A stretch of DNA of 64,000 bases from assembly GCA_026396175.1 (NCBI GenBank), contig JAPLXG010000013.1, positions 65,267 to 129,266 of the forward strand. The letters run 5' to 3'. Positions within the stretch are counted from its first letter, which is position 1. Each line of letters starts with the position of its first letter. The position numbers and the translations under genes are program-made. This DNA comes from Candidatus Moraniibacteriota bacterium (lineage in GTDB: Bacteria; Patescibacteriota; Minisyncoccia; Moranbacterales; UBA2206). Shown here piece after piece: positions 1 to 64,000 of the stretch. The notes beneath the pieces are model-generated. The model made no database searches. It had not been told where the DNA came from and saw nothing but the letters and a program-made list of their open reading frames with translations.

Positions 1-328
1 TTGGAATAAGTCCCAATTGTTCTCGCAATGAGGCATTTTGATTTTTTTCTTCTTGCAGGCTAGCCACCTGCGCCACCAAAGAATTATTTTCCCGAGAAAG
101 TTCCGCGTTATCTTTTTTTATTTCGGAAATAGAGGTCAAGAAAGCAGCCGTCTCTCCGATTTTTTGACTCGCTCCATAGAATACTTTTTGAAAAGGAAGC
201 GCGACAGTCAAAAAAATTCCCCGCACGGGATTCATAATCCCGCTGGGATTAAAAAAAATCAAAAGCGCGCAAATAATCATCGTAACGACTAGCTTGACTA
301 TTTTCGATGTAAAATATTTTTTAGGCAT
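1..328 (-). CDS. mreC: rod shape-determining protein MreC (partial; C-terminal part lies beyond window start)
   Basis: Minus-strand ATG at 326-328, 4 nt after the mreB stop. Translation MPKKYFTSKIVKLVVTMIICALLIFF... has an N-terminal TM helix then a coiled-coil-like segment (AELSRENNSLVAQVASLQEEKN) typical of MreC. Position is immediately downstream of mreB. Not in the ORF track because there is no stop inside the window. Confidence 0.6.
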   Translation of the reverse strand, partial: MPKKYFTSKIVKLVVTMIICALLIFFNPSGIMNPVRGIFLTVALPFQKVFYGASQKIGETAAFLTSISEIKKDNAELSRENNSLVAQVASLQEEKNQNASLREQLGLIP

Positions 329-331
329 AAT

Positions 332-1417
332 TTAATCGAACGATTTTTCGTGCTGATTTTCCACTAAAATATCGCGCAAAGCGTCAATATCCTCCAGCAC
401 AATACCTGTCCCGCGCACGACCGCCGTGAGCGGATCTTCCATCATTCGCACCGGAATTTCCGTGTGATTGGCAATTAGCCGATCAATTCCCCGAATCAGG
501 CCACCGCCGCCAGCCAGGATTATGCCTTTTTGCATAATATCTGAAAGTAGTTCCGGTGGCGTTTCTTCCACGGCTGTTTTGATGTTGTTGATGATAATGC
601 GAATCGAGCGTGACAGCGCTTCGCGCGCTTGATCATCAGTGATGGTCACTTCTTTCGGCAGTCCCGTCACCAAGTCCCGGCCACGCACCTGCATTTGCCT
701 TTTTTCTTTCTGCACGCACGCGCTGCCAATCGCAATTTTCACGTCTTCCGCCGTTTTCTCTCCAATGAGCAGATTAAATTCATCCCGACAATAACGCACA
801 ATATCTTCATTCATTTCATCGCCGGCAATGCGCAAATTGCGTGAAACTACAATTCCGCCCAAAGAAATAACTGCGATATCAGTCGTTCCTCCGCCAATGT
901 CCACTACCATATTACCAGAAGCTTCTTGCACCGGCAGACGCGCGCCAATCGCCGCCGCCATCGGTTCATCGATCAGATAGGCCTCACGCGCACCAGCATT
1001 GAGTGTCGCATCAATCACCGCTCTTTTTTCCACCTCAGTCACGTCCGATGGAATGCCCACAATCACGCGCGGACGGGGAAAGAGCGTAAAACTGCCGCGA
1101 TGCACTTTGTCGATAAAATATTTGAGCATCTGCTGAGTAATTTCAAAATCACTTACCACGCCGTCTACCAGCGGTCGGACTGCCACGATATGTCCGGGAG
1201 TTTTTCCCACCATTTTTTTGGCTTCTTTCCCAATAGCTAAAATTTGTCCGGTTTTTTTATTAAGCGCTACCACGGAAGGCTCGTTAATCACAATTCCCCG
1301 CCCCTTCACATAGACCAAGGTATTTGCTGTTCCCAAATCAATTCCAATATCTTTGGAAAATCCTCCAAAGAGATCACCCGATATTTTTCTCGATAGATTT
1401 TTGAGTTTCTTTAGCAT
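332..1417 (-). CDS. mreB: rod shape-determining protein MreB (actin-like ATPase)
   Basis: 361 aa. Motifs DLGTANTLVYV, VVDIGGGTTDIAV and the phosphate/adenosine motifs of the actin/Hsp70 fold are present, matching MreB along the full length. Confidence 0.95.
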   Translation of the reverse strand: MLKKLKNLSRKISGDLFGGFSKDIGIDLGTANTLVYVKGRGIVINEPSVVALNKKTGQILAIGKEAKKMVGKTPGHIVAVRPLVDGVVSDFEITQQMLKYFIDKVHRGSFTLFPRPRVIVGIPSDVTEVEKRAVIDATLNAGAREAYLIDEPMAAAIGARLPVQEASGNMVVDIGGGTTDIAVISLGGIVVSRNLRIAGDEMNEDIVRYCRDEFNLLIGEKTAEDVKIAIGSACVQKEKRQMQVRGRDLVTGLPKEVTITDDQAREALSRSIRIIINNIKTAVEETPPELLSDIMQKGIILAGGGGLIRGIDRLIANHTEIPVRMMEDPLTAVVRGTGIVLEDIDALRDILVENQHEKSFD

Positions 1418-1439
1418 AAATAATAACAGTTAATCTGAT

Positions 1440-2759
1440 TTAGAAAAGCTTAGCAATATCTTTATACGTCACCGCAAGCATAAGCAGCATAAGTAGCGCA
1501 AAAAAGAAAGTATGAAAAGCCTGCTCCACTTTTGGACTGACCGGCGAGCCTTTTATTGTTTCGATAAGCACAAATAAAATTCTTCCGCCGTCCAGTGCCG
1601 GAATTGGCAAGATATTGATGATGCCCAAATTGATACTAAGAATTGCCGCGAATTGGATGATATACACCAAGCCGAGATTGGCCACTTCTCTGGTGAGAAT
1701 GGCAATTCCCACTGGCCCAGAAACATCCGCTGAAGATCCGTGCCCAGCAAAGAGCATTTTAATGAGACCAAATAGTCCGACAAAAATCATCATTGTCATG
1801 TCCCTTACTGCCAAAAGCCCCTTCCAAATTGCCGCGTACCACGGATATTTAACTAACACTGTTTCCGAAAGCGCGATTCCCAGCGCACCTTGTCCCTGCG
1901 GCGCATCAACTCTCGGTGTGCCCTTCAGCTCCAATTTTTCCTTGCCCCGCAAAATTTCCAAAGTGATTTCTTTTCCTCGGTTAGCATTCACATAATCTTG
2001 CACCTCTTTGACATTTTTTAAATTAATGCTTTCTCCCGCTGGATCTTTTTGCGTCTTGGTAATTTCATCTCCAACTTTGAGCCCCATGAGACCCGCCGGT
2101 GCATCAGCGATTATCCCAGAAATTTGAATCTTGGAGTTGGCATTATTAGTATTTGCATCAGGGCTAATTTCTTCCGGCGCGCCAAGCATAAATGTAACCG
2201 AAAGCAAAATCCACGCGAAAATAAAATTCATCGCCACTCCCGCCGCCAAAATCTTAATCCGCTTCCAAGCGCTTTTGTTGGCAAAGCTATCTTCATCACC
2301 CGCATTTCCGCCATCTTCGCCTTTGATCCGCACAAAACCACCCAAGGGAAACCAATTCAAGGAATAAATCGTTCCGCCGCGAAATTGTTTTTCGTGCGCT
2401 TCTTGCAAATCTTGCCTCTCATTTTCATCATCGCCATCTTTATTGCCCCAAATAATTCTCCATTTTCCCACCGGCACATTTTTTTCCACATTGTGAAATT
2501 TTTCCGTGATGGTTTCTTGGATGATTTCTTCATCGCCAATTTTGATATCAATTTTTTCCCTTTCCACGCTTTCCATCTCGAAAAATTTCTTCTGCTCTTG
2601 ACCACTGATAAATTGGATGCCAACAATTCTTGGTGGAAAACCAAAACCAAATTCCGGCGCCTTCACGCCATTCCGCCGCGCCACCATAAAATGCCCCAAC
2701 TCGTGGACAAAAACGAGGAGCCCTAAAATTATGATGAAAATCAAAATCGCTACGAACAT
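1440..2759 (-). CDS. rseP: RIP site-2 zinc metalloprotease RseP/YaeL family
   Basis: 439 aa. HELGH zinc motif at the N-terminus, an internal PDZ-like segment, and the C-terminal LDGGR motif (PIPALDGGRILF). Confidence 0.9.
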   Translation of the reverse strand: MFVAILIFIIILGLLVFVHELGHFMVARRNGVKAPEFGFGFPPRIVGIQFISGQEQKKFFEMESVEREKIDIKIGDEEIIQETITEKFHNVEKNVPVGKWRIIWGNKDGDDENERQDLQEAHEKQFRGGTIYSLNWFPLGGFVRIKGEDGGNAGDEDSFANKSAWKRIKILAAGVAMNFIFAWILLSVTFMLGAPEEISPDANTNNANSKIQISGIIADAPAGLMGLKVGDEITKTQKDPAGESINLKNVKEVQDYVNANRGKEITLEILRGKEKLELKGTPRVDAPQGQGALGIALSETVLVKYPWYAAIWKGLLAVRDMTMMIFVGLFGLIKMLFAGHGSSADVSGPVGIAILTREVANLGLVYIIQFAAILSINLGIINILPIPALDGGRILFVLIETIKGSPVSPKVEQAFHTFFFALLMLLMLAVTYKDIAKLF

Positions 2760-2981
2760 AGTAGTTTATATTAAAAAATTATTTTATTTTTTGTTTTCAC
2801 CTTCGCAGGTTCAGCTTTCCTCGCCCTTGCAAGTTCGGGTATCTTCGCCCTTGCAGGTTCAGGCGTCCTCGCCTGAACCACATATTCCTGGGAGAGCTTA
2901 CTATTTTTAAATAGCCTTGCCAGAACTAGGTGGTTCAATCGAGACGATTAAACCTGCTTGAAAAGAATATTTTATCTAACC

Positions 2982-3527
2982 TCAAACCTGCATAATCTCC
3001 GCTTCTTTTTTCTTTCTAATCTCTTCAATCATCGCGTTATATTCTTCCACCACTTTTTGCAATTTTTCCTTGCCCTGAAACTTATCATCGTCCCCAATCG
3101 CAAGTGCCTGAATTTCATCCGAAATATCTTCACGCAATTTCCGCACGGCGACGCGCGCACCTTCTGCTTCAAGATTTAGAATCTTCACAAATTCTTTGCG
3201 TCGCTCTTCGGTCAGTGCCGGGATATTGATTCGGATTAATATTCCATCATTCATCGGATTGAGTCCCAAATCAGATTCCTTGATCGCTTTTTCGATGAGC
3301 GCCAAAGTACTTTTGTCCCAAGGAGAAATCACAATCGTGCGCGGTTCCGGGACAGACACGCTCGCCACCTGCTTCAGTGGGGATTTCGCGCCGTAATAAT
3401 CCACCGTCAAGTCGTCCACGAGTGCAGTTGAAGCTCTCCCTGTCCGTACCTTCCCCAAATTATCCTTGAAGTGCGCAATAGTTTTTTCAAAATTAACTTT
3501 GCTTTTTTCAATTAGTTCTTTGTACAT
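2982..3527 (-). CDS. frr: ribosome recycling factor
   Basis: The ORF extends to 3578, but conserved RRF sequence starts at the internal Met (MYKELIEKSK...). Matches include KVRTGRASTALVD, VPEPRTIVISPWD and LTEERRKE. Confidence 0.9.
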   Translation of the reverse strand: MYKELIEKSKVNFEKTIAHFKDNLGKVRTGRASTALVDDLTVDYYGAKSPLKQVASVSVPEPRTIVISPWDKSTLALIEKAIKESDLGLNPMNDGILIRINIPALTEERRKEFVKILNLEAEGARVAVRKLREDISDEIQALAIGDDDKFQGKEKLQKVVEEYNAMIEEIRKKKEAEIMQV

Positions 3528-3544
3528 AGTTTTTAAAAAAATTA

Positions 3545-3770
3545 TCTTAGGACTTATGCGCTTGAATAGATTTGTCATCCTGAGCGGAGTCCGTACTCGG
3601 ACGCAGTCGAAGCCTGCCTGCCGGTAGGCAGGGATCTACCGACTATTATCGCTGGCTTAGTGATACATAGTAAGACCTAGGATTATCACAAGCAGATCCT
3701 TCGACTCCGCTACGCTTCGCTCAGGATGACATGGTTTGGTTATTTTTTTTGCAAATGCGTAAGTCCTAAA
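3545..3770. repeat. MITE-like long hairpin element, family A (copy 1)
   Basis: Terminal inverted repeats ttaggacttatgcg...tgtcatcctgagcg // cgctcaggatgaca...gcgtaagtcctaa. The interior contains the REP palindrome cctgcctgccggtaggcagg. Three more copies sit at 38633, 45219 and 62901. Confidence 0.6.
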
Positions 3771-3783
3771 AAATAAATTATTT

Positions 3784-4860
3784 TTATTTGGCACTAAACC
3801 CAGCATAAATGATGCTTGGATTCAGTGGATTATATTCCAAAATATTTATCGGCTTTGGGACATCAAATTGTGCCGGTGTCCAAGTCTTGCCTTCATCAAT
3901 CGATTTATAGGTTGCTTGCATAGCGCCATACATAATTTCTCGTGAATTTTGCGGATTAATCGCGAGCGCTCCCACTGGCGAGTTTTGCGGATTATTCAAA
4001 GTCAAAATAGATTCCCATTTATCTCCCGCGTCCTTACTGCGAATGATGCCCGTTTTTCCTCCCAGATAGACCCATTTGCCGTTAGTGGGATCTGTTTCCA
4101 AAACACCGAAACCTGATCCAGCTGAAACAGTCACCACAATCTTTGCGGTCAAGCTTTCAAATTTATCCCCGCCATTAGAACTGACAAAAGCTTCGCCATT
4201 TTGCGTCAGCAGATAGACTAAATTGCCGTCTCGCGCATCAACGGCAATTTTCACTACCGGAGATTGCGCCTGAAGCAGACTGCGCCAAGAAATTCCTCCA
4301 TCCGCACTTTTCAGTACTTGATTATCGCTCGTCGCCGCATAGAGTGTCTGTGGATTTTTCTTGTCCACTGTCATTTGCACCACCAATGGTCCATTCGTCG
4401 CCGCGGTATAGATTTCCGTCCAAGAGTCTGTCGCTCCAGCGGCGGAATTTTTGAATATTTTTCCTCGTCCGGCAATGACAGTGCTGGCATAAATTGTTTG
4501 TGAATTATTTGGATCAACCGCCAACCCATAGATCTTGTCTGATTTAAACGTCAAAAATTCCCAACCATCCCCGCCACTGGTCGTCTTCATAATTCCCCCA
4601 CTGCGTAATCCAACATAAGCAATGTTTTGATTATTCGGATCCATCGCCAAACTGAGCGGATTGATGTCCGTCACTGTCGGCTTATTGGTCGCCACACTGG
4701 AATCCTTCCAACTCTTTCCGCCGTCACGGGAAATCCAGATGCTTTTGGAAATAGGATACGTCTGAACTGCTCCTGGAGTGGAAGCCACGGGCGTCAAAGC
4801 ACACCCGGTTAAAGCCAGGGTAAACGTAGCACAAGCTAGGATAACGACACCTTTTTTCAT
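3784..4860 (-). CDS. lipoprotein with BNR/Ycf48-like beta-propeller repeats
   Basis: Probable start MKKGVVILACATFTLALTGC with a lipobox (LTGC). Repeated S-x-D-G-G-x-S/T-W motifs (SRDGGKSW, SADGGISW, SNGGDKFE, SIDEGKTW) are typical of BNR/sialidase-like propellers. Confidence 0.65.
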   Translation of the reverse strand: MKKGVVILACATFTLALTGCALTPVASTPGAVQTYPISKSIWISRDGGKSWKDSSVATNKPTVTDINPLSLAMDPNNQNIAYVGLRSGGIMKTTSGGDGWEFLTFKSDKIYGLAVDPNNSQTIYASTVIAGRGKIFKNSAAGATDSWTEIYTAATNGPLVVQMTVDKKNPQTLYAATSDNQVLKSADGGISWRSLLQAQSPVVKIAVDARDGNLVYLLTQNGEAFVSSNGGDKFESLTAKIVVTVSAGSGFGVLETDPTNGKWVYLGGKTGIIRSKDAGDKWESILTLNNPQNSPVGALAINPQNSREIMYGAMQATYKSIDEGKTWTPAQFDVPKPINILEYNPLNPSIIYAGFSAK

Positions 4861-4917
4861 TTTTCCATTATACAACACAAAACAAAAAAAATCCAATATT
4901 GGATTTTTTTGCTTTTA

Positions 4918-5095
4918 GTGCGCCCACCAGGATTTCCGCCAGTGGGCGGATGACCGTTTGCTTAAAAGTCCGCCGGCTGGCGGATCTACCAGCGAGTTTT
5001 TTATTTGTGCGCCCACCAGGATTTCCGCCAGTGGGCGGATGACCGTTTGCTTAAAAGTCCGCCGGCTGGCGGATCTACCAGCGAGTTTTTTATTT
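4918..5095. repeat. two tandem units of about 89 bp that are degenerate tRNA-Lys copies disrupted by palindromic inserts
   Basis: The units at 4918-5006 and 5007-5095 share tgcgcccaccagga... and ...ccgtttgcttaaaag... with the authentic tRNA-Lys next door. The T-arm and anticodon-arm segments are replaced by the palindromes tccgccagtgggcgga and tccgccggctggcgga. Confidence 0.6.
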
Positions 5096-5096
5096 G

Positions 5097-5170
5097 TGCG
5101 CCCACCAGGATTCGAACCTGGGACCGTTTGCTTAAAAGGCAACTGCTCTACCAGACTGAGCTATAGGCGC
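5097..5170 (-). tRNA. tRNA-Lys (anticodon TTT)
   Basis: The minus-strand sequence gcgcctatagctcagtctggtagagcagttgccttttaagcaaacggtcccaggttcgaatcctggtgggcgca folds as a cloverleaf (7-bp acceptor, D-arm agctcagtctggtagagc, anticodon loop cttttaa, T-arm ccaggttcgaatcctgg). It is close to canonical bacterial tRNA-Lys. There is no encoded CCA. Confidence 0.8.
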
Positions 5171-5183
5171 ATGGTTTAAATTT

Positions 5184-5232
5184 AAGACCGTTTACTTAAT
5201 AGTCCGCCAGCCGGCGAATCTACCAGACTGAA
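5184..5232. repeat. tRNA-Lys-derived fragment with palindromic insert (left direct repeat flanking the GIY-YIG gene)
   Basis: ccgtttacttaatagtccgccagccggcgaatctaccagactgaactaacg is about 85% identical to the right-hand copy at 5519-5580. Confidence 0.5.
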
Positions 5233-5511
5233 CTAACGACATAAATTATTATTTTCTATTAAATTTTTTACAAACATTCTTCCTTGACAGCTTTTTAATT
5301 CCTTTTCTCTTTTCATTGCTTCACCCCTACTTCCAAAACTTTCCTCGTAAATCAACTTCCAGCATCCACTATTCTTACTCGTAAACGATGTCTTCTTATT
5401 TTTTAATACTCCATTATGTCTCAACAACCTATTTTCTAAATCAGCAGTCTGTCCAATATAGATCGCGTCTTTTTCTTTATTGTAAATTACGTAAGCTTTA
5501 AACATACTCAC
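5233..5511 (-). CDS. GIY-YIG nuclease domain protein (small, Slx1/YhbQ-like)
   Basis: 92 aa. The N-terminus AYVIYNKEKDAIYIGQTADLENRLLRH carries the GIY...YIG...R motif, followed by the conserved E (EAMKREKELK). Confidence 0.8.
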   Translation of the reverse strand: MSMFKAYVIYNKEKDAIYIGQTADLENRLLRHNGVLKNKKTSFTSKNSGCWKLIYEESFGSRGEAMKREKELKSCQGRMFVKNLIENNNLCR

Positions 5512-5518
5512 TTCCTAG

Positions 5519-5580
5519 GACCTTTTGCTTAATAGTCCGCCGGCTGGCGGATCTACCAGACTGAGCTATAGGCGCATAAT
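5519..5580. repeat. tRNA-Lys-derived fragment with palindromic insert (right direct repeat flanking the GIY-YIG gene)
   Basis: ccttttgcttaatagtccgccggctggcggatctaccagactgagctataggcgca ends with an exact copy of the 5' end of tRNA-Lys. Confidence 0.5.
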
Positions 5581-5729
5581 TCGATTTTATGACAACTTTG
5601 CCAGTATAAACACTAAAAAACTTTCCGTCAAGGAGTTTTTCGCTTCAGTTATTCGCTGCGCGAACCCCCGCTACGAATGGGGGACATGCGAATTGTTATT
5701 TTTTGAAAAATTATATGCTAAAATCTGCC

Positions 5730-6251
5730 TTATCTGAGAATTCTTTTGTGGATCAGAAACATAAACACCAGCGGAGCCAGCATCCAAAAAAAAGCGAAAT
5801 TGGGCGAAACTAGATAATCATAGGAGCTGGGAGAAACATAGCCTAGGGCGATTTTTTTCGGCATAATAGTTAGCGCCACACTGAGCAGTAGCATCACTTC
5901 CAGAAAACTCATCACAAACACTCGCCAGAGAAAACCTTTGCCGGAACCAGAAAGTTGAATCTCAAACATTTTCTTTCCCAGCACGGTGAGTAAAATTATT
6001 ATGCCAAAAAATAGCATCAAGCTATAGGTATAGTCAGGGAGAATCCCCTTGGGAAAAACGCCCAGGAGCGCGACAGAAACATAGATATTGATAAGCACCG
6101 TGATTAACTTGAAGCGGCCAATCGACATCCCGAACACAAAACTAATGAGCGCGATGGCTAGAAATAGCATCACGTCCTGAGATGTTTTTGAGGAAAGTCC
6201 CAATTGAGAAAAAATCAAACTAAGATTCATTTTGGTTTTATCCCCCACCAC
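5730..6251 (-). CDS. hypothetical polytopic membrane protein
   Basis: 173 aa with four or five hydrophobic helices and no recognisable motif. Confidence 0.45.
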   Translation of the reverse strand: MVGDKTKMNLSLIFSQLGLSSKTSQDVMLFLAIALISFVFGMSIGRFKLITVLINIYVSVALLGVFPKGILPDYTYSLMLFFGIIILLTVLGKKMFEIQLSGSGKGFLWRVFVMSFLEVMLLLSVALTIMPKKIALGYVSPSSYDYLVSPNFAFFWMLAPLVFMFLIHKRILR

Positions 6252-6513
6252 TTTTTTGCTCGCACTTATTAAGTGAACAGGGAATGTTTTGTTAGTTTTT
6301 TTATTAGTTTATCAAAATAATTCTGCAGATAAATAAAACTCCCAAAGCAAAAAAGTGGTAAGGGATGAATTATTTTTATACTCTTATCTTACTCTCTTTT
6401 TATTTTTTTGTCACGAAGAAAAATTACATCAAGAGGCAGGCAAACTCGAACCTGCAAAAGCTTCAAAATTGAGCCCTTCCTGTTCACTGATTCCTGTTCA
6501 TTGTTCACTGTTT

Positions 6514-7629
6514 TTACTCCCCCAACTGGCCCAACTCCTCAAGCAATCTTTTTTGCTCACGGTTTAGACGTTTCGGAATCCGCACAATCACTTTCACGAT
6601 CTGATTGCCACGCGATCCCGAATGCAGATTGGGTACACCCTTGCCTTTGACGCGAAACTGCTCGCCCGACTGCGTCCCGGAAGGAATTTTCAAAGTTAAG
6701 CGACCATCAATCGTTTCAATGATCGTCTCGCCACCCAGCGCCGCGACCGAAAAAGGAATTTCCACTGAACTCAAAATATCCTGTCCATTTCTTTTAAATT
6801 CCTTATGCGCCCGGACATGGACATTAATATATAAATCACCAGGAACTCCACCAACTCCGCCCGCTTCTCCCGCGCCTTGCATCGAAAGCGTCTGCCCATC
6901 AGCAATTCCCGCCGGAATCTCAATGTCTAATTTATTCTCTGCCATCACCCGACCATCCCCTCTGCACTTAGAGCATTTCTTTGAGATAATTTTGCCAACA
7001 CCGTGACAATCCGGACACTCTGCCACTTGCGAAAAACTGCCGAAAAAACTACGACTGATTTTTTGCACGCGCCCCGCTCCACCGCAAGTCGCACAAGTCT
7101 TGAGTTCACTGCCTTTTTCACCGCCAGCACCATCACAACGATCACAAATTGTGCTTTTGCGTAAATTGATTTGTCGCTTTGCGCCACTGACCATTTCAGC
7201 AAAATCTATTTCCACATCCACTTGAATATCTTTTCCGCGCTTGCGGCGAGTTGTACTGCCGCCGCGACCACCACTAAAAATTGAAGAAAAAATATCTTCA
7301 AAGTCTCCTCCATCAAAACCGAAGCCCTGACTCGAAAAGTCCCAGCCCGAGGCGGGTCCGCCTTGGGAGGAAAAGCCACCAAAACCTTGTCCACCGCCCG
7401 CACCTGACCTCCCCGCTTGATCAAATGTCTGACCATATTGGTCATATTGCGAACGTTTAGATTTGTCGGAAAGCACCTGATAGGCCTCGTTAATTTCCTT
7501 GAACTTCGCCTCGTCACCACCAGTCTTATCTGGATGATGCTTGTGCGCCAACTTGCGATAAGCTTTTTTGATCTCATCGTCGCTGGCGCCTTTGGAAACG
7601 CCTAAAATATTATAGTAATCGTTAGACAT
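6514..7629 (-). CDS. dnaJ: chaperone DnaJ
   Basis: J-domain YYNILGV...HPDK. G/F-rich region. Four CxxCxGxG zinc-finger repeats ([32 protein letters not shown]). C-terminal domains present. Confidence 0.95.
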
Positions 7630-7687
7630 AAAAATAGTTTAAATTAGAGAAAAATCACACTCCAAATATTAGCATGAATTAAAAAAA

Positions 7688-7714
7688 TTAGCAATCCCCT
7701 GCGGTGAGTGCTAA
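7688..7714. promoter_or_regulatory. CIRCE-like HrcA operator upstream of dnaJ
   Basis: TTAGCAATC-N9-GAGTGCTAA differs at one position from the consensus TTAGCACTC-N9-GAGTGCTAA. It lies 70-100 nt upstream of the dnaJ start. Confidence 0.7.
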
Positions 7715-7734
7715 TTTGCCTTTTTAGGCCCCCT

Positions 7735-8736
7735 CTATTCAATCACTTCCATTTCCACCGGGACCTTTTTTATCGTCACGATGTTCGTGGAAAGAAAAAT
7801 CCAAAAGATAAGACTGATCAAATGCACCAAAATTCGAAGCAAAAATGCCCCCAGTGAAAGTACGGTTAAAAACAAGATCAGTGCCATCCCAAGAGGAACA
7901 GCCGGGAAACCTTCATTGGCATAATCCGGCGAAGCAAAGCTTTGAATTTTTTGATTCATAATTTCCGTGAGAACAGTGGATACTTTTTCCGTTCCATTCA
8001 GTTTCTGATTAGCCATTTTCCCCATCTGTTCCCTGCCCGCTTCTAGGATTTTTTGTTTTTGCAGCTCTTGCACTTTTTGCAGATTAACCGCAGAAATCGC
8101 CTGATTATCTTGAGCTAAATTAAGCAAATCTGCTTCCCCACTACCAACTTGGCTTTCCTCGTAATTTTGCAAAATCATCTGATCAACCGTCAAATTTTTA
8201 TCATTCAATTTTTGTAAATCGGGATTAATTTTATAGAGAAATTCTTGCGCCAATTTATTATCCACAATCACGCCCGCATCAAAAGCCGGCAGCTTTAAAA
8301 GCCCCACCGCTGCCGCTTCGAAATAGTATTGGCTAGAAATAACGAGCGCCAGTGCGAAGATGAAAGAAACCTTTCCCATCCGCAAAGTTTTTGGCAGATG
8401 CAATTTCACGTTCATTCCCAGGTCACTTCTGATTTGCCGGAAAGAAACATAAACCAGCCCCGAAGCTAAAAGCAAAATCAAAAAATGCCAAACGTTGGGC
8501 GCAAAAATTAGACTCAAAAAAATTCCCAGCCCGATAGAAAGATTGATCAGTATTTTTTCTTTGACCAGAATAAATTTCAAAGAATAGACAACATACAAAA
8601 GGGAAAGCCACAGCATCGGCACGAGCCAAACGCTCGACCCAGAAACAGTAATCGCAGAACTCACTGAAAACCAAGTAAAGAAGGCCGCGATAAGTGAAAG
8701 AAAAAAGAGCGAAAACTTAAGAATATTTTTTTGCAT
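7735..8736 (-). CDS. hypothetical membrane protein
   Basis: 333 aa. N- and C-terminal clusters of TM helices flank a central soluble, Q/N/E-rich segment. No recognisable motif. Confidence 0.45.
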   Translation of the reverse strand: MQKNILKFSLFFLSLIAAFFTWFSVSSAITVSGSSVWLVPMLWLSLLYVVYSLKFILVKEKILINLSIGLGIFLSLIFAPNVWHFLILLLASGLVYVSFRQIRSDLGMNVKLHLPKTLRMGKVSFIFALALVISSQYYFEAAAVGLLKLPAFDAGVIVDNKLAQEFLYKINPDLQKLNDKNLTVDQMILQNYEESQVGSGEADLLNLAQDNQAISAVNLQKVQELQKQKILEAGREQMGKMANQKLNGTEKVSTVLTEIMNQKIQSFASPDYANEGFPAVPLGMALILFLTVLSLGAFLLRILVHLISLIFWIFLSTNIVTIKKVPVEMEVIE

Positions 8737-8877
8737 TTTTTAGTTTTGGAAAGTTATGCTTTTATTTTAGCAAAAATTAGCAAATTAAGAAAGACCTTGC
8801 CAAAAGAAGCCTCCCGTGCTAATAATGATGCAGATAGAAAAATGTATTTTCTAAAAACCATCCTGAAAGGAGGAAGT

Positions 8878-9192
8878 ATGGCGAAGCCAAACATTGAAAA
8901 ATGGTGTGAGAATGTGCTTGGGGGTACTTTTTGCTATAAAACACTCCCCCTGCAGACAGCCATAGGAAACGGAATGGATTTGAACATCTTCAGGGAATAC
9001 CTGACTTGCCTGGAAAGGGGCGAGGATGGAATACGGTGCTCCTCCATATTGATGCAGAAATACAAGTTCAAAACGGTATTTCTGTGGGTTGCTTTCAGAA
9101 ACGGAAGGGACATTGTCAATATACTCCGAAAATATATTGACCTCTTGGAAGCTGAGATGTCTAACAATAGAAAGATGGAGGAACGTTCATGA
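8878..9192 (+). CDS. hypothetical small Cys-containing protein (cassette gene A)
   Basis: 104 aa from the ATG preceded by the SD-like run GGAGGAAGT. The track ORF begins earlier at a TTG. The region is GC-rich compared with its flanks. The stop overlaps the next start (ATGA). Confidence 0.5.
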   Translation: MAKPNIEKWCENVLGGTFCYKTLPLQTAIGNGMDLNIFREYLTCLERGEDGIRCSSILMQKYKFKTVFLWVAFRNGRDIVNILRKYIDLLEAEMSNNRKMEERS

Positions 9193-9413
9193 AAAAAAGC
9201 GTAATCGTTTTTCTGGTGGTGGTATTTTTTGTCGCTACCGCCACGACTGAAGTACTGGCCTGCTACCATCCAGTGGTAATCGCACTCCATCGCCCGAAAA
9301 CGGTATGTTTCGGGTTCGTCCGCCACTTTGTCAGAGTGCGCGGAGTGGATAATATTTTACGTTATCGCATTGTAGAAGTCCTAGAGGAGCTTCCCTGCCC
9401 ACCAAAAAAGTAG
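9189..9413 (+). CDS. hypothetical small secreted protein with signal peptide (cassette gene B)
   Basis: 74 aa. MKKSVIVFLVVVFFVATATT looks like a signal peptide. The mature part is Cys/Arg/Val-rich. GGAGGAACGTTC precedes the ATG, and the start is coupled to gene A by an ATGA overlap. Confidence 0.5.
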   Translation: MKKSVIVFLVVVFFVATATTEVLACYHPVVIALHRPKTVCFGFVRHFVRVRGVDNILRYRIVEVLEELPCPPKK

Positions 9414-9495
9414 CACCAATGACGGATCCTGGAATTCTCCCGGGTCCGTTGTATTATTTTCTAAGATAATTCAGCTTCTCGGTTTTTTTCGGAGC

Positions 9496-9524
9496 TTGAC
9501 AAAAAGCCGGATTAAGCGTATAAT
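9496..9524 (+). promoter_or_regulatory. perfect consensus sigma70-type promoter (TTGACA-N17-TATAAT)
   Basis: ttgaca at 9496-9501, a 17-nt spacer, tataat at 9519-9524, about 65 nt upstream of gene C. Immediately upstream are GGATCC (9424-29), GAATTC (9432-37) and CCCGGG (9439-44). Confidence 0.55.
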
Positions 9525-9591
9525 TAAGAGTTAGTGGATGTTGAAAATTCAATCAAAAACAGCCCTGAATCTAGGGCAAAAGGAGGAAATC

Positions 9592-9849
9592 ATGTTTTTT
9601 AAAAAACCTATCGCCGTAATGGCGATACTATGTTTGTACGTTGTGTTCTGCGGCCATGGGGGCTGCGGACATATGGCAGTTCCCTTGGTAGTGGGCGCGA
9701 TAGTCGGTGGAATTCTCTTGGCTCCTCCTCCACCTTGTTACTTTCGGTACCCGCCACCAGGTTATTATGCACCCCCACCAACGTATTACCCTGGTGGCGA
9801 ATGGCGGCATGATTATTATGGCCGCCTCTATTGGCATGCATACTACTGA
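9592..9849 (+). CDS. hypothetical small membrane protein with Pro/Tyr-rich tail (cassette gene C)
   Basis: 85 aa from the ATG preceded by AAGGAGGAAATC. Two hydrophobic segments are followed by PPPPCYFRYPPPGYYAPPPTYYPGGEWRHDYYGRLYWHAYY. The track ORF starts at 9538, which falls inside the predicted -10/5'UTR. Confidence 0.55.
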   Translation: MFFKKPIAVMAILCLYVVFCGHGGCGHMAVPLVVGAIVGGILLAPPPPCYFRYPPPGYYAPPPTYYPGGEWRHDYYGRLYWHAYY

Positions 9850-9878
9850 CCATAAAGAGCGCTATATCGATAGTCCAA

Positions 9879-9930
9879 CCCACGGCAAGCTCAAGGATTT
9901 CTCTTGAGCATCTGCCGTGGTTTTTTTATT
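9879..9930 (+). terminator. intrinsic terminator
   Basis: Hairpin ccacggcaagctcaagg...cttgagcatctgccgtgg followed by a T-run (ttttttt), immediately after gene C. It sits between convergent genes and could act in both directions. Confidence 0.6.
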
Positions 9931-9932
9931 TT

Positions 9933-10505
9933 CTAAATTTCCTCCAAATGCTTCACGCAATTTTCCAAAATAATCTTTCCTTTCACTCCATCTTTTAATT
10001 CATAGATATACACCGAAGTATTTTTCGGTTTCTCCACTTCAGAAAAACGATCTACTGGAATTCCCAGTATAATAGCATGAAGGACTCGGCCAAACCCACC
10101 ATGAGAGATAATAAGCACATTTTCCTGCGGATGCTTTTTATAAATCTCGCCCACCGCGCGAGCGACTCTTTCATATAACTGCGCGATTGTTTCCACGTCT
10201 GCTGGAAGATTGTCCCAATCGACCTCACTCGCTATCTTTCCTTGATAGCTTCCCAGGTTTCTTTCCCGCAGATTTTCCTTAAAATATATCGGAGCCTCGT
10301 GATGGACAATTATTTTTTCCGCCGTATCCACCACTCTTTTAAGATCACTGCTATAGATGACGTCAAACTTGATGTCTTTCAATCTTTCGGCCACTTTTTC
10401 CGCCTGACGCAAACCCTCTTTTGAAAGTTTGCCTGGACGATGACCCTGCAGGATAAACTTAGCATTATCGACTGTCCGTCCATGTCGCACGATGTATAAT
10501 TTCAT
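9933..10505 (-). CDS. histidine phosphatase family protein (phosphoglycerate mutase-like)
   Basis: Probable start MKLYIVRHGRT carries the RHG catalytic motif. ISHGG is present downstream. The track ORF extends upstream to 10610. Confidence 0.75.
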   Translation of the reverse strand: MKLYIVRHGRTVDNAKFILQGHRPGKLSKEGLRQAEKVAERLKDIKFDVIYSSDLKRVVDTAEKIIVHHEAPIYFKENLRERNLGSYQGKIASEVDWDNLPADVETIAQLYERVARAVGEIYKKHPQENVLIISHGGFGRVLHAIILGIPVDRFSEVEKPKNTSVYIYELKDGVKGKIILENCVKHLEEI

Positions 10506-10519
10506 AGTTTTAAAAAAAA

Positions 10520-10885
10520 TTAATCCACCCGCTCCAACATCAAAATTCTTTTCCGAAATCCGCCTCTTTTCTCCGCTTTTTCTTTTTGCACTTTTTTGAC
10601 TGTTTCCCAATCCAGTCCGCTAAACTCAAGAATGGTGTCAAGTAGTTCCGTCACGTCACTCATCTCTTCGATCAAATGCTCCTTGTCCGTTGTGTTGGCC
10701 AGCTCATTGGCTTCTTCTTCGACTTTATGCAACAGATATTGCAAATATTCCTTATCGTCTTCGAGGATTCTCGTTTTCACTTTCTGGCCTTTTAATTTTT
10801 CCACAATCTCAGGAATATTATCCCGCACAAGTTTGGGATATTCATTTTCTTTTTTTAGGTCTGTTTCAAAGTGTTTGAAATTCAT
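10520..10885 (-). CDS. MazG-like nucleotide pyrophosphohydrolase (HisE-like all-alpha NTP-PPase)
   Basis: 121 aa. YPKLVRDNIPEI, EEANEL, EEMSDV and LEFSGLDWE match the MazG/PRA-PH helical fold motifs. Confidence 0.7.
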   Translation of the reverse strand: MNFKHFETDLKKENEYPKLVRDNIPEIVEKLKGQKVKTRILEDDKEYLQYLLHKVEEEANELANTTDKEHLIEEMSDVTELLDTILEFSGLDWETVKKVQKEKAEKRGGFRKRILMLERVD

Positions 10886-10948
10886 AGAATTTGTCTCAAA
10901 AGATTAAACCATTGACAATAGAGCCAAAGTAGCCTACTTTAAATTTTA

Positions 10949-11081
10949 CAGGATTAAGGATAAAAATACGAGAGCCACAAAACACCGAGGAATCGTTGGT
11001 ACAATCAAACTTGCTATGCTTTTGAGGCAAGGGCGAACCAACTCGACGGGTGCCAGAGTATAACCTTAATCCTGTTTTTTT
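10949..11081 (+). ncRNA. candidate structured small RNA (unknown family)
   Basis: A long-range closing stem (caggattaagga...taaccttaatcctg) around a central region of about 100 nt, followed directly by a T-run (ttttttta). It lies in a 245-bp gap with no ORF. Confidence 0.25.
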
Positions 11082-11130
11082 ATTGGCTTATTCTCACTTT
11101 GCATAATACAAGTTTATGCGGTTTTATCAT

Positions 11131-11774
11131 TATCCAGAATAATTTTTTCTTTTATTATACAACCTTTCTGTAAATCCACCTTGCTGTAAGAAGTCTTGAC
11201 TAAGTTTTTTTAGTTGTTGATCCAGCAAGTAATTCGTTTGATGAATAAGACAGATTAGCGCATTAGCAGCCGTTTCTGCATTTTTCAAATAAGTCTCATA
11301 CGTCCTATACGACCTATCTTGACTATAAGCAAGATTACGAACTGTTTTCGCTTCTTGCGAATCCTTGACCCATATTCACAACCTACCCTGCCGCAAGAAA
11401 TCTTCATAATCAATTAGCAATTCCTCCAAACTCGCCCGAGCCACACTGGTCAATTTTATTTCCGTCTTTTTTGAAGTTCCAGAGGCCTGGCTTCCTTCGG
11501 CAATATTTTGTCGACCGCTTCTCGCCGCTTGCACCATTTGATCATGCGTCCTATTTGTCCCATATGTCCTATCGATGAATTTTTTGCAAAAATCCACCGT
11601 TAAGTCATAGACCAAAGTAGCCATTTGGTATGATTTTAGATTGCGGTATCCTCCATGCTTAAAGAGCAACTCGTTTCTATCAGACAGATCGGACCCATTG
11701 GACATATTTTTGAGATAATCGCCCATGATTTGCCAAGAAACAGCGAGGAGAAAAATCCCCTCGCTGTTTATCAA
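11131..11774 (-). pseudogene. four-helix-bundle protein (PF05635-like) with apparent frameshift
   Basis: ORF 11376-11774 encodes the core (SYQMATLVYDL...NIAEGSQASG...LEELLIDYEDFLRQ). The family's usual C-terminal continuation (WVKDSQEAKTVRNLAYSQ...ANALICLIHQTNYLLDQQLKKLSQDFLQQGGFTERL) is readable in another frame at 11131-11375. Confidence 0.55.
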
Positions 11775-11777
11775 AAT

Positions 11778-13700
11778 TTATTCTTTTTTACCTTCTTCTT
11801 TTGACTCATCCTTCGTCTCCGCATCTTTCACCCCGTCCGCCGATGAGGCGGGTTCGCCTTCCTTTGGTTGTTCCCCAGCTGGTGGCGTCTGCGCCTCCTG
11901 CGCAGCCTTATACAACTTCTCCCCAATCTTCTGCGCTTCTTGAGAAAGCTCTTCAGTCGCTTTTTTGATCGCTTCAGAGTCATCGCCGTCCTTTACTTTT
12001 TTCAAAGCCTCAATTTTTTCTTCGACTGGTTTTTTCTCGTCGGCAGTTATTTTGTCTCCGGCGTCGCGAAGGGCTTTTTCAGTTGTATAGACCAGCGTGT
12101 CGGCCATATTCTTGGCTTCGATGGCTTCTTTCTTTTTTTTGTCTTCTTCCGCGTGGACTTCGGCGTCTTTTTTCATCTTCTCGATTTCTTCCTTGGAAAG
12201 TCCCGTGGAAGCTTCGATGCGGATTGATTGTTCTTTATTCGTGGCTTTGTCTTTCGCTTTGACGTTTAGGATTCCATTGGCATCGATGTCAAAAGTCACT
12301 TCGACTTGCGGAATGCCCCGAGGTGAAGGTGGAATGCCATCGAGAATGAACCGTCCTAAAGTTTTATTGTCAGCAGCCATTTCTCTTTCGCCTTGCAGAA
12401 CATGAATTTCCACGGATGGTTGATTGTCAGCGGCGGTTGAAAAGACTTGAGATTTGGATGTTGGGATTGTCGTGTTTCGGTCGATGAGCGGTGTGCGCAC
12501 GCCTCCCATTGTTTCAATTCCAAATGTCAGTGGTGTCACGTCAAGAAGCAAAACATCTTTCACATCTCCTTGCAAAACTCCACCTTGAATGGCGGCGCCG
12601 AGCGCAACCACCTCATCAGGGTTCACGGTGATATTTGGTTTTTTGCCAAAGAATTTTTCCACGGTCGTTAGCACGAGTGGCATTCTGGTCATTCCTCCAA
12701 CCAAGACCACTTCGTTGATGTCAGTTACAGAAAGTTTTGCATCAGCCAAAGCTTTTTTGGTTGGCTCAAGTGTTTTTTGGATCAAATCCCCTACCAATTC
12801 TTCCAATTTGGAACGAGTCAGTTTCATCACCAGATGCTTTGGACCATTGGCGTCCGTTGTAATGAAGGGCTGATTAATTTCTGATTCCATCGCCGTGGAA
12901 AGTTCAATCTTAGCTTTTTCCGCTGCTTCTTTGATTCTCTGCAAGGCCAATGAATCCTTGGAAAGATCAATTGCTTCTTGTTTTTTGAATTCGGAAATGA
13001 TCCAGTTGATGATGATTTGATCAAAGTCGTCTCCTCCAAGGTGCGTGTCACCATTGGTTGATTTCACTTCCACTGTGTCTTCCGACACTTCCAAAATGGA
13101 AATGTCAAAAGTTCCCCCGCCTAAATCATAGACAGCAATTTTCTCGTCTTTCTTTTTGTTGAAACCATAGGCCAAAGCAGCCGCTGTTGGTTCATTGATA
13201 ATTCGGCGCACATTGAGGCCGGCAATTTCACCGGCTTCTTTGGTCGCTTTTCTTTGCGCGTCGTCAAAGTAGGCTGGAACAGTAATCACGGCTTCAGTAA
13301 TTTTCTCACCCAACTTTTCCTCCGCATCCGCTTTCAGTTTTGCCAAAATCATCGCCGAAATTTCTTGTGGAGTATATTCTTTATCGCCCATCACTACTTT
13401 CACGCCACCATTGGCTTTCACAATTTTATAGGGAAGCAACTTTAAATCACGTTGCACTTCTTCGTCTTCAAACTTTCGTCCAATCAATCGCTTGATGGAA
13501 TAGAGCGTATTGCCCGGATTGGTCACAGCTTGGCGCTTAGCCAAAAGCCCGACCAATCTTTCATTGGACTTGGAAATCGCCACCATCGACGGTGTTGTGC
13601 GATTTCCCTCCTTGTTTTCGATAATGCTGGGCGAACCACCTTCCACGACTGCCATGGCAGAGTTGGTCGTCCCCAAATCGATTCCTAATATTTTACTCAT
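11778..13700 (-). CDS. dnaK: chaperone DnaK (Hsp70)
   Basis: 640 aa. [16 protein letters not shown] and the other Hsp70 signatures run along the full length, ending in an acidic C-terminus. Confidence 0.97.
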
Positions 13701-13916
13701 ACATATTGGTTAGCGATACTTTGCATCATTTATGTCGATGCCTAGCACGCCTTACTTTAAATAATTTTATTATAATTCTAAATTTTAAATTAGTCCTCAA
13801 AGGATAAGCTTGGGGCAAAAAATTTTAAACCAATATCAAATGCTAAATTTTTAAATCATTAAAACATTTAATAATTTAGCCTTCATTTCAAATTTTAAAT
13901 TGCAAATTTCAAATTT

Positions 13917-14543
13917 TCACTCCACGATTACCCGCGCCGCCCGGATTACCTTTCCCCCGAGCTTATAACCTCTTAAAACAACTTTTTTAATTTTATTCTC
14001 CAATTCCTCATTATTGTTCGTAGATTCAGATACGTTTCGTAGTTTCGAATCGGTGACAGCTTCATGCAAATTCGGATCAAACTCATCCCCCACTTTGACA
14101 TCCATTTCGGTCACTCCATTTTCCTTGAGCACATCTTCCAATTGTTTTTGGATATATATAATGCCCACTACCCATGGCACGTTTTTTTGCTCTTCCGGAA
14201 TATGCTCAGTTGCGCTGTGAAAGTTATCAATCACCGGAATAATCTGAAGCATAAAATCTTCTTTCACATATTCTCCAAGACTTTTCTGATTCTCCTGTTG
14301 ACGCTTTTTATAGTTTTCGAAATCCGCCATGCATCTCCGCCAACCAAGTAGATACGTGTCCGCCAAAGCTTTCTCGTCCGCCGTAGCTTTAGCAGAGGAG
14401 GAAGCGTCGGAGGATTCTTCTTCTTTACTCTCCTTCTTTACTGCTTTTTTAAAAATACTCTTTTTTACATCTTTTATTTCTCCCCTGCCTGCATCGCTAT
14501 GCGAAGCATTGCAGGCAGGTTCAATTTTTTTTTCATCCGTCAT
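13917..14543 (-). CDS. grpE: nucleotide exchange factor GrpE
   Basis: 208 aa. Contains LLGWRRCMADFENYKKR and a C-terminal beta-domain. The N-terminal region carries a REP palindrome inserted in frame, and the C-terminal region carries a TTCGTA-type repeat in frame. Confidence 0.85.
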   Translation of the reverse strand: MTDEKKIEPACNASHSDAGRGEIKDVKKSIFKKAVKKESKEEESSDASSSAKATADEKALADTYLLGWRRCMADFENYKKRQQENQKSLGEYVKEDFMLQIIPVIDNFHSATEHIPEEQKNVPWVVGIIYIQKQLEDVLKENGVTEMDVKVGDEFDPNLHEAVTDSKLRNVSESTNNNEELENKIKKVVLRGYKLGGKVIRAARVIVE

Positions 14544-14546
14544 ATT

Positions 14547-15284
14547 TTAGATAAAATTTATAACAATTAAAAGCACTGCACTCGAACTTAAAAACTTTTT
14601 CATATATTCCATCAAGGATTTGTTTTTGGCATATTTCATCCGCTTTGGTCCGATGATCGCAAGCAGTCCTTTTTCGCCTTCCTGCGTTTCATAGGGCGAA
14701 ACAATCATTGAACAGTTGGAAATGCCTTTGATGGGGTTTTCTTTACCGATAAAAATCTTCGTTTCTCCCAGTTTGATTTTTTTTAAAATTGCATCCACAT
14801 TTTCGTCGATATAGTCCAGGGCTTCTGCCACTTTGCAAAACTCGTCAATTTCTTGGAATTCTGGATTTTCCAAAAGTTCCTTCATTCCAAAATCATAGAA
14901 TTGTTTTTCAAAGCCAGTCACCGCGAGACTACCGCTGAGCGAAGAAAGAAGTTTCGCAGTCGCCCGCGAAAGTCGATTGTTTTGTGCTTTCATTTTCAAA
15001 AGTTCCACTTGCATCTTTTTCTGTTCCGCGAGGCTCAGCTCTTGCTCAGCCATTATCTCTTCGACAAAATAGCGATAACCCTTGTCAGTGGGAATGCGAC
15101 CGGCTGAAGTATGCGGTTGATAGAGATAGCCAGCTTTTTCCAGCTCGGCCATATCGTTTCTGATTGTCGCCGAACTCAAACCAAGCGCATATTTTTCCGC
15201 CAAAACCTTTGAACCGACCGCCACGGCTGTTGCGGTATATTCTTCCACCACGGCCGCCAAAATTTTTTGTTGTCTTTCTTCCAT
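14547..15284 (-). CDS. hrcA: heat-inducible transcription repressor HrcA
   Basis: N-terminal winged-helix region (QQKILAAVVEEYTATAVAVGSKVLAEKY...SSATIRNDMAELEKAGYL...HTSAGRIPTDKGYRYFV), directly upstream of grpE-dnaK. Confidence 0.85.
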   Translation of the reverse strand: MEERQQKILAAVVEEYTATAVAVGSKVLAEKYALGLSSATIRNDMAELEKAGYLYQPHTSAGRIPTDKGYRYFVEEIMAEQELSLAEQKKMQVELLKMKAQNNRLSRATAKLLSSLSGSLAVTGFEKQFYDFGMKELLENPEFQEIDEFCKVAEALDYIDENVDAILKKIKLGETKIFIGKENPIKGISNCSMIVSPYETQEGEKGLLAIIGPKRMKYAKNKSLMEYMKKFLSSSAVLLIVINFI

Positions 15285-15301
15285 AGTTCTATTCTAAATC
15301 A

Positions 15302-15328
15302 TTAGCACTCGAGTGTCAAGAGTGCTAA
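15302..15328. promoter_or_regulatory. CIRCE operator (perfect) upstream of hrcA
   Basis: TTAGCACTC-GAGTGTCAA-GAGTGCTAA, 18 nt upstream of the hrcA start codon. Confidence 0.85.
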
Positions 15329-15442
15329 ATCTAATTTTACACGGATTATTTTTGCTGTCAATAGCTTAGAATATTTGGCTTAATTTAAGACAAAAAACCC
15401 ATGCTATTTCCGCCTTCATTTTCACGAGAATAAACTCTAATG

Positions 15443-15600
15443 TGTCATTCCCGCGAAGGCGGGAATCCAGGTTCCGCTAGCCATAGACTCTGAAAAATCG
15501 AATTATAAATCCCCCAACTTTTATTTTCTAACAAGCAAATCTCGCTTTTCTTTTTTTATAGCCTGAGGCGCCTGGATCCCCGCCTCCGCGGGGATGACAC
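15443..15600. repeat. MITE-like element, family B (gtcattcccgcgaaggcgggaatccag TIRs)
   Basis: Left end gtcattcccgcgaaggcgggaatccag, right end ctggatccccgcctccgcggggatgac. The same termini flank an 87-bp in-frame insert in elp3 (52504-52590). Confidence 0.55.
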
Positions 15601-15763
15601 GATGCAAAAAAACGAGCGCGTGGCCCGTTTTTATAAAGTTAGCTGTTCAGGATTTGAAGGTTCAATTCAGGAGAATTGAACCGACATCGACTTCTATGGG
15701 AAATTCTTGTTTCTTGCTCGCCTGCCGAATCCGCCAGCTGGCGGAGTAGGTAGGTTTCTTGTT

Positions 15764-16774
15764 TTACAGCCCCGCCCTTTGCTTGTTCGCCAAATGCTCA
15801 TCATAGGTTTTGGCGTAATAGGTTTTTTTATCTGCGCCGGTTCCCGCGGTGAGAAAATAGGCATAATCAGATTTTTGCGGGCTGACTACCGCCAAGATTG
15901 CCTGCATCCCCGGGTTGGCAATCGGTCCTGGCGGCAGGCCTTTATTGGCATAGGTATTATAGGGCGAAGCTATTTTCGTTTGTTCGATGGTGTGACTAGA
16001 AACTGTGTCGTCCAGGACATAGGAAAGTGTGGCATCGCTTTGCAGTGGCATCCCCGCGTCTAGTCTATTTTCAAAAATTCCCGCCACAATTTTCATATCC
16101 GCCGCCGTCGGCACTTCTTTTTCCACGATGCTAGCAAGAATAATCACCTCATTCAGTTTTTTATTTTGGGTTTTTATCTCCGCAAGTAGCGTATCATCAA
16201 TTCTATTTTCAAAATTATCCAGCATTTTTTTGGCAATACTTTCCGCCGTCAAATCTTTTTTGAAAAAATAGGTATCAGGAAAAAGATAACCTTCGAGACT
16301 ACTGATTTTTGTGTCAGTGAGAAAGGCGTAGCGCGTGCGAAAACTGTCCGGAATATTGTTGACCAGTTGCAAAAATCCAGCGCCGTCAAAATTATTTTTC
16401 TTGAGCAATTCCGCCATATCTTTGGTAGTCAATCCTTCGGGAAAAGTGAGCTTCACCGCCTGCGCTTCAGGATTGGTAATCACGTGCGCGACTTCGGGGA
16501 TACTCAGGTTTCCGCTCAGCATATACACGCCCGGCATAATCTTGTTCAACAGATGGTTGGTATAGATGTAATAATAGAAATAGAATTTATGGGAAATTAT
16601 TTTCTTGCTTTCCAAGTTACTCGCAATTATTGCGTTGCCTTCGCCTTTTTTCACTTCAAAAACAATGACAGCTTTTTCGTTTCCGTGAGAAAAATAGACC
16701 TGATGGCGAAAATAAAAAAATCCACCAAGGAGGAGCAAGATCAAAATTACTAGAAAAAATAAAATTTTCTTCAT
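15764..16774 (-). CDS. mltG: endolytic murein transglycosylase MltG (YceG-like)
   Basis: N-terminal TM helix. YceG signature YNTYANKGLPPGPIANPG is present. Confidence 0.9.
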   Translation of the reverse strand: MKKILFFLVILILLLLGGFFYFRHQVYFSHGNEKAVIVFEVKKGEGNAIIASNLESKKIISHKFYFYYYIYTNHLLNKIMPGVYMLSGNLSIPEVAHVITNPEAQAVKLTFPEGLTTKDMAELLKKNNFDGAGFLQLVNNIPDSFRTRYAFLTDTKISSLEGYLFPDTYFFKKDLTAESIAKKMLDNFENRIDDTLLAEIKTQNKKLNEVIILASIVEKEVPTAADMKIVAGIFENRLDAGMPLQSDATLSYVLDDTVSSHTIEQTKIASPYNTYANKGLPPGPIANPGMQAILAVVSPQKSDYAYFLTAGTGADKKTYYAKTYDEHLANKQRAGL

Positions 16775-16787
16775 TTGTTGTGGTGAC

Positions 16788-17405
16788 TTAGCTTGTAATT
16801 AGGGGCACAAAAGAAAAGCCGGGATATTTCTCTTCGCTAAATTCTTCTTCGCTTTTTTTCTCAAGAAACACTAAGCTATTTCTGACTGGGATGACCATTT
16901 TCCCGCCAACTTTCAATTGCTTTTTCAACTCTTCTGGAATCTCCTCGGCAACGGCAGAAACTAAGATGCGATCAAACGGCGCCTCGGACGGATAGCCTAA
17001 ACTTCCATCTCCCAAAAAAATCTGCACTCGACCATCTTTGATATATTTGAATTTATCCACGTTATACTCACCAATTTTTTTCAACGCTTCTTTCCTTTCG
17101 ATTCCGATTACCTTCCCATTTTCTCCGACGATATAGGCAAAAAGTGCCGTTGTCCAACCCGATCCAACTCCCACATCCAAAATTTTATGCCCTTCTTGTG
17201 GGTCAAGCAGTTCAAACATTAGCGCAACTGTTGATGGCTGAGAAATTGTTTGTCCATAGCCAATTGGGAGCGCCACATCGGCGTCTGCTTGCGCGACAAA
17301 TTCCTCCGGCACAAATTCAATCCGACCTATTTCGGAAAAGGCATCGACTGTCCGGCTTGTTTGTAACGTTCCTATCCTGACTAGTTCGCTTACCAATTTA
17401 CTCAT
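16788..17405 (-). CDS. pcm: protein-L-isoaspartate O-methyltransferase
   Basis: 205 aa. GYGQTISQPSTVALMFELL, the SAM-binding stretch LDVGVGSGWTTALFA, and the PCMT C-terminal motifs are present. Confidence 0.9.
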   Translation of the reverse strand: MSKLVSELVRIGTLQTSRTVDAFSEIGRIEFVPEEFVAQADADVALPIGYGQTISQPSTVALMFELLDPQEGHKILDVGVGSGWTTALFAYIVGENGKVIGIERKEALKKIGEYNVDKFKYIKDGRVQIFLGDGSLGYPSEAPFDRILVSAVAEEIPEELKKQLKVGGKMVIPVRNSLVFLEKKSEEEFSEEKYPGFSFVPLITS

Positions 17406-17472
17406 AAATAAGTTTACCCCCGCATTCGTAAATTAGCTATCCACTTTTAGTCTAAAATTTAGATAAATTTAT

Positions 17473-17616
17473 GGCTTACGCGTTCACCAAAATCAATCTT
17501 TAAAGCGCGGGGTATTTCAGAGTTTGTTTTTTGTTTATTTTAGCCCCCAAAATCATTGGGGTTTTCTCAGCTTAATCTTGGCTATAGAAAAGCTTGCTTT
17601 TGGCAAACGCGTAAGC
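17473..17616. repeat. hairpin element with ggcttacgcgtt / aacgcgtaagcc termini
   Basis: Inverted termini sit about 130 bp apart and enclose an internal hairpin, cccccaaaatcattgggg. The gcgtaag motif also appears in the family A element flanks. Confidence 0.4.
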
Positions 17617-17624
17617 CTTGAAAT

Positions 17625-18065
17625 CTAAAGTCCCATCACTTGGATGATGATATCGCGCTTTCTCGCGCCGTCCATTTCCGCCACAAAAATATTCTGCTTG
17701 GAAGTAAGGATCATATGCCCTTTTTCCAAGGGAACCGTTTCACTGACTCCCAAAAGCATCACCTTACAATGCGAATGACCGTTGCTCCTCCCATCCGATT
17801 TATTTTTTTTAGCCAGCTCAAAAAGATCATGGGAATAGCGCTCGTCAACCGGCGCCAAGCGATAGAGTACACGGGTAAAGTCTTGCAAAAGCATCGGTTC
17901 GTTGTGATTGACGAAAATTCCAGCCGAAGTATGCGGAGAATAGATCAGCACCGTCCCTTCGCGTACGCCGGAAAGACTGACCACTTCCGCCACCTTGTCG
18001 GTAATGTCAATAATTTCCACACTTGTGGTGCTGGTTATTTCGATTTTTTTGCGGAATATTTTCAT
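17625..18065 (-). CDS. YjbQ/UPF0047 family secondary thiamine-phosphate synthase-like protein
   Basis: 146 aa. Pattern IDITDKV...SPHTSAGIF...HSHCKVMLLG...TSKQ is typical of the YjbQ family. Confidence 0.7.
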   Translation of the reverse strand: MKIFRKKIEITSTTSVEIIDITDKVAEVVSLSGVREGTVLIYSPHTSAGIFVNHNEPMLLQDFTRVLYRLAPVDERYSHDLFELAKKNKSDGRSNGHSHCKVMLLGVSETVPLEKGHMILTSKQNIFVAEMDGARKRDIIIQVMGL

Positions 18066-18175
18066 ATTATTATCCGATACGAAACTACGAATTGAATCCG
18101 AATCTACGAAAAAAATTCAGTAGCATTTCGTAGAGTTCGTAGATTCGCATATATTTCGTTGTTTCGAATCGGTTA

Positions 18176-19300
18176 TTATTTTTTAAACACGCCCGCCACC
18201 TTTTTGACCACGCTTTTATCCAGCGCTCTTGGAATTATTCTATCACGAGTTGGCTTTTTTACCAAACTGGCAATCGCATAGGCGACTTTAATTTTATGCT
18301 CTTCGGTAATTTTTTTAATTTTATTATCCAACACGCCACGAAAAATTCCCGGAAACGCCAAAACATTGTTAATTTGATTGGCAAAGTCCGAGCGGCCAGT
18401 CGCCACAATGCGCGCGCCACCAGCTTTGGCACGGTCCGGCAAAATTTCCGGAATGGGATTAGCCATCGCAAACACAATTGAATTTTTATTCATCTGCGCG
18501 ATATCTTCTTCCGTGAGAATATTGGGCGCTGAAACGCCAATAAACACGTCCGCGAGATGAAGTGCGTCACGCACATTACCTTTGACATTTTCCGGATTCG
18601 TAATTTTGGCAATTTCCATTTTTGATCCATTAAGCCCACCCGCTCTTTCTCGATAGATTATCCCCATCCGATCGAGCATAATGATATTTTTCGCCCCCGC
18701 TTTAATGAGCAATTTGGCAATCGCCACACCCGCCGCGCCTGTCCCGGAAATGACAATTTTAATTTTTGCTAAATCTTTTTTAACCACTTTCAACGCATTG
18801 ATGAGTCCGGCCAGAACCACAATCGCCGTCCCATGTTGGTCATCGTGGAAAACCGGAATATCCAATTCTTTTTTCAAGCGTTCCTCAATCTCAAAACAAC
18901 GCGGCGCGCAAATATCTTCCAGGTTTATTCCGCCAAAAGTTGGCGCCAGTGCTTTTATTATTTTAATAATCTCCTGCGTATCTTGCGTCGCAAGCACAAT
19001 CGGAATCGCATCCACTCCGGCAAGTTCTTTCATCAGCAAAGCTTTGCCTTCCATCACCGGTAGCGCCGCTTCTGGACCAATATTGCCCAGGCCTAGTACC
19101 GCCGAGCCATCAGAAATCACCGCCACAGTATTTTTGCGAATGGTATATTGAAAAGATAATTTTTTATCCTTGGCAATTGCCTTCGACACTTCCGCCACCC
19201 CCGGAGTATACAAAACCGCCAGATTCTTATCTGTTAATTTAACTTTACTGCAAATTTCAATTTTCCCGCCGATTTTTTTGGAAAGCTTAATTGAATTCAT
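18176..19300 (-). CDS. NAD(P)-dependent malic enzyme (short form)
   Basis: 374 aa. LAVLYTPGVAE, NIGPEAALPVMEGKALL, the Rossmann stretch ISGTGAAGVA, and FAMANPIPE are present. Confidence 0.9.
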   Translation of the reverse strand: MNSIKLSKKIGGKIEICSKVKLTDKNLAVLYTPGVAEVSKAIAKDKKLSFQYTIRKNTVAVISDGSAVLGLGNIGPEAALPVMEGKALLMKELAGVDAIPIVLATQDTQEIIKIIKALAPTFGGINLEDICAPRCFEIEERLKKELDIPVFHDDQHGTAIVVLAGLINALKVVKKDLAKIKIVISGTGAAGVAIAKLLIKAGAKNIIMLDRMGIIYRERAGGLNGSKMEIAKITNPENVKGNVRDALHLADVFIGVSAPNILTEEDIAQMNKNSIVFAMANPIPEILPDRAKAGGARIVATGRSDFANQINNVLAFPGIFRGVLDNKIKKITEEHKIKVAYAIASLVKKPTRDRIIPRALDKSVVKKVAGVFKK

Positions 19301-19408
19301 AAATTATTCTAAGTGCTCTAATTGCCCTAATTATTCTAATGACCCTTTTAATTATACGGCGATTCTATCTCAGGTTAATTAGAACAATTAGACTAATTAG
19401 GTCAATTT

Positions 19409-20332
19409 TTATTTTAACTTAAGCATCTTATACGCCCCATTGGCAGCAATTGCGCCTTCAGCAGTGGCCGTAATAATTTGGCGAAATTTGTTTGATCCCG
19501 TGGTGATGTCGCCGGCGGCAAACACGCCGGAAATATTTGTGCTCATATCCGCGCTAACTTTAATGTAGCCCTGTTCATCAATTTCCACTCCCAGTGTCCT
19601 TGCTAATTCCACGCCTGGCTCAGAACCGATTTCTACAAACACGCCGTCCACATCCAGATGGTTTTTGTCTTCATAGGCTTTATCCAAAACCACGTTTTCC
19701 ACTTTTTGTTCACCTTTAATTTCGATAATATTGGTATTTCGAATCACTTCAATTTTTGGATTGGCCGCCACCTTTTCGAGCCAAATTGGTTCAGCTGGCA
19801 AACGATCTCCGCGATAAATTAGATAGACCTTGGACGCAAAATCAGTGAGCCCCAGTGCCGAAGTGACCGCCGCGTTTCCGCCACCCACCACGCAAATCAC
19901 TTTGCCGCGAAAAAACATCGCGTCACAGGTCGCACAATAAGAAACTCCTTTGCCGGTCAGTTCCTTTTCTCCAGGAATATTCATTTTGCGATACTCCGTT
20001 CCCATCGCCATAATGACAGCGCGTGTTTTGTGCGTATTTTTTCCTGTCTCCACTTCAAACAGATTTTCCGCGTTTTTTTTCACCGACACAACTGATTCGC
20101 TTTGCGCGGTCACCCCAAGACTTTTGGCGTGCTCCACGAAGCGCGAAAGTAAGTCATATCCAGAAACTGAAATGTCCCCCGGCCAATTTTCCAGATTTCT
20201 TATTTCATTGATTTGCCCACCGATCGTCGCGCCCAAAAGCAAATGATTCAGCTTATACCGCGAAGCATAAATCGAAGCCGCCAGTCCCGCTGGTCCAGCA
20301 CCGATAATGATTAAGTCATATGTTTCTTGCAT
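19409..20332 (-). CDS. trxB: thioredoxin-disulfide reductase
   Basis: 307 aa. FAD motif IIGAGPAG, redox-active CATCD, and the NADPH-binding GGGNAA motif. Confidence 0.93.
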   Translation of the reverse strand: MQETYDLIIIGAGPAGLAASIYASRYKLNHLLLGATIGGQINEIRNLENWPGDISVSGYDLLSRFVEHAKSLGVTAQSESVVSVKKNAENLFEVETGKNTHKTRAVIMAMGTEYRKMNIPGEKELTGKGVSYCATCDAMFFRGKVICVVGGGNAAVTSALGLTDFASKVYLIYRGDRLPAEPIWLEKVAANPKIEVIRNTNIIEIKGEQKVENVVLDKAYEDKNHLDVDGVFVEIGSEPGVELARTLGVEIDEQGYIKVSADMSTNISGVFAAGDITTGSNKFRQIITATAEGAIAANGAYKMLKLK

Positions 20333-20349
20333 AATAGTTTATTTACTTC

Positions 20350-20480
20350 GCAGGAGCGGGTTTATAACCCGCTCCTTTTAGTTTACAAGCTGGCTAATTC
20401 TTGATTTTAGTTTTATATGCCCGAATTCTTAAATTTAAAGTCAGTGAACTATGCGAAACGGGTTACAAACCCGTTCCTGC
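20350..20480. repeat. bipartite MITE-like element, family C (copy 1)
   Basis: 5' hairpin gcaggagcgggtttataacccgctcct and 3' hairpin cgaaacgggttacaaacccgttcctgc. The outer 13 bp are inverted repeats of each other. A second copy at 56299-56428 has the same architecture. Confidence 0.55.
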
Positions 20481-20496
20481 AAATACACAAACGACA

Positions 20497-20811
20497 TTAC
20501 GCTTTCTCCAACGCATCCTTCAAAACCTCTTTCGCCTGCATTCCCACAAATTCTTGCACGACTTTTCCGCCTTTGAATATTTTTAGCGCGGGAATCGACA
20601 TAATGGCAAAATCTTGCGCTGTTTTGGAATTTTCATCTACATTAATTTTTCCCACCACTGTCTTACCATCAAGTTCCTTGGCCAGTTCTTCAATGATTGG
20701 TCCCATCGCGAGACATGGTCCGCACCAGGGCGCCCAAAAATCCACCAGCACTACTCCGTCATTTTTCAAAACCTCAGCCTCAAAATTTTGATCCGTAAAT
20801 ACTTTTTCCAT
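20497..20811 (-). CDS. trxA: thioredoxin
   Basis: 104 aa with the WAPWCGPC active site. Confidence 0.95.
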   Translation of the reverse strand: MEKVFTDQNFEAEVLKNDGVVLVDFWAPWCGPCLAMGPIIEELAKELDGKTVVGKINVDENSKTAQDFAIMSIPALKIFKGGKVVQEFVGMQAKEVLKDALEKA

Positions 20812-20878
20812 AAATTTAAAAAATTAAAAATTATATTTGTATATTCGTACATTCGTACAAATTCGTAATTCGTAGAGA

Positions 20879-21592
20879 CTAACTACCAAACCGTCTCTGC
20901 CTCCTCGCATACTCCTCCAGCGCTTCTTCAAATTTTTCTGGCGTAAAATCAGGAAATTTTTCGGGAGAAAAAAATAGTTGCGCATCAGCCGTGTCCCACA
21001 TCATAAACCCGGTGCTATTGTGCGGCTCTCCTCCAGTTCTAATCAAATAATCCACAGCGGGAATCCCCGCGGTCATTAAATTTTCTTTAATTATTTCCGT
21101 TGTGATTTTCACCCCTTTTCCACAACTAGCATTAATTTTTTCGATGGCATAGAGCATTTCGTCCGTTCCGCCATAGGCTAACATAAAATTCAAAATTCTT
21201 TTTCGATAATTTTTAGTTTTTTCAATCACCGCGTAAATTATCTGCTTCAAAGAATCAGGAAATTGCTCCTCCCAGCGTCCGATAAAATTCACTTGCACTT
21301 CATTCTCATGGATTTCATTGCCTTCCAGCATTTTGGTGAAATATTTTTTGTAGATTTCCAAAAGGGCTTTTTTTTCTTCCAGTGGTCGTTTGGTCAAATT
21401 ATCAATTGAAGAACCCCAAATCGACAGGCATTTGATCCCTTTTTTGAGCGAGTAACTGATCAGTTTTTCAAAATTTTCCGCTCCCGCCTCATGCCCCTTC
21501 CACGCTGGCAGTCCCCGCTCCCGCGCCCAACGCCGATTAGCATCAGGAATAATCGCGATATGCCCCGGTAAATTTTCCGCCATATTTTCCAT
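20879..21592 (-). CDS. uppS: isoprenyl transferase (undecaprenyl diphosphate synthase)
   Basis: HIAIIPDANRRWA and the cis-prenyltransferase fold motifs are present. Confidence 0.9.
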   Translation of the reverse strand: MENMAENLPGHIAIIPDANRRWARERGLPAWKGHEAGAENFEKLISYSLKKGIKCLSIWGSSIDNLTKRPLEEKKALLEIYKKYFTKMLEGNEIHENEVQVNFIGRWEEQFPDSLKQIIYAVIEKTKNYRKRILNFMLAYGGTDEMLYAIEKINASCGKGVKITTEIIKENLMTAGIPAVDYLIRTGGEPHNSTGFMMWDTADAQLFFSPEKFPDFTPEKFEEALEEYARRQRRFGS

Positions 21593-21611
21593 AATTCCAA
21601 TAATATTTACT

Positions 21612-22703
21612 TTAAACTTCTCTTTTTATGATATACTCCGCGATGCTCTCCAGGAAATTTTTCGCCTCATTGTTTTTAAACTCAATCTTTTCGAGAGCCA
21701 CCAGAGACTCTGCCACAAATCTTCCTGCCAACCCTTGCGAATACTCCAACGAGCCGGTTTCTCTCACAATCCGGCGAAAAGCCTCCGCCTCTTTCTCGGT
21801 CAAATCTTTTTTTCCAAGCAACCGATTTATCTCTTTGATTTGTTCTTTGGTGCCATTTTTGAGGGCTCTAAAGACCAAAAGCGTCTGCTTCCCTTCTATT
21901 ATATCAGCTCCCACGGATTTGCCTAGCTTTTTCTCATTGCCAAAAACTCCCAAAATATCATCACGAATCTGAAAAGCTTTCCCCACCGGCAACGAATAGG
22001 CGGAAAATGCTTCCAAGAGTTTCCCATTTTTTTTCTGCCCGGCGAGCACTGCTCCCAAATGCAACGGCCCTTCAAAAGTATAGCGCGCTGTTTTGCCTTC
22101 ATGCATCCGCGTGATTTCTTTTTCCGTCGCCGAGCCCTTCGCTCCCATCAAAACATCCAGCATTTCTCCGGGAATAGTTCGCGCCACAATTTTTTGCAAT
22201 TCTCTTAGTGCGTCCAAAATTACCTCCGGTTCAAAATCAATGTCATAGAGAATTTCATCAGCCAGCGCGTGCGCGTAATCACCGGTCGTAATTGCCATCG
22301 AATTGCCGAAATGTGTCGCTTCACTATCTCTCAGTCCCAGTTTTTTGCCCCACTTCTCATAATATTTATGCGCTGTTTCGATTCCATGACGCGTATCATC
22401 CCGATCAATAATATCATCATGAATAAGTAGAAATGCATGCGCCAGTTCTATCGCCGTTGAAGCCTTGATAATTTTTTCACTATCGTTTCCTCCGGCTGCC
22501 AAATAACCATAATAAACCAACGCCGGCCGAATCCTTTTTCCTCCGGAAAGCACGAGCTTTTCAATTATTTTAATGGTTTTTACCAGCAGTGGATCAACTT
22601 TTTCCGCTTGAGCAATTTTCCACAAAAAAAACTCTTTCAAATGAGGATCGAGCCGTTTTTTGTAGGCGGTGAGCATTTCAATGGCTTGCAGCTTGTTTTC
22701 CAT
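21612..22703 (-). CDS. polyprenyl diphosphate synthase (trans-IPPS, IspA/GGPPS family)
   Basis: First aspartate-rich motif LIHDDIIDRDDTRHG and second motif FQIRDDILG. Confidence 0.88.
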   Translation of the reverse strand: MENKLQAIEMLTAYKKRLDPHLKEFFLWKIAQAEKVDPLLVKTIKIIEKLVLSGGKRIRPALVYYGYLAAGGNDSEKIIKASTAIELAHAFLLIHDDIIDRDDTRHGIETAHKYYEKWGKKLGLRDSEATHFGNSMAITTGDYAHALADEILYDIDFEPEVILDALRELQKIVARTIPGEMLDVLMGAKGSATEKEITRMHEGKTARYTFEGPLHLGAVLAGQKKNGKLLEAFSAYSLPVGKAFQIRDDILGVFGNEKKLGKSVGADIIEGKQTLLVFRALKNGTKEQIKEINRLLGKKDLTEKEAEAFRRIVRETGSLEYSQGLAGRFVAESLVALEKIEFKNNEAKNFLESIAEYIIKREV

Positions 22704-22872
22704 TCGTTTAGCGCTTAGGTTTATTTTCCAACTTTCATCTTTATAATATACTAAAAAACCAACCGCTTGTCGAGAAGCTGGATTTTATAAAGACTTCCTT
22801 TGCCCCCCCACTATATTCGTAGATTCGCATTCATTCGTAGATTCGCATCGGTCTTTCGTAGTTTCGAATCGG

Positions 22873-23601
22873 TTATCCTAAGTAATGTTCCAAAGTATAA
22901 ATCCAATTTTCATCATTATTCTCCTCTTGATCGCGCGCACGAACTTTTTCGTTCAAAAGCCATTGGAGGTAATTTCGATCCTTCCCCGCAACATCCGCCA
23001 CGCTCATCCCGATATATTTCCCGAAGTTGAATTTTTTGACCAAAACCGGGCGCGCAGAAACATCCAGCATTTCTTGGATTATTATCGCTTCATCCTTCCC
23101 GCCAGTTAACATTTTTTCAAAATAGAAATCAAACAATCTTTCCAAAACGCGGATATCCCCCAACGCGTCATGCGCCTGGGCATTCGGCACTTCCAAGTCA
23201 TGATAGTAGCGCAAATATTGCAGCGCGTATTTGGGAATTTCTCCGGAAGCGTCAAGATATTGCGCCAATTTGAAAGTATCGATCAAATTTTTCGGTTCCA
23301 GTTTTTCGCGCTTGAGCATCTCTGCGTCAAACCCGGCGTTATGCGCAACCAAAATGTGATCACCGGAAAAAATTTCCGCTAACTTTTTATGCATCGCAGA
23401 GTCTAAAAATAATTCTTTATCCGCCACCATTTTATTCGTGATATGCGCCACCGCCATCGCGTCAATACTAATCGGCACCGGCGGCTTAAAAAGCGCTTCG
23501 TTTTCCGCATCTTGAAATTTATAGGCCACTTGGCATAAACGATCATCCGGCCCAATCCCGGTCGTTTCAGTGTCGAGAAATATCAAATGCGATTTGTTCA
23601 T
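22873..23601 (-). CDS. DEDDh 3'-5' exonuclease (DnaQ-like) with C-terminal helical domain
   Basis: Exo I motif FLDTETTG, Exo II HNAGFDAEML, Exo III HDALGDIRVL. Confidence 0.8.
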   Translation of the reverse strand: MNKSHLIFLDTETTGIGPDDRLCQVAYKFQDAENEALFKPPVPISIDAMAVAHITNKMVADKELFLDSAMHKKLAEIFSGDHILVAHNAGFDAEMLKREKLEPKNLIDTFKLAQYLDASGEIPKYALQYLRYYHDLEVPNAQAHDALGDIRVLERLFDFYFEKMLTGGKDEAIIIQEMLDVSARPVLVKKFNFGKYIGMSVADVAGKDRNYLQWLLNEKVRARDQEENNDENWIYTLEHYLG

Positions 23602-23772
23602 TTATTTTTTGAAAGTTATTTTTTAGTCTACAATGTGTTATGTGATGTCATTTTTTTATTCCTTATTGTAATTTTCTCAATCCGCTTTTTTATTCAAATT
23701 GTAAATAAGTTTTTTTGATTTTGGTTTTGGGCAGAGGGGTAGGGGTGAATGCCCAAAATCAAAAACTCCTTG

Positions 23773-24390
23773 CTACTTCTTTTTTAAAATAATTTTTCCT
23801 CTCGTTTTTCTATTCTCATCGTTTCCGTAAAAGCCACTAATCTCTTTTGGCTTACACTCTTCAAAATTAAGAATGGCAAAGCCACAATGTCCCACAAAAC
23901 CAGTATTTGCTAGGTCTGTTTCTGTCGGGTTATTTGTATATTTATAACCCAAAATCCATTCTTCTTTATTGTTTTGATTTTTTTCAAAATAATTAGAGGA
24001 GCTTTTAAATTTTGATTGATCAAAATTGCCAGAGTATATAAAACCGCCATCTGTCTTTTTGATTTCTATTTTGCCGATTCCTTTGGTATTGTATTGTGAA
24101 TTTTCCCAATCATATTTATAAGAACTAGAATATTCCATTTCCCATTTTCCCGTGATGTCTGGATATTCTTGAAATCCAATGAATATAAATATTTTTTTGA
24201 TTAACCAATGCTTATTCCATAAATATTTTTCGTAAATAAAATTTAGAAAATAAAGAATCAAAAAAATTATAGCCGAGACGATGCTGTATTTCCAGAAATT
24301 TAGCCTGGGAAATCTATTGCTTACTGCATAAAATGCAAAAGTCAATAATACAGATATCGAAACAATTTTTTTCAAATCTAATTTTGTCAT
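23773..24390 (-). CDS. 2TM membrane protein with beta-rich C-terminal domain; candidate effector (Cap15-like/SLATT-like) of the adjacent NTase
   Basis: Start MTKLDLKK at 24390 overlaps the upstream stop (ATGA). Two TM helices (IVSISVLLTFAFYAV, IVSAIIFLILYFLNFI) are followed by a soluble Gly/Tyr/Lys-rich domain of about 125 aa. The region is AT-rich. Confidence 0.55.
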   Translation of the reverse strand: MTKLDLKKIVSISVLLTFAFYAVSNRFPRLNFWKYSIVSAIIFLILYFLNFIYEKYLWNKHWLIKKIFIFIGFQEYPDITGKWEMEYSSSYKYDWENSQYNTKGIGKIEIKKTDGGFIYSGNFDQSKFKSSSNYFEKNQNNKEEWILGYKYTNNPTETDLANTGFVGHCGFAILNFEECKPKEISGFYGNDENRKTRGKIILKKK

Positions 24391-25319
24391 AGCTTTTCTA
24401 AAATAAGACCGGCACTTTTTGAGATAAATATTTTTGCATTGTCTAACCCCCATCCATTTTTAGATAAAAACAGTAAGTCTTGACCATTGGCACATTTATA
24501 ATACTGCAATGATCCATTTTCTGAATCGTTAAGTGTATTTTGCAATACATTAATCACGATGCTTTGATAGCTTCCGTTAAATACGGGAGCAGGACAATTA
24601 TAAATCAGATTTTCAATGAAATATGACGGAGCAAGCTTTGCATCCATTTCATTTTTTTCATTTAGTTTTTTTCTGATATTTTTAAAAATTCTTATTGAAT
24701 CTTTAAATTTACCCTCCGTATCGCGATTGAGAGCTTCACAATTTTTTTTATGTTCTTTTGGATAATTTATAATTAAATCATTTGTTTCTGTGTTGTAAAA
24801 TTTTATGCCAGCTACATATTGATCAGTCGTATAAAAAGTAAAACGCCCATACTTTCTGTGATGAAAGGCAGGAATTACATCAGCATTTACGCGTAAAGTA
24901 TTTTTAGGTATTTTTATGCTTTTTCCCCCATACTCAATGGTCGTTCCCGAAAAATATTTTTGCAAAGAAGCATAAACATCTTTTTTGAATTGAGCGAATT
25001 GATATGCGCTTTTATTTGAGTAAAATGAGTGAAAATCTTTCTTTTCTTCTTCTGTTAATTGGTTTATATCATACGAAAATACAGAATTTAATTCAATCAC
25101 CACATCAACATCGCTATCTTCGGTAATATTTGTGCTATTTGCATATGATCCTTGCAGATAAATTTCATAGTTTTCTGCCTTAATTTCATATCCATGATTA
25201 TTTTTTGCAAATTCCGATAAATAAGCCGCCAAAGCTTTTCTAATTTCTTCGTGGGTGTATTTATATTTTGTTGCAGTTGGCGATGAAGCCCATGATTGTA
25301 GTTGTTGCTCCGATATCAT
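24387..25319 (-). CDS. minimal Pol-beta-superfamily nucleotidyltransferase, SMODS/CD-NTase-like
   Basis: 310 aa. GS-x11-DVDVV (LQGSYANSTNITEDSDVDVVIE) is followed by a third acidic strand (VNADVIPAF). The start overlaps the vsr stop (ATGA). The pairing with a downstream 2TM protein fits CBASS-like modules. Confidence 0.6.
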   Translation of the reverse strand: MISEQQLQSWASSPTATKYKYTHEEIRKALAAYLSEFAKNNHGYEIKAENYEIYLQGSYANSTNITEDSDVDVVIELNSVFSYDINQLTEEEKKDFHSFYSNKSAYQFAQFKKDVYASLQKYFSGTTIEYGGKSIKIPKNTLRVNADVIPAFHHRKYGRFTFYTTDQYVAGIKFYNTETNDLIINYPKEHKKNCEALNRDTEGKFKDSIRIFKNIRKKLNEKNEMDAKLAPSYFIENLIYNCPAPVFNGSYQSIVINVLQNTLNDSENGSLQYYKCANGQDLLFLSKNGWGLDNAKIFISKSAGLILEKL

Positions 25320-25726
25320 ATAGCTCCTTTTATAAATAAACTTAATTTTTCAGCACTTTTGTCAATCCTTTTAAGATCATGCTCCCAAATTCTAAAAATT
25401 TTCCAACCTAATTTTTTATATTGTCTATTAACCTCCTTGTCTCGTTCTTTGTTCCTGTCGATTTTTGTTTCCCAAAATTTTTTTCGAGTTTGAGGCATTG
25501 AACCATGCTTTTTGCATCCGTGCCAAAAACAAGAATCTATAAAAATAACGGTTTTGTGTTTGGGCAAAACAATATCAGGCTTCCCGAAATATTTTGTCGA
25601 ATTTTTACGATAACGAAACCCCGCTTTCCATAATTTTTTCCGAAATTCAATTTCTATCTTACTGTCCTTGCTTCGAACTTTTGACATAATCTCACTGCGT
25701 TTCTTTTTGGAAAAAATATCAGTCAT
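25316..25726 (-). CDS. vsr: very short patch repair endonuclease
   Basis: 136 aa. RSEIMSKVRSKDSKIEI, GKPDIVLPKHKTVIFIDSCFWHGC and WE.K match the Vsr family. Confidence 0.85.
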   Translation of the reverse strand: MTDIFSKKKRSEIMSKVRSKDSKIEIEFRKKLWKAGFRYRKNSTKYFGKPDIVLPKHKTVIFIDSCFWHGCKKHGSMPQTRKKFWETKIDRNKERDKEVNRQYKKLGWKIFRIWEHDLKRIDKSAEKLSLFIKGAI

Positions 25727-25734
25727 GACTGTTT

Positions 25735-26823
25735 TTATTTCAGAAATCTGATTTGTAAATTCAACTTGAAAAACAACTTGCCGTTTTCTTCATACAATTC
25801 ACCATAGCCATATCTGGTCGTGCTTGGTGCGTCAAATTTGGTGTTTTCATACAAATAAGAACGAAATTCATCTCGATTATACAAATGGTAGCATACCACA
25901 TCTCCATTTTCTTTTACCACAATATAGCCTCCTTGCGCTTTCGAAAAACCATCCCATGGTTTGCTGGGCACCATGCCGAGCGCAATCGCATCTAAAAAGT
26001 TTTTTATTTTGTATTCGTAATTCGTGAGCGATAATCCGAATTTTTGTTTCATATCCTCATTTTTGGAAAGCTCTTTTGTTAAATCAGCAACGGTTCTGTG
26101 TGTATTCGAGAAAAAATCCAAAAGCATTTGAGCGATAAATTCCGGCAATGCAGTATCAATCATTTTCATATTGAATTCGAATTGTTCATTTGAAACTCCA
26201 GCATATCTGAAAACCCCGCCCTGTTCCGTGATTTTGCTTACACGATCACGAATTTGCGCATTTGTTTGAATCGCATTAACTTTTGAAAGGTCTCCACTGA
26301 ATTCACTGATTTCATAAATGAAATTTGTTGTTTGTCCCGGGTTTAACAACGTAGAAGCTCCGCCAACCATAGACTTGATGGAAAAACCGAGCATCGGCAT
26401 TGTTTTTGAAATTGTGTCATAAATAATTGCCACCAAATCAGCTTTCTTTGCATTGCTGGCTTTAACTTTTGTGCAAAGCAATTCTTTCATTAATTCTTGC
26501 GCTTCGGGAATATTAAAAGAACGACTTCTTTCGTTTTTTATTTTTTCAAATATTTTCAAAGTTTTTTCCTTGAGTGAGTCATTGTTAAATTCTTTTAACA
26601 ATACGCCTTCCTCGTTGGTTATTAAAACCTTGGTTGCCGACTCAGAAATGTCATAAATTTTAGTTGATTCATCTTTTTCTTCTCTGATAATTTTATGAAA
26701 AACAAAAAACTTACCGTCAATTATTTCAAGATTTTTATCGGCAGCAAAAATCTTTCTTTCCTCTAAAATTTTTAGAAAAGCGTAAAATTCCGACCATTCT
26801 CCTTTGTTATTTCCTGTTTCCAT
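25735..26823 (-). CDS. putative type II restriction endonuclease (HpaII-like size and context)
   Basis: 362 aa with no recognisable motif. It sits between the C5 methyltransferase and vsr, overlapping the methyltransferase gene by 17 nt. The M-R-V arrangement mirrors known HpaII-type cassettes. The call rests on context. Confidence 0.4.
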   Translation of the reverse strand: METGNNKGEWSEFYAFLKILEERKIFAADKNLEIIDGKFFVFHKIIREEKDESTKIYDISESATKVLITNEEGVLLKEFNNDSLKEKTLKIFEKIKNERSRSFNIPEAQELMKELLCTKVKASNAKKADLVAIIYDTISKTMPMLGFSIKSMVGGASTLLNPGQTTNFIYEISEFSGDLSKVNAIQTNAQIRDRVSKITEQGGVFRYAGVSNEQFEFNMKMIDTALPEFIAQMLLDFFSNTHRTVADLTKELSKNEDMKQKFGLSLTNYEYKIKNFLDAIALGMVPSKPWDGFSKAQGGYIVVKENGDVVCYHLYNRDEFRSYLYENTKFDAPSTTRYGYGELYEENGKLFFKLNLQIRFLK

Positions 26824-28486
26824 ATTTTTTTAAAGTTTTAACTATTTCTTCAGCCACCGCTTGAATTGCCGGAACGGCAACTGAATTTCCAAGTTGCTTC
26901 ATGGCCTGAACCGATGAAAAATTTGGTGGAAATTCGTACCAATCGGGAAAACCTTGCATTTTTAATCCCTCTTTCGGTCCAAGCTGAACAATCTTTCCAT
27001 TAACTCTGTAAGCGTCCCAATTTCTGCGATCGGTTATTTTGCTTCCGCGCCCACCGACACGCAATGTAAATCCTATTTCCTTGTCGCATTTTCCATTGAA
27101 AATATCTGACAAGGTATATTTCAATTCCTTGATTGGTTCGGGAAATTTAAAATCTATCGAAGTATCCTTAAAACCAACCATGAAAAGACGAGGACGGTGT
27201 TGAGGTAATCCAAAATCAGAGGCTCTGACAATTTGCGGAAAGAAAGAATATCCCAATTCTTTCGTAATAACCCTTTCTATGGTTTTAAATGTTTTTCCAT
27301 CGTCATGACTTAATAGGCCACGCACATTTTCCAGAAAAAATGCCTTTGGCTTTTTTTCTTTAATTATTTTTACAATATCAAAAAACAAAGTTCCACGAGT
27401 TTCGCTAAATCCTTTTTTGAATCCGGCTTGAGAAAATGGCTGACAAGGAAATCCCGCTGTCAAAATATCAAAATCCGGGATATCTTTTGTTTTAATTTTT
27501 GTAATATCGCCAATGAAATTTCCAGAATCAAACATTTCAGGAGAAATTTTATAAAGATTGTGTCTGTATGTTTTTTGAGCGGGTCCGTCCCATTCTGATA
27601 CGAAGACACATTCCGCTCCTGCATTATGAAATGCAATATGGAAACCGCCAATACCTGCGAATAAATCTATAAATCGCAAATTGTCACTCTTCTTTTTGTT
27701 TTTTGCCATTGAGTTATTATAAAAATATAATTGATTTGCATCTACCAGCAAATCAAACAGGGAGGCTTGCGAGCCTTCCGCCACATATTCCGTGTTTGTT
27801 AATTCCACATTCTTCAAGTCACCAAGTATGCTATGCACCCCGTTTTTTGCAACAATTAAAAAATCGATAACATTTACGCCCATTAATTGCCCGGCTTCAA
27901 TTATCCTTTTTGCGACCTGCTTGTCCTGCTCACTTGGTTTCGGATCACCTGATGGGTGATTGTGAATAAGAATTACACCCGCTGCGTGCATTTCCAATCC
28001 GGGGGCAAAAATTTCTCGCGGGTGAATAATGCTTTTGTCCAATGTTCCGATTGAAATGGTTTCTTTTTTTATCAGAGCGTTACGTGCGTTCAAATAAAGA
28101 CAAATGAGATGTTCTTGTTTCTTGTCTTTTAAGTCCAAAACAAGATTAATGGCGTCTTGTGCTGACAAAATTAAATTATCCAAAGAATTTTGTTTGTTAA
28201 AAATTCTTCCGGTTAATGCGAGTGCTGATGAAATCTGCAACGCCTTCGCTTGTCCTATTCCTGAAATTTTCATTAAATCAGCAACTGAAACATTTAATAA
28301 ATTATCTCCAAATTTTTTGATAATCTTTTGTGATAATACTTTTACATTAGTGCCTTTAATCCCACTGCCAAGCAAAATAGCCAAAAGCTCGCTATCAGTT
28401 AAAGCATCCGGTCCTTTTTCCAGAAATTTTTCTCTGGGGCGATCAAATTTTGGTATATCTTTAATTTTAGGCATATTTGATGACAT
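26807..28486 (-). CDS. RadC-like JAB/MPN domain fused to DNA cytosine-5 methyltransferase (Dcm)
   Basis: N-terminal part of about 230 aa: HhH region (LMKISGIGQAKA), then JAMM motif HNHPSGDPKPSEQD. C-terminal part of about 320 aa: motif I FIDLFAGIGGF, motif IV GFPCQPFSQAG, motif VI ENV, and C-terminal motifs. The reading frame is continuous. Confidence 0.75.
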   Translation of the reverse strand: MSSNMPKIKDIPKFDRPREKFLEKGPDALTDSELLAILLGSGIKGTNVKVLSQKIIKKFGDNLLNVSVADLMKISGIGQAKALQISSALALTGRIFNKQNSLDNLILSAQDAINLVLDLKDKKQEHLICLYLNARNALIKKETISIGTLDKSIIHPREIFAPGLEMHAAGVILIHNHPSGDPKPSEQDKQVAKRIIEAGQLMGVNVIDFLIVAKNGVHSILGDLKNVELTNTEYVAEGSQASLFDLLVDANQLYFYNNSMAKNKKKSDNLRFIDLFAGIGGFHIAFHNAGAECVFVSEWDGPAQKTYRHNLYKISPEMFDSGNFIGDITKIKTKDIPDFDILTAGFPCQPFSQAGFKKGFSETRGTLFFDIVKIIKEKKPKAFFLENVRGLLSHDDGKTFKTIERVITKELGYSFFPQIVRASDFGLPQHRPRLFMVGFKDTSIDFKFPEPIKELKYTLSDIFNGKCDKEIGFTLRVGGRGSKITDRRNWDAYRVNGKIVQLGPKEGLKMQGFPDWYEFPPNFSSVQAMKQLGNSVAVPAIQAVAEEIVKTLKKYGNRK

Positions 28487-28725
28487 AAAACTTAACTGCC
28501 TGTATTATACCTTAAATAAATATAAAATAAAAATCGCTTTTTCTGCGCCTTTCAATAGCAGAAAAACACCCTAAACCACTCATAAAAGATAAAAAAACTT
28601 ATTTTTCCTTATTATAAAAAAGCGGATTGATAAAAAATATAAAAAGTAAAAAAAATATTTATCCGCAGTTCTATTATGGCACATTATTTTTTTGTGGTAA
28701 ATAAACAATCTAAAAACTCCCCTCT

Positions 28726-29367
28726 CTATTCTTCTTTATCCGTAAACACCACCAATCGCTGGGGATAACTTTTGGCGTCTTTATTCCAAGCTCCTTCGCA
28801 AGTGATGAGATTGAGGTGCGCTTTCCCATCACTTGAACTAAATATCTCCGAAGCGTCTGCGCCCGGTTCATAGCTTCGACTTTCACGCACCACAAAAGAA
28901 ATACTCGCGCCATCAGCATCTTCGATAGATAATTTATCGCCTTTGCTCAATTTATGCAGATTATCAAACACAGATCCTTTTCCATTTTTCCATGTTCCAT
29001 AATGGCCAGCGATAACCGCGCTGCCATTTTCCCCGGGACGAGTCCCCAGCTTGAACCATCCCACCTCATCCGGACCTTTTGGCGTATCCATTGCTCCGGC
29101 AGAAGTGAGGCCCAGAGATTCAACAGCGGAGTCAACGCCAATCCCGGAGATTTTGAGCCGCACCGGCACACCGACACTTCCTTGTTCTTGTTTTGGAAGA
29201 GTATTGATATTTTCGAGAGGCAACGCTAAACTATTTTGAACCCGTCTATCCCCGAGCGGCCGAATAAAGTAAAACAAAAATACGGCAAACAATACCGCTC
29301 CCGCGAAATTAACTGCTAACAATATTCGTCCAGTTAAGTTTTTTGATGAATACATAAATAATCTCAA
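28726..29367 (-). CDS. sortase family transpeptidase (class E/F-like)
   Basis: N-terminal TM anchor, catalytic His region (IAGHYGTW), the TLxTC-type motif LNLITCEG, and a conserved Arg near the C-terminus. Confidence 0.75.
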   Translation of the reverse strand: MRLFMYSSKNLTGRILLAVNFAGAVLFAVFLFYFIRPLGDRRVQNSLALPLENINTLPKQEQGSVGVPVRLKISGIGVDSAVESLGLTSAGAMDTPKGPDEVGWFKLGTRPGENGSAVIAGHYGTWKNGKGSVFDNLHKLSKGDKLSIEDADGASISFVVRESRSYEPGADASEIFSSSDGKAHLNLITCEGAWNKDAKSYPQRLVVFTDKEE

Positions 29368-29485
29368 AAAAAGTCAAACCAGCTTCGGTCCGACTTTTTT
29401 TGTTTACTAGAAAATCAAGTAGGCAAAAATTTTTAATTTCTCCCAGATCTCAGGCTAAAACAAAAACCGCTTTTATTCTTTTAAG

Positions 29486-30745
29486 CTAATTGGCGAAGGA
29501 ATTAAAAAACGAAGACACTTTTTGGATAACGGTTTCCCATAGACTGCTATTTTCTTCATCCGGACCAATTCCAGCATTTGGAAGACCAGGAACAGAAACG
29601 GTGACAGTCGCTTTCGCAGTATCTTTCACCTCCTTGCCATTGGTTCCGCGAACGGTCGCTGTATTTGTCTCAGTTTGAGAAACTATTTTAGTGCAAGTGT
29701 ATCGCCATCTTTCATTAGTATCCAGTTTTGAATCATGATCACCATCGCCGGAAACAAATTTTACCGGGCTGCATTTATCATCTTTGATTGATACAAACTT
29801 CAACGCATTATCACCCTCATTTCTCACGTCATATGTATAGGTAACCAGTCCGGGACCGGAATATAGGGCTGAGGGAGTGGCTCTTTTTCGAACGCTTATA
29901 TCAACGTGGTTACTATCATTGTCCTTATTATCATTTGATGAATCATCCGGAGCTTTGCACACTGCATTGGTAATCGTGTTGTGATCCAGCGTAACATTGC
30001 CATCGCGGGCTAACAGACTTCCATCAACTCTTGCGCCATTTGCCACCGTGATTGAGTTAAGAGCCAGAATGTTTCCCACAAACACCGCAGTTGTATTAAT
30101 AGTGGCTGTATTCACTCGCCAAAAAACATTGCAAGCCTGGGCACTGCCTATTAATTCCACTTCAGCACCATTCGGTCCGACAGTCAGTCCGGTTCCATCA
30201 AAACCCATCTCAAAAATAAACACAGCGTTGGAATCGCCTTGTCCATCAAGAATCAGATGACCTGCTCCTTCCGTAATCTGAAACCTGGTATTGGCAGAGG
30301 AATATACGCCTGGGCTCAATGTCTGACCACCCAATTCGGTGGGAATAATTGTCCCCGGCCCTTGCCCGCTTGCATCGTCATATGCAGTTTCTAAGTCAGT
30401 TTTCGCCTTGTCTACCAAGGTTTTATCTGGTGCGGTACCCTTAAAACATGATGTGTCAATACCATCACCTACGTATGCCGAATTAACGCCGTATATTGTA
30501 CTCACACCGCTCATTTGTGAACACCATAGTCCGATACCAGCAGCGGTAGCCGGGCTCAACCCGACATTTCCAGTAATAGCAGAAGCATGACCGGCATCAG
30601 TAATATTAGGGGTCCCGGCCAATATCGCAAAATCATCGGCTGTGCCAAGATCCACCTGCGTCGCGGCATTAACTTTTCCGGAGAAACCAAGCGCAGTCGC
30701 AAAAGCTAATACAACGACCATTGCAATCCAATTAAATTTTTTCAT
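29486..30745 (-). CDS. secreted surface protein with DUF3494 (ice-binding-like) and DUF11 domains
   Basis: Signal peptide. LGTADDFAILAGTPNITDAGHASAITGNVGLSP matches the DUF3494 N-terminal signature. A C-terminal DUF11-like repeat (TYTYDVRNEGDNAL...RWRYTC) follows, and then LPNAG near the end, a possible sortase signal. Confidence 0.65.
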   Translation of the reverse strand: MKKFNWIAMVVVLAFATALGFSGKVNAATQVDLGTADDFAILAGTPNITDAGHASAITGNVGLSPATAAGIGLWCSQMSGVSTIYGVNSAYVGDGIDTSCFKGTAPDKTLVDKAKTDLETAYDDASGQGPGTIIPTELGGQTLSPGVYSSANTRFQITEGAGHLILDGQGDSNAVFIFEMGFDGTGLTVGPNGAEVELIGSAQACNVFWRVNTATINTTAVFVGNILALNSITVANGARVDGSLLARDGNVTLDHNTITNAVCKAPDDSSNDNKDNDSNHVDISVRKRATPSALYSGPGLVTYTYDVRNEGDNALKFVSIKDDKCSPVKFVSGDGDHDSKLDTNERWRYTCTKIVSQTETNTATVRGTNGKEVKDTAKATVTVSVPGLPNAGIGPDEENSSLWETVIQKVSSFFNSFAN

Positions 30746-30871
30746 ATATTTGTTTTATTTATTATTCATTTTTAAAGACAATCTCACTAGGTAAACTATA
30801 CCACAAGAGTAAAGAGTTGACAACACGCTTCTGGCAAAACTGTCAAGTACTGCCACGATACTTTAATAAAA

Positions 30872-30908
30872 ATAAAAACTACTGACTTATGTCAGTAGTT
30901 TTTATTTT
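30872..30908. terminator. bidirectional intrinsic terminator
   Basis: Perfect 8-bp stem ctactgac-ttat-gtcagtag, flanked by an A-run upstream and a T-run downstream. It lies just downstream of the minus-strand tRNA at 30916-30987. Confidence 0.6.
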
Positions 30909-30915
30909 CTTGTGG

Positions 30916-30987
30916 TAGCCCCAAGGAGAGTCGGACTCCTCTTTCCAGGATGAGAACCTGACGTCCTAACCGATAGACGATGGGGCC
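30916..30987 (-). tRNA. tRNA-Glu (anticodon CTC) with non-canonical T-loop
   Basis: The minus-strand sequence ggccccatcgtctatcggttaggacgtcaggttctcatcctggaaagaggagtccgactctccttggggcta folds as a cloverleaf (7-bp acceptor, D-loop with GG, anticodon loop ttctcat, T-stem aggag/ctcct). The T-loop reads tccgact instead of TTCRANY. Confidence 0.5.
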
Positions 30988-31179
30988 ATAAATTGGTACT
31001 AAGGTGAGAACTCACTATTTTTTAATAATAGCTAGGCCCTGTCCGCATCGCTACGCGAAGCGTTGCGGGCGGGCAAAATATCCAAAACGTAGCTTATCAG
31101 CAAATGAAAAAATTATCAAGCATTGATTACCCAGACGAGTCCGCCGGCTGGCGGACTCGTCTCTACCATTTTTACCACG

Positions 31180-32835
31180 TTACCGCACCGACATCACATA
31201 AAAAACATATTTACTATCATTAAATGTGTATTTGTCTGTGATGAGATTGGGACATTTTCCGCGATATTGATCTCTGAGCCACTGATCGGATTCCTGAAAA
31301 ACAATTTGCACGTCGTCGCAATTGATATTGTTCAGTCCATCCAGCGGACGAGAAAAAAGATAGTTTTTTATTTTTGGGTAAGCAATATATTCTGTTGTTT
31401 TCAAACTGGAAGTTTTGCTATTCTGATAGATGGCTGTGTTGTAGGCGGTAATCACATAATTATTCCGATGCACATCCAAATCTTTGATGAGCATCCCCAT
31501 CAGATAGATTTTTCTTTCAAATCCTCCGGCCGTGCGCAAATCGCTTGCCCAAAGTCCGAAATAGACATACATCTGCAAAAAACCACTGACCACGATAACC
31601 GCCACCAGTCCCAACATAAAAGTCAAGGTCAAGTTTGTGCCTCTCGTGCGCAGAGCGATGTCAGTCGAATCACGCATCTTGCGATAAATCTTCAAGATAT
31701 ATTCCAGCGGAAAAACACAAAAAAGGAAGACGCCGGGAATCGTCCCGATGATACGCAAAGAATGCGGAATGCCTTCGATGCTCAAAATTCCAGGCACAAG
31801 CATTACCCAAAAAATACTTTGCGCGAGAATTGAAGGATAAAATAGCCCGGAAAATTTAAAACTTTTTTCCACTTCGGCAATTTTTCTGAATTTTATCTTG
31901 CCCCAAATATTTTCCCCTATTTCTTTCAGACTGATGATAAAACCAATCACGAAAAAGGCCACCCAACCGGCCGGAATTAGTGGTTGATTGTTATAGTTAT
32001 GCCGCGGATTGTTGTCTCCATGCACAAAAAAAGCTTGCAAATGGACGCCTAAACTGGTGAAGAGTGCTTGACCGGTCGTCAATTTGGCAGAATTAAACAC
32101 CGAAACGGCTTGGCTTCGCGCCCAAAAATCACCAAAATGCGTCGAAAAATAAATCAAAATCGGCAAGGCACAAATAATGGAAGCAGTCATAAAAATAGTG
32201 ATGATTTTCCAATTTTTCAAGAAACCTTTTTTTTCAAAAAACAAATAGGCACAGCCGAAAATGATAAAAATGAGAGGCGCAATGCGAAAAGCGATATAGG
32301 AATAAAAACCTAAGCCCAAAAATAACCCAGCCAGAAGGAAAGACCAAAAAACTTTTTTGCTGTTTAAGCCCCGCAAGAAAAAATAAAGCGCCCAAATAAG
32401 ACAAAGTGGAACCATAATTGCCCGAAAGGCCGTGCGGGAAAAATCCAAATGCCAAAAGGAAAAGGCCAGCATAAATACGCCCAAAAGCACCGACAGACGC
32501 GAAAGTTTCAGCTCGCGAAGCAAAAAATAGAAACCGATAAGAGTGAGCGAACCCCACATCGCATTCGCCAGGCGAAGCGATAGACTACTTACACCGAAAA
32601 GTTTAATAAAAATAGCGATAACATTAATATGCAAACCTTCCCGACCGGTGTTTTCCGGATAAAATAATCTATAATCCCCCGTCTCATTGGCGTGAATCGC
32701 ATCAAGTCCGTTATAAGCTTCGTCGTATTGAATGCCCGGTGGAATTGAATCCAATTTCCAAAAACGCAAAAAAATTCCCGCAGCGAGAACTAAGATGACG
32801 AGAAAGTAAAAAATTTTTGAATCTTTTTTTAGCAT
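31180..32835 (-). CDS. GT-C family glycosyltransferase (ArnT/PMT, GT39-like)
   Basis: 551 aa and polytopic. The first periplasmic loop carries YDEAYNGLDA, the DE motif of ArnT/PMT enzymes. Confidence 0.75.
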   Translation of the reverse strand: MLKKDSKIFYFLVILVLAAGIFLRFWKLDSIPPGIQYDEAYNGLDAIHANETGDYRLFYPENTGREGLHINVIAIFIKLFGVSSLSLRLANAMWGSLTLIGFYFLLRELKLSRLSVLLGVFMLAFSFWHLDFSRTAFRAIMVPLCLIWALYFFLRGLNSKKVFWSFLLAGLFLGLGFYSYIAFRIAPLIFIIFGCAYLFFEKKGFLKNWKIITIFMTASIICALPILIYFSTHFGDFWARSQAVSVFNSAKLTTGQALFTSLGVHLQAFFVHGDNNPRHNYNNQPLIPAGWVAFFVIGFIISLKEIGENIWGKIKFRKIAEVEKSFKFSGLFYPSILAQSIFWVMLVPGILSIEGIPHSLRIIGTIPGVFLFCVFPLEYILKIYRKMRDSTDIALRTRGTNLTLTFMLGLVAVIVVSGFLQMYVYFGLWASDLRTAGGFERKIYLMGMLIKDLDVHRNNYVITAYNTAIYQNSKTSSLKTTEYIAYPKIKNYLFSRPLDGLNNINCDDVQIVFQESDQWLRDQYRGKCPNLITDKYTFNDSKYVFYVMSVR

Positions 32836-32862
32836 AAGATCATTACTGAACCCAACAAAGAA

Positions 32863-33306
32863 TTACCGCGGACTTTGCTCAAGACGTTTATATGTTTCGT
32901 AGGGATTTAAACCAAGTTTTGCGGCATCCATAAAAAGATTATTATAGATACTTTTTGCTTTTTTAACATCTTTTCCAACTGAAATGACTTGATCTGGCAC
33001 GGCCGGATCTTTTTGCTCGTTGCCGATTTTAATATCAGGAAAATAAATAACGTATTCATTGTGAACAGAATCCCAACTCAAAATCATATCAAATTTCCCT
33101 TCGTGCCCGTAAATAGTTTCTCGCTCATGATAGCGAGCCTGTTTTTCTTCTCTCAAAGAATGAGCTTCCTCCAATTGATCATTGGTGATTTCCAATCTTC
33201 CATCTGCCAGCTCTACCGCACCACCAGCCTTCAAAATATCATCATTAGCCTCTCGCGTTTTAATTATTTTTTCTTTCCGAGTCCGCTCGGGCATTTCCAT
33301 GCTCAT
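32863..33306 (-). CDS. hypothetical protein
   Basis: 147 aa, soluble and charged. No recognisable motif. Confidence 0.4.
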   Translation of the reverse strand: MSMEMPERTRKEKIIKTREANDDILKAGGAVELADGRLEITNDQLEEAHSLREEKQARYHERETIYGHEGKFDMILSWDSVHNEYVIYFPDIKIGNEQKDPAVPDQVISVGKDVKKAKSIYNNLFMDAAKLGLNPYETYKRLEQSPR

Positions 33307-33317
33307 ATTTTTTAATT

Positions 33318-35693
33318 TTACCGGATTATCTTACCACCCTTTCCAACCTGATCAATTTTCACTGAAAGCAATTTTGACATTCCGTCTTCTCCCATGGTAA
33401 CGCCATACAGTAGTGAAGCTTGGCGCATTGTTTCGCGATTATGCGTGATGATCACAAATTGCGTTGAATCGGAAAGATCTTGAATAATGCGACCGAAACG
33501 CTTCGAATTTGCTTCATCGAGCGCCGCTTCCACTTCATCTAGGATAGAAAATGGTGGCGGATTGTGCGCAATAATGGCGAAAAGTAGCGCAAGGGAAGTG
33601 AGTGAGCGTTCTCCACCAGAAAGCATCGCGAGACTGGCAATTTTTTTGCCGGCCGGACAGGCAGAAATGTCTATCCCGATTTCGTCCTTATCATCTTCTC
33701 CATCAGCTGGCGGATTCAACTCGCCTTCTTCCGTTTCATTCCCTTGCTCAGTTGCCTCACTTTCCAAAATTTCGTCTTTCGTCCGGCGCGTTTTTATTTT
33801 CACCTTAGTCAAATGCGCGTCCCCACCGCCAAAAATAATGCGGAAATATTTGGAAAATTCTTTGTTAATCTCATCAAAAGTTTCATGAAATTTTTCATTC
33901 ACCTTTTTCTCCATTTCTTTGATTACTTCACGAAGTGAAACAAGGGCGTTTTCCAAATCAGCCGATTCTGTCGTTAAAAATTGAAAACGTTTTTCCGTCT
34001 CATTATATTCCGTCAGAACCAGTGGATCGATGCCACCAATTTGCTCCATCTGGAATTTCAATTTGGCAATTTCTCGTTCCAAGGAAAATTGATCAACTGT
34101 TTCTAATTTTTTGTCCAGAAGCTCCGCTTCCATCTTCAGCTCTTCCAAAATCCGCGCCCGCAAATCTTCTTCACGCACCTCGATTTTTGCCAAAGAAATT
34201 TTAAAATCGTTATATTTATCCTTGAAAGAATTCGTCTCGTCCTGCTTCAAGCGTAATTCGCGCTCAACTTGAAAAAATTGCTGACGCTTTTCGCGATCCA
34301 AGGCAATTTCCGCTTGAATCTCTTTGGCAATTTTTTGTAAATCTTCTTCCAGTGTCCTTATCTCCGCGCGAACTTGGAAAGATTTAGCTCTCAAATCAAT
34401 AATCGCTTGAGAATCTGCTTGAACAACAACTTCAATCGGCTTCGCCTCAACTTTTTTCGCCGGCATAGAAGTTTCCTTTTTGCCTGCCTGCCGGTAGGCA
34501 TGGCCATTTTCAATATCCCCTCGCAATTCCGTCAATTTTTGCTGAATCCTGCGCGCCAATTCTCGCACCGCTTCAATATCTTTCAAATCTTTGGCAACGT
34601 TCAGTTTTTGCACTAAAATTTCCTGGTCGCGCCGAATCTCTTCCAGATTACCTTTGACGTAACTCAAATCTACCGGCTGGCTTTGAATTTTTATCTCTTC
34701 GATGATTTGGATGCTTTTTTGTTTTTCTTTTTCCAGCTCGATCCGTCCTTCGGAAATGATCAGCTCCCGCTCCAAATCATTGAGGCGGGTGCGTTTTTCT
34801 CTTTGGCTTTTTTCCAACTCCTGCAAAGTCTCATTGGTTTTTTCTTCCTTGGAACGTCGATTGACTTCGTCCATCAATTTGTCCGCTTCCCGCTGAATAT
34901 TATTCATCTTTGCGCCTAACGTATCTTTTTCTTCGTTTAATTTCAGCTTGTCCTCATTGAACTTATTCCACAGATAGGTATAGAGCTTAGTTTGTTTTTC
35001 TTTCAAGTCCTTCGCCACAATTTCACTCTGCGCCGCTTTTTCCGCTTGACGCTTGAGCACCCGAAGATGCGGCCTAATTTCTTCGATTAGCTCGGAAGCG
35101 CGCACTAAATTCGCTTTAGTCGTTTCCAGTTTGCGCAGTGATCGTTCTTTTTTGATCTGATATTGCTTCACTCCCGCCGCTTCCTCAATCACAAACCGCC
35201 GTTCCAGTGGCGTGGCGCTAAGAATCGAATCAGCCATTCCCTGATTGATGATCGCATAGCTTTCTTTGCCCACTCCCGCTTTCGCTAGGATGTCCACAAT
35301 ATCTTGCAGTCTCACTCGCGAACCATTGACCAAATATTCACTTTCCCCACTGCGAAAAATTTTGCGACAAATTGCCACTTCAGAAAAATCCAGGGGCAAT
35401 CGTTTTTCACTATTATCAAAATAGAGCGTCACTTGCGCGCTACCCAATTTGGCTTTTTTTCCTGATCCGGCAAAAATAATATCCTCCGATTTTTTGCTAC
35501 GCAAATTTTTCATCGACTGTTCTCCGATCACCCAACGCATCGCATCGGCAATATTGGATTTTCCCGAACCATTCGGTCCAACAATTGCCGTTATTCCCTG
35601 AGCTCCGCCATCTTTCGGTGACGTCGAAAAATCCAACACCGTTTTCGCTGCGAAAGATTTAAACCCATTGATTTCCAGTTTTTTCAAAAACAT
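33318..35693 (-). CDS. smc: SMC-family chromosome segregation ATPase (short form)
   Basis: Probable start MFLKKLEINGFKSF. Walker A GPNGSGKSN, long coiled coils, C-terminal signature LSGGERSLTSLALLFA, and Walker B/D-loop ILDEVEAALD. A REP palindrome is inserted in frame within the coiled-coil region. The track ORF extends upstream to 35729. Confidence 0.85.
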   Translation of the reverse strand: MFLKKLEINGFKSFAAKTVLDFSTSPKDGGAQGITAIVGPNGSGKSNIADAMRWVIGEQSMKNLRSKKSEDIIFAGSGKKAKLGSAQVTLYFDNSEKRLPLDFSEVAICRKIFRSGESEYLVNGSRVRLQDIVDILAKAGVGKESYAIINQGMADSILSATPLERRFVIEEAAGVKQYQIKKERSLRKLETTKANLVRASELIEEIRPHLRVLKRQAEKAAQSEIVAKDLKEKQTKLYTYLWNKFNEDKLKLNEEKDTLGAKMNNIQREADKLMDEVNRRSKEEKTNETLQELEKSQREKRTRLNDLERELIISEGRIELEKEKQKSIQIIEEIKIQSQPVDLSYVKGNLEEIRRDQEILVQKLNVAKDLKDIEAVRELARRIQQKLTELRGDIENGHAYRQAGKKETSMPAKKVEAKPIEVVVQADSQAIIDLRAKSFQVRAEIRTLEEDLQKIAKEIQAEIALDREKRQQFFQVERELRLKQDETNSFKDKYNDFKISLAKIEVREEDLRARILEELKMEAELLDKKLETVDQFSLEREIAKLKFQMEQIGGIDPLVLTEYNETEKRFQFLTTESADLENALVSLREVIKEMEKKVNEKFHETFDEINKEFSKYFRIIFGGGDAHLTKVKIKTRRTKDEILESEATEQGNETEEGELNPPADGEDDKDEIGIDISACPAGKKIASLAMLSGGERSLTSLALLFAIIAHNPPPFSILDEVEAALDEANSKRFGRIIQDLSDSTQFVIITHNRETMRQASLLYGVTMGEDGMSKLLSVKIDQVGKGGKIIR

Positions 35694-36118
35694 AACATCA
35701 TGAAACATGAAGCATGAAACATGAAACAAAAAAGCTTACGCCTAATTTGTCTTATGCTTCATGCCTGCCTGCCAGTAGGCAGGTTATATGCTATATGTTA
35801 TATGTGTTTTTATTCTACTACACTTTAAAAAATTGGACAACGCCGTTTTTGCTGATATAATTAAAATACGCTTACGCGCAATGAATTTTCTCCGCCAGCT
35901 GGCGGATTAAATTTGAAATCAAGATCAAGTGACTAAATGCTTAAATGATAATTTAAAAATAAACTTCCTCACAGCAAACTAATAAGGCATTAGGGAATCT
36001 ACTTTACCCATTATGTAGCAACCTGCTGGGAATCAAACCCCTGAGTAATTAAAAATTTAATAATTTAGATTTGATTTTAAATTTATAATTTTAAATTTCA
36101 AATTTTTATTGCACTCCT

Positions 36119-37024
36119 ATGCAAGAAATAAAAACCGAAAAATTTAGTTGGATCGATTTCGCGGAACCGAATGCCGATGACATCTTGAAAATCCAAAAAA
36201 GATTCAACCTCCATCCGCTCGTTGTGGAAGAATTTTCCACCCCGACGCTCCGGCCGAAAGCGGCAGAGTATGACAATTGCGTCTATCTGGCAATTCATAT
36301 TCCACTCTATGATAGCGAGAATAAAACCACCTACCCGGGAGAATTAGATATCGTGATTTGTGAAAACACACTAATTACCTCACACGATGTGGAAATTTAT
36401 CAGTTGACTGAATTTTTTAATGAACTCAAGAAAAACAAACAGAAGCGTGAACTCTATATGAACCAAAGCCCGGGAGCGCTCCTGCGCTATCTCTTGGAAA
36501 TGCTTTTAGAATCTTGTTTTCCCCGCTTGGATCATATTTCCAAAAAATTAGACAATATTGAAAAAGAAATTTTTGCCCAACACGAAAAAGAAATGGTCTT
36601 TGAAATTTCCCTCGTCAAAAGAGATATTCTCAATTTCCGTCGCACAATGAAACCGCAACGCACCGTCTTTGAATCACTGACGCAAGAGCACAAGTTTATT
36701 GAAAAAGAATTGCGCCCCTACTTTCAAGATCTGATCGGAACAAACATCCGCATCTGGAATATGCTCGAGAGCGCCAAAGAAACCATCGAGTCGCTGGAAG
36801 CCACCAATAATTCCCTGCTCTCCAACCAACTCGATATGACCATGAAGGTGCTCACGATTTTTTCCGCCATCCTCTTGCCTCTCACGGTTTATTCCAATAT
36901 TATGTCGATGAGCACCAACATCCCCTTCCACACCAGCCCCCTGGCTTTTTGGTTCCACGTTTCAATTATGCTCGCGCTGGCTGTTTTCACATTTATTATT
37001 TTTAAGTTGAAGAAATGGCTGTAA
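36119..37024 (+). CDS. corA: CorA-family divalent cation transporter-like protein
   Basis: 301 aa. Cytoplasmic alpha/beta domain plus two C-terminal TM helices, LPLTVYSNIMSM in place of the canonical YGMN, and a KK tail. Confidence 0.65.
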   Translation: MQEIKTEKFSWIDFAEPNADDILKIQKRFNLHPLVVEEFSTPTLRPKAAEYDNCVYLAIHIPLYDSENKTTYPGELDIVICENTLITSHDVEIYQLTEFFNELKKNKQKRELYMNQSPGALLRYLLEMLLESCFPRLDHISKKLDNIEKEIFAQHEKEMVFEISLVKRDILNFRRTMKPQRTVFESLTQEHKFIEKELRPYFQDLIGTNIRIWNMLESAKETIESLEATNNSLLSNQLDMTMKVLTIFSAILLPLTVYSNIMSMSTNIPFHTSPLAFWFHVSIMLALAVFTFIIFKLKKWL

Positions 37025-37026
37025 TA

Positions 37027-37160
37027 CTACGAATTACGAACAAATACGAATGTACGAATAAATGCGAAATACTTTAAGAAAAATTAGGCTCAGTTTAAAT
37101 TATATTCGTACATTCGTACAAATTCGTAATTCGTAGAGAAAACCGTAATTCGTAGAGAAA
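37027..37160. repeat. TTCGTA/TACGAA hexamer-rich repeat array just upstream of cysS
   Basis: tatattcgtacattcgtacaaattcgtaattcgtagag recurs nearly identically at 20838-20877. Related arrays are at 18076-18175, 22813-22876 and 61160-61200. Confidence 0.5.
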
Positions 37161-37165
37161 ATCAT

Positions 37166-38629
37166 ATGCTGAAACTATACAACACCCTCACCCGCACAAA
37201 AGAAGAATTTAAACCAATAAACCCCGGAAAGGTTGGTTTTTATACTTGCGGGCCAACCGTCTATGATCATTGCCATATCGGACATGCTCGCGGGTATGTT
37301 TCGATGGATGTGATTAGGAAGTACTTGGAATATTCCGGCTACGAGGTGAGATTTATTATGAACTACACTGACGTCGGCCATATGGTTGATGACGCCGAAG
37401 TTGGCGAGGATAAGATTCAAAAAAAGGCCAAGTTAGAAAAAATTGATCCACTAGAAGTGGTGGAAAAATATATTGAATCGGCCAAAGAAGATTTTGAGGC
37501 TTTGAATATCAAACCGGCTAATTTCAATCCCCGACCAACCCAATACATTGCTCAAATAATTAAATTTATCGAAGATCTGATTCAAAAAGGCTACGCATAT
37601 GAAGTTAACGGCTCAGTTTATTTTTCCGTGGAAAAATTTCCCGAATATGGAAAACTTTCCGGCCGAAAAATAGATGAGCTGATCGAGGGAGCGCGCGTGG
37701 AGATTAATCCGGAGAAAAAAAATCCGATGGACTTTGCGCTTTGGATCAAGGCAGAAGATATTCATATCTTGAAATGGAAAAGCCCCTGGAGTTTGGGTTA
37801 CCCCGGCTGGCATATTGAATGTTCCGTGATGTCGTCTGACCTCCTTGGTCAAGACACTTTTGACATTCATGGCGGAGGCAATGAAAATATTTTTCCCCAC
37901 AATGAAAATGAAATTGCTCAAAGCGAAGCCAGTCTTGGCAAAAAAATGGCCAACTATTGGACGCTCTGGAGTATGGTCAACATCAACGGCGAGAAAATGT
38001 CCAAATCCAAAAACAACCATACAACAGTCAAAACAATCCTGGCCAATTATGACCCGATGGTCGCACGGCTTTGGATTATCAGCTCTCACTATCGCAGCAT
38101 CATTGACTATACTGAAAGTTCTCTCTCTCAAGCCAAAACTAATCTGAAAAAAATCACCGACTGGGTCAATAATTTACAAAGTATCGCCACAGACGCTTCT
38201 GATGAAAAGTCTGAGATTAGTTTTACCCATATCTACCAAAAACGTTTCGAAGAAGCGATGGACGACGACCTCAATACTCCGCTGGCGCTGAGTGTGATTT
38301 ATGAATTGATTACAGAAACCAATAAGCTCCTTTCGGAAAATAAATTATCCCCCGCCACCGCCAAAGAAATTCTTTCTTTTTGGAATCGGATCAATAAAGT
38401 ATTAGGATTGAAATTAAAAATGACTCAATACGTGTATTCCAGCCTCACCTTAAACCGTACTATTGAAAACAATATCCCGGAAGAAATAATTTCTCTCGCT
38501 GAAAAAAGAAAAAATGCCAAATTAGATAAAGATTTTAAAAAATCAGATGAATTAAGAAAAGAAATAGAAAAATTAGGCTATGTGATAGAAGACTTAAAGG
38601 AAAATAATTATTCAATTAAAAAATTATAA
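37166..38629 (+). CDS. cysS: cysteine--tRNA ligase
   Basis: 487 aa. HIGH-type motif CHIGHARGY, zinc-binding Cys residues, and KMSKS. Confidence 0.95.
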   Translation: MLKLYNTLTRTKEEFKPINPGKVGFYTCGPTVYDHCHIGHARGYVSMDVIRKYLEYSGYEVRFIMNYTDVGHMVDDAEVGEDKIQKKAKLEKIDPLEVVEKYIESAKEDFEALNIKPANFNPRPTQYIAQIIKFIEDLIQKGYAYEVNGSVYFSVEKFPEYGKLSGRKIDELIEGARVEINPEKKNPMDFALWIKAEDIHILKWKSPWSLGYPGWHIECSVMSSDLLGQDTFDIHGGGNENIFPHNENEIAQSEASLGKKMANYWTLWSMVNINGEKMSKSKNNHTTVKTILANYDPMVARLWIISSHYRSIIDYTESSLSQAKTNLKKITDWVNNLQSIATDASDEKSEISFTHIYQKRFEEAMDDDLNTPLALSVIYELITETNKLLSENKLSPATAKEILSFWNRINKVLGLKLKMTQYVYSSLTLNRTIENNIPEEIISLAEKRKNAKLDKDFKKSDELRKEIEKLGYVIEDLKENNYSIKKL

Positions 38630-38632
38630 ATA

Positions 38633-38848
38633 CAGGACTTGCGCGTTTAAATTAAATTTGTCATCCTGAGCGGAGTCCTGTAATCAGGACGCAGTCGAAG
38701 GATCTGCTAACCGTAACCCATAGCTTTCTATTCGATATTAGGGCTTACGATAATGGAAAGTAGATCCCTGCCTACCGGCAGGCAGGCTTCGGCTTCGCTC
38801 AGGATGACATGGTTTAGTTGTTTTTAAACAAACGCGTAAATCCTAAAA
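38633..38848. repeat. MITE-like long hairpin element, family A (copy 2)
   Basis: aggacttgcgcg...tgtcatcctgagcg // cgctcaggatgaca...acgcgtaaatcct. The interior contains the REP palindrome. Confidence 0.6.
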
Positions 38849-38853
38849 ACACT

Positions 38854-39129
38854 ATGGATGATTTTTGCGATTGCTCAAGTTGCCCGCACCATTGCGGTGG
38901 AGATGATGAAATAGATACTCCGGCCGATGATAAGCTGGGAACAACAACTCCAAACTCAGACGAATCCGGCGAAGCTTCTGATGACGAAGACGCCGCCAAG
39001 GTTTCGGCTGTCGAATCCGCCGACGCTAAAGCTATGGCGGACAAGAAAGTAGATCATCTCAAAAAAGACATCATTGAGCTTGGTTTTAAGTTGGAAGATA
39101 CTGAGGATGGGATTAGAGTGATGATGTAA
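38854..39129 (+). CDS. hypothetical small acidic protein
   Basis: Starts at the internal ATG (MDDFCDCSSCPHHCGGDDE...). Cys/His cluster, then an acidic tail. Confidence 0.4.
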   Translation: MDDFCDCSSCPHHCGGDDEIDTPADDKLGTTTPNSDESGEASDDEDAAKVSAVESADAKAMADKKVDHLKKDIIELGFKLEDTEDGIRVMM

Positions 39130-39339
39130 TAAATATTTTATCCCACAATCATTCTCTGTAAAATGAGAATTGAGCAGCAAAAGCATGGCTCATTAACCAT
39201 GAGTTTAGTTGTTGGCAACATAGGTCATTGGCAGTAAGACTAGTTATAAGTTTTTGGTCTTAAGATTTTTCTAAAGACTTATAGCTGAAGACCTATCTTA
39301 TTGCCAACGACCATTGTTACTTACGACCATTATCTTTAT

Positions 39340-40365
39340 ATGAATAATTTTTGGTCAAAAATACCACGCCCAATCCTCGCCCTCGCTCCAATGGCCGGAA
39401 TTACCGACAGTGCTTTTCGGCAGATTTGCCGCAAGCACGGCGCTGATGTGACCTATTCCGAAATGGCGAGCGTGAGCGCGCTGTTTTATAAACCCGCCAA
39501 AACTCTGGAATTAGTGCGATTTAATAAAAAAGAACGACCCTATGTCGTGCAATTGTTTGGCAATAAGCCGGAGCATTTTGCTGTGGCCACGAAGATTATT
39601 ACAGAAAAAGTAAAGCCTGACGGGATTGATATTAACTTCGGCTGTCCGGCCAAGAAAGTTTTCAAACACGGCTCTGGTTGCGCGCTCATGCCGCAAATCG
39701 AACTGGCGCGTGAAATTATTTCGGCCGTTTGTGATAATACCAAACTTCCTGTGTCTATAAAAATTCGAGCAGGCGTTTCCGAGAGCTCAGCTCTCGGTTC
39801 TCCGAGAGCTGAGCTCTCGGATGCTAGAAATATATCCGCCCTAGAATTCATCGAAAAAACCAAAGACCTTCCCTACTCGGCTGTGATGGTGCACGGCCGC
39901 ACCTACGAAGGCGGATTTTCCGGCAATGTCGACTGGGAAATAATTTCGCAGATCAAGAAAATTATTCCCGAAAAAATCGTCCTGGGCAACGGCGGAATCA
40001 CCACGCCTGAAGGCGCTTTGGAAATTTTGCAAAAATACCCCAACATCGACGGCCTCGGCATCGCCCGCGGCGCGTGGGGTAAGCCCTATCTTTTTGAACA
40101 AATTAAAAAATACGCCCATACCGTAGGGGCGGTTCATGAACCGCCCCTACAAAAACAACCACCCCTACCGCCGGATTTTTCCAAAATAAAAAAAATAATG
40201 ATCGACCACGCCGAACTGATTTTCAAAGATAAAAAATCTTTCGGTCTTTTTGAAATCAGAAAACACCTCGTCTGGTACATTAAAGGTTTTCCCGGCGCCG
40301 CGGAACTGCGCCAAAAATTAGTGAGAGCTGAAAGTGTCGAAGAAATCAAGGAAATATTGAAATAA
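39340..40365 (+). CDS. dus: tRNA-dihydrouridine synthase
   Basis: Probable start MNNFWSK. LAPMAGITDSAFRQICRKHGADVTYSEM and the catalytic Cys region NFGCPAKKV are present. A 42-bp perfect palindrome is inserted in frame at 39779-39820. The track ORF starts at 39301. Confidence 0.85.
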   Translation: MNNFWSKIPRPILALAPMAGITDSAFRQICRKHGADVTYSEMASVSALFYKPAKTLELVRFNKKERPYVVQLFGNKPEHFAVATKIITEKVKPDGIDINFGCPAKKVFKHGSGCALMPQIELAREIISAVCDNTKLPVSIKIRAGVSESSALGSPRAELSDARNISALEFIEKTKDLPYSAVMVHGRTYEGGFSGNVDWEIISQIKKIIPEKIVLGNGGITTPEGALEILQKYPNIDGLGIARGAWGKPYLFEQIKKYAHTVGAVHEPPLQKQPPLPPDFSKIKKIMIDHAELIFKDKKSFGLFEIRKHLVWYIKGFPGAAELRQKLVRAESVEEIKEILK

Positions 40366-40440
40366 AAAACAGGAGCAACAATCATTTTCGGTTTTTACCA
40401 AAAACAAACATCGCTCCCTTGTTTTGCCCCGCACCCAAGC

Positions 40441-40944
40441 TTAGACGAAATCCTCCCAATAACTTCCCTGTCTCCGAATATAATCAATCACAACCTGGGG
40501 AGGTTGCGGGCAATCCAATCCACGCCCCTCTCGATACATTACTTCGTCAGCAATTGCAATGAGTTGTTCTTTGGGCTCCAGTTTTTTAATCCTCTCGAGC
40601 ACTGGCGCGCCAAAAAAATCAATTTTTTTAGCATAATCCATCAATTCATCCGAAAGATTTCTAATCGGTTGATTGATTGCCGGCGGAGTTTGAATACCAT
40701 CGACTTCCCCGCAATATTTATTGTATTCCTCCGGAGAAAATCTTTCGCCCGTAAAAACGACCGAATCCCCATTCATAAACCGAAGAATGATTTGCTGATG
40801 AGGTCCGCAAGGTATGGAACGACAACTAGCAAGCATTCCGTCACCTGCAGTTTTGATTATTAACTCCACTTTTTCTGCCATAAACTTTTCCTCCTTTTCG
40901 CTTGTCATTTGTCCAATAGTAGCGACTAGATAGATCTTTATCAC
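40441..40944 (-). CDS. hypothetical protein (GC-rich two-gene cassette, gene 2)
   Basis: 167 aa in the ORF, with an alternative start at MAEKVELIIK. The start overlaps the upstream gene's stop by 4 nt. Confidence 0.4.
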   Translation of the reverse strand: MIKIYLVATIGQMTSEKEEKFMAEKVELIIKTAGDGMLASCRSIPCGPHQQIILRFMNGDSVVFTGERFSPEEYNKYCGEVDGIQTPPAINQPIRNLSDELMDYAKKIDFFGAPVLERIKKLEPKEQLIAIADEVMYREGRGLDCPQPPQVVIDYIRRQGSYWEDFV

Positions 40945-41222
40945 GGAAGCCGTATCCCCAGATGTCGATACTCTCGATAGACAAGCTCAACAACTTGCTT
41001 GCACTCTTCAATATTAGTGGAACAAAGATGTTTCATCTTATCTCTCCGCGCACAATGAAGTTCCCTCCATTTTTCCAAAAAAACTTCAGCTTCCTTGGTT
41101 TTGAGCTTTTTTATTTTTTTTACAATTCTCCCGGTAGCTTTTTTATTTAGAACTTCTATAAGCGCAATCATATATCTAAACACTGCGCGATCGGGCAATG
41201 GCCACTCTCTTGATTTTGCCAT
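40941..41222 (-). CDS. hypothetical small basic protein (GC-rich two-gene cassette, gene 1)
   Basis: 93 aa, Lys/Arg-rich. Antisense to the flanking dus and dnaB genes. Confidence 0.4.
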   Translation of the reverse strand: MAKSREWPLPDRAVFRYMIALIEVLNKKATGRIVKKIKKLKTKEAEVFLEKWRELHCARRDKMKHLCSTNIEECKQVVELVYREYRHLGIRLP

Positions 41223-41368
41223 AAAAATACTCCTTTCAGCCCAGATTTGGACTTATTCCTCTATTGTTAAAGAAAAGTTCATTGTTTCTCCTTGTGCACA
41301 ATCATTGCATAAACTGGGCAAAAGTGCAAGTTGCCGACTTTCTTTCCTCCTGCTAGAATAGATTAGCT

Positions 41369-42730
41369 ATGGCTACGACTGAAACTAAAGACCTCAAATT
41401 ACCACCCCAAAACATCGACGCGGAAAAATCCGTGCTCGGTGCTTTAATGTTGGATAAAGATGCCATTATCCGTGTGGCCAATCTCATCCGCCAGGGTGAT
41501 TTCTATAAAGACATCCACAACCTCATTTATGAAACGATGCTTGACCTCTATGAAAAACGTGAGCCAATTGATGTACTCAGTCTTTCCAATCGCTTGGAAG
41601 AAAAAGGCCAGCTTGATGCGATTGGCGGATCAAGTTATCTCGCGACACTCGTCAACACTGTTCCATCCAGTTCCAATGTTTCGCATTATGCGAAAGTCGT
41701 TCAGAAAAAATCCACCTTGCGAAAATTAATCGAAACGGCCAGTGAAATTGTCGAACTCGGTTATCACGAAGAAGAAGACGTGGACAAACTGCTTGATGAA
41801 GCGGAGCAAAAATTATTCGCTGTTTCGCAAAAATATATCAAACAAGATTTCGTGCCAATCCGCTCGATTTTGGAAGCGGCTTTCAATCGCATCGATGAAC
41901 TGCACAAGGGCGATCATCAATTGCGCGGAATCCCCACTGGCTACACTGATCTCAATAACATCCTCGCCGGTTTCCAAAAATCCGACCTCATTATTCTCGC
42001 CGCCAGGCCAAGTATCGGAAAAACAACACTAGCCTTGGATTTTGCCCGCAAGATTGCCATCAAAGAAAAAATTCCGGTGGGAATCTTTTCTTTGGAAATG
42101 GGCTCTGATCAGTTGATCGATAGGATGCTCGCCGCCGAGTCTGGCGTTGATTTGTGGCGTTTGCGCACCGGCCGACTAAAAACAGAAGAGGGCGATAATG
42201 ACTTTCAAAAAATCGGCGAAGCAATGGGAGTCCTTTCCGAAGCCCCAATTTTCATTGATGACGCCGGCTCGGCTAATATTATGGAGATTCGCACGATGGC
42301 ACGACGGCTGCAAATGGAACATAATGTCGGCCTCATCATTATCGACTATTTGCAACTAATGGAAGGCCGCTCAACCGGCGGTGATAACCGCGTCAATGAA
42401 ATTTCCGAAATTTCAAGATCCCTAAAACAACTGGCTCGTGAACTAAATATTCCTGTCATTGCCCTTTCCCAGCTTTCGCGTAACGTGGAATCCCGCAGCC
42501 CACAAATCCCAAAACTCTCCGACCTGCGTGAATCCGGTTCGATCGAGCAAGACGCTGACATCGTGATGTTCCTCTATCGTGAAGACCGCGAAAAACCGGA
42601 CACGCCAAACAAAAATATCGTCGAAGTCCACATCGCCAAACATAGAAACGGCCCAGTCGGAAAAATGTCCCTCTACTTCGACGAAGCCTCGACAACGTTT
42701 AAGTCACTAGAGAGAGTGCACACGGAATGA
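41369..42730 (+). CDS. dnaB: replicative DNA helicase DnaB
   Basis: 453 aa. N-terminal primase-interaction domain, Walker A ARPSIGKTTLAL, the H2/H3/H4 motifs, and SQLSR. Confidence 0.95.
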   Translation: MATTETKDLKLPPQNIDAEKSVLGALMLDKDAIIRVANLIRQGDFYKDIHNLIYETMLDLYEKREPIDVLSLSNRLEEKGQLDAIGGSSYLATLVNTVPSSSNVSHYAKVVQKKSTLRKLIETASEIVELGYHEEEDVDKLLDEAEQKLFAVSQKYIKQDFVPIRSILEAAFNRIDELHKGDHQLRGIPTGYTDLNNILAGFQKSDLIILAARPSIGKTTLALDFARKIAIKEKIPVGIFSLEMGSDQLIDRMLAAESGVDLWRLRTGRLKTEEGDNDFQKIGEAMGVLSEAPIFIDDAGSANIMEIRTMARRLQMEHNVGLIIIDYLQLMEGRSTGGDNRVNEISEISRSLKQLARELNIPVIALSQLSRNVESRSPQIPKLSDLRESGSIEQDADIVMFLYREDREKPDTPNKNIVEVHIAKHRNGPVGKMSLYFDEASTTFKSLERVHTE

Positions 42731-42864
42731 AATTTCTAATTTTAAATTTCTAATTTCTAAACAATTCTCAATTTTTTAATGATATAATTTTCTAAACTAA
42801 TTTAAAATTTAGTAATTGGAAATTGTTTGAAAATTGAAAATTAGAAATTGAAAATTTACCCAAA

Positions 42865-43458
42865 ATGTATCCCAAAAGCTTCAAAAAACTCATCGATAAC
42901 TTCGCCGCTCTGCCTTCTGTCGGTCCCAAAATGGCCGAGCGTTTGGTGTTATTTTTATTCAAGGCCGACAATGAAAAATTGTCTGATTTTGCGAGAAGTC
43001 TCGAAGATTTCAAAAAAAATCTCAGGCATTGTAAAAAATGTTGGAACATCAGCGAAGAAGAATTTTGCCAAATTTGCAAAGATAGCTCGCGCGACCAAAA
43101 AACTATCTGCGTCGTGGAAGATACGCTCGATGTTTTTGCGATTGAAAAAACCAAAAAATATACCGGACTCTACCACGTTCTCGGCGGAGTCTTGAGTCCA
43201 CAAAAAACCGTCGGCTCGGAAAATTTGCATTTTAAGGATTTAGATAATAGGATAGAAAAAGAAGGCATTTTGGAAGTTATATTGGCAATGAACCCCACCA
43301 CCGAGGGAGACGCCACAGCTCTTTATATTAATAGAACACTCAAAGACAAGGGTGTAAAAATCACCCGCCTCGCCCGTGGCCTCGCCACTGGCGCCGATAT
43401 TGAACACGCAGACGAGCTGACACTTAGCTCATCGCTTGCCAATAGGAGAGAAGTTTAA
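42865..43458 (+). CDS. recR: recombination protein RecR
   Basis: HhH motif, C4 zinc finger CKKCWNISEEEFCQIC, and a Toprim domain. Confidence 0.92.
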   Translation: MYPKSFKKLIDNFAALPSVGPKMAERLVLFLFKADNEKLSDFARSLEDFKKNLRHCKKCWNISEEEFCQICKDSSRDQKTICVVEDTLDVFAIEKTKKYTGLYHVLGGVLSPQKTVGSENLHFKDLDNRIEKEGILEVILAMNPTTEGDATALYINRTLKDKGVKITRLARGLATGADIEHADELTLSSSLANRREV

Positions 43459-43486
43459 AACTCAAACACACAGGAAAGGAGGCCGT

Positions 43487-43663
43487 TATGTCAAAAGGAG
43501 GAATTGAAAACAGAAGAACAGGTCCAGACGAAATTGCTTTTGAAGCTTGGCAAAGATGGGCCGAAAATGATCCTCAGTGTGAGCTTCTCAGGAGAAAACA
43601 TGCGGAAGAAGAAGCTCGGAAAAATCCAGACCAGACTGATTGGATTAGAAACCAATCCCAATA
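43487..43663 (+). CDS. possible small protein (58 aa), below the ORF-track size cutoff
   Basis: The ATG is preceded by AAGGAGGCCGTT (strong SD). Translation MSKGGIENRRTGPDEIAFEAWQRWAENDPQCELLRRKHAEEEARKNPDQTDWIRNQSQ. It fits the local gap better than the overlapping 81-aa track ORF. Confidence 0.3.
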
Positions 43664-43774
43664 ACGGCCAACGAGCCACAAAAAAGCCCGACAGGAAATA
43701 TCCTGCCGGGCTCGAATTTTTTTTAAGAACATTTTTGTCATTCCAGTAAAATCTATATCCCCTTCTCCATTAGG

Positions 43775-43900
43775 GAGAAGCCTGCCTGCCGGTAGGCAGG
43801 GTGGCCCCGCCGTGGCGGGGATGAGGGAGAAGAGGTATTGAAAGACTATTCCGTAGCCTCACCTGTCACGACGTAACGTCGGGACATCCTCTCCCTAAGT
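43775..43900. repeat. compound palindromic repeat cluster
   Basis: The REP palindrome cctgcctgccggtaggcagg, then ggccccgccgtggcggggatg, then the module gactattccgtagcctcacctgtcacgacgtaacgtcgggacatcctctccc. The same module recurs at 53870-53910. Confidence 0.5.
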
Positions 43901-43991
43901 ACGAGAAGAATATTAAGCCACAAAAAACCCGAACCATTCCAGTCCGGGATTTTTTTATTCAAACAATACCAGATACTTTATACTAAATACC

Positions 43992-44300
43992 TTATACTAT
44001 CTTGCTGATTTCCACTTCCGTAAAAATTTGGCGATGTCCGAATTTCACCTTATATCTTTTCTTGGCTTTGAATTTGATACCAGTCACTTTGTCGCCTTGC
44101 TCGGTGCGAAGAATTTTGCCTTCCACTTTCGCTTCAGTGAGAAACGGCGTGCCGACTTTGATGGCTTTTTCATCGCCCACAAAAAGCACTTCCGGAAAGA
44201 CGATTGTGCTTCCAACCGCGTCTTCCAGTTTTTCAACCTTGATTTTGTCCCCGACTTTGACCTTGTATTGCTTGCCGCCGGTTTTGATAATTGCCAACAT
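43992..44300 (-). CDS. rplU: 50S ribosomal protein L21
   Basis: 102 aa. MLAIIKTGGKQYKV...FKAKKRYK match L21. Confidence 0.93.
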   Translation of the reverse strand: MLAIIKTGGKQYKVKVGDKIKVEKLEDAVGSTIVFPEVLFVGDEKAIKVGTPFLTEAKVEGKILRTEQGDKVTGIKFKAKKRYKVKFGHRQIFTEVEISKIV

Positions 44301-44453
44301 AATAGTAAATTCGCTATCTAATTAAAAAGCTTTAACTTAGCCATTGTACCGTACTTTTTAGCTCCTGTCAACCCCGTAAAATCGCTACGCTCACACGGGG
44401 CAGGCCCCAGTCCAAAAGCTAGTTCGCCTTGGACAAAAAACATACTGAAATCC

Positions 44454-45185
44454 CTAAATTTCTGGCCTGTCGATGCCGATGCTTACAAGGAGCTCCAGCT
44501 GCTCCGGGCCTTCAATTTCGCGGTATTCCCGCGTTTTCAGGCCGCCAAGGTGTATATTCATGATCCGCACACGCTTGAGCTCAGTGACGTGTCTTTCTAA
44601 TTTTTCACACATCCTTCGGATTTGTCTTTTCTTGCCTTCCGTGAGCACAATGGAAAAAGCTAACTCATTGATTTTTTTCACTTCGCAGTTTCTAGTCCGA
44701 TATCCATCATCCAAGACGACTCCCTCAGTCATATTTTTCAAAAACCCCGGACTAATCGTACGATCAACTTTAACTACATATTCTTTTTCGTGATAGTGAT
44801 CGGGATTAAGCAGGCGATCCGTCACCCGACCATCATTAGTAAGCAGAATTAGTCCGTGCGAATCTTTGTCGAGCCTTCCTACCGGAAAAACTTTTTGCGA
44901 ATAGTTGAAAATATCCTCAATGCTTCTCTCGCCTTTTTGCGGACTGTGCGTTACAATGCCTGCCGGTTTATTGTAGGCTAAATAGACCAACTTTTTGTTG
45001 CGCCGAATATCTTTGTCAATCGTCACCTCATCAGTTTCATTAACTTTAGCACCAAGCACGGCCACATTGCCATTGATTTTTACCCGACCGGATTTGATGA
45101 TTTCATCCGCCGCTCGGCGCGTGCAAAAATTATTGTAAGCCAGATACTTATTGATCCTGATGGGAAAAATTATTTCTTTTTTCAT
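44454..45185 (-). CDS. pseudouridine synthase, RsuA/RluB family
   Basis: N-terminal S4-like domain. Catalytic motif VGRLDKDSHGLILLTNDG. Confidence 0.85.
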   Translation of the reverse strand: MKKEIIFPIRINKYLAYNNFCTRRAADEIIKSGRVKINGNVAVLGAKVNETDEVTIDKDIRRNKKLVYLAYNKPAGIVTHSPQKGERSIEDIFNYSQKVFPVGRLDKDSHGLILLTNDGRVTDRLLNPDHYHEKEYVVKVDRTISPGFLKNMTEGVVLDDGYRTRNCEVKKINELAFSIVLTEGKKRQIRRMCEKLERHVTELKRVRIMNIHLGGLKTREYREIEGPEQLELLVSIGIDRPEI

Positions 45186-45218
45186 TTAATTTGAAGTTAC
45201 CAGACTTTTAAATTTAAA

Positions 45219-45427
45219 ATGTCATCCTGAGCAAAGTCCGTACTCGGACGAAGCCGACCGCGTGCCGCCTTAGCTTTAGCGGTGGAGCAAGGATCTGCCA
45301 TCCACTACCGCAAGTTTTCTGTAATATAGTAAAACTTACGACAACCTATAGCAGATTCTTCGACTCCGCTGCGCTACGCTCAGAATGACAAGAGTTGTTT
45401 ATTTTTTCATGCAAATGCGTAAGTTTT
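45219..45427. repeat. MITE-like long hairpin element, family A (copy 3)
   Basis: atgtcatcctgagcaaagtccgtactcggacg ... cgctcagaatgacaagag...gcaaatgcgtaagtt. Confidence 0.55.
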
Positions 45428-45430
45428 ATT

Positions 45431-46267
45431 CTAGCACATTTCTTTTATCTTGTCCACCACTTCATCAATCAAAAACTGCGCGGTGGAGGCACCGGCGGCT
45501 ACGCCAACTTTTTGAACATTTTCAAACCATTCCGGTTGCAGCTCTCCGGCAGTTTCAATGTGTTTGGTCGGCGTTTTCTGCGCTTCGCTCAGTTGCACCA
45601 ATTTTCCCGTATTACTAGAATTTTTTCCCCCAATCACAATCATCAAGTCAACCTCTTTTGCTAGAGCAGAAACCTCTGCCTGCTTGGTCGAACTATCAAG
45701 ACAAATCGTGTTTTCCACGGCTAGCTTTTTTGTTTTCTTTGAAAGTTCCGCCACGACATTATCCAACAACTCTTTTTTTTGGGTCGTCTGGCTCAAAACG
45801 CCGACCGTGCCTTTGAAATTCAAGTTTTTGACTTCGTTGGCATTATGGATTATTTTTGCGGAATTTCCAGCCCACGCGTTAATCCCAACCACTTCCGCGT
45901 GCGCAGGATCTCCGCAAATAACAACGTCACATCCATCATCATAAAATTTTTTCGCGACAAGTTGCGCGCGTCGCACAAACGGACAAGTGGCGTCCAAAAT
46001 TTCCCCGCCTCGCGCGACAATCTCTTCCACAATGCCCGGATCAATCCCATGACTACGCACAAGAAAAACACTTCCCGCCGGAATTTCCGCCGAATCCCTG
46101 ACTGTCACAAGACCTTTTTGCTCCAGTTTTTCAATCACCTGCTGATTGTGAATGAGGGAACCCAGACAATAGACCCTGTGTCCACCCTCCAGCGCTTTTT
46201 CCGCCATATCCACGGCTCGCCTGACTCCGAAGCAAAATCCAGCGTGTCGTGCAATTTTTATTTCCAT
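45431..46267 (-). CDS. ispH: 4-hydroxy-3-methylbut-2-enyl diphosphate reductase
   Basis: 278 aa. Three conserved Cys (GFCFGV, ATCPFV, NTIC) and the LytB fold motifs. Confidence 0.92.
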   Translation of the reverse strand: MEIKIARHAGFCFGVRRAVDMAEKALEGGHRVYCLGSLIHNQQVIEKLEQKGLVTVRDSAEIPAGSVFLVRSHGIDPGIVEEIVARGGEILDATCPFVRRAQLVAKKFYDDGCDVVICGDPAHAEVVGINAWAGNSAKIIHNANEVKNLNFKGTVGVLSQTTQKKELLDNVVAELSKKTKKLAVENTICLDSSTKQAEVSALAKEVDLMIVIGGKNSSNTGKLVQLSEAQKTPTKHIETAGELQPEWFENVQKVGVAAGASTAQFLIDEVVDKIKEMC

Positions 46268-46337
46268 AGTTATTCGCTTCGCGAACCGGCATTACGAATG
46301 CCGGACATGCGAATTATTAGCATGCTGGTATTCCCGC

Positions 46338-46410
46338 GCAAAGTTCCGAGGCTAGGACTCGAACCTAGATTAACAGAGTCAGAGTCTGTTGTCCTATTCA
46401 TCCCGCACCA
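46338..46410 (-). pseudogene. tRNA-like fragment (anticodon-arm plus T-arm, no matching acceptor 5' strand)
   Basis: The minus-strand read shows an anticodon arm acaga-ctctgac-tctgt and a T-arm ctagg-ttcgagt-cctag, but no complementary acceptor 5' strand. The motif tggtgcggga is shared with an inverted partial copy at 46509-46545 on the other side of tRNA-Gln. Confidence 0.35.
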
Positions 46411-46422
46411 TTTTTTAATCTG

Positions 46423-46494
46423 TTGGGTCGGTAGGATTCGAACCTACGCATGATGGGATCAGAACCCATTGCCTTACCGCTTGGCTACGACCCA
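46423..46494 (-). tRNA. tRNA-Gln (anticodon CTG)
   Basis: The minus-strand sequence tgggtcgtagccaagcggtaaggcaatgggttctgatcccatcatgcgtaggttcgaatcctaccgaccca has a U1:A72 pair and GCCAAGCGGTAAGGC D-arm as in bacterial tRNA-Gln, anticodon loop ttctgat, and T-arm gtaggttcgaatcctac. Confidence 0.8.
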
Positions 46495-46508
46495 GTTTGT
46501 TTTTAAAA

Positions 46509-46634
46509 AATGGTGCGGGACAAATTAGACGATCTCGGAACTTTAAGCGGGATAAACGCCACCCATTGCCCTACCGGCTCCGCCTGCCTACCCTGCCTAC
46601 CGGCAGGCAGGCGGCAGGCAGAGCTACGACCCAA
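46509..46634. repeat. degenerate tRNA-derived and REP composite
   Basis: The inverted partial copy of the 46338-46410 fragment (tggtgcgggacaaattagacgatctcggaacttt) is followed by a degenerate tRNA-Gln 5' half (cccattgccctaccggc ... agctacgacccaat). That half is split by tandem REP palindromes (tccgcctgcctaccctgcctaccggcaggcaggcggcaggcag). Confidence 0.5.
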
Positions 46635-46725
46635 TATGACTTCTAAATCATATTACAAAACACTCGCTTTGGCAAAAAAATTCAGGCCGGAGAGGCCTGA
46701 ATTCTAAGACTTATCAAAAATTTGC

Positions 46726-47949
46726 CTATTTACCCATTTTGCGCCGGATGAAGGCTGGGATTTCCAATTCATCGTCGTCATCTTCATCACTCAGCTCTTT
46801 ATCTTTTTGAATGAAAGCCGAGGTTCTTTGAATTTTTGGTGGAACTTTTTCTTCAATAATCATTTTCGGTTCATCTCTCACTGAAAAAGTATTACTAAAA
46901 TCTTCTTCCGGTTCATCGACAGAGATTTCCGGTTCTACTAATTTATTTCTCGTCAATCTTTCCATTGGAGACATCCGCGCCTCACTGACTCTTTCTTCAT
47001 CAAAGCCAGTCGCCACAACCGTAATTTGCACTTCGCCTTTTTTGAGCGTCTCATCCACAACAGCTCCAAAAATCACTTTCGCATTCGGATCAATCGCTTC
47101 CGTGATGATGTTGGCTGCTTCATTGATTTCAAGCATTGTGAGATCAGACGATCCGGAAACATTAAATAGCACGCCCTTCGCTCCATCGATGGAAAGTTCC
47201 AAAAGCGGACTGTTGATAGCGGCCTTGGCGGCTTCGGCGGCGCGATTTTCTCCCGTGCCGATTCCAATTCCCATCAGAGCTGAACCACTATTACTCATAA
47301 TCGCTCGCACATCAGCAAAGTCAACATTAACAATACCCGGCTTCGTGATTAAATCAGAAATTCCTTGCACGCCTTGCCTAAGCACGTCATCCACAATTTT
47401 GAAAGAATTTATGAGCGTCGTTTTTTTATCAATAATTTGCAAAAGTTTATCATTAGGAATCGTGATCAAAGTATCCACGCGTTCGCGCAAATTCGCCAAA
47501 CCTTCTTCGGCAATCGCGCGTCTTTGGGCGCCTTCAAAACTGAAAGGTTTTGTGACCACCGCCACAGTCAAAGCTCCCAGTTCTTTGGCCGCTTCTGCCA
47601 CAATCGGAGCAGCGCCTGTTCCGGTTCCACCACCCAACCCGCAAGTTACAAAAACCATATCAGCCCCTTTCAATACCTCTTGAATTTCGTCCCGATTTTC
47701 TTCCGCTGCTTGACGTCCGATATCCGGATTCATTCCCGCACCAAGACCTTTGGTTAAGTTTTTTCCGATGTGCACTTTTTCCGCTGCTTTATTGTGATGC
47801 AAATCTTGCGCGTCTGTGTTAACTGCCACAAATTCCACGCCTTTAATTTTCGTTTCGATCATGCGACTGATTCCATGTCCTCCTGATCCGCCGACACCAA
47901 CAACGATGATGCGCGCAAAAGTTTCTACTGGTGGTTTTATTTCTGCCAT
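46726..47949 (-). CDS. ftsZ: cell division protein FtsZ
   Basis: Tubulin signature GGGTGTG, the T7 loop, and a C-terminal tail ending with a conserved peptide. Confidence 0.96.
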   Translation of the reverse strand: MAEIKPPVETFARIIVVGVGGSGGHGISRMIETKIKGVEFVAVNTDAQDLHHNKAAEKVHIGKNLTKGLGAGMNPDIGRQAAEENRDEIQEVLKGADMVFVTCGLGGGTGTGAAPIVAEAAKELGALTVAVVTKPFSFEGAQRRAIAEEGLANLRERVDTLITIPNDKLLQIIDKKTTLINSFKIVDDVLRQGVQGISDLITKPGIVNVDFADVRAIMSNSGSALMGIGIGTGENRAAEAAKAAINSPLLELSIDGAKGVLFNVSGSSDLTMLEINEAANIITEAIDPNAKVIFGAVVDETLKKGEVQITVVATGFDEERVSEARMSPMERLTRNKLVEPEISVDEPEEDFSNTFSVRDEPKMIIEEKVPPKIQRTSAFIQKDKELSDEDDDDELEIPAFIRRKMGK

Positions 47950-48161
47950 ATATTTTTTAGGGATTAATAGAAAAATTTAAATAAACAAAAACAGAGATTT
48001 ATGAAAATCTATTCTTAAGGTTTTGTTTTTTATTTTGGTTTTACTGGCTACCAATCGGCATCGGCATTCAGCCTCTTTTTCATTAGTTAAATCTAGCATA
48101 ATAGGACAATGAATGTCAAACAGAGAATTAAAAACTCCTGAAAGTAGCTTTTATGGCTATT

Positions 48162-49427
48162 TTAAGGCAAAAATTTCCCGAACCACTTCTTCATTCCATC
48201 CATCTTTCCGCCCATTTCTGAAATTACGCCACCAACCATCTTATTCCCAAAACCGCTTCCGCCTCTTTTCTGGCCCTGATTCTCCTCCTGTCCCCATAGA
48301 ACTAAACCAATCACTGTGGCAAAAGCTGGATCATCAATTTTGTCGACGAGTCCCCCTAGCGGAACAGGAAAACCGGTTTGCGAGGGAAGCGCTAAAATAT
48401 TTTTTGCCAAATCCACGCAACCCGGTAGTTTTGCTGTGCCACCGGTAATCACTGCTCCGGCCGGAAGCAAACGTTCTTTCCCAATCAGTTTCAATTCCTT
48501 GTTTACCATCGTAAAAATTTCTTCCAAACGCGCCTCAATTATTTCCGCCACGTGATGGCGAGAAACAATCCCTTCTTCGCTCGAATCTAACTGAGACAGA
48601 TCAATATTTTCTTTTTTATTAATTTCTTTCGGACTGGCATTGCCAAATTCCAACTTAACTTTTTCCGCCACATCAATCGAAGTGCGTAGCCCGATGGCGA
48701 TATCGTTCGTTATATGGTTCCCCCCGATCGGAATCACCGAGACGCGCAACAAATCATTTTCTTCAAATACTGCCACTGAGGTTGAACCGCCACCAATGTC
48801 GACAAGCACGACGCCGAGTTCTTTTTGCCGCTTGGAAAGCACTGCTTTGGCCGCCGCGAGAGGTGAAAGCACAAAACTTTCCGCCGCAACGCCAGATTCT
48901 TCAATGCATTTATTCAGATTTTTGATGTGTGGAGTTGAGCCTTCGATAATCATCGCATCGACTTCCAGACGCACGCCGCTCATCCCTAATGGATCGCGGA
49001 TGCTTTTTTGATCGTCCAGGGAATAGCTTTTAGGAATAATATGGATGATCTCCTTGTTGGCGGGAATGGAAATGGCTTGAGCGGCGTTAATCACGCGAGA
49101 AATGTCATCTAGCACAACCTCACCATCCGCCCGACCGACCGCGATCACGCCCTTGGAATATTGCGAAGAAATGTGATTGCCGCCGATGCCAGAAATCACA
49201 TATTTGACTTCCACGCCAGCAGTTCTTTCGGCTAGAGCAATGGACTCATTGATTGATTTGATAATTTCCTCCAAATCAACAATAATTCCGCGTCTCACGC
49301 CAAAAGATGGAGCCATTCCCACGCCAATCACTCGCAAATTTTCATCAGAGGGAATAATCTGCGCAATCACCGTTCGAACATATGAGGAGCCAATATCTAA
49401 GCCCACGATAATCTCTTTTTTAGCCAT
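48162..49427 (-). CDS. ftsA: cell division protein FtsA
   Basis: 421 aa actin-fold protein (GLDIGSS, VDIGGGST) positioned directly upstream of ftsZ. Confidence 0.93.
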   Translation of the reverse strand: MAKKEIIVGLDIGSSYVRTVIAQIIPSDENLRVIGVGMAPSFGVRRGIIVDLEEIIKSINESIALAERTAGVEVKYVISGIGGNHISSQYSKGVIAVGRADGEVVLDDISRVINAAQAISIPANKEIIHIIPKSYSLDDQKSIRDPLGMSGVRLEVDAMIIEGSTPHIKNLNKCIEESGVAAESFVLSPLAAAKAVLSKRQKELGVVLVDIGGGSTSVAVFEENDLLRVSVIPIGGNHITNDIAIGLRTSIDVAEKVKLEFGNASPKEINKKENIDLSQLDSSEEGIVSRHHVAEIIEARLEEIFTMVNKELKLIGKERLLPAGAVITGGTAKLPGCVDLAKNILALPSQTGFPVPLGGLVDKIDDPAFATVIGLVLWGQEENQGQKRGGSGFGNKMVGGVISEMGGKMDGMKKWFGKFLP

Positions 49428-49590
49428 GCTTTCTTTTTATTTTTTAACTCGTATTTTAGATTATATTACATTTTAAGCCAACCGACAACTTCCTCGTCAC
49501 ACCGTAGCTTTTTTAGACTAAGCTCGCCTTCGCGTATCCACGGCAGACTGCGTCACGCCGTAGCTACGCTTTGGGCGTAGCGCAGGCGGA

Positions 49591-49962
49591 TCAAAATTTT
49601 ATCAGCGCAAAAATATAGGGCAGGAAAATAATCAATCCGATAATCACCGCAAAAATGGCCGAGATCAGCACAATCGCCGCCATCAAGTCTTTGATGAGGC
49701 GCGCATAGGGATGAATCCGAGGTTTCAAAATGTCCACCACTCTTTCCACGACCGTATTCAGAAGCTCCATAATCAAAACTCCAGCAATCACGAGAACCAG
49801 GGCGACTGTTTCTGTCCGGGTGACATCAAAATAGACCATCGCAATAATCACTATAAAAGCTATAGCTAACTCATTTTGGAAATTTTTTTCGTTCTTGAGC
49901 ACATGCACAAGTCCGCGCATCGCGCAAGTTAGGCTTTTAGCAAATTGATTAATTCGGTTCAT
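49591..49962 (-). CDS. dgkA: diacylglycerol kinase family (undecaprenol kinase-like)
   Basis: 123 aa. Three TM helices and the ELLNTVVE..VD motif of prokaryotic DAGK. Confidence 0.85.
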   Translation of the reverse strand: MNRINQFAKSLTCAMRGLVHVLKNEKNFQNELAIAFIVIIAMVYFDVTRTETVALVLVIAGVLIMELLNTVVERVVDILKPRIHPYARLIKDLMAAIVLISAIFAVIIGLIIFLPYIFALIKF

Positions 49963-50474
49963 TTTTTTGTTTTATAGAAAAAATTAAAATTCTTCTTCGT
50001 CATGCCGTAGTCCCGCCGAGGCGGGACGAAGGCGGATGCCACCTCATCCTGAATGGCAAACATTTTTTTGCCATGAGAAAAGCCGAGCAAATGCAAAACG
50101 CCGTGGGCAATAATTTTTGCCAGTTCTTTTTGCAATTCAGTTTCCGAGGTACAGTCTTGCGCAGATTCTTTGATATAATTATAGCACAAAATCAATTCTC
50201 CGAGAAATAAATCCGATTCGGATGACTTTTTCAACCGCCCCGCGTCTTCAAATTCACAAAAAGACAAGACATCCGTTGCCTTGTCCTTTTTGCGATACTG
50301 CTTATTGATTTTTTTTATCTCAACCTCAGAAACCCAAGCCAGGCTTAAATTAAGCCTTTTTTTAGCTAATTCCAAGTAGCCGCTTTTTTCCAGCGTCCTT
50401 GCGACCACTTTTTTGATAAAAGCTTTTTTCACCGGGCTTTTGTCGGTGTTGTTGATTTCGACGGTTAGTTTCAT
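49959..50474 (-). CDS. ybeY: rRNA maturation endoribonuclease YbeY
   Basis: HGVLHLLGFSH zinc motif. The C-terminus (VASAFVPPRRDYGMTKKNFNFFYKTKK) extends past the usual YbeY end, through a palindromic repeat at 49997-50036. Confidence 0.88.
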   Translation of the reverse strand: MKLTVEINNTDKSPVKKAFIKKVVARTLEKSGYLELAKKRLNLSLAWVSEVEIKKINKQYRKKDKATDVLSFCEFEDAGRLKKSSESDLFLGELILCYNYIKESAQDCTSETELQKELAKIIAHGVLHLLGFSHGKKMFAIQDEVASAFVPPRRDYGMTKKNFNFFYKTKK

Positions 50475-50477
50475 AAT

Positions 50478-51044
50478 TTATAGCAATTTCCTAGGTTTAA
50501 ATAATATTCCAAAAAAGGAAACCAGGGAAAGTAGCGACATTAAGATAAATAAGGTTTCGAATCCATAATTATTTACTATAATTCCTCCTGCGATTATTCC
50601 CGCCGCAGACGTCAAGTTAGCAATCAATAACCACTCGGAATATTCTTTTACGTGTCTATTTTTATCTAAATGATCCGCAAAAAGCACATTGAAAGATGGA
50701 CTACCAAGCGATTCACCTAGACCTAGGAAAACTTGAACCAATACCAACGCTGCCAAGCTATGAACAAAAATTAACAAGAGCCAGCTTATTATTCTTACCA
50801 AATAACCGGCAAGCAAAAGATACTCTCTTTCTTTTACCTGATCGCCCTTCTTGGAAACAACATACGTGAAAAATGACGTGGAAATTAAAAATGCTGCCCA
50901 TGAAATACTCACAGCGATTACCCCGTCCACAAATCTTACAACATAAATCGCATATAGTGGTCCGAGCATTGCAGCTGCCATCACAAATATTCCATTGTAT
51001 ATAAACAGCGCTTTTAAGGCATTATTTTTAAACTGTGCTTTCAT
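50478..51044 (-). CDS. membrane protein resembling one half of an MFS transporter (possibly a truncated remnant)
   Basis: 188 aa with about six TM helices. Only 28 bp separate it from the upstream gene, so the other MFS half is absent. Confidence 0.35.
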   Translation of the reverse strand: MKAQFKNNALKALFIYNGIFVMAAAMLGPLYAIYVVRFVDGVIAVSISWAAFLISTSFFTYVVSKKGDQVKEREYLLLAGYLVRIISWLLLIFVHSLAALVLVQVFLGLGESLGSPSFNVLFADHLDKNRHVKEYSEWLLIANLTSAAGIIAGGIIVNNYGFETLFILMSLLSLVSFFGILFKPRKLL

Positions 51045-51072
51045 TGTTTATAAAATTAAAACGGCTCGCTAT

Positions 51073-51783
51073 CTATTTTTTTCTTGCGACCAAGACAATA
51101 TTCTTCCCATTCGCTAAATAGCATTTTTCAATTTCAAATCCGGCTGATTGAAAAACAGCGGAGAGGCTGCTTTTAGTATACACCCGATGATAGCGCTTGA
51201 AAACATTTCCTTCGTTATTACGAAATGGGATTAAAACATCGCCAAGACCATACCCATGATATGCTCCAGTTTGAAAAATTTTTCCCAGAATAGCCGAAAA
51301 ATTGAAAATATTTTTGCGTCTTTTTTTCTGCCAAAGGTTCCAAGCCGTGATAACCACTGTTCCGCCAGGCTTAGTTATGCGACATAGTTCCCGCGCCATC
51401 TCCGTAGCATATTTTTCGGGAAAGTGATGAAAAACCGCCACGGAAATAATTCTGTTGAAAAAATCAGCCGGAAATGCTAGACTAGTTTGACCGGTGATCT
51501 TTTGAAAAGACTGACTGTACTTGGGATATTTTGCCTTCGCCAGATCGATCAGTTTTTGGGAAATATCCACACCAACATATTCGATTTTTTTATCTTTCAG
51601 AATTTCCAAAAGCCGACCGTTGCCACAACCATAATCCAGAATTTTGTCCCCATCAGTTATATAATCAGCGATAAAAGCCAAATCACCCCAGAAATTTTTT
51701 CGGGTGTGGGAGAATTTATCGGCCATTTGGTCGTAGCCAGATTCAGTCTCATACAATATTCGGTTAATTATCTCTTTTCGCAT
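51073..51783 (-). CDS. class I SAM-dependent methyltransferase
   Basis: Motif I ILDYGCGNGRL, an acidic post-I residue, and the Rossmann-fold pattern. Confidence 0.8.
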   Translation of the reverse strand: MRKEIINRILYETESGYDQMADKFSHTRKNFWGDLAFIADYITDGDKILDYGCGNGRLLEILKDKKIEYVGVDISQKLIDLAKAKYPKYSQSFQKITGQTSLAFPADFFNRIISVAVFHHFPEKYATEMARELCRITKPGGTVVITAWNLWQKKRRKNIFNFSAILGKIFQTGAYHGYGLGDVLIPFRNNEGNVFKRYHRVYTKSSLSAVFQSAGFEIEKCYLANGKNIVLVARKK

Positions 51784-51957
51784 AAATCAACTACTTTCTG
51801 CTATTGCTCGAAAAATAATTTGAAATTTTCAATTCTAAATTTTAATTCAAAACTAAATTTATAAATTTTAAATAAATCTCTCACTTGCCTCCATTTAATC
51901 ATTTAGTCATTTAGACTTGATTTTAAATTGAAAATTGAAAATTGAAAATTTAGCCCC

Positions 51958-53667
51958 ATGCTTAAAGCTTACGACAATTTCGTTAAACTGGCAATGAAAG
52001 AACCCGTCGCCACTTCCGGCGAATTTTTGCGCGTTAAAAAAAATGTTTCCAAGATTTTGCAACTTCCCGTGCCGACCAACGCTGATTTGCGCGAGGCTTA
52101 TGAAAAATTAGTTGCGGGGAAAAAGATCAAAAGAAACCCAGCTTTCGAAAAAATTCTCATCAGCAAAAAAATCCGTACCCGCTCCGGCGTGGCCGTCGTC
52201 GCCGTTCTCACCAAGCCCTATCCTTGCCCCGGAAAGTGTCTCTATTGTCCGAGCGAAGCCAAGATGCCCAAGAGCTATCTCAAGAATGAGCCGGCAGTTA
52301 TGCGCGCCATTTCTGTGAAATTTAGCCCTTACAAACAAGTGCAAAAACGTCTCCACGCACTGGAATTGAACGGTCACAAAACCGACAAAATCGAGCTGAT
52401 TGTGATGGGTGGCACTTTTTCCTATTTTCCCAAAACCTATCAAAATTGGTTTATCACGGAATGTTTTCGGGCGGTGAATGAATATGGCAAAAAAATCAAA
52501 AGTCCCTTTCTTTGTCATTCCCGCGAAGGCGGGAATCCAGTGTGTAAACTTAAAGATGCGAGACTAGATTCCCGCCTTCGCGGGAATGACATTAACTGTG
52601 CGGTTCCTAAATCGATTATTAAAAATTTAAAAAAGGACCTTTTAACCGAACAGAAAAAAAATGAAACTGCCAAGCGCCGGATTATCGGCTTAACCTTGGA
52701 AACCCGCCCGGATTACATTTCCGAAAAAGAAATTTTGAATTTTCGCACGCTTGGATGCACGAGAGTGGAGCTTGGCGTGCAAAGTGTTTTTGATGACGTG
52801 CTCAAAAAAAATAATCGCGGGCATAACGTGGCCGAAACAATTCGCGCCACAAAACTCTTGAAAAACGCCGGCTTTAAAATCAACTACCATATTATGCCGG
52901 GACTTTATGGCTCAGATGCTTTGAAAGATTACCAGATGTTCAAAACTCTTTTTTCCTCACCAGACTTCCAGCCAGATATGCTCAAAATTTATCCCACAGT
53001 CGTTCTTCGCGATAGCGCACTCTACTCGGCGTGGAAAAAGGGAAAGTATCAGGCCTTGGATGATAAGCAATTTGAAAAATTTATTCTGCGCGTGAAAAAA
53101 AATCTCATCCCGCCCTATGTCCGCATTGCGCGCCTGGTGCGTGATGTCCCCGCCGAATCAATCATCGCTGGACCACTCGTCTCAAACTTACGTCAAATGA
53201 TTGCCGAAAAATCCCAGTGCCTGTGCATCCGTTGCCGAGAGGTGGGGGGGGATTTTAGCCCAAATGAAGGCATCGTTCTAAACCGCATAGATTATGATGC
53301 ATCAGATGGAAAAGAGATATTTTTAGAATACGCGACAAAAGACACAAAAAAACTATTTGCTCTTTTGCGCCTACGTATAAATCCGCTTGAATTAGAAAAT
53401 CGGAAAACCACAGTTCCCGCCCTCAAAAACTCCGCCATCATCCGCGAGGTGCATACTTATGGAACGATGACGCAAATTGATAAGAAAAATAGTAAATCAC
53501 CGCAACATATCGGCCTCGGAAAAAAACTAATCGCCGAAGCCCAAAAAATCGCCAAGCAGGAATTCGGTCTCCAAAAAATCGCCATCATTTCCGGCGTTGG
53601 CGCCCGCGAGTATTACCGAAAACTAGGTTATCGCTTGAAGGATAGTTATATGGTAAAATGTATTTAG
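51958..53667 (+). CDS. Elp3-like radical SAM / GNAT acetyltransferase (tRNA U34 carboxymethyltransferase homologue)
   Basis: 569 aa. Radical-SAM cluster CPGKCLYCPS, a C-terminal GNAT fold, and an 87-bp family B palindromic element inserted in frame (residues ...SREGGNPVCKLKDARLDSRLRGNDI...). Confidence 0.85.
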   Translation: MLKAYDNFVKLAMKEPVATSGEFLRVKKNVSKILQLPVPTNADLREAYEKLVAGKKIKRNPAFEKILISKKIRTRSGVAVVAVLTKPYPCPGKCLYCPSEAKMPKSYLKNEPAVMRAISVKFSPYKQVQKRLHALELNGHKTDKIELIVMGGTFSYFPKTYQNWFITECFRAVNEYGKKIKSPFLCHSREGGNPVCKLKDARLDSRLRGNDINCAVPKSIIKNLKKDLLTEQKKNETAKRRIIGLTLETRPDYISEKEILNFRTLGCTRVELGVQSVFDDVLKKNNRGHNVAETIRATKLLKNAGFKINYHIMPGLYGSDALKDYQMFKTLFSSPDFQPDMLKIYPTVVLRDSALYSAWKKGKYQALDDKQFEKFILRVKKNLIPPYVRIARLVRDVPAESIIAGPLVSNLRQMIAEKSQCLCIRCREVGGDFSPNEGIVLNRIDYDASDGKEIFLEYATKDTKKLFALLRLRINPLELENRKTTVPALKNSAIIREVHTYGTMTQIDKKNSKSPQHIGLGKKLIAEAQKIAKQEFGLQKIAIISGVGAREYYRKLGYRLKDSYMVKCI

Positions 53668-53689
53668 TCTAATACGACATTTAACTTTT

Positions 53690-53960
53690 GCGGAAATCTT
53701 TACTAATATCCTCTTCGCCCTCCGGGAGAAGGTGCCCGAAGGGCGGATGAGGGAAAGGGTTCAATATTAGGCAAAAACCAAATTAACTTAGATCATTCCC
53801 AACTTATAGCCCTTGCCCTCACCTGTCATGAGTACATGACATCCTCTCCCGAGGGGAGAAGAGGAATTAAAGGGACTATTCCATAGCCTCACCTGTCCTC
53901 CGGACATCCCTGCCTACCGGCAGGCAGGCTCTCCCGAGGGGAGAGGAGGATATTCCTAAG
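53690..53960. repeat. compound palindromic repeat cluster
   Basis: Contains gccctccgggagaaggtgcccgaagggcgg, two copies of the cctcacctgtc...gacatcc module, the REP palindrome ccctgcctaccggcaggcagg, and ctcccgaggggagag hairpins. Confidence 0.5.
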
Positions 53961-53997
53961 CTGAAAAAATAAATTTAATTCTTTTACTAAAAATCAT

Positions 53998-54408
53998 ATG
54001 CCAAAAATCATCATCGCCTCCGGTCCGGTTATTGTGGAAGATAACAAAGTTCTCCTGAATCAACATGGGGATACTGAATTTTGGAAATTTTGTGGCGGGA
54101 AAGTCGAAAATTACGAAACAACTTTAATTGAAAATGCCAAGCGAGAAGTTATGGAAGAAATGGGAATCGAAATCGAAATTCTCGATGAAAAACCATTTCT
54201 AATACACACAACAAAAGAAACTGCGGATGGAACGATTGATGTAATTTTAGTTCACTATTTGGCAAAACGAATTGGCGAAATCACACCAGGCGCAGATATC
54301 CGCGAGTGGAAATGGATTCCACTTTCCGAGTTGGAAAAAGAAAATTTAGCGCCGAATATTCTTCCGACGCTAAAGCACTTTGGATTTATAACAACAAAAA
54401 ACTTATGA
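53998..54408 (+). CDS. NUDIX hydrolase
   Basis: Nudix box GGKVENYETTLIENAKREVMEEMGI. Confidence 0.88.
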   Translation: MPKIIIASGPVIVEDNKVLLNQHGDTEFWKFCGGKVENYETTLIENAKREVMEEMGIEIEILDEKPFLIHTTKETADGTIDVILVHYLAKRIGEITPGADIREWKWIPLSELEKENLAPNILPTLKHFGFITTKNL

Positions 54409-54890
54409 ACGAGTGGCCGAAGCAGAAAAAAAATACGCAAGAAAACAATCAATCTTCGCTAGAATTAGAACAATCAATCATAGCCAGTGGGGAGAAATTA
54501 CTAAAAGAAGACCCCGCTAAATGGCCCGGTTTTTTGAATAATTTCCATATGTTCGTTCTCCCTGAAGAAAATAAACGATGGCGAACAAAAAGAGAACAGG
54601 CAAGAAAGCTTGGCTATTGGGATAAGAAAAATAAAGAAACCACAGATAATCCGGAAAAACACTCTGCCTTATGGCTAGAACAAACATCGGAAGAATTTTT
54701 TGAAACTATAGATAGAGTAATTGCCGAATTGGATACGGATGGAGAAATAAAGCAAGCAATAGACAGATTTTGTAATGTTACCAATTATAACGAACGAGTT
54801 TTGGCACAAAACAAGCTCGATGAAAAACTTATTCTGATTTTTGCACGACTGGTAGCTATGGGATACACCATGCGAGAATTAAGGGGTTGA
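54405..54890 (+). CDS. hypothetical protein
   Basis: Start at the internal ATG (MNEWPKQKKN...), overlapping the NUDIX stop. Charged and helical, with no recognisable motif. Confidence 0.4.
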   Translation: MNEWPKQKKNTQENNQSSLELEQSIIASGEKLLKEDPAKWPGFLNNFHMFVLPEENKRWRTKREQARKLGYWDKKNKETTDNPEKHSALWLEQTSEEFFETIDRVIAELDTDGEIKQAIDRFCNVTNYNERVLAQNKLDEKLILIFARLVAMGYTMRELRG

Positions 54891-54928
54891 AGCGGATTTA
54901 ACGAGCTTTCTTCCCAGCCCATCCCGCA

Positions 54929-55225
54929 CTAACTTTTGCTTAAAGATTTTTTCATTCTTCTTTTTAGCTGTCCTAACGCTTGCCCATATTGTTTTAGCTG
55001 TTTTTCTCTTTCCCAAGCATCCTCCTCTGCAAAATACGCCTCATAATAAACAAGGCGCCATTTATGTCCTTTTGTAAATTTAGAATCATTGTTATTGTGC
55101 TGAAAAAATCTTTTTTTCAAATCATCAGTACAGCCATAATACAATTCTTCATCTTCATTTTTTAGAACATACACATATTGCATACTCGTAAAAGCAAAAG
55201 TTAGTGCGGGACAAGCTGCCCGCAA
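54929..55225 (-). CDS. GIY-YIG nuclease domain protein (second copy)
   Basis: YVYVLKNEDEELYYGCTDDLKKR gives the GIY/YIG/R motifs, with EREKQLK downstream. It overlaps the rlmN start by 25 nt. Confidence 0.75.
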   Translation of the reverse strand: MRAACPALTFAFTSMQYVYVLKNEDEELYYGCTDDLKKRFFQHNNNDSKFTKGHKWRLVYYEAYFAEEDAWEREKQLKQYGQALGQLKRRMKKSLSKS

Positions 55226-56286
55226 GCGCCTTGGACCTCTTGCCCAAGACTTTTCCGAATCGTCACACTCATCCCGCCTTTTTTCAAATAGTTTTTGAAT
55301 AAATGCGTTTTATTGCCAGAAGACGACTTAAATTCTTTGCCGGTTTCATTGTAGGCGATTAAGTTAATATGCAAAAGTTGGCGATTGCCGATGGATTTTA
55401 GATAGGTCGAAAGCGCATAGGCGTCTTCTTCGCTATCGTTTATGCCTGCGAGCATCACGTATTCCACGAAAACTTGCCGATTGGTTTTGGAAAAATAATC
55501 CTTGAGCGCTTTTTTTAATTCTTCTAGATTATATTTTTTGTTGATCGGCATATATTCATTTCTTTTGACGTCACTCGCGAAATGCAGAGAAATAGCCAAG
55601 TTGATTTGCGGAAATTCCTGGGCGAGAGACTTTATCCCTTCGGGAATTCCAGCGGTCGAAACAGAAATTGAGCGCGAACCAAAAGCAAATAAATTCTTGT
55701 CGGTCAAATCTTTGAGACTTTTTTTCACTTCCTCCCAATTCAAAAACGGCTCCCCCATACCCATATAGACAATGTTATTCACATTGTAATTTTTAATTTT
55801 TAATTTTTCCGCCCAAGGCGGACCAGCCTGGGGCTGGTAATTTTTAAACAAATTAGAATTTTTTTGCAGGTGCTGTTTCCAAAATAAAACCTGATCGCTG
55901 ATTTCTTCAGCCGTTAAATTCCGTTGAAATCCGTTTTTTCCCGTTGCGCAAAAAGCACAATTCAAAGGGCAGCCGACTTGCGAAGAGATACAAACCGACC
56001 ACTTCCCCGCAATCGGAGAAAGTAACACAGATTCAATTTTATTCCCATCGGCCAATTTCAAAAGAGCTTTCAAGGAATTTTTATCCTTCGATACTAAAAC
56101 TTTTTCCACATCAAAGGAAAGGATTTTTATTTCTTTTTCCAAGTGTTCGCGCAAGTTTTTAGAAATAGTTGAAATTTCTGAAAAATCAGAAACGCCATCT
56201 TGATAGATGGCTTTTTGAATTTGGCTCAAGCGAAATTTCGGTTCGCCACTTTCAGTGAGAATTTTTTTTAGTTTTTCGATTTGCAT
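55201..56286 (-). CDS. rlmN: 23S rRNA (adenine2503-C2)-methyltransferase / tRNA m2A37 methyltransferase RlmN
   Basis: Radical-SAM motif SQVGCPLNCAFCATG. The C-terminal catalytic Cys region and full-length similarity in layout match RlmN. Confidence 0.9.
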   Translation of the reverse strand: MQIEKLKKILTESGEPKFRLSQIQKAIYQDGVSDFSEISTISKNLREHLEKEIKILSFDVEKVLVSKDKNSLKALLKLADGNKIESVLLSPIAGKWSVCISSQVGCPLNCAFCATGKNGFQRNLTAEEISDQVLFWKQHLQKNSNLFKNYQPQAGPPWAEKLKIKNYNVNNIVYMGMGEPFLNWEEVKKSLKDLTDKNLFAFGSRSISVSTAGIPEGIKSLAQEFPQINLAISLHFASDVKRNEYMPINKKYNLEELKKALKDYFSKTNRQVFVEYVMLAGINDSEEDAYALSTYLKSIGNRQLLHINLIAYNETGKEFKSSSGNKTHLFKNYLKKGGMSVTIRKSLGQEVQGACGQLVPH

Positions 56287-56298
56287 ATTTTTTTATTA

Positions 56299-56428
56299 GC
56301 AGGAGCGGGTTTGCAACCCGCTCCTCTTAGTTTACTATCTATACAATTATACAGATTTATATCCAAACACTTATCGTAAATTAGTAAATTAGTAAAATAT
56401 GCGAAACGGGTTAAAAACCCGTTCCTGC
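56299..56428. repeat. bipartite MITE-like element, family C (copy 2)
   Basis: gcaggagcgggtttgcaacccgctcct ... cgaaacgggttaaaaacccgttcctgc. Same architecture as 20350-20480, with a different interior. Confidence 0.55.
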
Positions 56429-56438
56429 AAAATACGGA

Positions 56439-56771
56439 TTATTTCCCAAAAACAAACAATTTCTTCTCAAAATCCACCACTTTCCCGTCCTTTACTTTTA
56501 CCTCTTCTTTGGCCAAAAGTCCAGCCTTAGCCCGAGTGCCATATACAAAACCACCGATTTCTCCATTGGACTTGACTACTCGGTGGCATGGTACGACCGG
56601 CACATAGGGATTGCAATTGAGCGCATTACCCACTGCCCGCGAAGCTTTCGACTTACCGATCGCCTTGGCAATCTGACCATACGTCGTCACACGACCACGT
56701 GGAACCAGTTTAGTTTTGGCATAAACTAAATCAGAAAATGCTTGGGAAATATTTTTAGAAAGACGCTTCAT
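56439..56771 (-). CDS. ogt: methylated-DNA--protein-cysteine methyltransferase (DNA-binding/active-site domain)
   Basis: Active-site PCHRVV. Start at the internal Met (MKRLSKN) avoids overlap with porB. The track ORF extends to 56813. Confidence 0.8.
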   Translation of the reverse strand: MKRLSKNISQAFSDLVYAKTKLVPRGRVTTYGQIAKAIGKSKASRAVGNALNCNPYVPVVPCHRVVKSNGEIGGFVYGTRAKAGLLAKEEVKVKDGKVVDFEKKLFVFGK

Positions 56772-56772
56772 C

Positions 56773-57777
56773 CTAAAGTTCGCATAAATTAGCCAGCCGT
56801 GCAAATTCATCATTCACAATTTTTTGCACTTGAGCGAGGACTAGTTTATTTTTCTCCGAAAAAAGATGCTTGAACCGTCCTTGAGTTTTTAGAAATTCCG
56901 TCACCGGCTTCAATGTTTTCGGTTCCCAATTCAGTTTATATTTCCCATTTTCAATTTCATAGAGCGGCCAGAAATTTGTCTCTGTCGCCAATTTGGCGAT
57001 GGCGACATATTGCGAGGTGGGAAATTTCCAATTATTTGTGCACGGCGAAAAAACCGTGAGAAAACTTGGCCCATCGACAGCCAAAGCTTTTTTCGCTTTC
57101 ATTTTGAGATCAGCAAGGTTGGCAATATTAGCTTGTGCGACATAAGCAATATTATGCGCTGCCACAATTCCCATCAAATTTTTGCGCAGCTCGACTTTGC
57201 CAAAAGATTCTTTTCCGATTGGTGTCGTTTCCGTCGCGGCGCCATAGGGCGTGGCGGAAGATCTTTGATTGCCGGTGTTCATGTACCCCCCATTATCATA
57301 GACCACATAGAGAAAATTATGCCCGCGTTCAAATGCGCCAGAAAGCGCTTGGAGTCCGATGTCATAGGTCCCGCCGTCTCCACCAAAGGCTACGAACTTG
57401 ATTTTTTTCGGCAAATCTAATTTGCCGCCCTGAGCTTGTCGAAGGGTCCCGTCCTGAGCTTGTCGAAGGGTCCCGTCCTGAGCTTGTCGAAGGGTCCCGT
57501 CCTGAGCTTGTCGAAGGGTTTTTTTCCGTAAAGCAAGATAGGCTCGCTCCACACCAGAAATAGTCGCTGCCGCATTTTCAAAGGCGCTGTGAATATATGG
57601 CACGTTCCATGCGGTGTAGGGATAGATGGTCGAAGTCACTTCAAGACATCCCGTCGCATTGGAAATGACCACCGGAGTCGCCGCCTCACCCAAAATTGTC
57701 CTAACAATCGAAGGAAACGCGCATCCCGCGCAAGCACTGTGACCGGGAGCTAGGTTTTTTGATAAATTTTCGTTCAT
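56773..57777 (-). CDS. porB: pyruvate:ferredoxin oxidoreductase, beta (TPP-binding) subunit
   Basis: Cys cluster GHSACAGC and TPP motif GGDGGTYDIG. It contains an in-frame 24-bp tandem repeat encoding (TLRQAQDG) x4. Confidence 0.9.
   Translation of the reverse strand: MNENLSKNLAPGHSACAGCAFPSIVRTILGEAATPVVISNATGCLEVTSTIYPYTAWNVPYIHSAFENAAATISGVERAYLALRKKTLRQAQDGTLRQAQDGTLRQAQDGTLRQAQGGKLDLPKKIKFVAFGGDGGTYDIGLQALSGAFERGHNFLYVVYDNGGYMNTGNQRSSATPYGAATETTPIGKESFGKVELRKNLMGIVAAHNIAYVAQANIANLADLKMKAKKALAVDGPSFLTVFSPCTNNWKFPTSQYVAIAKLATETNFWPLYEIENGKYKLNWEPKTLKPVTEFLKTQGRFKHLFSEKNKLVLAQVQKIVNDEFARLANLCEL
57429..57520. repeat. 24-bp tandem repeat (about 3.8 copies) inside porB
   Basis: cctgagcttgtcgaagggtcccgt repeats head to tail. 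The unit contains the cctgagc / gtcgaagg motifs seen in the family A MITE termini. Confidence 0.8.
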
Positions 57778-57831
57778 AAATGAAATTTTTAATTTTTGAA
57801 TTTTTACAATTTTTGAAATAATTTCTAAATC

Positions 57832-58182
57832 TTAATTTTTATCAGTGCAATTTCTTGATATTTTAGCGAAAATCAATGTCAATTCATGTGCTTCTTTCCA
57901 CAACTCCCTGCACTTTTCTTTTTTATCGGGAACGGCAATAGAAATCATTCTCGACCAATGATTTGATTCATTTGACTCCTTTTGACAAATCCTAATTTTA
58001 TTTTTAAAGTCTTTCCTGGAGCTAGCCTGATTAGCTTCCATATAATTAGCTCCCACGCTGGTAGCCGCCCGAACAAATTGATTGATCAATGGTTTTGTTA
58101 TTTGATTAACCGAAACTGACATGCAAAACAAAATTACATTCTCTCCAAATTTAGCCACTCTCTCTTCCAAGTCGTAGTCCAT
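57832..58182 (-). CDS. four-helix-bundle protein (PF05635-like), inserted between porB and porA
   Basis: 116 aa. QFVRAATSVGANYMEANQASSRKDF matches the 23S rRNA-IVS / four-helix-bundle family core. Confidence 0.7.
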   Translation of the reverse strand: MDYDLEERVAKFGENVILFCMSVSVNQITKPLINQFVRAATSVGANYMEANQASSRKDFKNKIRICQKESNESNHWSRMISIAVPDKKEKCRELWKEAHELTLIFAKISRNCTDKN

Positions 58183-58237
58183 TTGAAAATTAAAAATTAA
58201 GTCTTATTTAAAAATTACAAAATTAAAAATCCAAAAA

Positions 58238-59422
58238 TTATTGCAAGTATTTTTCCTTAAACTTCCCTCCCAAAATCTGCTCAATCTGTTTTTTGAAAAC
58301 ATCTCTCCCGCCCAAGCCATAGACAATGCTTTGTATTTGGTATTTAGTATCTGGCCCGCCTGCCGACGAGGCAGGTATTTGGTATAGGGAATTAATTATC
58401 TCAGAATACAAAGGTGGATGAGAGCCAATTGATTGCGCGCGATCCATCACAATTATTTCTTTGGCCTTTTTTAATGCACCGGCAATTTCCGCAAACGGAA
58501 ACGGCCGAAATAATTCAATTTTAATAAGCCCGACTTTCATGTTTCTCTTTTTTAATTCATCAACCGCATCCTTGGCTGTGCCTGCAACTGACCCGATCAA
58601 CACTAAAACTTTTTCCGCGTCTTTTACGTTGTATTCTTCAAATAAACCATATTTTCTGCCACTAATTTTCTCATATTCTTCTGTGACTTTTCTGTACTCT
58701 TCTGTGACCTTTTCTGTGGCCAATTCTTGATCAATCTTGAATTCAAAATAGGATTCTTGCAGGGCGACTGGACCATAGGTCACCGGGTTTTCAATGTCGA
58801 GCAGCGAATGTTCCGGAAGATAGTCTCCGATAAATTTTTTGACAATTTCGGCATCCAAAATTTCTAAATTTTCCACACTGTGCGAAGTATTAAATCCGTC
58901 CATAATCACCATTACCGGCAACCCAACGCGTTCGGCCAGTTTCATTCCGATGATTGTTTTGTCATAGACTTCCTGTGGATTTTCACAAAAAATTTGAATC
59001 CAGCCAGAGTCACGAGAACCCATCACATCACTGTGATCACCGTGAATGCTAAGCGGTGCTGAGAGCGCACGCGCCGCTACAACCATCAGAATCGGCAAAC
59101 GCATACCCGAGGCGATATAGAGCATTTCGTGCATATACGCCAAGCCCTGTGAGCTTGTGGCCGTCACTGTGCGCGCTCCGGCCGCTGAAGCGCCAATCGC
59201 CGCGCTCATCGCGCTATGCTCCGATTCCACTTCAATCATTTCCGTCTCCACCTCGCCGTCCGCCACAAATTTGGCATACGTTTCAATGATCGGTGTCTGT
59301 GGAGTAATCGGATAGACAGGCATCACATCCGGCTCAATTTGCTTCAAAGCGTACGCTGCTGCGTACCCACCAGTCAATGCTCTTCTGGTATTTGGTATTT
59401 TGTATTTAGTATTTGGTATCAT
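58238..59422 (-). CDS. porA: pyruvate:ferredoxin oxidoreductase, alpha subunit
   Basis: 394 aa. Matches the layout of the 2-oxoacid:ferredoxin oxidoreductase alpha domain. A REP palindrome is inserted in frame near the C-terminus (IPASSAGGPDTKY). Confidence 0.9.
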   Translation of the reverse strand: MIPNTKYKIPNTRRALTGGYAAAYALKQIEPDVMPVYPITPQTPIIETYAKFVADGEVETEMIEVESEHSAMSAAIGASAAGARTVTATSSQGLAYMHEMLYIASGMRLPILMVVAARALSAPLSIHGDHSDVMGSRDSGWIQIFCENPQEVYDKTIIGMKLAERVGLPVMVIMDGFNTSHSVENLEILDAEIVKKFIGDYLPEHSLLDIENPVTYGPVALQESYFEFKIDQELATEKVTEEYRKVTEEYEKISGRKYGLFEEYNVKDAEKVLVLIGSVAGTAKDAVDELKKRNMKVGLIKIELFRPFPFAEIAGALKKAKEIIVMDRAQSIGSHPPLYSEIINSLYQIPASSAGGPDTKYQIQSIVYGLGGRDVFKKQIEQILGGKFKEKYLQ

Positions 59423-59802
59423 GAATTTTTAATTCTCTTTAGGCCACTTATGAGCTTTGCTACTCTTATGCTTTGTGCCGCCAGTTTATCAAACTCTTCT
59501 TTTTTTAGATACTTTGTATCTCTTGCGATTATCAGTTGATTTTGAAGTTCGGTCAATGAGCCATGCGCCATACAATAAAATTGATATTTATCTTTCGAAG
59601 TATTCCTGCTGAAACCTTCTGCGATATTAGAAGTGATAGAAACAGCCGCTCTGCGCATTTGATTTGTCAATCCGAATATCTCTTTACTTGGAAATTTTTC
59701 GGTTACTTTATAAACTATCAAAACAAATTTATGCCCTTCCTGCCAAGCAACCAAATCTGTAAAGGATCTTATTTTTATTTTTTGTTCCATACTATATACC
59801 AA
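59419..59802 (-). CDS. four-helix-bundle protein (PF05635-like), inserted between porA and porD
   Basis: SFTDLVAWQEGHKFVLIVYKVTEKFPSKEIFGLTNQMRRAAVSITSNIAEGFSR is the canonical family core. Confidence 0.8.
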   Translation of the reverse strand: MVYSMEQKIKIRSFTDLVAWQEGHKFVLIVYKVTEKFPSKEIFGLTNQMRRAAVSITSNIAEGFSRNTSKDKYQFYCMAHGSLTELQNQLIIARDTKYLKKEEFDKLAAQSIRVAKLISGLKRIKNS

Positions 59803-59805
59803 ATA

Positions 59806-60117
59806 CTATCTACCAGATACCATTTTAATTGCGCGGGCGGGGCAAACCTGAGCGCAAACTCCGCATCCTTTGCAAAATTCATAATCTATTTCCGCAATGC
59901 CTTTTTTATTCTTACTATTCACTGACTTCTGCTTGCCTGCCGAAGCCTTAGTGTAGGCAGGCTCACTGCTCATTGTTATCGAAGCATCGGGACAAAACGG
60001 CACGCAAGTCGCGCAACCGATGCATTTATCTTTGTCCACTTCCGGCTTCATATACCGCCAAGAACCAGTCCGGGGAGATTTTTTGATATCGTGTTTGATG
60101 ATTGCACCGTGCTCCAT
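59806..60117 (-). CDS. porD: pyruvate:ferredoxin oxidoreductase, delta (2x[4Fe-4S] ferredoxin) subunit
   Basis: CIGCATCVPFCPD and CKGCGVCAQVCPA. A REP-like insert (EPAYTKASAGKQKS) lies between the two cluster motifs. Confidence 0.88.
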   Translation of the reverse strand: MEHGAIIKHDIKKSPRTGSWRYMKPEVDKDKCIGCATCVPFCPDASITMSSEPAYTKASAGKQKSVNSKNKKGIAEIDYEFCKGCGVCAQVCPARAIKMVSGR

Positions 60118-60165
60118 GTGAGTTCTTTACTAATTACGAATAGCTTACTAATATACTAATTTTTG

Positions 60166-60570
60166 CTATTTAATATTTACAATTCTTTTATATCTAATTC
60201 CGTCGTTGGTAAAATAAACCAAGATTCCTAACTTTAAATTCACTGCTTTGAGATAAGAATATAGTTGCTCTATATCTTTCTTGGAAAAATAATTCTTCTG
60301 TTTTAATTCGATAACAATCCTATCTAGAACCAAAAAGTCAAAAAGATAGTATCCAATTTCTTTGCCTTTAAACTTTACTCTTGCTTTTAACTGCTCCTTG
60401 AGGGTTATGCCGTTTTCAGTAAAAATATTAGCAACTGCTTTTTGATAAAACTTTTCTTTATGTCCGTAACCAACATTATTAAAAACCTCAAAAATAAGCC
60501 CGATAATTTTATAACACTCCTCTTTATAAATTAACTCCTCCCTTGCTCTCATTAGTATATTCGTACACAA
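60166..60570 (-). CDS. GxxExxY family protein (PD-(D/E)XK-like), inserted between porD and porG
   Basis: ECYKIIGLIFEVFNNVGYGHKEKFYQKAV...YLFDFLVLDRIVIELK matches the GxxExxY family pattern. Confidence 0.7.
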   Translation of the reverse strand: MCTNILMRAREELIYKEECYKIIGLIFEVFNNVGYGHKEKFYQKAVANIFTENGITLKEQLKARVKFKGKEIGYYLFDFLVLDRIVIELKQKNYFSKKDIEQLYSYLKAVNLKLGILVYFTNDGIRYKRIVNIK

Positions 60571-60587
60571 TTAGTAATTCGTAAAGA

Positions 60588-61157
60588 CTACACTACATCA
60601 TATGCCTTCTCAATCGCCAAAATATTCTTTTCACAATTTTCTTTCCCAATCTTATCTTCAAAAATCTTGCGGAATTCTTCGAGGATACTTTCCAGCTTCA
60701 CCACTTCGGTCACTTTGATGATTTTGCCCAAAATCACTGTGTTTGGCCTTGGTTGACCAACGATGGCCATGGAAATTCCATTGGCATCCACGGCGTGAAT
60801 TTTTCCATCAAAACGAATAATGTCCCTGATTTCATGCGGGTGCTTGGTGGAATTGATAATCAACGCTTCATTTTTGTCCAAGCCTTCCGTCACCTTCTGA
60901 CTATCGAGCAGTGTGTCGTCGAGTACAACAACCACATCCGGATCAACCACCGGCTCCTTGGTACGAATAGCCTTGTTCGAGATGCGCAAATAGGTCTTGG
61001 TCGGCGCACCGCTCCGTTCCGGACCGAAGTTAGGAAAAGTTTGCACAAAATTCCCTTCAAGCACCGCCGCCTGCGCAATAATTTCCGCGGCCGTCTTTGC
61101 CCCTTGCCCGCCCCGCGCAAAAAAGATAATTTCCATTGTGTCCTTGTGATACTTCAT
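60588..61157 (-). CDS. porG: pyruvate:ferredoxin oxidoreductase, gamma subunit
   Basis: FFARGGQGAKTAAEI matches the POR gamma N-terminus. An alternative start at MEIIFF is possible. Confidence 0.88.
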   Translation of the reverse strand: MKYHKDTMEIIFFARGGQGAKTAAEIIAQAAVLEGNFVQTFPNFGPERSGAPTKTYLRISNKAIRTKEPVVDPDVVVVLDDTLLDSQKVTEGLDKNEALIINSTKHPHEIRDIIRFDGKIHAVDANGISMAIVGQPRPNTVILGKIIKVTEVVKLESILEEFRKIFEDKIGKENCEKNILAIEKAYDVV

Positions 61158-61342
61158 GTAGTCTCTACGAATTACGAATTTATACGAATATACGAATTCA
61201 GTAAATTAAAAACAACATTTACTTACTAAGATAAGTATAGCACAAAAAGACACACAAAAATAGAGCTGAAATAAAAAAGCTGTTCCGAGTCATTCCGACC
61301 AAGAACAGCTCGATTATACCCGCAGCATCTACACCGGCGTAG

Positions 61343-61690
61343 TTACTCCGTAGGCATGGTTACCACCCTACCATTCTGCAAAAATGTTTTACAGTTAAAA
61401 ACGGGAGAAGAAAAAACAACCTCTACCTCATCCCCTTCTCCCATTCCCAGTGCAGCAAAGGCGAACGCTGCAGCCTTGTGATCACCACCAGCATCACGGC
61501 AAGATGGTGTAATTTTGATGAAATCTCCCCTGTTTTCACTGCCGGCGAACCGATCCGCCTCGGGATAGAAAGAGACAACGACCTTCGGTCTTTCAGGGAA
61601 GGACACTTTCATCGAATTAACAATAAAAGACCGGATTGCCTTTTTGCGCTTTTTAATCTTTCCCTTAAAACCATGAACCTCAATTTCCAT
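61343..61690 (-). CDS. hypothetical protein
   Basis: 115 aa. No recognisable motif. Locally GC-richer than its neighbours. Confidence 0.4.
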   Translation of the reverse strand: MEIEVHGFKGKIKKRKKAIRSFIVNSMKVSFPERPKVVVSFYPEADRFAGSENRGDFIKITPSCRDAGGDHKAAAFAFAALGMGEGDEVEVVFSSPVFNCKTFLQNGRVVTMPTE

Positions 61691-61799
61691 AGCATACCTC
61701 CTTCATTAGAAAAATGTGCACTGCAACCTTCCACTGCCAGATACTTCGTTGAAGTATTTTGGCGCTCTAGAATATACGAACACTGCCAAATAAACAAAT

Positions 61800-62852
61800 C
61801 TATTTACTCAATTCCCCATCAATCGCTGTTTTCAGTTGATCATAGGAAACCGCGCCCTCTTGGAATTGGTCGTTGACAAATACTCCCGGAGTTCCGGAAA
61901 CGCCGAAGCTGTCGGCTTCTGATTTATCGCTGTCGATCTTAGCTTGATATTTTTTGCTATCCAAACATTGATTGAATTTGGCGGCGTCGAGTCTCAAGGT
62001 TCTGGCATATTCTTTGAATTTATTGGTGTCTTTGGCTGCGCCCCAGACTGTTTGGTCGGCATAAAGCTTGTCAGCATATTCCCAGAATTTTCCTTGCTCC
62101 AGTGCGCAATTCGCCGCGAGAGCCGCGCCGTTGGCTTGCAGATGAGATTCTAGTGGCAAGAATTTATAATCAAACGCAACTTTGTCGCCATAATTTTTCA
62201 TCGCATCGCGCATTGCTTTGTGAAAAAGCTTGCAATAAGGACATTGAAAATCGGAGAAAACCACAACCTTGACTCTCGCGTCTTTTGCTCCCGCCACGGC
62301 ATCGCCATCATTTATGCCGGGAGTCGCAAGATACTTTCCCACTGGGATGCCAATATCTTGCGTCCGCAAAGAATACTGGGTATCTTTTTGATCAAAGAGC
62401 GTCTGCGCTTGAGTATAGAAATCGGTCTTAGTGACAGCCGCGTCAAAAACAAAAGCGGGCAAAGTTTTGATGCCAAATTTATCAATCAACGCCTTTCCCG
62501 CATCTGAATTGTATTCCACTTTTTCCGTGGAAACGGTCGGCACAATGCGTCGGAGCCACACCAAAACATCATCGACATTGCATTTATCACAAGCGCTATC
62601 ATTGATCACGGAAACTGTCACGGCTGGCTCACTATAAGCCACCCAGGTTTTTCCGCTGGCTTCAAAGATGTCGGATTTGCCAAGATTCTTGGCGGAAAAA
62701 CCACTTTTTTGAATGAGCTGAGCGGTGTCGATAAACAGACTGCCCACAAACATTCCCGCGAGTAAAATGATGACGGAAATTAAATTTTGCATTTTTTTCT
62801 TTTGCTCGGCTTTTTCCTCGGCCTCAATTTCTTTGAAAATATCTTCTTCCAT
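61800..62852 (-). CDS. DsbA-family thiol:disulfide oxidoreductase, membrane-anchored
   Basis: N-terminal TM helix. Thioredoxin-fold active site CPYC in the C-terminal domain. A degenerate N-terminal thioredoxin-like domain has a CDKC site. Confidence 0.8.
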   Translation of the reverse strand: MEEDIFKEIEAEEKAEQKKKMQNLISVIILLAGMFVGSLFIDTAQLIQKSGFSAKNLGKSDIFEASGKTWVAYSEPAVTVSVINDSACDKCNVDDVLVWLRRIVPTVSTEKVEYNSDAGKALIDKFGIKTLPAFVFDAAVTKTDFYTQAQTLFDQKDTQYSLRTQDIGIPVGKYLATPGINDGDAVAGAKDARVKVVVFSDFQCPYCKLFHKAMRDAMKNYGDKVAFDYKFLPLESHLQANGAALAANCALEQGKFWEYADKLYADQTVWGAAKDTNKFKEYARTLRLDAAKFNQCLDSKKYQAKIDSDKSEADSFGVSGTPGVFVNDQFQEGAVSYDQLKTAIDGELSK

Positions 62853-62900
62853 AAAATTAGTTTAAATTTATTATTATGACTTAAGCATTTAAATTAAAAT

Positions 62901-63076
62901 TGTCATCCTGAGCGAAGCGAAGCGAAGTCGAAGGATCTACTTTCCATTATCGTAAGCTCTGTTGTTAAGTAGAAAGCCCTGGGTTACGGTTAGCAGATCC
63001 TTCGACTGCGTCCCGAGTACGGGACTTCGCTCAGGATGACAGAACTGTGTTGTTTTCCGGAAAATGTGTAAGTCCT
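62901..63076. repeat. MITE-like long hairpin element, family A (copy 4)
   Basis: ttgtcatcctgagcgaagcgaagcgaagtcgaaggatct ... gatccttcgactgcgtcccgagtacgggacttcgctcaggatgaca. Its central segment is the reverse complement of the central segment of copy 2. Confidence 0.6.
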
Positions 63077-63091
63077 GATTTATACTAAGCT

Positions 63092-63553
63092 TTAATTTTG
63101 TACTTGATTAGTTGCCCCTCCCGAGCTGCTCTGTCCGCTATCTGGCACCGGGGCGCTGCCTGAATCAGTTGCACCGCCCGAATCAGTCGCATTTCCCGAA
63201 GTAACATCCCCGCTCTGATTCGCGGCCGCGGCCTGCGCTTGCTTTTGCAAGTTGGTCTGAATATCATTGATATTATAGCTCTGCGATTTTATCTTCATCA
63301 GATAGTCATCATAACCGATAGTAATTTTCTTGAGCGCTTCAGTTTTCACCGCAATACCGATCAGCAGTCCTAGAATAAAAGTCAAAATCAAGCGGGAACG
63401 AAATTCCGCTTTCATTTTTTTGGCCAGCGCTTCCCGATCAAGTTCAGCGTCAGCGGTCATAACTTCTTCCGTCTTTTCTTTTTGCGGTTCTTCAGAAGCA
63501 ACATCCTGAGAAATTTCCGCATCTTGAATCTTGTTTTCTTCGTTGGTTTCCAT
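63092..63553 (-). CDS. hypothetical membrane-anchored protein
   Basis: 153 aa. Acidic N-terminus, one TM helix, and a Ser/Gly/Ala/Thr-rich low-complexity C-terminus. Confidence 0.4.
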   Translation of the reverse strand: METNEENKIQDAEISQDVASEEPQKEKTEEVMTADAELDREALAKKMKAEFRSRLILTFILGLLIGIAVKTEALKKITIGYDDYLMKIKSQSYNINDIQTNLQKQAQAAAANQSGDVTSGNATDSGGATDSGSAPVPDSGQSSSGGATNQVQN

Positions 63554-63657
63554 GTAGTTGCAAGGTTATTGCTTAAGTTCCTTTTCAAGCAGTCTACCAC
63601 AAACAAAAAAGCGCTACAACTTGCGCTTTTTGGGATTTATTGTGTAATTTTTATGCC

Positions 63658-64000
63658 CTAATCTTTTCTGAGTGCTTCCATCGGACTTAACCGCGAAGCC
63701 GCGCGAGCTGGGTAATAGCCGAAGATGACTCCGGTTGCCACGGAAAAACCCACGGCGAGGCTAATCGCATTTACGCTAAGACCAAAATTTATCGGAAAAC
63801 CAAAAGAAGCGGCAGCGTAAGAAAGCACGAGTAGCAAGAGATAGCCTAAAATTATTCCCACCATTCCGCCAAAAAAAGTGATGAAGATCGCTTCCCAGAG
63901 AAACTGGCGCAAAATATTTTTGGCTTTAGCACCAACCGCTTTTCGCAGACCAATCTCAAATGTCCGCTCAGCGACCGCCACATACATCACATTCATAATC
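63658..64000 (-). CDS. ABC transporter permease, FtsX-like (C-terminal part; the gene's 5' end lies beyond the window end)
   Basis: Final two TM helices and a conserved FtsX/MacB-type C-terminal end (...ARAASRLSPMEALRKD). Confidence 0.7.
   Translation of the reverse strand, partial: IMNVMYVAVAERTFEIGLRKAVGAKAKNILRQFLWEAIFITFFGGMVGIILGYLLLLVLSYAAASFGFPINFGLSVNAISLAVGFSVATGVIFGYYPARAASRLSPMEALRKD

Follow-up and report, generated by a model that had tools for sequence, protein, structure and literature searches.

Palindromic elements in and between genes

The window analysed here is a 64-kb (64,000-nt) stretch of a 144.6-kb contig from a metagenome-assembled genome (MAG) of Candidatus Moranbacteria (CPR/Patescibacteria). 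At least 9 conserved genes among the ~65 in these 64 kb carry in-frame palindromes that add 7–40 aa each (Table 1). The initial annotation had described frame-preserving palindromes in at least seven genes; all seven elements that it quoted were present inside long intact ORFs, and the list was extended here by porB, rlmN, dnaJ, a second element in dus and a probable second insert in grpE (about 14355–14414).

Table 1. Positions in the window of the palindromic elements and of the genes that carry them.
Feature	Gene	Position	Strand	Description
dnaJ G/F linker	dnaJ (6514–7629)	7335–7374	-	Palindromic segment encoding SQGGPASGW
grpE N-terminal region	grpE	14484–14519	-	Palindrome, stem 10, loop 16, encoding PACNASHSDAGR
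smc insert	SMC-like ATPase gene (33318–35729)	34483–34505	-	Family A mini-palindrome; 21 nt, 7 aa, GHAYRQA
dus#1	dus (39301–40365)	39778–39825	+	48-nt insert with perfect 44-bp palindrome; peptide SESSALGSPRAELSDA
dus#2	dus (39301–40365)	40123–40155	+	28-bp perfect GTAG-tagged palindrome GTAGGGGCGGTTCATGAACCGCCCCTAC (40123–40150), then duplicated segment
ybeY 3′ end	ybeY (49959–50474)	49965–50036	-	CGTC-tagged palindrome CGTCCCGCCTCGGCGGGAC
elp3 element	elp3 (51958–53667)	52498–52617	+	REPIN-like; ~120-nt insert, about 36–40 aa
rlmN variable loop	rlmN (55201–56286)	55805–55844	-	Double hairpin encoding YQPQAGPPWAEK
porB insert	porB (56773–57777)	57427–57519	-	93 nt, four tandem ~24-nt units (TLRQAQDG x4)
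porA insert	porA (58238–59422)	58349–58375	-	27 nt, 9 aa, PASSAGGPD; CCTGCC..GGCAGG stem
porD insert	porD (59806–60117)	59920–59964	-	45 nt, 15 aa (EPAYTKASAGKQKSV); GCCTGCC-14 nt-GGCAGGC
Relative of elp3 element	intergenic	15441–15600	.	GTCATTCCCGCGAAGGCGGGAATCC ... GGATCCCCGCCTCCGCGGGGATGAC
Family F	intergenic	38636–38844; others 3550–3766, 45197–45407, 62878–63076	.	~200-nt nested-palindrome, MITE-like
Family A	intergenic	3613–3632	.	Nested in family F element
Family A, other copies	intergenic	35764–35783, 38767–38786, 43781–43800, 46580–46619 (cluster), 53909–53928	.	

In codon alignments between the window and syntenic relatives (handles beginning with L; protein identity roughly 75–95%), clean, lineage-specific in-frame insertions with codon-exact boundaries were placed exactly at the palindromes of SMC, Dus, Elp3, PorA, PorB, PorD and YbeY, so that the orthologue check proposed at the outset found close relatives free of the extra residues precisely where the repeats lie. 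Among 44 genes compared, most clear internal insertions unique to the window coincide with GC-rich repeat elements. The predicted peptides across insert junctions read, for example, ...DIENGHAYRQAGKKE... and ...SREGGNPVCKLK....

GC-rich perfect hairpins numbered 49 in the window vs 5–14 in shuffles, and the elements are commoner between genes, though ~84% of the window is coding. Hairpin load differs between relatives (0 loci in 21.6 kb of L020 and 14 in L023, with ~21 GC-rich loci in the 64-kb window), as would be expected of mobile DNA. The DNA of both dus elements and of those in elp3 and grpE folds strongly (z = −5 to −11). The hairpins in smc, porA, porD and ybeY are weak alone (z = −0.8 to −1.8); what speaks for these four is the family they belong to and their status as insertions, not folding energy. 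A z-score test of MFE over every lineage-restricted insertion was blurred, since the aligner split inserts and some elements are weak hairpins, and supports the strong cases only.

A scan of the window with Rfam 15 returned three tRNAs and nothing else, and family F had no Rfam match at E≤1; identity of the elements with a known structured RNA was accordingly rejected. Target-site duplications (TSDs) showed no consistent pattern, the sites having only short direct repeats (10 nt at porA; 3–6 nt at smc and porD), and among the 37 window ORFs scanned there was no match to a transposase, RAYT or Y1_Tnp and no mobilising enzyme was identified.

Family A and the insert in the SMC-like gene

Family A is a 20-nt palindrome, CCTGCCTRCCGGYAGGCAGG, with seven copies in the window (0.17 expected for its 9-mer core); CCTGCCTGC has 9 occurrences in the window vs 0.17 expected, a count reached in none of 100 shuffles. 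The family is found at differing, non-homologous sites in L008, L012, L025, L026 and L027, nested within other repeats, and, base-for-base conserved, in 12 IMG/VR stretches whose contigs span 33–70% GC. All four family-A-type in-gene copies read in the same P-A...A-G frame. A HpaII-type restriction enzyme and a C5 methylase are encoded in the window, and family A has a central CCGG; a link between the two was dropped, as CCGG is present 243 times vs 225 expected, neither depleted nor enriched.

Family F has 15-nt terminal inverted repeats (TIRs), with no TSD and no parent insertion sequence (IS) seen in the window. Family A is nested in two of its copies and missing from the other two, which gives filled and empty sites in intergenic DNA; one copy has a different palindrome nested in it.

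The insert in the SMC-like ATPase gene is missing from 29 of 29 aligned homologues, some of them 88–90% identical: the window has GAAAA[TGGCCATGCCTACCGGCAGGC]AGGCAAAAAG vs GAAAAAGGCAAAAAG in L025, L026 and L027, with a short direct repeat flanking the insert. The peptide reading at this site, GHAYRQAGKKE, is correct, whereas the DNA at 34483–34502 reads CCTGCCTGCCGGTAGGCATG and does not end in ...CAGG. Nor did the placement of the insert within the coiled-coil hold. In the AF2 model, which is of low overall confidence (pTM 0.33; pLDDT <50 over 412–437), helix 382–409 stops at the insert, which opens coil 410–440 and is thereby predicted to lie outside the heptads, at the start of a non-helical apical linker.

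Elp3 loops

The elp3 element consists of two inverted ATTCCCGCGAAGGCGGGAAT units, giving a 25-bp stem with a 29-nt loop (52513–52591), plus flanks. It is missing from L020 and P0008 (81–87% identical), and residues 142|143 of M. infernus Elp3 are contiguous across query residues 179–225. Only one of its six frames is stop-free. Residues 181–220 have pLDDT <50 in the AF2 model, where they form a coil between helices, and the DNA folds with z = −11.2.

The Elp3-loop palindromes of L023, L001, L005 and L007 begin with GTAG. A filled/empty pair lies within the relatives' elp3: the loop of L023 has GTAGAGACGCATTGCGATGCGTCTCTAC, and in L001 a 21-nt family A unit is nested in this palindrome. A search with the elp3-insert peptide matched mostly ORFs of translated repeat arrays in other bacteria, and the few matches that resemble real proteins (P0252, P0276) do so by length and overall look only. 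The search shows an insert motif that is, judging from such matches, widespread, and is silent on mechanism.

A further reading, conceivable though doubtful, is that CCTGCCTRCCGGYAGGCAGG (20–21 nt) and similar mini-palindromes are independent insertion modules, among the smallest mobile DNA units known. If so, insertion would favour the loops of other repeats' hairpins and a small number of ‘hot' protein loops; the 20-mer would be moved by a hairpin-specific enzyme, with hosts of 33–70% GC plus viral contigs; and such modules would be a major source of CPR loop-length evolution, at a density above that in Rickettsia.

The porA, porB and porD inserts

All three por inserts are missing in L020, L022 and L023. 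The one in porA, bounded by a 10-nt direct repeat TACCAAATAC, corresponds to 8 extra aa relative to PDB 9bt4. The string first quoted for porA is present, at 58354–58374 and hence 10 nt to the left of where it had been put, and the porD element is likewise present, with a hairpin that spans 59935–59962. PorD has 103 aa here vs 87 aa in relatives as called (87–98 aa from the first possible start), and PorB 334 aa vs 301–311 aa. The porB insert splits the TPP_enzyme_C match, and its repeat unit is similar to the ends of family F between genes.

Elements in ybeY, rlmN, grpE and dnaJ

The palindrome in ybeY removes the ancestral stop and lengthens the ORF by ~17–19 aa into the former spacer (171 aa here vs 151–156 aa in L020, L022, L024 and L002), which gives it a 4-nt overlap with the start of dgkA downstream. 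The rlmN loop is different in each relative and missing in L002; its element in the window is an inverted copy of the one in dnaJ.

The grpE palindrome (z = −5.1) is present in the DNA of L028, L030 and L031 and missing in L029, L032 and L033, and its arms differ compensatorily, with T..A in the window and C..G in L028 and L031. The dnaJ segment is conserved as a DNA palindrome in L030 and L031, and Pfam assigns the protein to DnaJ. Being common to some relatives, the grpE and dnaJ elements are taken as older insertions. The initial annotation had reasoned that its reading would fail were the peptides shared by relatives free of the repeats; the relatives that share the grpE or dnaJ peptide share the palindrome in their DNA as well.

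The dus palindromes and a possible origin in place

The palindrome of dus#1 is an inverted doublet, built from two inverted 19–20-nt mini-palindromes; it is perfect, as first described, with a size of 44 bp (39778–39821) and not 42. It is missing in L027 and L020, with matching gaps vs the T. maritima and E. coli Dus structures (z = −8.6). The dus#2 region has 6–12 extra aa vs L020/L027 and ~10 vs PDB Dus (z = −7.2). Where it begins and ends is ambiguous, since native L020 coding sequence aligns with the left arm; the net gain is an 18-nt local duplication, and on that alignment dus#2 may conceivably have arisen in situ. No second copy of either dus palindrome turned up in the window or across 700 kb of relatives, so that they are at most putative members of a family.

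In general terms, palindromes could arise in place when fold-back or template-switch replication or repair copies the complement of neighbouring sequence, which would make them local inverted duplications and not a mobile family. The dus palindromes, both perfect (44 and 28 bp) and neither of them repeated anywhere in the available DNA, fit this account, as does the local duplication at dus#2, and the compensatory arm pair that separates lineages in grpE fits arm-to-arm correction. However, the smc, elp3, porB and ybeY sequences turn up elsewhere, at unrelated loci or in further genomes; in smc, dus#1, porA, porD and porB both arms were added together, at sites where relatives have neither; and the nested filled/empty pairs all involve one 20–21-mer. 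For the elements as a whole, we therefore regard local origin as unlikely.

Host genes, frame and structure

The affected ORFs are all intact, with dN/dS of 0.03–0.24. The genes are under purifying selection and are not pseudogenes, the second circumstance that the initial annotation had named as fatal to its reading. Synonymous sites between window and relatives are saturated (dS about 1–2), hence the description of the invasion as ‘very active' rests only on perfect arms and on presence or absence in relatives. None of the in-gene hairpins has a sense-strand T-run directly after it. Selection filters are visible in this lack of T-runs, in the frame of the elp3 element and in the common family-A frame.

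Inteins, introns and translational bypass were rejected as explanations, the inserts being of 7–40 aa and devoid of intein or ribozyme features. Excision from RNA or protein was rejected because every insert is a multiple of three and stop-free, which would be needless if it were removed. The Elp3 and SMC models, together with the gaps of Dus, PorA and PorD vs solved orthologues, lead to the prediction that the inserts occupy structurally permissive surface or loop positions.

Could the pattern be artefact or coincidence, through chance palindromes from codon usage, mis-assembly of the MAG or decay of pseudogenes? The window does come from a metagenome-assembled genome, and for four of the hairpins stability does not significantly exceed that of shuffles. 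Yet repeat counts are far above those of shuffles, independent assemblies of relatives show a like phenomenon with other elements, and both the state of the ORFs (intact, under constraint) and the codon-exact boundaries of the inserts speak against it, leaving this account close to excluded.

The elements might instead be kept for use, as hairpins tuning operon expression, RNA decay, replication or recombination, or as peptides diversifying loops. Such a role would suit the different elements borne by the Elp3, RlmN and SMC-apex loops of different lineages, arms that are perfect despite saturated dS, the compensatory change in grpE, and a family A 20-mer conserved base for base across hosts of 33–70% GC. 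On the other hand, close relatives keep both the genes and their synteny yet lack the inserts, the host proteins have unrelated functions, disorder is predicted for the inserted peptides, the elements have no Rfam family, and permissiveness explains the loop hot spots equally well. Retention for a function is thus very unlikely.

Discussion

It is probable that the elements are selfish palindromes of REP, REPIN or MITE-like kind, retained in genes only if free of stop codons, divisible by three in length and at a permissive site. Several families of short GC-rich palindromes (REP singlets, REPIN-like doublets and MITE-like composites) would proliferate in Moranbacteria genomes, inserting both between and within genes, and in-gene copies would persist only at a loop, linker or terminus that tolerates them. 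Translation would turn each insert into a short disordered segment, rich mostly in Gly/Ala/Pro/Ser/Arg, in a host protein that stays functional; the inserts are thus presumed to be translated and nearly neutral. Spread may proceed via a trans-acting hairpin-specific transposase (RAYT/IS200-type), or by recombination or templated repair between copies. Weighing against the selfish-element reading are the lack of a transposase among the window ORFs scanned, the inconsistent direct repeats at insertion sites, the dus palindromes with no further copy, the weak folding of the smc, porA, porD and ybeY hairpins and the low confidence of the SMC model.

The usual picture of an ultra-small genome is a streamlined one. 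Repeat-derived peptide segments in at least 9 of ~65 genes of one 64-kb stretch contrast with that picture, and add the Candidate Phyla Radiation to Rickettsia and the few REP-rich bacteria in which protein-coding genes harbour selfish DNA. Annotation and phylogenomics of CPR proteins have to reckon with lineage-specific, non-homologous inserts that are easily misaligned and yield spurious ‘hypothetical proteins'; structure prediction of CPR proteins is affected as well. Natural pairs of filled and empty sites, some of them nested, are material for the question of how tiny palindromes spread, and the recurrent loops (Elp3, RlmN and the SMC apex) map permissive insertion sites in widely used enzymes.

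A literature search found no paper describing in-gene palindromes in CPR, and the papers that it found are without CPR hosts. Among known systems, organelle GC-cluster or double-hairpin palindromes in genes, for example mitochondrial cases (PMC2670323, PMC6649704), are likewise selfish palindromes tolerated in coding sequence; they differ in being organellar and of other sequence families, and in Nematomorpha both arms encode conserved parts of proteins. Bacterial MITEs with in-frame intragenic copies include ERIC, BOX, Correia and QMITE1 (PMC10969869, PMC2759123). Non-autonomy, inverted ends and in-frame fusions are common to both, and family F is MITE-like (~200 nt, 15-nt TIRs), whereas the in-gene units here are much shorter, without TIRs distinct from the hairpin and without clear TSD, and the elements fall outside the MITE definition (70–300 bp, TIRs, TSD, related IS).

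Closer are the REPs with GTAG or CGTC tags whose superfamilies include intragenic copies (Di Nocera et al. 2013, PMC3733652), and the REPINs mobilised by RAYTs. In both systems the elements are GC-rich imperfect palindromes of 20–40 nt, mostly extragenic, that occur as singlets, inverted dimers and clusters; some intragenic REP copies encode 20–30 aa, and in-gene copies are found here too. The tetranucleotide tag that REPs have at one end of the palindrome is seen in some elements here, dus#2 starting with GTAG (GTAGGGGCG...) and ybeY with CGTC (CGTCCCGCC...). The elp3 element is, like a REPIN, two inverted units with a spacer. REP/REPIN systems are marked by more than 100 copies per genome; the 64 kb here hold 7 family A cores and about 21 GC-rich hairpin loci. 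The terminal tag is absent from family A (in which GTAG spans the loop–stem junction and not the outer end) and from the elp3 and dus#1 units, and, unlike in REP/REPIN systems, no RAYT was seen among the window ORFs scanned.

The likeness to Rickettsia palindromic elements (RPEs) that the initial annotation drew agrees with published descriptions of RPEs and intragenic REPs (PMC10969869, PMC3733652), as an analogy. RPEs (Ogata et al. 2000, summarised in PMC10969869) are about 100–150 bp and Rickettsia-specific; judged by published size, host and sequence (PMC10969869), the elements here would not be members of RPE families. In both, palindromic repeats lie between genes and in frame within unrelated conserved genes that stay intact, fold and function tolerate the added peptides, several families occur side by side, and the carrier is a small-genome, host-dependent bacterium. 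The elements differ in being 20–120 nt (mostly 20–45-nt mini-palindromes or doublets), modular, nested and in a CPR host, and at least one 20-mer occurs also in unrelated GC-rich and GC-poor contigs. Local density is higher as well, with at least 9 of ~65 genes in 64 kb vs 44 RPE integrations reported for the whole genome of R. conorii (PMC10969869). Selfish DNA of this kind in genes is known already; its density in the window is unusually high, and the lineage is new for it.

Palindromic repeats within coding genes

The window (GC ~42%, coding ~84%) derives from a CPR/Patescibacteria metagenome-assembled genome, and the homologues of its Elp3 and SMC-like proteins carry Candidatus Moranbacteria/Moraniibacteriota (Parcubacteria group) annotations. 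The gene identities given in the initial annotation were borne out by Pfam (SMC_N-type ATPase, PorA, PorD, PorB, Dus, Elp3, GrpE, YbeY, RlmN and DnaJ). The ‘SMC’ is a short SMC_N ATPase (~780–800 aa; named only ‘AAA family ATPase’ in NCBI) that lacks a detectable hinge domain and has a Pro/Lys-rich linker of ~30 residues connecting both coiled-coil arms.

All palindromic strings quoted in the initial annotation were found within long ORFs, with corrections of detail: the smc copy ends in ...GGCATG and not ...GGCAGG, the porA element had been placed 10 nt off, and the dus palindrome is 44 bp rather than 42 bp long. In the window, CCTGCCTGC was observed nine times versus 0.17 expected, and 49 perfect GC-rich hairpins were found versus 5–14 in shuffled sequence; thus the signal is not due to chance. 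Seven copies of a 20–25-nt family, CCTGCCTRCCGGYAGGCAGG, were also found. Folded as single-stranded DNA, the dus, elp3 and grpE elements are far more stable than shuffles (z = −5 to −11), and those in smc, porA, porD and ybeY form only weak hairpins by themselves (z = −0.8 to −1.8).

Insertions relative to close relatives

Syntenic loci of close relatives were retrieved via Elp3 and SMC homologues, and also via GrpE; gene order is kept and protein identity is mostly 75–95%. When 44 window genes were compared with these loci, blind to the initial annotation, a GC-rich repeat was found at each clear window-only internal insertion (in SMC, Dus (two), Elp3, PorB, PorA, PorD and YbeY; see table). 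A few non-palindromic indels were found too, in CysS and in one gene compared with a single, more distant relative.

Positions of inserts and other features in the window
Feature	Position	Strand	Description	Basis
SMC_N-type ATPase	33318-35729	minus		Pfam
SMC insert	34485-34505		7 aa, GHAYRQA	window-only in 44-gene comparison
Dus site 1 insert	39778-39825		16 aa	window-only in 44-gene comparison
Dus site 2 insert	~40123-40155			window-only in 44-gene comparison
YbeY C-terminal extension	49965-50036			window-only in 44-gene comparison
Elp3 insert	52498-52617		~36-40 aa	window-only in 44-gene comparison
PorB insert	57427-57519		31 aa, TLRQAQDG x4 in tandem	window-only in 44-gene comparison
PorA insert	58349-58375		9 aa	window-only in 44-gene comparison
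PorD insert	59920-59964		15 aa	window-only in 44-gene comparison
Second grpE palindrome	14355-14414		GC-rich, imperfect	
tRNA-Lys	5096-5170	minus	intact	ARAGORN, Rfam
Partial tRNA copies (within 4908-5599)	4908-4996, 4997-5085; 5183-5266, 5516-5599		tandem 89-nt pair on one side; two on the other	
‘Selfish-type’ ORFs	11376-11774, 54929-55225, 57832-58182, 59419-59802, 60166-60570			
Inverted repeats	60124-60160 / 60551-60587		37 nt	
Defence island	23773-28486		GC 32-36%	
TACGAAT-rich repeat	18059-18187, 20840-20878, 37101-37139, 61159-61197		39 nt	
AT-rich repeat	13862-13925, 36051-36114, 42803-42866, 51897-51960		~64 nt, AAATTT periodicity	
Truncated transporter ORF	50478-51044		188 aa	MFS_1, first half

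For example, the window SMC protein reads DIEN-GHAYRQA-GKKE, versus DIEK-GKKE in 29 of 29 aligned homologues (some 88–90% identical), and the DNA reads GAAAA[TGGCCATGCCTACCGGCAGGC]AGGCAAAAAG versus GAAAAAGGCAAAAAG in relatives. Among solved orthologues, residues 142 and 143 of M. infernus Elp3 are contiguous across query residues 179–225, while alignment of Dus produced two gaps matching the inserts and that of PorA one gap. Elements in the GrpE N-terminus and the DnaJ G/F linker are common to some relatives, with the palindrome in their DNA too, and missing from others; these two insertions are older. The second grpE palindrome (SSDASSSAKATADEKALADT; RNA MFE ~ −27 kcal/mol) is window-specific and partly common to the relative locus L028.

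In repeat-free relatives the extra peptide is missing together with the repeat, and the affected genes are not pseudogenes, their ORFs being intact with dN/dS of 0.03–0.24; thus neither of the conditions set in the initial annotation for its own refutation held.

Reading frame and predicted structure of inserts

Several features of the inserts suggest selective filtering. All in-gene inserts are stop-free and a multiple of three in length. Of its six frames, the 79-nt elp3 element is open only in that used by the gene, and all four CCTGCC...GGCAGG-type in-gene copies are read in frame as P-A...A-G. The elements are concentrated in the non-coding ~16% of the window, and no sense-strand T-run follows any in-gene hairpin. 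In an AlphaFold model the Elp3 insert (residues 181–220) is a low-confidence coil between two helices. The smc insert had been assigned to the coiled coil; the model, of low overall confidence, instead places it outside the heptads, where helix 382–409 is predicted to end and a 30-residue apical coil (410–440) to start.

Dispersal, nesting and origin of the palindromes

The family A 20-mer (a GC-rich mini-palindrome) recurs at non-homologous sites in five relatives (L008, L012, L025, L026 and L027), and the exact 20-mer is carried by 12 IMG/VR stretches (L048–L059, putative viral contigs; GC 0.33–0.70), some with two to three copies per contig. L052 and L053 each have the 20-mer nested between a CTCCCCTCTCC..GGAGAGG hairpin and GGGGTGAGG, an arrangement that recurs in the window at 43759–43830 and 53905–53945. 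Family F, a ~200-nt element of nested palindromes, has four copies in the window, two carrying family A where the other two read TTCGACTYCG; a third copy has a different nested palindrome at another position.

Elp3 loops of relatives form a gene-internal filled/empty series: the element is absent in L020, L023 carries GTAGAGACGCATTGCGATGCGTCTCTAC, L001 carries the L023 palindrome plus a nested 21-nt family A unit adding ACLSGRQ, different GTAG palindromes are present in L007 and L005, and in the window a REPIN-like doublet of ATTCCCGCGAAGGCGGGAAT occupies the loop. The nested pair lies ~520–600 nt into the Elp3 match of each locus (GTAGAGACGC...GCGTCTCTAC, alone in L023 and family A-filled in L001), and P0014 shows an apparent double insertion (DDCLSGLPAGRQGRQALQCVS). 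Across 26 homologues this loop is hypervariable, with typical repeat-derived peptides, and the SMC apex and one RlmN loop vary likewise. Hairpin load varies sharply among relatives: L020 has 0 loci in 21.6 kb and L023 has 14, and the 64-kb window has 21. Elsewhere, 38 representative proteins contain the elp3 insert peptide (CHSREGGNP...DSRLRGND); the majority are translated repeat arrays, but a few resemble genuine proteins in length and general appearance. In the partial tRNA copies on both sides of tRNA-Lys, TCCGCCnnnnGGCGGA palindromes replace T-arm and D/anticodon stem segments; the intact tRNA alone is called.

The best-supported reading is that the palindromes are selfish REP/REPIN/MITE-like elements, whose in-gene copies would survive at permissive sites. 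REP-superfamily GTAG/CGTC tags are present on the second dus element, the ybeY element and the Elp3-loop palindromes of relatives; in family A the tag is off its canonical position. A scan of 37 window ORFs revealed no Y1 transposase, and the insert sites examined showed no consistent target-site duplication. For the two dus palindromes, both unique and perfect, an in-situ fold-back origin is possible, the left arm of the second aligning with native sequence. Palindrome arms are perfect although synonymous divergence to relatives is saturated (dS ~1–2), and grpE shows a compensatory change between arms, which suggests that the palindromes are young or corrected arm to arm.

Other features of the window

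Small ‘selfish-type’ ORFs, encoding 23S_rRNA_IVP/bAvd-like four-helix proteins, a PD-(D/E)XK nuclease (flanked by the inverted repeats) and a GIY-YIG nuclease, are placed at por operon junctions and beside rlmN and dnaK; in L020, porB-porA-porD-porG is contiguous without any such ORF. The defence island, with no counterpart in the syntenic L026 and L027, encodes a Cap15 effector plus SMODS nucleotidyltransferase (CBASS-like), and an HpaII-type restriction endonuclease plus RadC-C5 cytosine methylase fusion; no CCGG depletion was found in the window. Two distant intergenic copies of the TACGAAT-rich repeat are 100% identical and a third site holds it inverted; the repeat may act as a promoter/operator or mark the end of an element. 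Three of the four AT-rich copies stop right at the adjacent start codon (36119; recR, 42865; elp3, 51958) and the fourth, in the grpE-dnaK spacer, overlaps the grpE end, possibly representing a repeated promoter/5′-UTR module. The truncated transporter ORF, between ybeY and a methyltransferase gene, is missing in all syntenic relatives.

Comparison with known systems

In-frame palindromic repeats are well documented as Rickettsia palindromic elements (RPEs; PMC10969869), and intragenic GTAG/CGTC REPs are known from Opitutus, Rickettsia, Thioalkalivibrio and Xanthomonas, with dimers encoding 20–30 aa (PMC3733652). The window elements behave like RPEs, as had been claimed, but are not regarded as members of the RPE families; they also behave like intragenic REPs but are REP-like by tag only in part. 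No report of in-frame palindromic repeats in CPR was found in the literature searched. The initial observation is confirmed and its interpretation supported, and what is new here is the host lineage, the very small, modular and nested units, the recurrent loops and the local density (nine or more of ~65 genes affected).

Follow-up and report, generated by a model that had tools for sequence, protein, structure and literature searches.

The por operon of a Moranbacteria (CPR) genome encodes the essential pyruvate:ferredoxin oxidoreductase, and each of its three junctions is occupied by an extra small gene. What are these genes, and how did they reach this operon? The locus lies in a 64,000-nt stretch of DNA, referred to here as the window (Candidatus Moraniibacteriota bacterium, GCA_026396175.1). 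A sequence-only reading had described the inserts as a GxxExxY gene and two four-helix-bundle (4HB) genes, here HB1 and HB2, which might be mobile or addiction-like.

Organization of the interrupted operon

The genes follow one another on the minus strand as porG, GxxExxY, porD, HB1, porA, HB2 and porB (Table 1). The order porG-porD-porA-porB with one additional ORF per junction, the common orientation and the tight packing were all found as first described. Spacers measure 17-55 nt, except that the HB1 stop codon overlaps the porA start by 4 nt (ATGA). The family assignments also hold (Table 1). The region 59166-61198 is 100% identical in three independent assemblies, and the arrangement is no assembly artefact. 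The inserts have a distinct composition, with a GC content of 0.27-0.36 vs 0.45-0.54 for the por genes. The likely true starts, which agree with database proteins P0121 and P0001, are ATG 60552 for GxxExxY (ORF 60166-60552, 128 aa) and ATG 59790 for HB1 (ORF 59419-59790, 123 aa).

In-frame insertions are present in two por genes. Alignment places a loop insertion derived from repeats in porA at about 58340-58390. In porB, a 24-nt unit is repeated four times at 57425-57519 (TLRQAQD x4; TRF, 98% matches); this insertion is specific to the window and missing from nine relatives.

Table 1 Features of the por locus and of related repeats in the window
Feature	Position	Strand	Evidence or sequence
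porG (gamma subunit, pyruvate:ferredoxin oxidoreductase)	60588-61157	-	PF01558 2.2e-36; TIGR02175 2e-56
porD (delta, 2x[4Fe-4S] subunit)	59806-60117	-	TIGR02179 9e-26
porA (alpha subunit)	58238-59422	-	PF01855, PF17147
porB (beta, TPP-binding subunit)	56773-57777	-	NF008819 1.4e-102
GxxExxY cassette	60124-60587	-	I4: 37 nt, 84% complementary, 390 nt apart
GxxExxY ORF, PD-(D/E)XK-type	60166-60570 (as first described)	-	PF13366 1.3e-26; TIGR04256 94 bits, cut-off 35
GxxExxY cassette 5' arm	60551-60587	-	TCTTTACGAATTACTAAT..TACGAATATACTAAT
GxxExxY cassette 3' arm	60124-60160	-	ATTAGTATATTAGTA..ATTCGTAATTAGTAAAGA
HB1 cassette	59386-59822	-	I14: 27 nt, 85%
HB1 ORF, four-helix-bundle / 23S rRNA IVS protein family	59419-59802 (as first described)	-	PF05635 127.7 bits, cut-off 33.8; 2.5e-37
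HB1 5' arm	59796-59822	-	GGTATCT GGTAGAT AGTATTT GGTAT...
HB1 3' arm	59386-59419	-	ATACCAA ATACTAA ATACAAA ATACCAA
HB2 cassette	57784-58240	-	I21: 57785-57806 / 58209-58230, 22 nt, 91%; TRF
HB2 ORF, four-helix-bundle, 116 aa	57832-58182	-	PF05635 45.3 bits, 1.1e-11; TIGR02436 63 bits, 2.4e-17
HB2 5' A/T-rich heptamer/octamer arrays	58186-58240	-	
HB2 3' arrays	57784-57817	-	
Solo ATTCGTA-type heptamer array just upstream of porG	61157-61197	-	TRF 61166-61197
ORF-less hairpin, TACGAAT/ATTCGTA arrays, between two co-oriented genes	37027-37136	.	Inverted repeat
Similar hairpins	18059-18187, 42731-42849, 51817-51950		Inverted repeats (I5, I1, I3, I2 for all four hairpins)
4HB gene directly downstream of dnaK (11778-13700)	11133-11774	-	One reading frame, in-frame TGA

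Encoded proteins

The small ORFs are genuine, conserved protein-coding genes that belong to scattered families: homologues were found, and dN/dS is low (HB1 0.084, HB2 0.077, GxxExxY 0.047), showing that they are under purifying selection. HB1 matches the pentameric XCC0516 structure (PDB 2GSC, 1.8e-20). HB1 and HB2 are not recent paralogues of each other (phmmer E 0.03 between them). In GxxExxY, residues E33, D72 and K84 are invariant and E82 nearly so, and the AF2 model (pLDDT 90) matches Cas4, lambda exonuclease, tRNA-splicing endonuclease and Hjc resolvases. PADLOC gave no significant match for the inserts, GxxExxY being weakly Cas4-like (E 0.0088).

HB1 also weakly matches bAvd (PF22296, 27.4 bits) and NF033474 (23.9 bits), as would be expected if the 4HB genes were Avd accessory proteins of a diversity-generating retroelement. 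These scores fall under the curated cut-offs of 40 and 80 bits, the neighbours are por genes, and neither a reverse transcriptase nor a template/variable repeat adjoins them, which makes this origin extremely improbable.

Architecture of the inserts

Each insert is a discrete cassette of about 440-470 bp, in which the small ORF lies between inverted arrays of tandem heptamers. The inverted repeats I4, I14 and I21 enclose the three ORFs, with period-7 arrays detected there by TRF (59386-59419 and 59789-59820 for HB1). The arms are 22-37 nt long and 84-91% complementary, and form a long-range closing stem in predicted RNA folds. Terminal stems are present in the MFE and centroid folds of all three cassettes; for GxxExxY, the two arms pair with each other in both. 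By flank pairing, the inserts rank 3rd, 5th and 7th among the 67 genes of the window. Whole-cassette folding energy is unexceptional (z -0.29 for GxxExxY, -1.73 for HB2 and -2.55 for HB1), and the terminal stems alone stand out. A search for short direct repeats at the insert boundaries, to which the sequence-only reading had pointed, revealed no obvious target-site duplication; the boundaries are the inverted repeats.

The arms reach into the host genes. The last codons of porD (VSGR*) fall within the heptamer array on the 5' side of the HB1 cassette; the porD of L167, an operon with GxxExxY and without either 4HB gene, ends in ...MAKN*. The 3' arm of HB1 doubles as code for the PorA N-terminus MIPNTKYKIPNT.

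Related repeats occur elsewhere in the window. The solo array upstream of porG can pair with the GxxExxY 5' arm, giving an alternative stem that encloses porG (I15: 60569-60592 / 61157-61180, 24 nt, 92%), and the flank-pairing z here (-9.0) is the strongest among the 67 genes. In appearance, the hairpin at 37027-37136 is MITE-like and related to the arms of the GxxExxY cassette. As heptamer arrays and ORF-less hairpins are frequent elsewhere in this genome too, some arrays may be host features. The 4HB gene beside dnaK, previously taken as frameshifted, is a single frame interrupted by a TGA at 11376-11378. Its read-through product matches TIGR02436 and a TIGR04258 suffix domain; no heptamer arrays were found in its flanks.

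Por junctions among relatives

The comparison of por operons covered 33 operons placed on a tree and about 10 further loci. It showed that the genes are insertions relative to related operons and that junction occupancy is highly polymorphic. Among these, all three inserts occur together in this genome only, so that the trio is as unusual as had been suggested. Within the shallow clade of the window (86-90% PorA+B identity), every genome has a different combination of inserts. Junctions are tight in the non-CPR operons and in L004; empty junctions without any hairpin occur in L004, L002 and L005. ORF-less hairpins bearing cassette arms stand at porG|porD in L025, L027, L028 and L032, and a degraded HB1 at porD|porA in L013 and L017.

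At least nine divergent operons of Moranbacteria carry an HB1 orthologue (68-89% identity) exactly at porD|porA, and the closest homologues of HB1 (75-89%) are all at this junction, which is also compatible with long residence and repeated loss. Together with the strong purifying selection and the translational overlap of HB1 with porA, this could suggest an ancient accessory role of the small proteins in the Moranbacteria por operon, for example in POR assembly or regulation, with vertical inheritance and repeated loss. Yet the inserts are absent from most Moranbacteria por operons and from all sampled non-CPR ones, and a degraded copy is tolerated. The HB1 tree is moreover uncoupled from the host tree. 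Across nine operons, HB1 and PorA identities are uncorrelated (Spearman -0.04); they are 82% vs 68.5% for the pair W-L006 and 72% vs 78% for the pair W-L080. Since pheST, pil and YcaO operons harbour the same cassettes, and carAB, sdhAB, livGF and others house members of the family, an ancient accessory role appears improbable. Cassette DNA is 87-90% identical vs 73-83% for the flanking por genes, although the lower cassette dS is only suggestive, since dS approaches saturation beyond 1 and base composition may constrain the AT-rich cassettes.

The same cassettes at other sites

GxxExxY homologues of 65-94% identity are found at porG|porD, pheS|pheT and pilC|pilin in other genomes. The copies share the termini TCTTTAC...GTAAAGA, with arms of the form (T/C)CTTTAC(G/T)AATTAC...GTAATT(A/C)GTAAAGA, and in the DNA alignment homology starts and stops exactly at the arms. 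Elsewhere, HB1-type cassettes with GTAT-heptamer arrays occupy porD|porA, and a YcaO gene and a nitroreductase gene enclose a further HB1-like gene (73% identity), with GTATNNN/NNNATAC arrays as in HB1. HB2-like copies with AATTTYN arrays were found at one other locus and between two pilin genes. The array flavour is constant per protein subfamily across contexts. No transposase, integrase or reverse transcriptase was found associated with the cassettes. The presence of the same cassettes in unrelated operons supports their mobile nature well.

The architecture is family-wide, across phyla, and recurs between operon genes of many bacteria. In 54 of 73 metagenomic 4HB loci (74%), at least one flank carries a heptamer array, vs 1.5% of control windows, and within 110 nt of a 4HB gene end the density of strict arrays is 34 times that in the rest of these loci. 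Co-orientation with both neighbours was observed for 43 of 55 4HB genes, with median spacers of 32 and 42 nt; their sites include pilB|pilC, carA|carB, sdhA|sdhB, livG|livF, dnaX|dnaB, dprA|topA and hisS|HIT. The sense-over-antisense stability bias expected of an RNA-level stem is modest (24/36 loci, p = 0.025).

Could the heptamer hairpins nevertheless belong to the host, as intercistronic RNA elements (REP/BIME-like stabilisers, processing sites or translation regulators) with the ORFs as passengers inserted or tolerated in their loops? In many relatives, ORF-less hairpins do stand at these por junctions, and in the window they are found at further operon junctions. At porG|porD, the heptamer units vary widely among genomes while the structure is retained. 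In Beggiatoaceae, cyanobacteria and Bacteroidetes, direct heptamer repeats lying immediately before start codons have been interpreted as putative regulatory elements (PMC4679880). Against this, the arms move with the ORF, as the identical GxxExxY termini in three unrelated operons show, and their flavour follows the protein subfamily. Some junctions lack any hairpin, and the unrelated genes that por junctions of this lineage also take in have no arrays (z about 0). The ORF-less hairpins are equally explicable as MITE-like cassette derivatives. A host origin of the hairpins is therefore considered unlikely.

The other half of the first proposal, addiction, fares worse than mobility. Toxin-antitoxin or other addiction/defence modules, stabilising themselves through post-segregational killing, are typically small and scattered, 23S_rRNA_IVP genes have been reported within cas operons (PMC3936711), and the faint Cas4 likeness of GxxExxY points the same way. 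However, each cassette holds one gene without a partner, PADLOC gave nothing significant, and close relatives often show clean empty sites or ORF-less remnants. The cas-locus cases fit general lodging between operon genes, and expression of S23p in E. coli was non-toxic (PMC4990558). No such module was found, and one is very unlikely here. The sequence-only reading is thus borne out as to real insertions, mobility and the unusual trio; addiction and the frameshift did not stand. It did not include the inverted heptamer arrays around each insert, nor the uptake of unrelated genes at por junctions of this lineage.

The sharply bounded arms that accompany the ORF to unrelated operons, the empty sites, the ORF-less hairpins and a degraded copy lead us to favour the following reading: the inserts are probably IVS-like selfish stem-loop cassettes, promoter-less and self-contained, lodged at intercistronic junctions of mRNA operons.

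Comparison with known elements

ORF-bearing 23S rRNA IVSs (S23p / PF05635 ORF) are found in Leptospira, Coxiella, Brucella and Xanthomonas. Their excision by RNase III was experimentally shown in Coxiella, Salmonella and Leptospira, whereas we infer such processing for the por cassettes. In the Coxiella IVS, the terminal stem spans 28 bp, three to four tandem GACAGAT heptamers precede the S23p ORF, and RNase III excises the element (PMC4990558). The cassettes resemble these IVSs in the HB1 protein family, the sense ORF within a loop closed by terminal inverted repeats, the tandem heptamers directly upstream of the ORF, the presumed reliance on host transcription, and ORF decay and ORF-less versions. 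In contrast, their host is a protein-coding operon and not helix 25 or 45 (0/40 4HB loci lie in rRNA), and their arms extend into the ends of the porD and porA coding regions. Strong purifying selection acts on the cassette ORFs while the Coxiella ORF is decaying, and the same design holds a second cargo, the GxxExxY nuclease-fold protein.

Heptanucleotide tandem repeats are known in cyanobacteria as STRR. Intergenic TAACTGA direct repeats were described in Beggiatoaceae (MacGregor 2015, PMC4679880). Both share with the cassettes short arrays of two to six tandem heptamers, mostly intergenic and forward, that end just before a start codon and have a lineage-specific unit. Unlike the cassette arms, the reported repeats are direct, stand before various genes and are proposed to act in regulation; the portions of PMC4679880 considered do not tie the repeats to 4HB/GxxExxY genes or to a matching inverted downstream array.

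MITEs, REP/BIME and Rickettsia palindromic elements are likewise short, terminal-inverted-repeat or palindromic units dispersed at intergenic or intercistronic sites. ORF-less hairpins with cassette arms behave as non-autonomous copies do, and some units are translated in frame in host genes (porA N-terminus, porB insertion). Unlike these elements, the cassettes lack a recognisable transposase (DDE, RAYT/Y1) and evident target-site duplications, their arms are tandem heptamers, and their cargo is a 4HB or minimal PD-(D/E)XK protein.

Free-standing homing endonuclease genes, e.g., seg and mob of T4-like phages, also lie between conserved genes. The likeness extends to small selfish genes in line between co-transcribed genes, patchy occupancy of one junction, an insert phylogeny incongruent with that of the host, and the modelled nuclease fold of GxxExxY with an intact D...ExK site. 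However, a nuclease domain is absent from the 4HB proteins, the cassettes have inverted-repeat arms, and the same cassette occurs at non-homologous sites, which resembles transposition more than homing.

Proposed mechanism and implications

A cassette would be transcribed from the promoter of its host operon. The long-range stem may insulate it from the cistrons on either side and probably serves as an RNase III substrate. The encoded proteins would serve the maintenance or spread of their own cassette: GxxExxY might cut hairpin or cruciform arms as a structure-specific nuclease, and the repeat arrays might be bound by the 4HB protein. As the 3' arm of HB1 covers the first porA codons and the two genes overlap at ATGA, porA is probably translationally coupled to HB1. 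If so, simple inactivation of the passenger would be costly.

Inserts of the por operon

The seven ORFs from porG to porB (porG, porD, porA and porB encode the subunits of pyruvate:ferredoxin oxidoreductase) run in one orientation, and every family assignment lies above its curated cut-off. The sequence-only reading had placed one small gene at each por junction, and the coordinates, shared orientation and families that it gave were borne out, the families by profile matches: a GxxExxY gene between porG and porD, and two four-helix-bundle (4HB) genes, HB1 between porD and porA and HB2 between porA and porB. The spacers measure 17-55 nt, and the HB1 stop shares ATGA with the porA start. The GC content of the inserts is 0.27-0.36, compared with 0.45-0.54 in the por genes. 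PorA is 76-85% identical to that of Candidatus Moranbacteria (Patescibacteria/CPR) MAGs, and positions 59166-61198 are found with 100% identity in three independent assemblies. With the mechanical TTG start, HB1 has no exact database match; ATG is the start of the database protein.

Genes, arms and repeats of the window (positions in nt)
Feature	Positions	Strand	Remarks
porG	60588-61157	-	
GxxExxY/PDDEXK_3 gene	60166-60570	-	likely true start ATG 60552
porD	59806-60117	-	
HB1, four-helix-bundle gene	59419-59802	-	likely true start ATG 59790
porA	58238-59422	-	
HB2, four-helix-bundle gene	57832-58182	-	
porB	56773-57777	-	
GxxExxY arms	60124-60160 / 60551-60587		37 nt, 84% complementary
HB1 arms	59393-59419 / 59796-59822		27 nt, 85% complementary
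HB2 arms	57785-57806 / 58209-58230		22 nt, 91% complementary
Solo ATTCGTA-type heptamer array	61157-61197		directly upstream of porG
ORF-less hairpins	37027-37136; 18059-18187		
Third four-helix-bundle gene	11133-11774		in-frame TGA at 11376-11378
Repeat in porB	57425-57519		in-frame 24-nt unit, four copies
Repeat in porA	~58340-58390		mini-hairpin and heptamers
Insertion in porD	~59935-59975		variable loop
GIY-YIG gene	54929-55225		Pfam 2.9e-13
Inverted repeat around it	54915-54941 / 55192-55218		27 nt, 89%
GIY-YIG gene	5233-5511		Pfam 6.7e-15
Palindromic unit around it	5203-5216 / 5538-5551		TCCGCCAGCCGGCG
tRNA-Gln	46422-46494		within 28-nt inverted repeat (46391-46530)
CCCGCAC/GTGCGGG-type pair	6237-6260 / 6346-6369		
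Perfect 89-bp tandem repeat	4918-5112		2.2 copies, 100% matches
tRNA-Lys	5096-5170		

HB1 matches PF05635 with 127.7 bits (cut-off 33.8) and TIGR02436 with 117 bits (cut-off 24); HB2 scores 45.3 and 63.1 bits, respectively. Both proteins keep the RxxxSxxxNxxE motif (RAAVSITSNIAE in HB1, RAATSVGANYME in HB2), which is part of the GxxRxxxSxxxNxxE consensus (PMC3936711). Residues 11-113 of HB1 match by sequence XCC0516 (PDB 2GSC, E 1.8e-20), a four-helix-bundle homopentamer. HB1 and HB2 can scarcely be aligned (E 0.03), and recent duplication was therefore ruled out. An HMM from close HB1 homologues alone missed HB2, and a mixed-seed HMM was used in its place. A reading of the 4HB genes as the DGR accessory Avd was also rejected: PF22296 gave 27.4 bits (cut-off 40) and NF033474 23.9 bits (cut-off 80), there is no reverse transcriptase, and the neighbours are por genes.

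The GxxExxY protein is a predicted nuclease with a PD-(D/E)XK core and, as modelled, a restriction-endonuclease-like fold. It matches TIGR04256 with 94.1 bits (cut-off 35) and PF13366 with 93.6 bits (cut-off 22), and its motif reads GHKEKFY. In the catalytic core E...D...ExK, 49 homologues share invariant E33, D72 and K84, and E82 is kept in 90% or more. The AF2 model (pLDDT 90.3) has among its Foldseek matches Cas4 SSO0001 (2.7e-5), lambda and alkaline exonucleases, tRNA-splicing endonucleases and Hjc-type Holliday-junction resolvases. To our knowledge, neither PF05635/TIGR02436 nor PF13366/TIGR04256 has a known function. The listing of PDDEXK_3 gives its function as unknown and notes multiple transfers (PMC3424549). 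A PADLOC search for defence systems gave no significant match: GxxExxY had only a Cas4 hit at E 0.0088, and the 4HB proteins had none.

Immediately beyond a terminator-like hairpin 3' of dnaK stands a third four-helix-bundle gene. It had been described as frameshifted; it is instead a single frame broken by an in-frame TGA, and its read-through product matches TIGR02436 and the TIGR04258 suffix domain. The TGA may mark a nonsense pseudogene or a recoded stop. No heptamer arrays were found around this gene.

Heptamer arms and cassette structure

Each por insert is enclosed by inverted tandem arrays of 7-8-nt units, and the unit is specific to the insert. These brackets, absent from the sequence-only reading, were found by junction reading and inverted-repeat search, and TRF located period-7 arrays at the same positions. 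An ORF and its two arrays (arms) form a cassette of about 440-470 bp. In whole-cassette RNA folds, a long-range terminal stem from the arms closes all three cassettes, in MFE and centroid structures alike. For GxxExxY and HB2, the folding z-scores of whole cassettes were uninformative, and only the terminal stems were informative. In flank pairing, the three inserts rank 3, 5 and 7 among the 67 ORFs of the window.

The arms of HB1 run into host coding sequence. The arrays encode the C-terminus of PorD (VSGR and the stop) and the N-terminus of PorA (MIPNTKYKIPNT), and both termini are unlike those of relatives with an empty site. The HB1 arm flavours TATTTGGTATATAG and GTATTATGTATAATG cut across the host tree.

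A solo array lies upstream of porG and is missing from the related locus L167. The flank pairing of porG is the strongest of the 67 window genes (z -9.0), because this array can pair with the 5' cassette arm of GxxExxY (inverted repeat I15, 24 nt, 92%). It could provide an alternative stem or be the relic of another cassette.

Comparison of por operons

For comparison, 79 por loci were taken from species-representative genomes. In non-CPR bacteria and archaea, the four por genes directly adjoin one another; the three junctions vary greatly in content among about 34 Moranbacteria. A PorA+PorB tree covers 33 operons, and within the window's shallow clade (86-90% identity) the junction combination differs in every genome. 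Occupancy, which the sequence-only reading had proposed to compare among relatives, is patchy, and the arrangements are not identical. HB1 at porD-porA is dispersed across the whole tree (L006, L007, L031, L080, L081; also L177, L178, L180). All three inserts together were found only in this genome's operon among those compared.

State of the three por junctions in the window and in other loci
Locus	porG-porD	porD-porA	porA-porB
Window	GxxExxY	HB1	HB2
L167	GxxExxY	empty	small hairpin only
L006	channel gene	HB1	empty
L002	empty	empty	HB2
L004	empty	empty	empty
L001	hairpin	empty	unrelated genes
L003, L055	channel gene	empty	unrelated genes
L005	empty	empty	unrelated genes

A given site can be empty, filled by an ORF-less hairpin, occupied or degraded. 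Empty porD-porA sites have no arrays. ORF-less hairpins with the same TCTTTAC... arms and a loop of about 10-25 nt stand at porG-porD in L025, L027, L028 and L032, and others occur elsewhere in the window. On a less likely rival reading, the hairpins are host-owned and the ORFs are passengers. In L013 and L017, HB1 is degraded: N- and C-terminal remnants and the arms are kept, and the middle is swapped for another repeat.

Unrelated, array-less genes also stand in line at these junctions, namely at porG-porD (L003, L006, L055, L177), porD-porA (L009) and porA-porB (L013, L015, L020, L024, L026, L027, L031, L178). They include, by eye, a K+-channel/solute-binding fusion of about 345 aa and NUDIX-, MazG- and DUF559-like genes, as well as coiled-coil and membrane proteins, a PKD/MopE protein and the trio CarS / CDP-alcohol phosphatidyltransferase / PgpA. 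The por operon of the Moranbacteria lineage is therefore generally permissive to insertion. No inverted arrays surround the unrelated genes at these junctions (z about 0). An integron-like explanation, in which a hairpin loop serves as integration site, was ruled out, as the channel, NUDIX, coiled-coil, membrane and lipid genes are array-less.

Selection and history of the inserts

The inserts are conserved as coding genes: they have homologues and are under purifying selection, with a dN/dS of 0.084 for HB1 (window and L177), 0.077 for HB2 (window and L002) and 0.047 for GxxExxY (window and L167). The values of the por genes are 0.02-0.24. Per pair, cassette DNA is 87-90% identical, compared with 73-83% in the flanking por genes, and dS is about 0.6-0.7 in the cassettes compared with 1.1-1.7 in the flanks. 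This closeness is suggestive of a later exchange, although dS is near saturation and the cassettes are AT-rich.

According to a further rival explanation, the inserts are ancient POR accessory genes. The closest relatives of HB1 are all at porD-porA, a distribution that long residence with repeated loss, or allelic exchange, could also explain. HB1 and PorA identities are uncorrelated over nine HB1-bearing operons (Spearman -0.04; Mantel p = 0.08). For instance, the window and L006 share 82% identity in PorA and 68.5% in HB1, and the window and L080 share 72% and 78%.

The same cassettes in other operons

Arms and ORF move together between operons. GxxExxY homologues are found at porG-porD (94% identity, L167), pheS-pheT (76%, L169-172) and pilC-pilin (65%, L173-176), and all copies share the arms (T/C)CTTTAC(G/T)AATTAC...GTAATT(A/C)GTAAAGA. 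In the DNA alignment, homology across the three operons begins and stops exactly at the arm termini. As in transposons and MITEs, there are terminal inverted repeats and sharply bounded copies at non-homologous sites. On a Portnoybacteria contig, the same GTATNNN...NNNATAC arrays enclose an HB1-like gene (73% identity) between YcaO and nitroreductase genes. HB2-type genes were compared in four contexts; AATTTYN arrays accompany those at a separate locus (L012) and at a pilin-pilin junction. GxxExxY and 4HB cassettes also share operons elsewhere, and multiple colonisation of one operon therefore recurs: a 4HB gene stands straight after pheT downstream of pheS-GxxExxY-pheT (L171, 6051-6390), and another between two pilin genes downstream of pilC-GxxExxY (L173, 4780-5148).

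In L085 (2408-3951), one of three near-identical Portnoybacteria contigs, the YcaO gene that precedes the HB1-like cassette is split into two ORF calls of 127 and 358 aa, where L084 (2407-3951) has a single ORF of 514 aa. The split call may be a frameshift or stop variant.

The cassettes have no recognisable transposase and no reverse transcriptase, the sole ORF of each being a 4HB or GxxExxY protein. A check for short direct repeats at the insertion boundaries had been proposed; at the arm ends of four GxxExxY copies, no direct repeat or target-site duplication is evident. The question had been raised whether the inserts are mobile or addiction-like. The mobile, selfish character stands, with arms and ORF recurring in unrelated operons; no evidence was found for a toxin-antitoxin, addiction or defence module, the inserts being single genes without significant PADLOC match. 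Shared arms at non-homologous sites are accounted for less well by addiction modules, DGR Avd, ancient POR accessory genes or host-owned hairpins with passenger ORFs than by mobile cassettes.

Occurrence in metagenomes

A metagenome scan with HB1 gave 80 loci (42-75% identity) from CPR and clearly GC-rich non-CPR hosts. The PF05635/TIGR02436 family is large: a single search gave over 7,000 close relatives for HB1 alone. Most of the scanned loci have the same design with lineage-specific units, e.g., GTATTNN/NNAATAC, GTTGAGR/YCTCAAC, GTGACRA/TYGTCAC, GCATTAG/CTAATGC and GGTTGAT/ATCAACC. A period-7 array is present in at least one 70-nt flank of 54 of the 73 evaluable genes and in both flanks of 23, compared with 1.5% of control windows of the same loci. 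Strict arrays are 34-fold denser within 110 nt of the 4HB gene ends than elsewhere, and flank-pairing z is -3 or lower in 37 of the 73 genes. Co-orientation with both neighbours was found for 43 of 55 4HB genes (median spacers of 32 and 42 nt), at sites such as pilB-pilC, carA-carB, sdhA-sdhB, livG-livF, dnaX-dnaB, dprA-topA and hisS-HIT. Rfam searches detected no rRNA anywhere in the window, and none of 40 related loci lies within an rRNA gene, so that an rRNA location was rejected for the related 4HB genes of these loci. The cassette design is apparently a widespread and undescribed habit of two large orphan families.

Other repeats in the window

Three por subunits contain in-frame repeat insertions, which can be likened to the Rickettsia-type palindromic elements in coding regions. 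The unit in porB encodes four TLRQAQD copies and is absent from nine relatives. In porA, a CCTGCC..GGCAGG mini-hairpin with ATACCAA heptamers encodes PASSAGGPDTKYQIQ and is common to L167; a CCTGCC...GGCAGG insertion is found in porD.

Inverted repeats also surround two small GIY-YIG genes and are not heptamer arrays. The one around the gene at 54929 runs into the 3' end of an rlmN-like gene. GIY-YIG genes may represent a third cargo type with the habit of an ORF in a stem-loop. The repeat enclosing tRNA-Gln contains CCCGCAC/GTGCGGG; a similar pair occurs near the start of the window, and the motif also flanks the GIY-YIG gene at 54929. The 89-bp tandem repeat abuts or overlaps tRNA-Lys and contains palindromic TCCGCCAG..GGCGGA units.

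Relation to known elements and proposed mechanism

The question of where rRNA intervening sequences (IVSs) come from dates back to about 1990. The nearest precedent for array-flanked cassettes is the 23S rRNA IVS of Coxiella, described as selfish, with a 28-bp terminal stem and an S23p ORF in the loop, three to four tandem GACAGAT heptamers before the ORF, excision by RNase III and ORF decay (PMC4990558). HB1 and HB2 resemble it in the terminal-inverted-repeat stem around a sense S23p-type ORF and in the heptamers before the ORF. The location is different: helix 25 or 45 of the 23S rRNA gene for an IVS, junctions between por genes for the cassettes. In CPR bacteria, 23S_rRNA_IVP ORFs (the PF05635 family) are known from rRNA insertions (PMC11270868). 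Tandem heptamers just 5' of start codons were described in Beggiatoaceae, cyanobacteria and Bacteroidetes, and the available portion of that report makes no link to 4HB or GxxExxY genes (PMC4679880). Moreover, 23S_rRNA_IVP genes between cas genes were read as CRISPR-associated (PMC3936711); the present results suggest that these simply lodge between operon genes. No description of inverted heptamer arrays at 4HB or GxxExxY genes in protein-coding operons was found in the literature, of which coverage was incomplete, so that an earlier description is possible.

On the reading with the best support, all three inserts are promoter-less, IVS-like stem-loop cassettes that parasitise the transcription of the por operon. 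The arms would form a stem at the RNA level, to which a sense-strand stability bias points weakly (24 of 36 loci, p = 0.025), and this stem may be processed by RNase III. Translation of porA may be coupled to HB1. The encoded proteins would serve the maintenance or mobility of the cassette.

A broader idea is tentative and rather doubtful: PF05635 4HB and GxxExxY genes could both belong, as cargo, to a single pan-bacterial class of mobile stem-loops, whose arms are inverted, lineage-specific heptamer arrays. Recognition by the protein of its own arrays, in RNA or in DNA hairpin/cruciform form, would let the cassette be copied, protected or moved, and ORF-less hairpins would be non-autonomous derivatives. 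If true, 23S rRNA IVSs, dispersed STRR/TAACTGA-type heptanucleotide repeats and "CRISPR-associated" 23S_rRNA_IVP genes would be one phenomenon. Such elements would be specialised for a life inside conserved transcription units of high expression, which they leave unbroken.

As cargo of stem-loop cassettes between the cistrons of essential operons, two orphan families would gain a concrete model, testable for array-stem formation, RNase III processing, protein-array recognition and structure-specific nuclease activity. The cassette model also offers a possible origin of dispersed heptamer repeats. It advises caution with guilt by association, e.g., when 23S_rRNA_IVP genes are scored as CRISPR-associated from their place between cas genes. 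For the CPR, it means that an essential, conserved operon of energy metabolism can hold selfish inserts at every junction, and in-frame repeat insertions within three of its subunits, with its genes still under strong purifying selection.

Follow-up and report, generated by a model that had tools for sequence, protein, structure and literature searches.

An in-frame 24-bp tandem repeat in porB of a Moranbacterial genome and its probable origin from a REP/MITE-type hairpin

Introduction

A 24-bp tandem repeat lies within the open reading frame of porB in a genome of Candidatus Moraniibacteriota, and its presence raises the question of how such an array came to occupy a core metabolic gene and whether it serves any purpose in the enzyme that now contains it. 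The locus was analysed within a stretch of 64,000 nucleotides, hereafter called the window, whose features are collected in Table 1. A previous reading of the window, made from the sequence alone, had linked the repeat to the termini of the family A MITE and had offered two accounts of it, namely a minisatellite derived from that element and a slipped-strand contingency locus. Here we place the array in the structure of PorB and among the alleles of related genomes, and we compare its repeat unit with similar hairpins in other bacteria.

Table 1. Coordinates of the array, of its host gene and of related elements in the window
Feature	Position	Strand	Remarks
porB	56773..57777	-	intact, 334 aa; TPP-binding beta subunit of four-subunit pyruvate:ferredoxin oxidoreductase
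porA	58238-59422		upstream of porB
Fer4 two-cluster ferredoxin gene	59806-60117		upstream of porB
Tandem array, four 24-nt units	57424..57519	-	PorB residues 87-118, TLRQAQDG x3 + TLRQAQGG
Units 1-3 (coding sense)	57519-57496, 57495-57472, 57471-57448	-	identical, ACCCTTCGACAAGCTCAGGACGGG = TLRQAQDG
Founder unit (3'-most, coding sense)	57447-57424	-	ACCCTTCGACAAGCTCAGGGCGGC = TLRQAQGG, 2 nt off the others
13-nt hairpin heart, four copies	57431-57443, 57455-57467, 57479-57491, 57503-57515	+ (porB template strand)	TGAGCTTGTCGAA
Perfect 8-bp hairpin	57409..57427	+	CGGCAAAT-CTA-ATTTGCCG; adjoins the array downstream in coding sense
Family A MITE copy	3573..3731		related element outside the array; termini TGTCATCCTGAGC...GTCGAAGC/GTCGAAGG
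Family A MITE copy	38659..38809		related element
Family A MITE copy	45220..45390		degenerate arms
Family A MITE copy	62901..63041		both arms with TCCTGAGC...GTCGAAGG
MITE-A arms with TCCTGAGC-N(0-30)-GTCGAAGG	3698-3726, 38664-38701, 62906-62934, 62999-63036

Results

The insert and its site in PorB

The open reading frame matches the Pfam family TPP_enzyme_C (PF02775, E 4.6e-18), and the GDG...N motif of that family is conserved in the window protein and its relatives as FGGDGGTYDIG...DNGGYMNTGNQ. Its best homologues are annotated as PFOR beta subunits of Candidatus Moranbacteria or Moraniibacteriota, and the best match in the PDB, which is also the top match in Foldseek, is the PFOR beta subunit of Methanosarcina acetivorans (9bt4_C, E 7e-74). 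Scattered among the genes of the operon are two 23S_rRNA_IVP four-helix-bundle genes and one PDDEXK_3 gene. Two antisense open reading frames on the + strand (57010-57420 and 57135-57401) were taken as spurious shadows of porB.

The insert follows a helix that ends in ..ERAYLALRKK (residue 86) and precedes the strand KFVAFGGDGG (from residue 127). At this point the alignment to 9bt4_C splits, with query residues 9-86 matching chain residues 10-87 and query residues 127-318 matching chain residues 91-283, and the 40 residues from 87 to 126 of the window protein replace a 3-residue turn (88-90) of that chain. In 9bt4_C this turn connects the helix to the beta-strand whose far end bears the GDG cofactor motif. 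In the topology of TPP-binding domains the N-terminal end of that strand faces away from the diphosphate/Mg site, and the insert would lie on the side of the domain opposite the cofactor, in a loop that is probably exposed to solvent. In an AF2 model of modest quality (mean pLDDT 65), pLDDT falls below 50 over residues 96-119, and the preceding helix runs on into the first repeat unit as far as residue 101. The model was used only to call the insert low-confidence, and the site itself was placed by sequence alignment to 9bt4_C.

Comparison with homologues bears out the claim that the array is an insertion between conserved blocks of PorB, since most homologues contain no native segment of similar length at this position. 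Both anchors could be located in 113 top homologues, 74 of which have a linker of 14 residues, and the window linker, at 47 residues, is the longest seen. An alignment of the window protein with 29 relatives gives ..ERAYxALRKKGKIKKKIKFVAFGGDGG.. (..ALRKKGKIKKKIKFV..) as the basal form. The same site carries additional residues in around 20 of the 120 best homologues. Inserts of like type read TLRQAQGALQ, TLRQAQCVTLRQAQGALQ, TLRQAQGVTLRQAQGVTLRQAQGALQ, ALRQAQGGKSNLP, TLRQAQG, ALRQAQGEF, ALRQAQDKNDKF and ..RQARDDS.., and a further one, PAGRQARDDSQ, is counted among the GC-rich inserts, related or unrelated; the GC-rich peptides RGVETRLIASLP, GQTQGLSLRENG and PARPASTRGDDRSSTRGG at the site are unrelated. 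To judge from these homologues, the turn is an insertion hotspot in Moranbacteria.

Structure of the array

Tandem Repeats Finder reports a 24-bp period at 57425-57519 with 4.0 copies, 98% matches, no indels and a score of 183. This is the array that had previously been placed, in another phase, at 57429-57520 with about 3.8 copies. On the + strand the 18-mer CCTGAGCTTGTCGAAGGG occurs exactly four times, starting at 57429, 57453, 57477 and 57501, and it is found nowhere else in the 64-kb window, even at 3 mismatches (chance expectation 0.00). The copies had been described as perfect and as encoding (TLRQAQDG)n; both statements hold for three units, which are identical and in frame, and neither holds for the fourth, which differs at two nucleotides and encodes TLRQAQGG. 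With a head-to-tail unit of at least 10 nt, a length of 24 nt that equals 8 codons and an intact reading frame, the array fits the definition of an intragenic VNTR or minisatellite. As the sequence-only reading had anticipated, changes in copy number remain in frame, because the unit comprises 8 codons, and every allele observed keeps the frame. The array is 95 bp long, which is below the usual read length.

Each unit contains a hairpin heart, which is flanked by CC/GG pairs plus wobbles in the three amplified units and by CCC/GGG in the founder-like unit (57428-57446). The perfect hairpin that adjoins the array encodes G-K-L-D-L-P, is missing from insert-free alleles and is the sole stable element in the centroid fold, and its loop is inverted with respect to the allele L001 (TAG vs CTA). 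The founder unit ends in GGGCGGCA, which is continuous with this hairpin (CGGCAAAT-TAG-ATTTGCCG in coding sense), and the three upstream units read GGACGGGA where the founder has GGGCGGCA. This pattern indicates that the repeat unit consists of an 18-nt core and six flanking bases.

Copy number and recombination among related alleles

Seven porB alleles were compared at the DNA level. In a sister clade, one, two and three units are present in P0009, P0002 and P0001, respectively, and these genes are 96.1-98.5% identical in nucleotide sequence outside the linker. The alleles of this clade were assembled independently several times (3, 6 and 1+1 contigs), and the 3-unit allele is also present in a separate metagenome (L017). 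In the lineage of the window itself, copy number ranges over zero (L008), one (L001) and four (the window). The comparison of repeat number thus agrees with the proposal of a minisatellite, with 1, 2 or 3 units among relatives that share 96-98.5% of their nucleotides. The spacer between cores is GGGTGTGA in the sister clade and GGACGGGA in the window, giving the peptides GV and DG, and this difference indicates that the same core was amplified independently in the two lineages. Where a single module is present it measures 21 nt, or 7 codons, and reads ACCCTTCGACAAGCTCAGGGT in L006, GCCCTTCGACAAGCTCAGGGC in L139 and GCTCTTCGACAGGCTCAGGGC in L001.

Two further alleles, P0003, which has one degenerate unit together with the flanking hairpin of the window, and P0016, which has no insert, encode proteins that are 100% identical outside the linker. 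At the nucleotide level the two form a mosaic, in which 15 differences over the first 318 nt and 21 over the final 170 nt enclose 444 nt without any, and the porA genes of the two differ by 11.7%. Judging from this distribution of differences, porB alleles have evidently been exchanged by recombination. In a neighbour-joining tree from which the linker was left out, insert-bearing alleles are scattered among insert-free ones, and the nearest relatives of the window PorB are insert-free.

Relation to the family A MITE

The blocks CCTGAGC...GTCGAAGG had been noticed as common to the repeat unit and the termini of the family A MITE, and we can confirm this observation: the only occurrences of TCCTGAGC-N(0-30)-GTCGAAGG within the window are those in the array and four in MITE-A arms, against an expectation of 0.00. 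The four MITE-A copies end in TGTCATCCTGAGC-GRAG-(small variable hairpin)-GCA-GTCGAAGGATC, and the termini of the copy at 3573-3731 contain stem halves as in the array unit, with a variable inner hairpin between them. The unit aligns to the arm blocks GTC(AT)CCTGAGC and GTCGAAGG(A/G)TC, and about 21 of its 24 nucleotides align to the terminal blocks TGTCATCCTGAGC/GTCGAAGGATC with one mismatch and two gaps. In P0109, which belongs to another lineage of Moranbacteria, the same site in PorB is occupied by the MITE-A-arm-like sequence GATCCCT + GCCTnCCGGCAGGCAGGC + GCTCGGGATGA, in arm order.

The array contains neither a second arm nor the internal region of about 140-160 bp, only a compact stem-loop, and this compact module has no other copy in the 64-kb window. 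Compared with MITEs in open reading frames (reviewed in PMC10969869), the array thus shares the sequence blocks of the terminal inverted repeats but consists of one stem-loop module, lacking the second arm, the internal region and a demonstrable target-site duplication. Of the proposal that it is a minisatellite derived from MITE A, the minisatellite and the shared blocks stand, whereas descent from the window's own MITE A is not demonstrable. The unit is instead the compact version of a hairpin module that many types of element have in common across bacterial phyla, and of which the MITE-A arms are an expanded-loop version.

A structurally constrained module in many bacterial phyla

The unit in porB is homologous to a module of the form TGAGC-YTG-TCGAA with complementary flanks. 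Its structure consists of a variable stem, a U-A pair, tandem G.A/A.G pairs, a G-C pair and the loop C-YUG-U; in its general form there are six covarying flank pairs and a 5-nt loop. In a scan of one genome per species, the exact 18-mer was found at at least 120 loci; with equal base frequencies, chance would give about 17 matches over the whole collection. Among the matches listed are Bacteroidota, Cyanobacteria, Alpha-, Beta- and Gammaproteobacteria, Actinobacteria, Chloroflexi, Acidobacteria, Planctomycetes, Nitrospirota, NC10, several CPR groups and others, and the GC contents of the genomes listed range from 31 to 72%. Taken together, these matches cover nearly all bacterial phyla. The 120 listed loci, which together comprise about 0.9 Mb, contain 224 instances of TGAGCYTGTCGAA, and many of these loci are multi-copy.

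The module is constrained in structure. In the 82 instances among the matches listed whose flanks the search had left free, three flanking positions form Watson-Crick pairs in 88-93% of cases, against 34-56% expected, and several pair types are represented. For the 70 distinct module sequences among the matches listed, the structure named above gives 80.2% paired cells, against 64.9 +/- 1.3 in shuffles (0/500), and changes on both sides of a pair were counted in 97 cells, against 35 in shuffles. The covariation score is 0.428, compared with 0.162 +/- 0.018 in shuffles (0/500) and with 0.06-0.16 when the partners are slid. Another model, in which the immediate flanks pair with each other and leave the core as the loop, finds a perfect stem of at least 5 bp in only 9% of cases, against 1.3% of controls; it was replaced by one in which the core forms the upper stem and the loop.

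In cultured Sphingobium, Moraxella, Comamonas, Polaromonas and Sphingomonas, the module lies between genes in inverted pairs that have no annotation, at up to 14 places per megaplasmid, which is REP-like behaviour. Elsewhere than in the array, GTCAC or GTCAT is frequent 5' of the core. In Rfam 15 neither the array nor one MITE-A copy has a match at E<=10, and a search of the whole window at the gathering threshold returned only 3 tRNAs. A hammerhead-like reading of CUGA...GAA was discarded, given that the core has neither the second GA/N7 block nor GAAA and finds no match in Rfam, and a CRISPR-like array was discarded because the units abut without spacers. Literature searches with DNA and peptide strings, including GAGCTTGTCGAAGG, FDKLR, LRQAQ and RQAHHE, retrieved nothing relevant, nor did searches on MITEs or inserts in CPR.

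Arrays in other genes

Nine loci at which two cores lie 24 nt apart came to light in a scan of metagenomes, and porB of the P0001 type is one of them. At L011 a gene for an NAD-dependent epimerase encodes TLRQAQGD in two or more copies, and at L012 the beta subunit of a different 2-oxoacid:ferredoxin oxidoreductase contains DPSTSSGH twice, in another frame and at another site; further arrays are found in the vicinity of hydrogenase genes on contigs of high GC content. The module core is open in five of its six reading frames, which explains how it survives in genes. Wherever the module was seen in coding sequence, the mRNA bears the TTCGACAAGCTCA strand and never the G.A-pair strand. A scan for repeat inserts in genes by way of GC islands proved unspecific, since this genome has a GC content of 42% and its native genes are often GC-rich, and only palindromic cases were kept from it.

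Discussion

Origin of the array

We propose, with a probability of roughly 0.72, that a hairpin of the REP/MITE type inserted into a permissive loop of PorB and was amplified by slippage into an in-frame VNTR that is a near-neutral passenger. Under this hypothesis, a hairpin of about 21 nt (N-CCC-TTCGACAAGCTCA-GGG-N' on the coding strand) would have entered the PorB turn in frame, either in an ancestor of several Moranbacteria lineages or in one lineage from which recombination spread it among the others. In the lineage of the window, the module and the next 6 nt (24 nt, or 8 codons) would then have been duplicated stepwise; one duplicate may have gained two substitutions and have been duplicated twice more, leaving three identical units beside the older founder. 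The amplification probably proceeded by replication slippage or unequal recombination. The array would persist in such a setting because purifying selection spares no versions but those that keep the frame, contain no stop and lie in a tolerant loop, and the 32 residues that it adds probably form a disordered peptide or an extension of the helix with little or no function of its own. The array is presumably near-neutral, most likely a passenger that the enzyme tolerates, with a copy number subject to drift and no action as a switch. Several observations weigh against this hypothesis. The presence of the module at the same site and in the same frame in scattered branches of the PorB tree could mean targeted re-insertion, the window contains no further compact copy, so that an active source element in this genome is putative, and the copy number of four comes from the window's single assembly.

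A first alternative is that a short repeat was mis-assembled and that the array, or the length it has, is an artefact of this. Three Logan contigs of 3702, 2536 and 2503 nt (from SRR20698638, SRR20698639 and ERR15302179), which are 100% identical to the window, all end within the array, so that k-mer assemblies of the same strain break there, and the exact 334-aa PorB of the window is not on record in public assemblies. The same contigs nevertheless confirm both junctions, that is, flank to unit and unit to founder unit to hairpin, and by de Bruijn logic a break inside the array would imply at least two identical internal units and hence at least three units in all. Given also that a 95-bp array is shorter than the usual reads and that repeated assemblies of related alleles consistently gave 1, 2 and 3 units, we regard an artefact as very improbable. 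Selection could alternatively keep a hypermutable array whose copy number tunes the length of the PorB linker, its stability or the binding of partners. Simple-sequence contingency loci, as Moxon and colleagues use the term, switch reading frame, promoter spacing or expression in surface, host-interaction, antigenic or restriction-modification genes. Like these and other intragenic VNTRs, the porB array is built of identical units placed head to tail and is polymorphic in copy number between close relatives, presumably through slippage, and an adaptive role would accord with the difference in copy number between near-identical alleles, with the independent amplification of the same core at the same 24-nt period in two lineages and with the extension of the modelled helix into the first repeat. 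Unlike contingency loci, however, the array has a unit that is a multiple of three inside an open reading frame, so that it has no frameshift with which to switch expression, and PorB is a cytoplasmic enzyme rather than the product of a surface or restriction-modification gene; the suggestion of a slipped-strand contingency locus is therefore not upheld. Most homologues, even alleles that encode an identical protein, lack the insert, the repeat peptide varies by lineage (DG vs GV spacers) and unrelated peptides occupy the site elsewhere. The module is moreover read in a different frame (PSTSSG) in another gene, which points to an identity at the level of DNA and not of the peptide. Tuning by copy number consequently seems to us quite improbable, if somewhat less so than an artefact.

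A third alternative is that the array is kept as a hairpin acting in cis, in DNA or RNA, whether as a binding site, a recombination or replication signal or an mRNA element, and that the peptide is a by-product. The structural constraint on the module and its conservation across phyla speak for such a role, as does the position of the insert exactly at the breakpoint of allele recombination, where the 444 nt on the downstream side are free of differences and the 318 nt on the upstream side contain 15, and the loop inversion in the adjacent hairpin suggests that hairpins are extruded in vivo. The array itself, however, has a folding energy like that of shuffled sequences (z -0.83 for RNA, -0.94 for DNA), the stems of the amplified units are weakened to 2 Watson-Crick pairs plus wobbles, Rfam contains no match and insert-free alleles are common. 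The stabilising G.A-pair strand is also missing from the porB mRNA, because it is the template strand. We consider this role unlikely, though the least so of the three alternatives, and favour the hypothesis of an inserted and amplified passenger.

Relation to known repeats

The array is a further example of two known phenomena, the in-frame palindromic inserts of the Rickettsia type and the intragenic VNTR. According to the summary in PMC10969869, the RPEs of Rickettsia (Ogata et al. 2000 Science 290:347) are single insertions of about 100-150 bp and are specific to that genus. On that account the porB insert resembles RPEs in being a selfish palindromic repeat in frame within a conserved metabolic gene, at a site compatible with the fold and with the host protein intact, but it differs from them in its primary insert of about 21 nt with a small hairpin, in its head-to-tail VNTR, in its CPR host and in the core that it shares across phyla.

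CGTC-tagged REPs, which include dRS3 of Neisseria and RPE-4 and RPE-6 of Rickettsia (Di Nocera et al. 2013, PMC3733652), have a stem of 8-9 bp, a loop of 4-5 nt and a (C/T)GTC tag, occur in several phyla and sometimes within genes, have no known dedicated transposase and mostly form head-to-head dimers (PMC3733652). The module is likewise a short hairpin that is found in several phyla and sometimes within genes, and it is not known to have a transposase of its own; CGTC directly precedes CTGAGC on the + strand in each internal unit, and relatives of the unit read TGTCAC or TGTCAT followed by CCTGAGC. REPs of the CGTC-1 type proper are also present in the window. Unlike the CGTC-tagged REPs (PMC3733652), the module has a conserved tandem G.A in its stem, and the porB units have no A-T/T-A start, end in TCC/GTC rather than in a CCA tail and are arranged head to tail. 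The porB units keep only 2-3 Watson-Crick flank pairs. The strings CTGAGC and TCGAAGG do not appear in the catalogue of GTAG- and CGTC-tagged REPs in PMC3733652 or in its supplements.

We found no description of the module that is shared across phyla, and this sharing is the more unusual and less explained part of our results. We raise as a tentative idea, which we think is more apt to be wrong than right, that the PorB unit is one form of an undescribed, structure-constrained hairpin, 5'-N(3-6)-U-GA-GC-YUG-UC-GA-A-N'(3-6)-3', with tandem sheared G.A pairs. It is possible, but to us equally doubtful, that this module is conserved at the nucleotide level in nearly every bacterial phylum and across GC contents of 31-72%. 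With similar reserve we suggest that it may build REP-like dimers, MITE termini and head-to-tail arrays and may have landed in frame in enzymes on repeated occasions. If these suggestions are correct, such conservation would imply a common recognition machinery, be it a host factor or a widespread mobilising enzyme, and the small hairpins made partly of native flank beside the porB inserts would hint at inverted rather than direct target duplications.

Significance

For PorB itself the array is of little consequence; it marks a loop that tolerates from 3 to 47 residues. It is a further case of the colonisation of small CPR genomes by short palindromic repeats, core metabolic genes included. 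In practice the array can be used as a natural VNTR strain marker for Moranbacteria populations, and short-read assemblies are known to break at it. Of broader interest is the module, a single hairpin of 13-18 nt with covarying stems that is common to many phyla. Its presence on plasmids of cultured Sphingobium, Moraxella and Comamonas means that whatever recognises or spreads it can be tested by experiment.

The porB Array and Its Adjoining Hairpin

Three public short-read contigs from the same strain (L141, L143, and L144) match the window with 0 mismatches, and all of them stop inside the array of 24-bp units in porB (see table). The array acts as a breakpoint in assembly; the number of units in it is provisional. 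Adjoining it is a perfect hairpin at 57409-57427, which we compared with the linker region (L001 3001-3930) of L001, a porB allele that carries one unit and a flanking hairpin. The arms are identical in the two, whereas the three-base loop is inverted, reading TAG on the coding strand in the window and CTA in L001; at the protein level, the difference is GKLDLP versus GKSNLP. A loop inversion of this kind is what intrastrand template switching would leave behind at an extruded hairpin. A small perfect hairpin lies beside the core, that is, the compact REP-like hairpin behind the array unit, in every insert-bearing porB allele, with the native flank supplying part of it. In the single-module allele L139 it is CGAATTTGAT-AAA-ATCAAATTCG, the right arm of which corresponds to the native KIKF codons. 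Insert-free porB alleles have no small perfect hairpin at the site.

An in-frame array of the porB-type module is also found in a different 2-oxoacid:ferredoxin oxidoreductase beta subunit at a metagenome locus (L012 2198-3115), the source of which is an unrelated organism of higher GC. Its position, near the C-terminal third, is unlike that in porB, and it is read in a different frame, giving DPSTSSGH.

Coordinates of features in the window
Feature	Position	Remark
Genes interrupting the por operon	57832-58182, 59419-59802, 60166-60570
L141	61191-57490	Ends in array
L143	57458-54923	Starts in array
L144	57425-54923	Starts in array
porA	58238-59422	Compared with orthologues L001 and L140
por ferredoxin subunit	59806-60117	+15 aa insert SEPAYTKASAGKQKSV versus orthologues L001 and L140
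40-nt palindromic element, copy 1	7335-7374	Within ORF 6514-7629
40-nt palindromic element, copy 2	55805-55844	Within RlmN-like radical SAM gene 55201-56286 (..QPQAGPPWAEK..)
TGTCATTCCCGCGAAGGCGGGAATCCAG	15443-15470, 15572-15599, 52513-52540, 52564-52591	Four copies as two inverted pairs
Hairpin family GCCTGCCKGCCGGYAGGCAGG	3609-3633, 34479-34503, 35760-35784, 38763-38787, 43777-43801, 46588-46612, 53905-53929	Seven copies
TACGAAT-like heptamer arrays	18059-18187, 20835-20878, 22815-22873, 37027-37161, 61159-61197	Intergenic

Other Repeats of the Window

The 40-nt element is GC rich and 88% complementary. Each of two ORFs contains one copy, the two oriented oppositely, and both copies seem to be additional cases of an in-frame repeat insert. 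The TGTCATTCCCGCGAAGGCGGGAATCCAG repeat fits the published CGTC-1 REP architecture, as in Neisseria dRS3, having a TGTC tag, an 8-bp stem beginning AT, a GAAG loop, and a CCA tail. Some GCCTGCCKGCCGGYAGGCAGG hairpins lie within arms of the family A MITE and others stand alone; ORF 33318-35729 contains one (..HAYRQAG..), and the porB insert of P0109, from another Moranbacteria lineage, includes this hairpin as well (PAGRQA). The TACGAAT-like heptamers form one family at no fewer than five places (≥5), often as inverted pairs. An exact 89-bp tandem duplication at 4918-5112 abuts a tRNA (5097-5170).

Inserts and Recombination in the por Operon

PorA carries an insert, IPASSAGGP, of +9 aa relative to its orthologues, and the GC-rich palindrome at 58349-58376 is the source of these codons. 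Its N-terminus is extended by 6 aa relative to the same orthologues, coinciding with a TGGTATT heptamer run (59386-59419). All three catalytic por subunits (PorA, PorB, and ferredoxin) contain lineage-specific in-frame inserts. The operon is also broken up by one PDDEXK_3 gene and two 23S_rRNA_IVP genes of the four-helix-bundle, bAvd-like type. These interrupting genes vary among relatives, the porA-porB gap holding none in L001 and one in L140, which has the insert-free porB allele.

Outside the linker, the PorB proteins of L001 and L140 are identical. Their nucleotide sequences form a mosaic, with 15, 0, and 21 differences over three successive segments, and the edge of the identical tract lies directly beside the insert; the neighboring porA diverges by 11.7%. 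The mosaic points to recombination among Moranbacteria populations.
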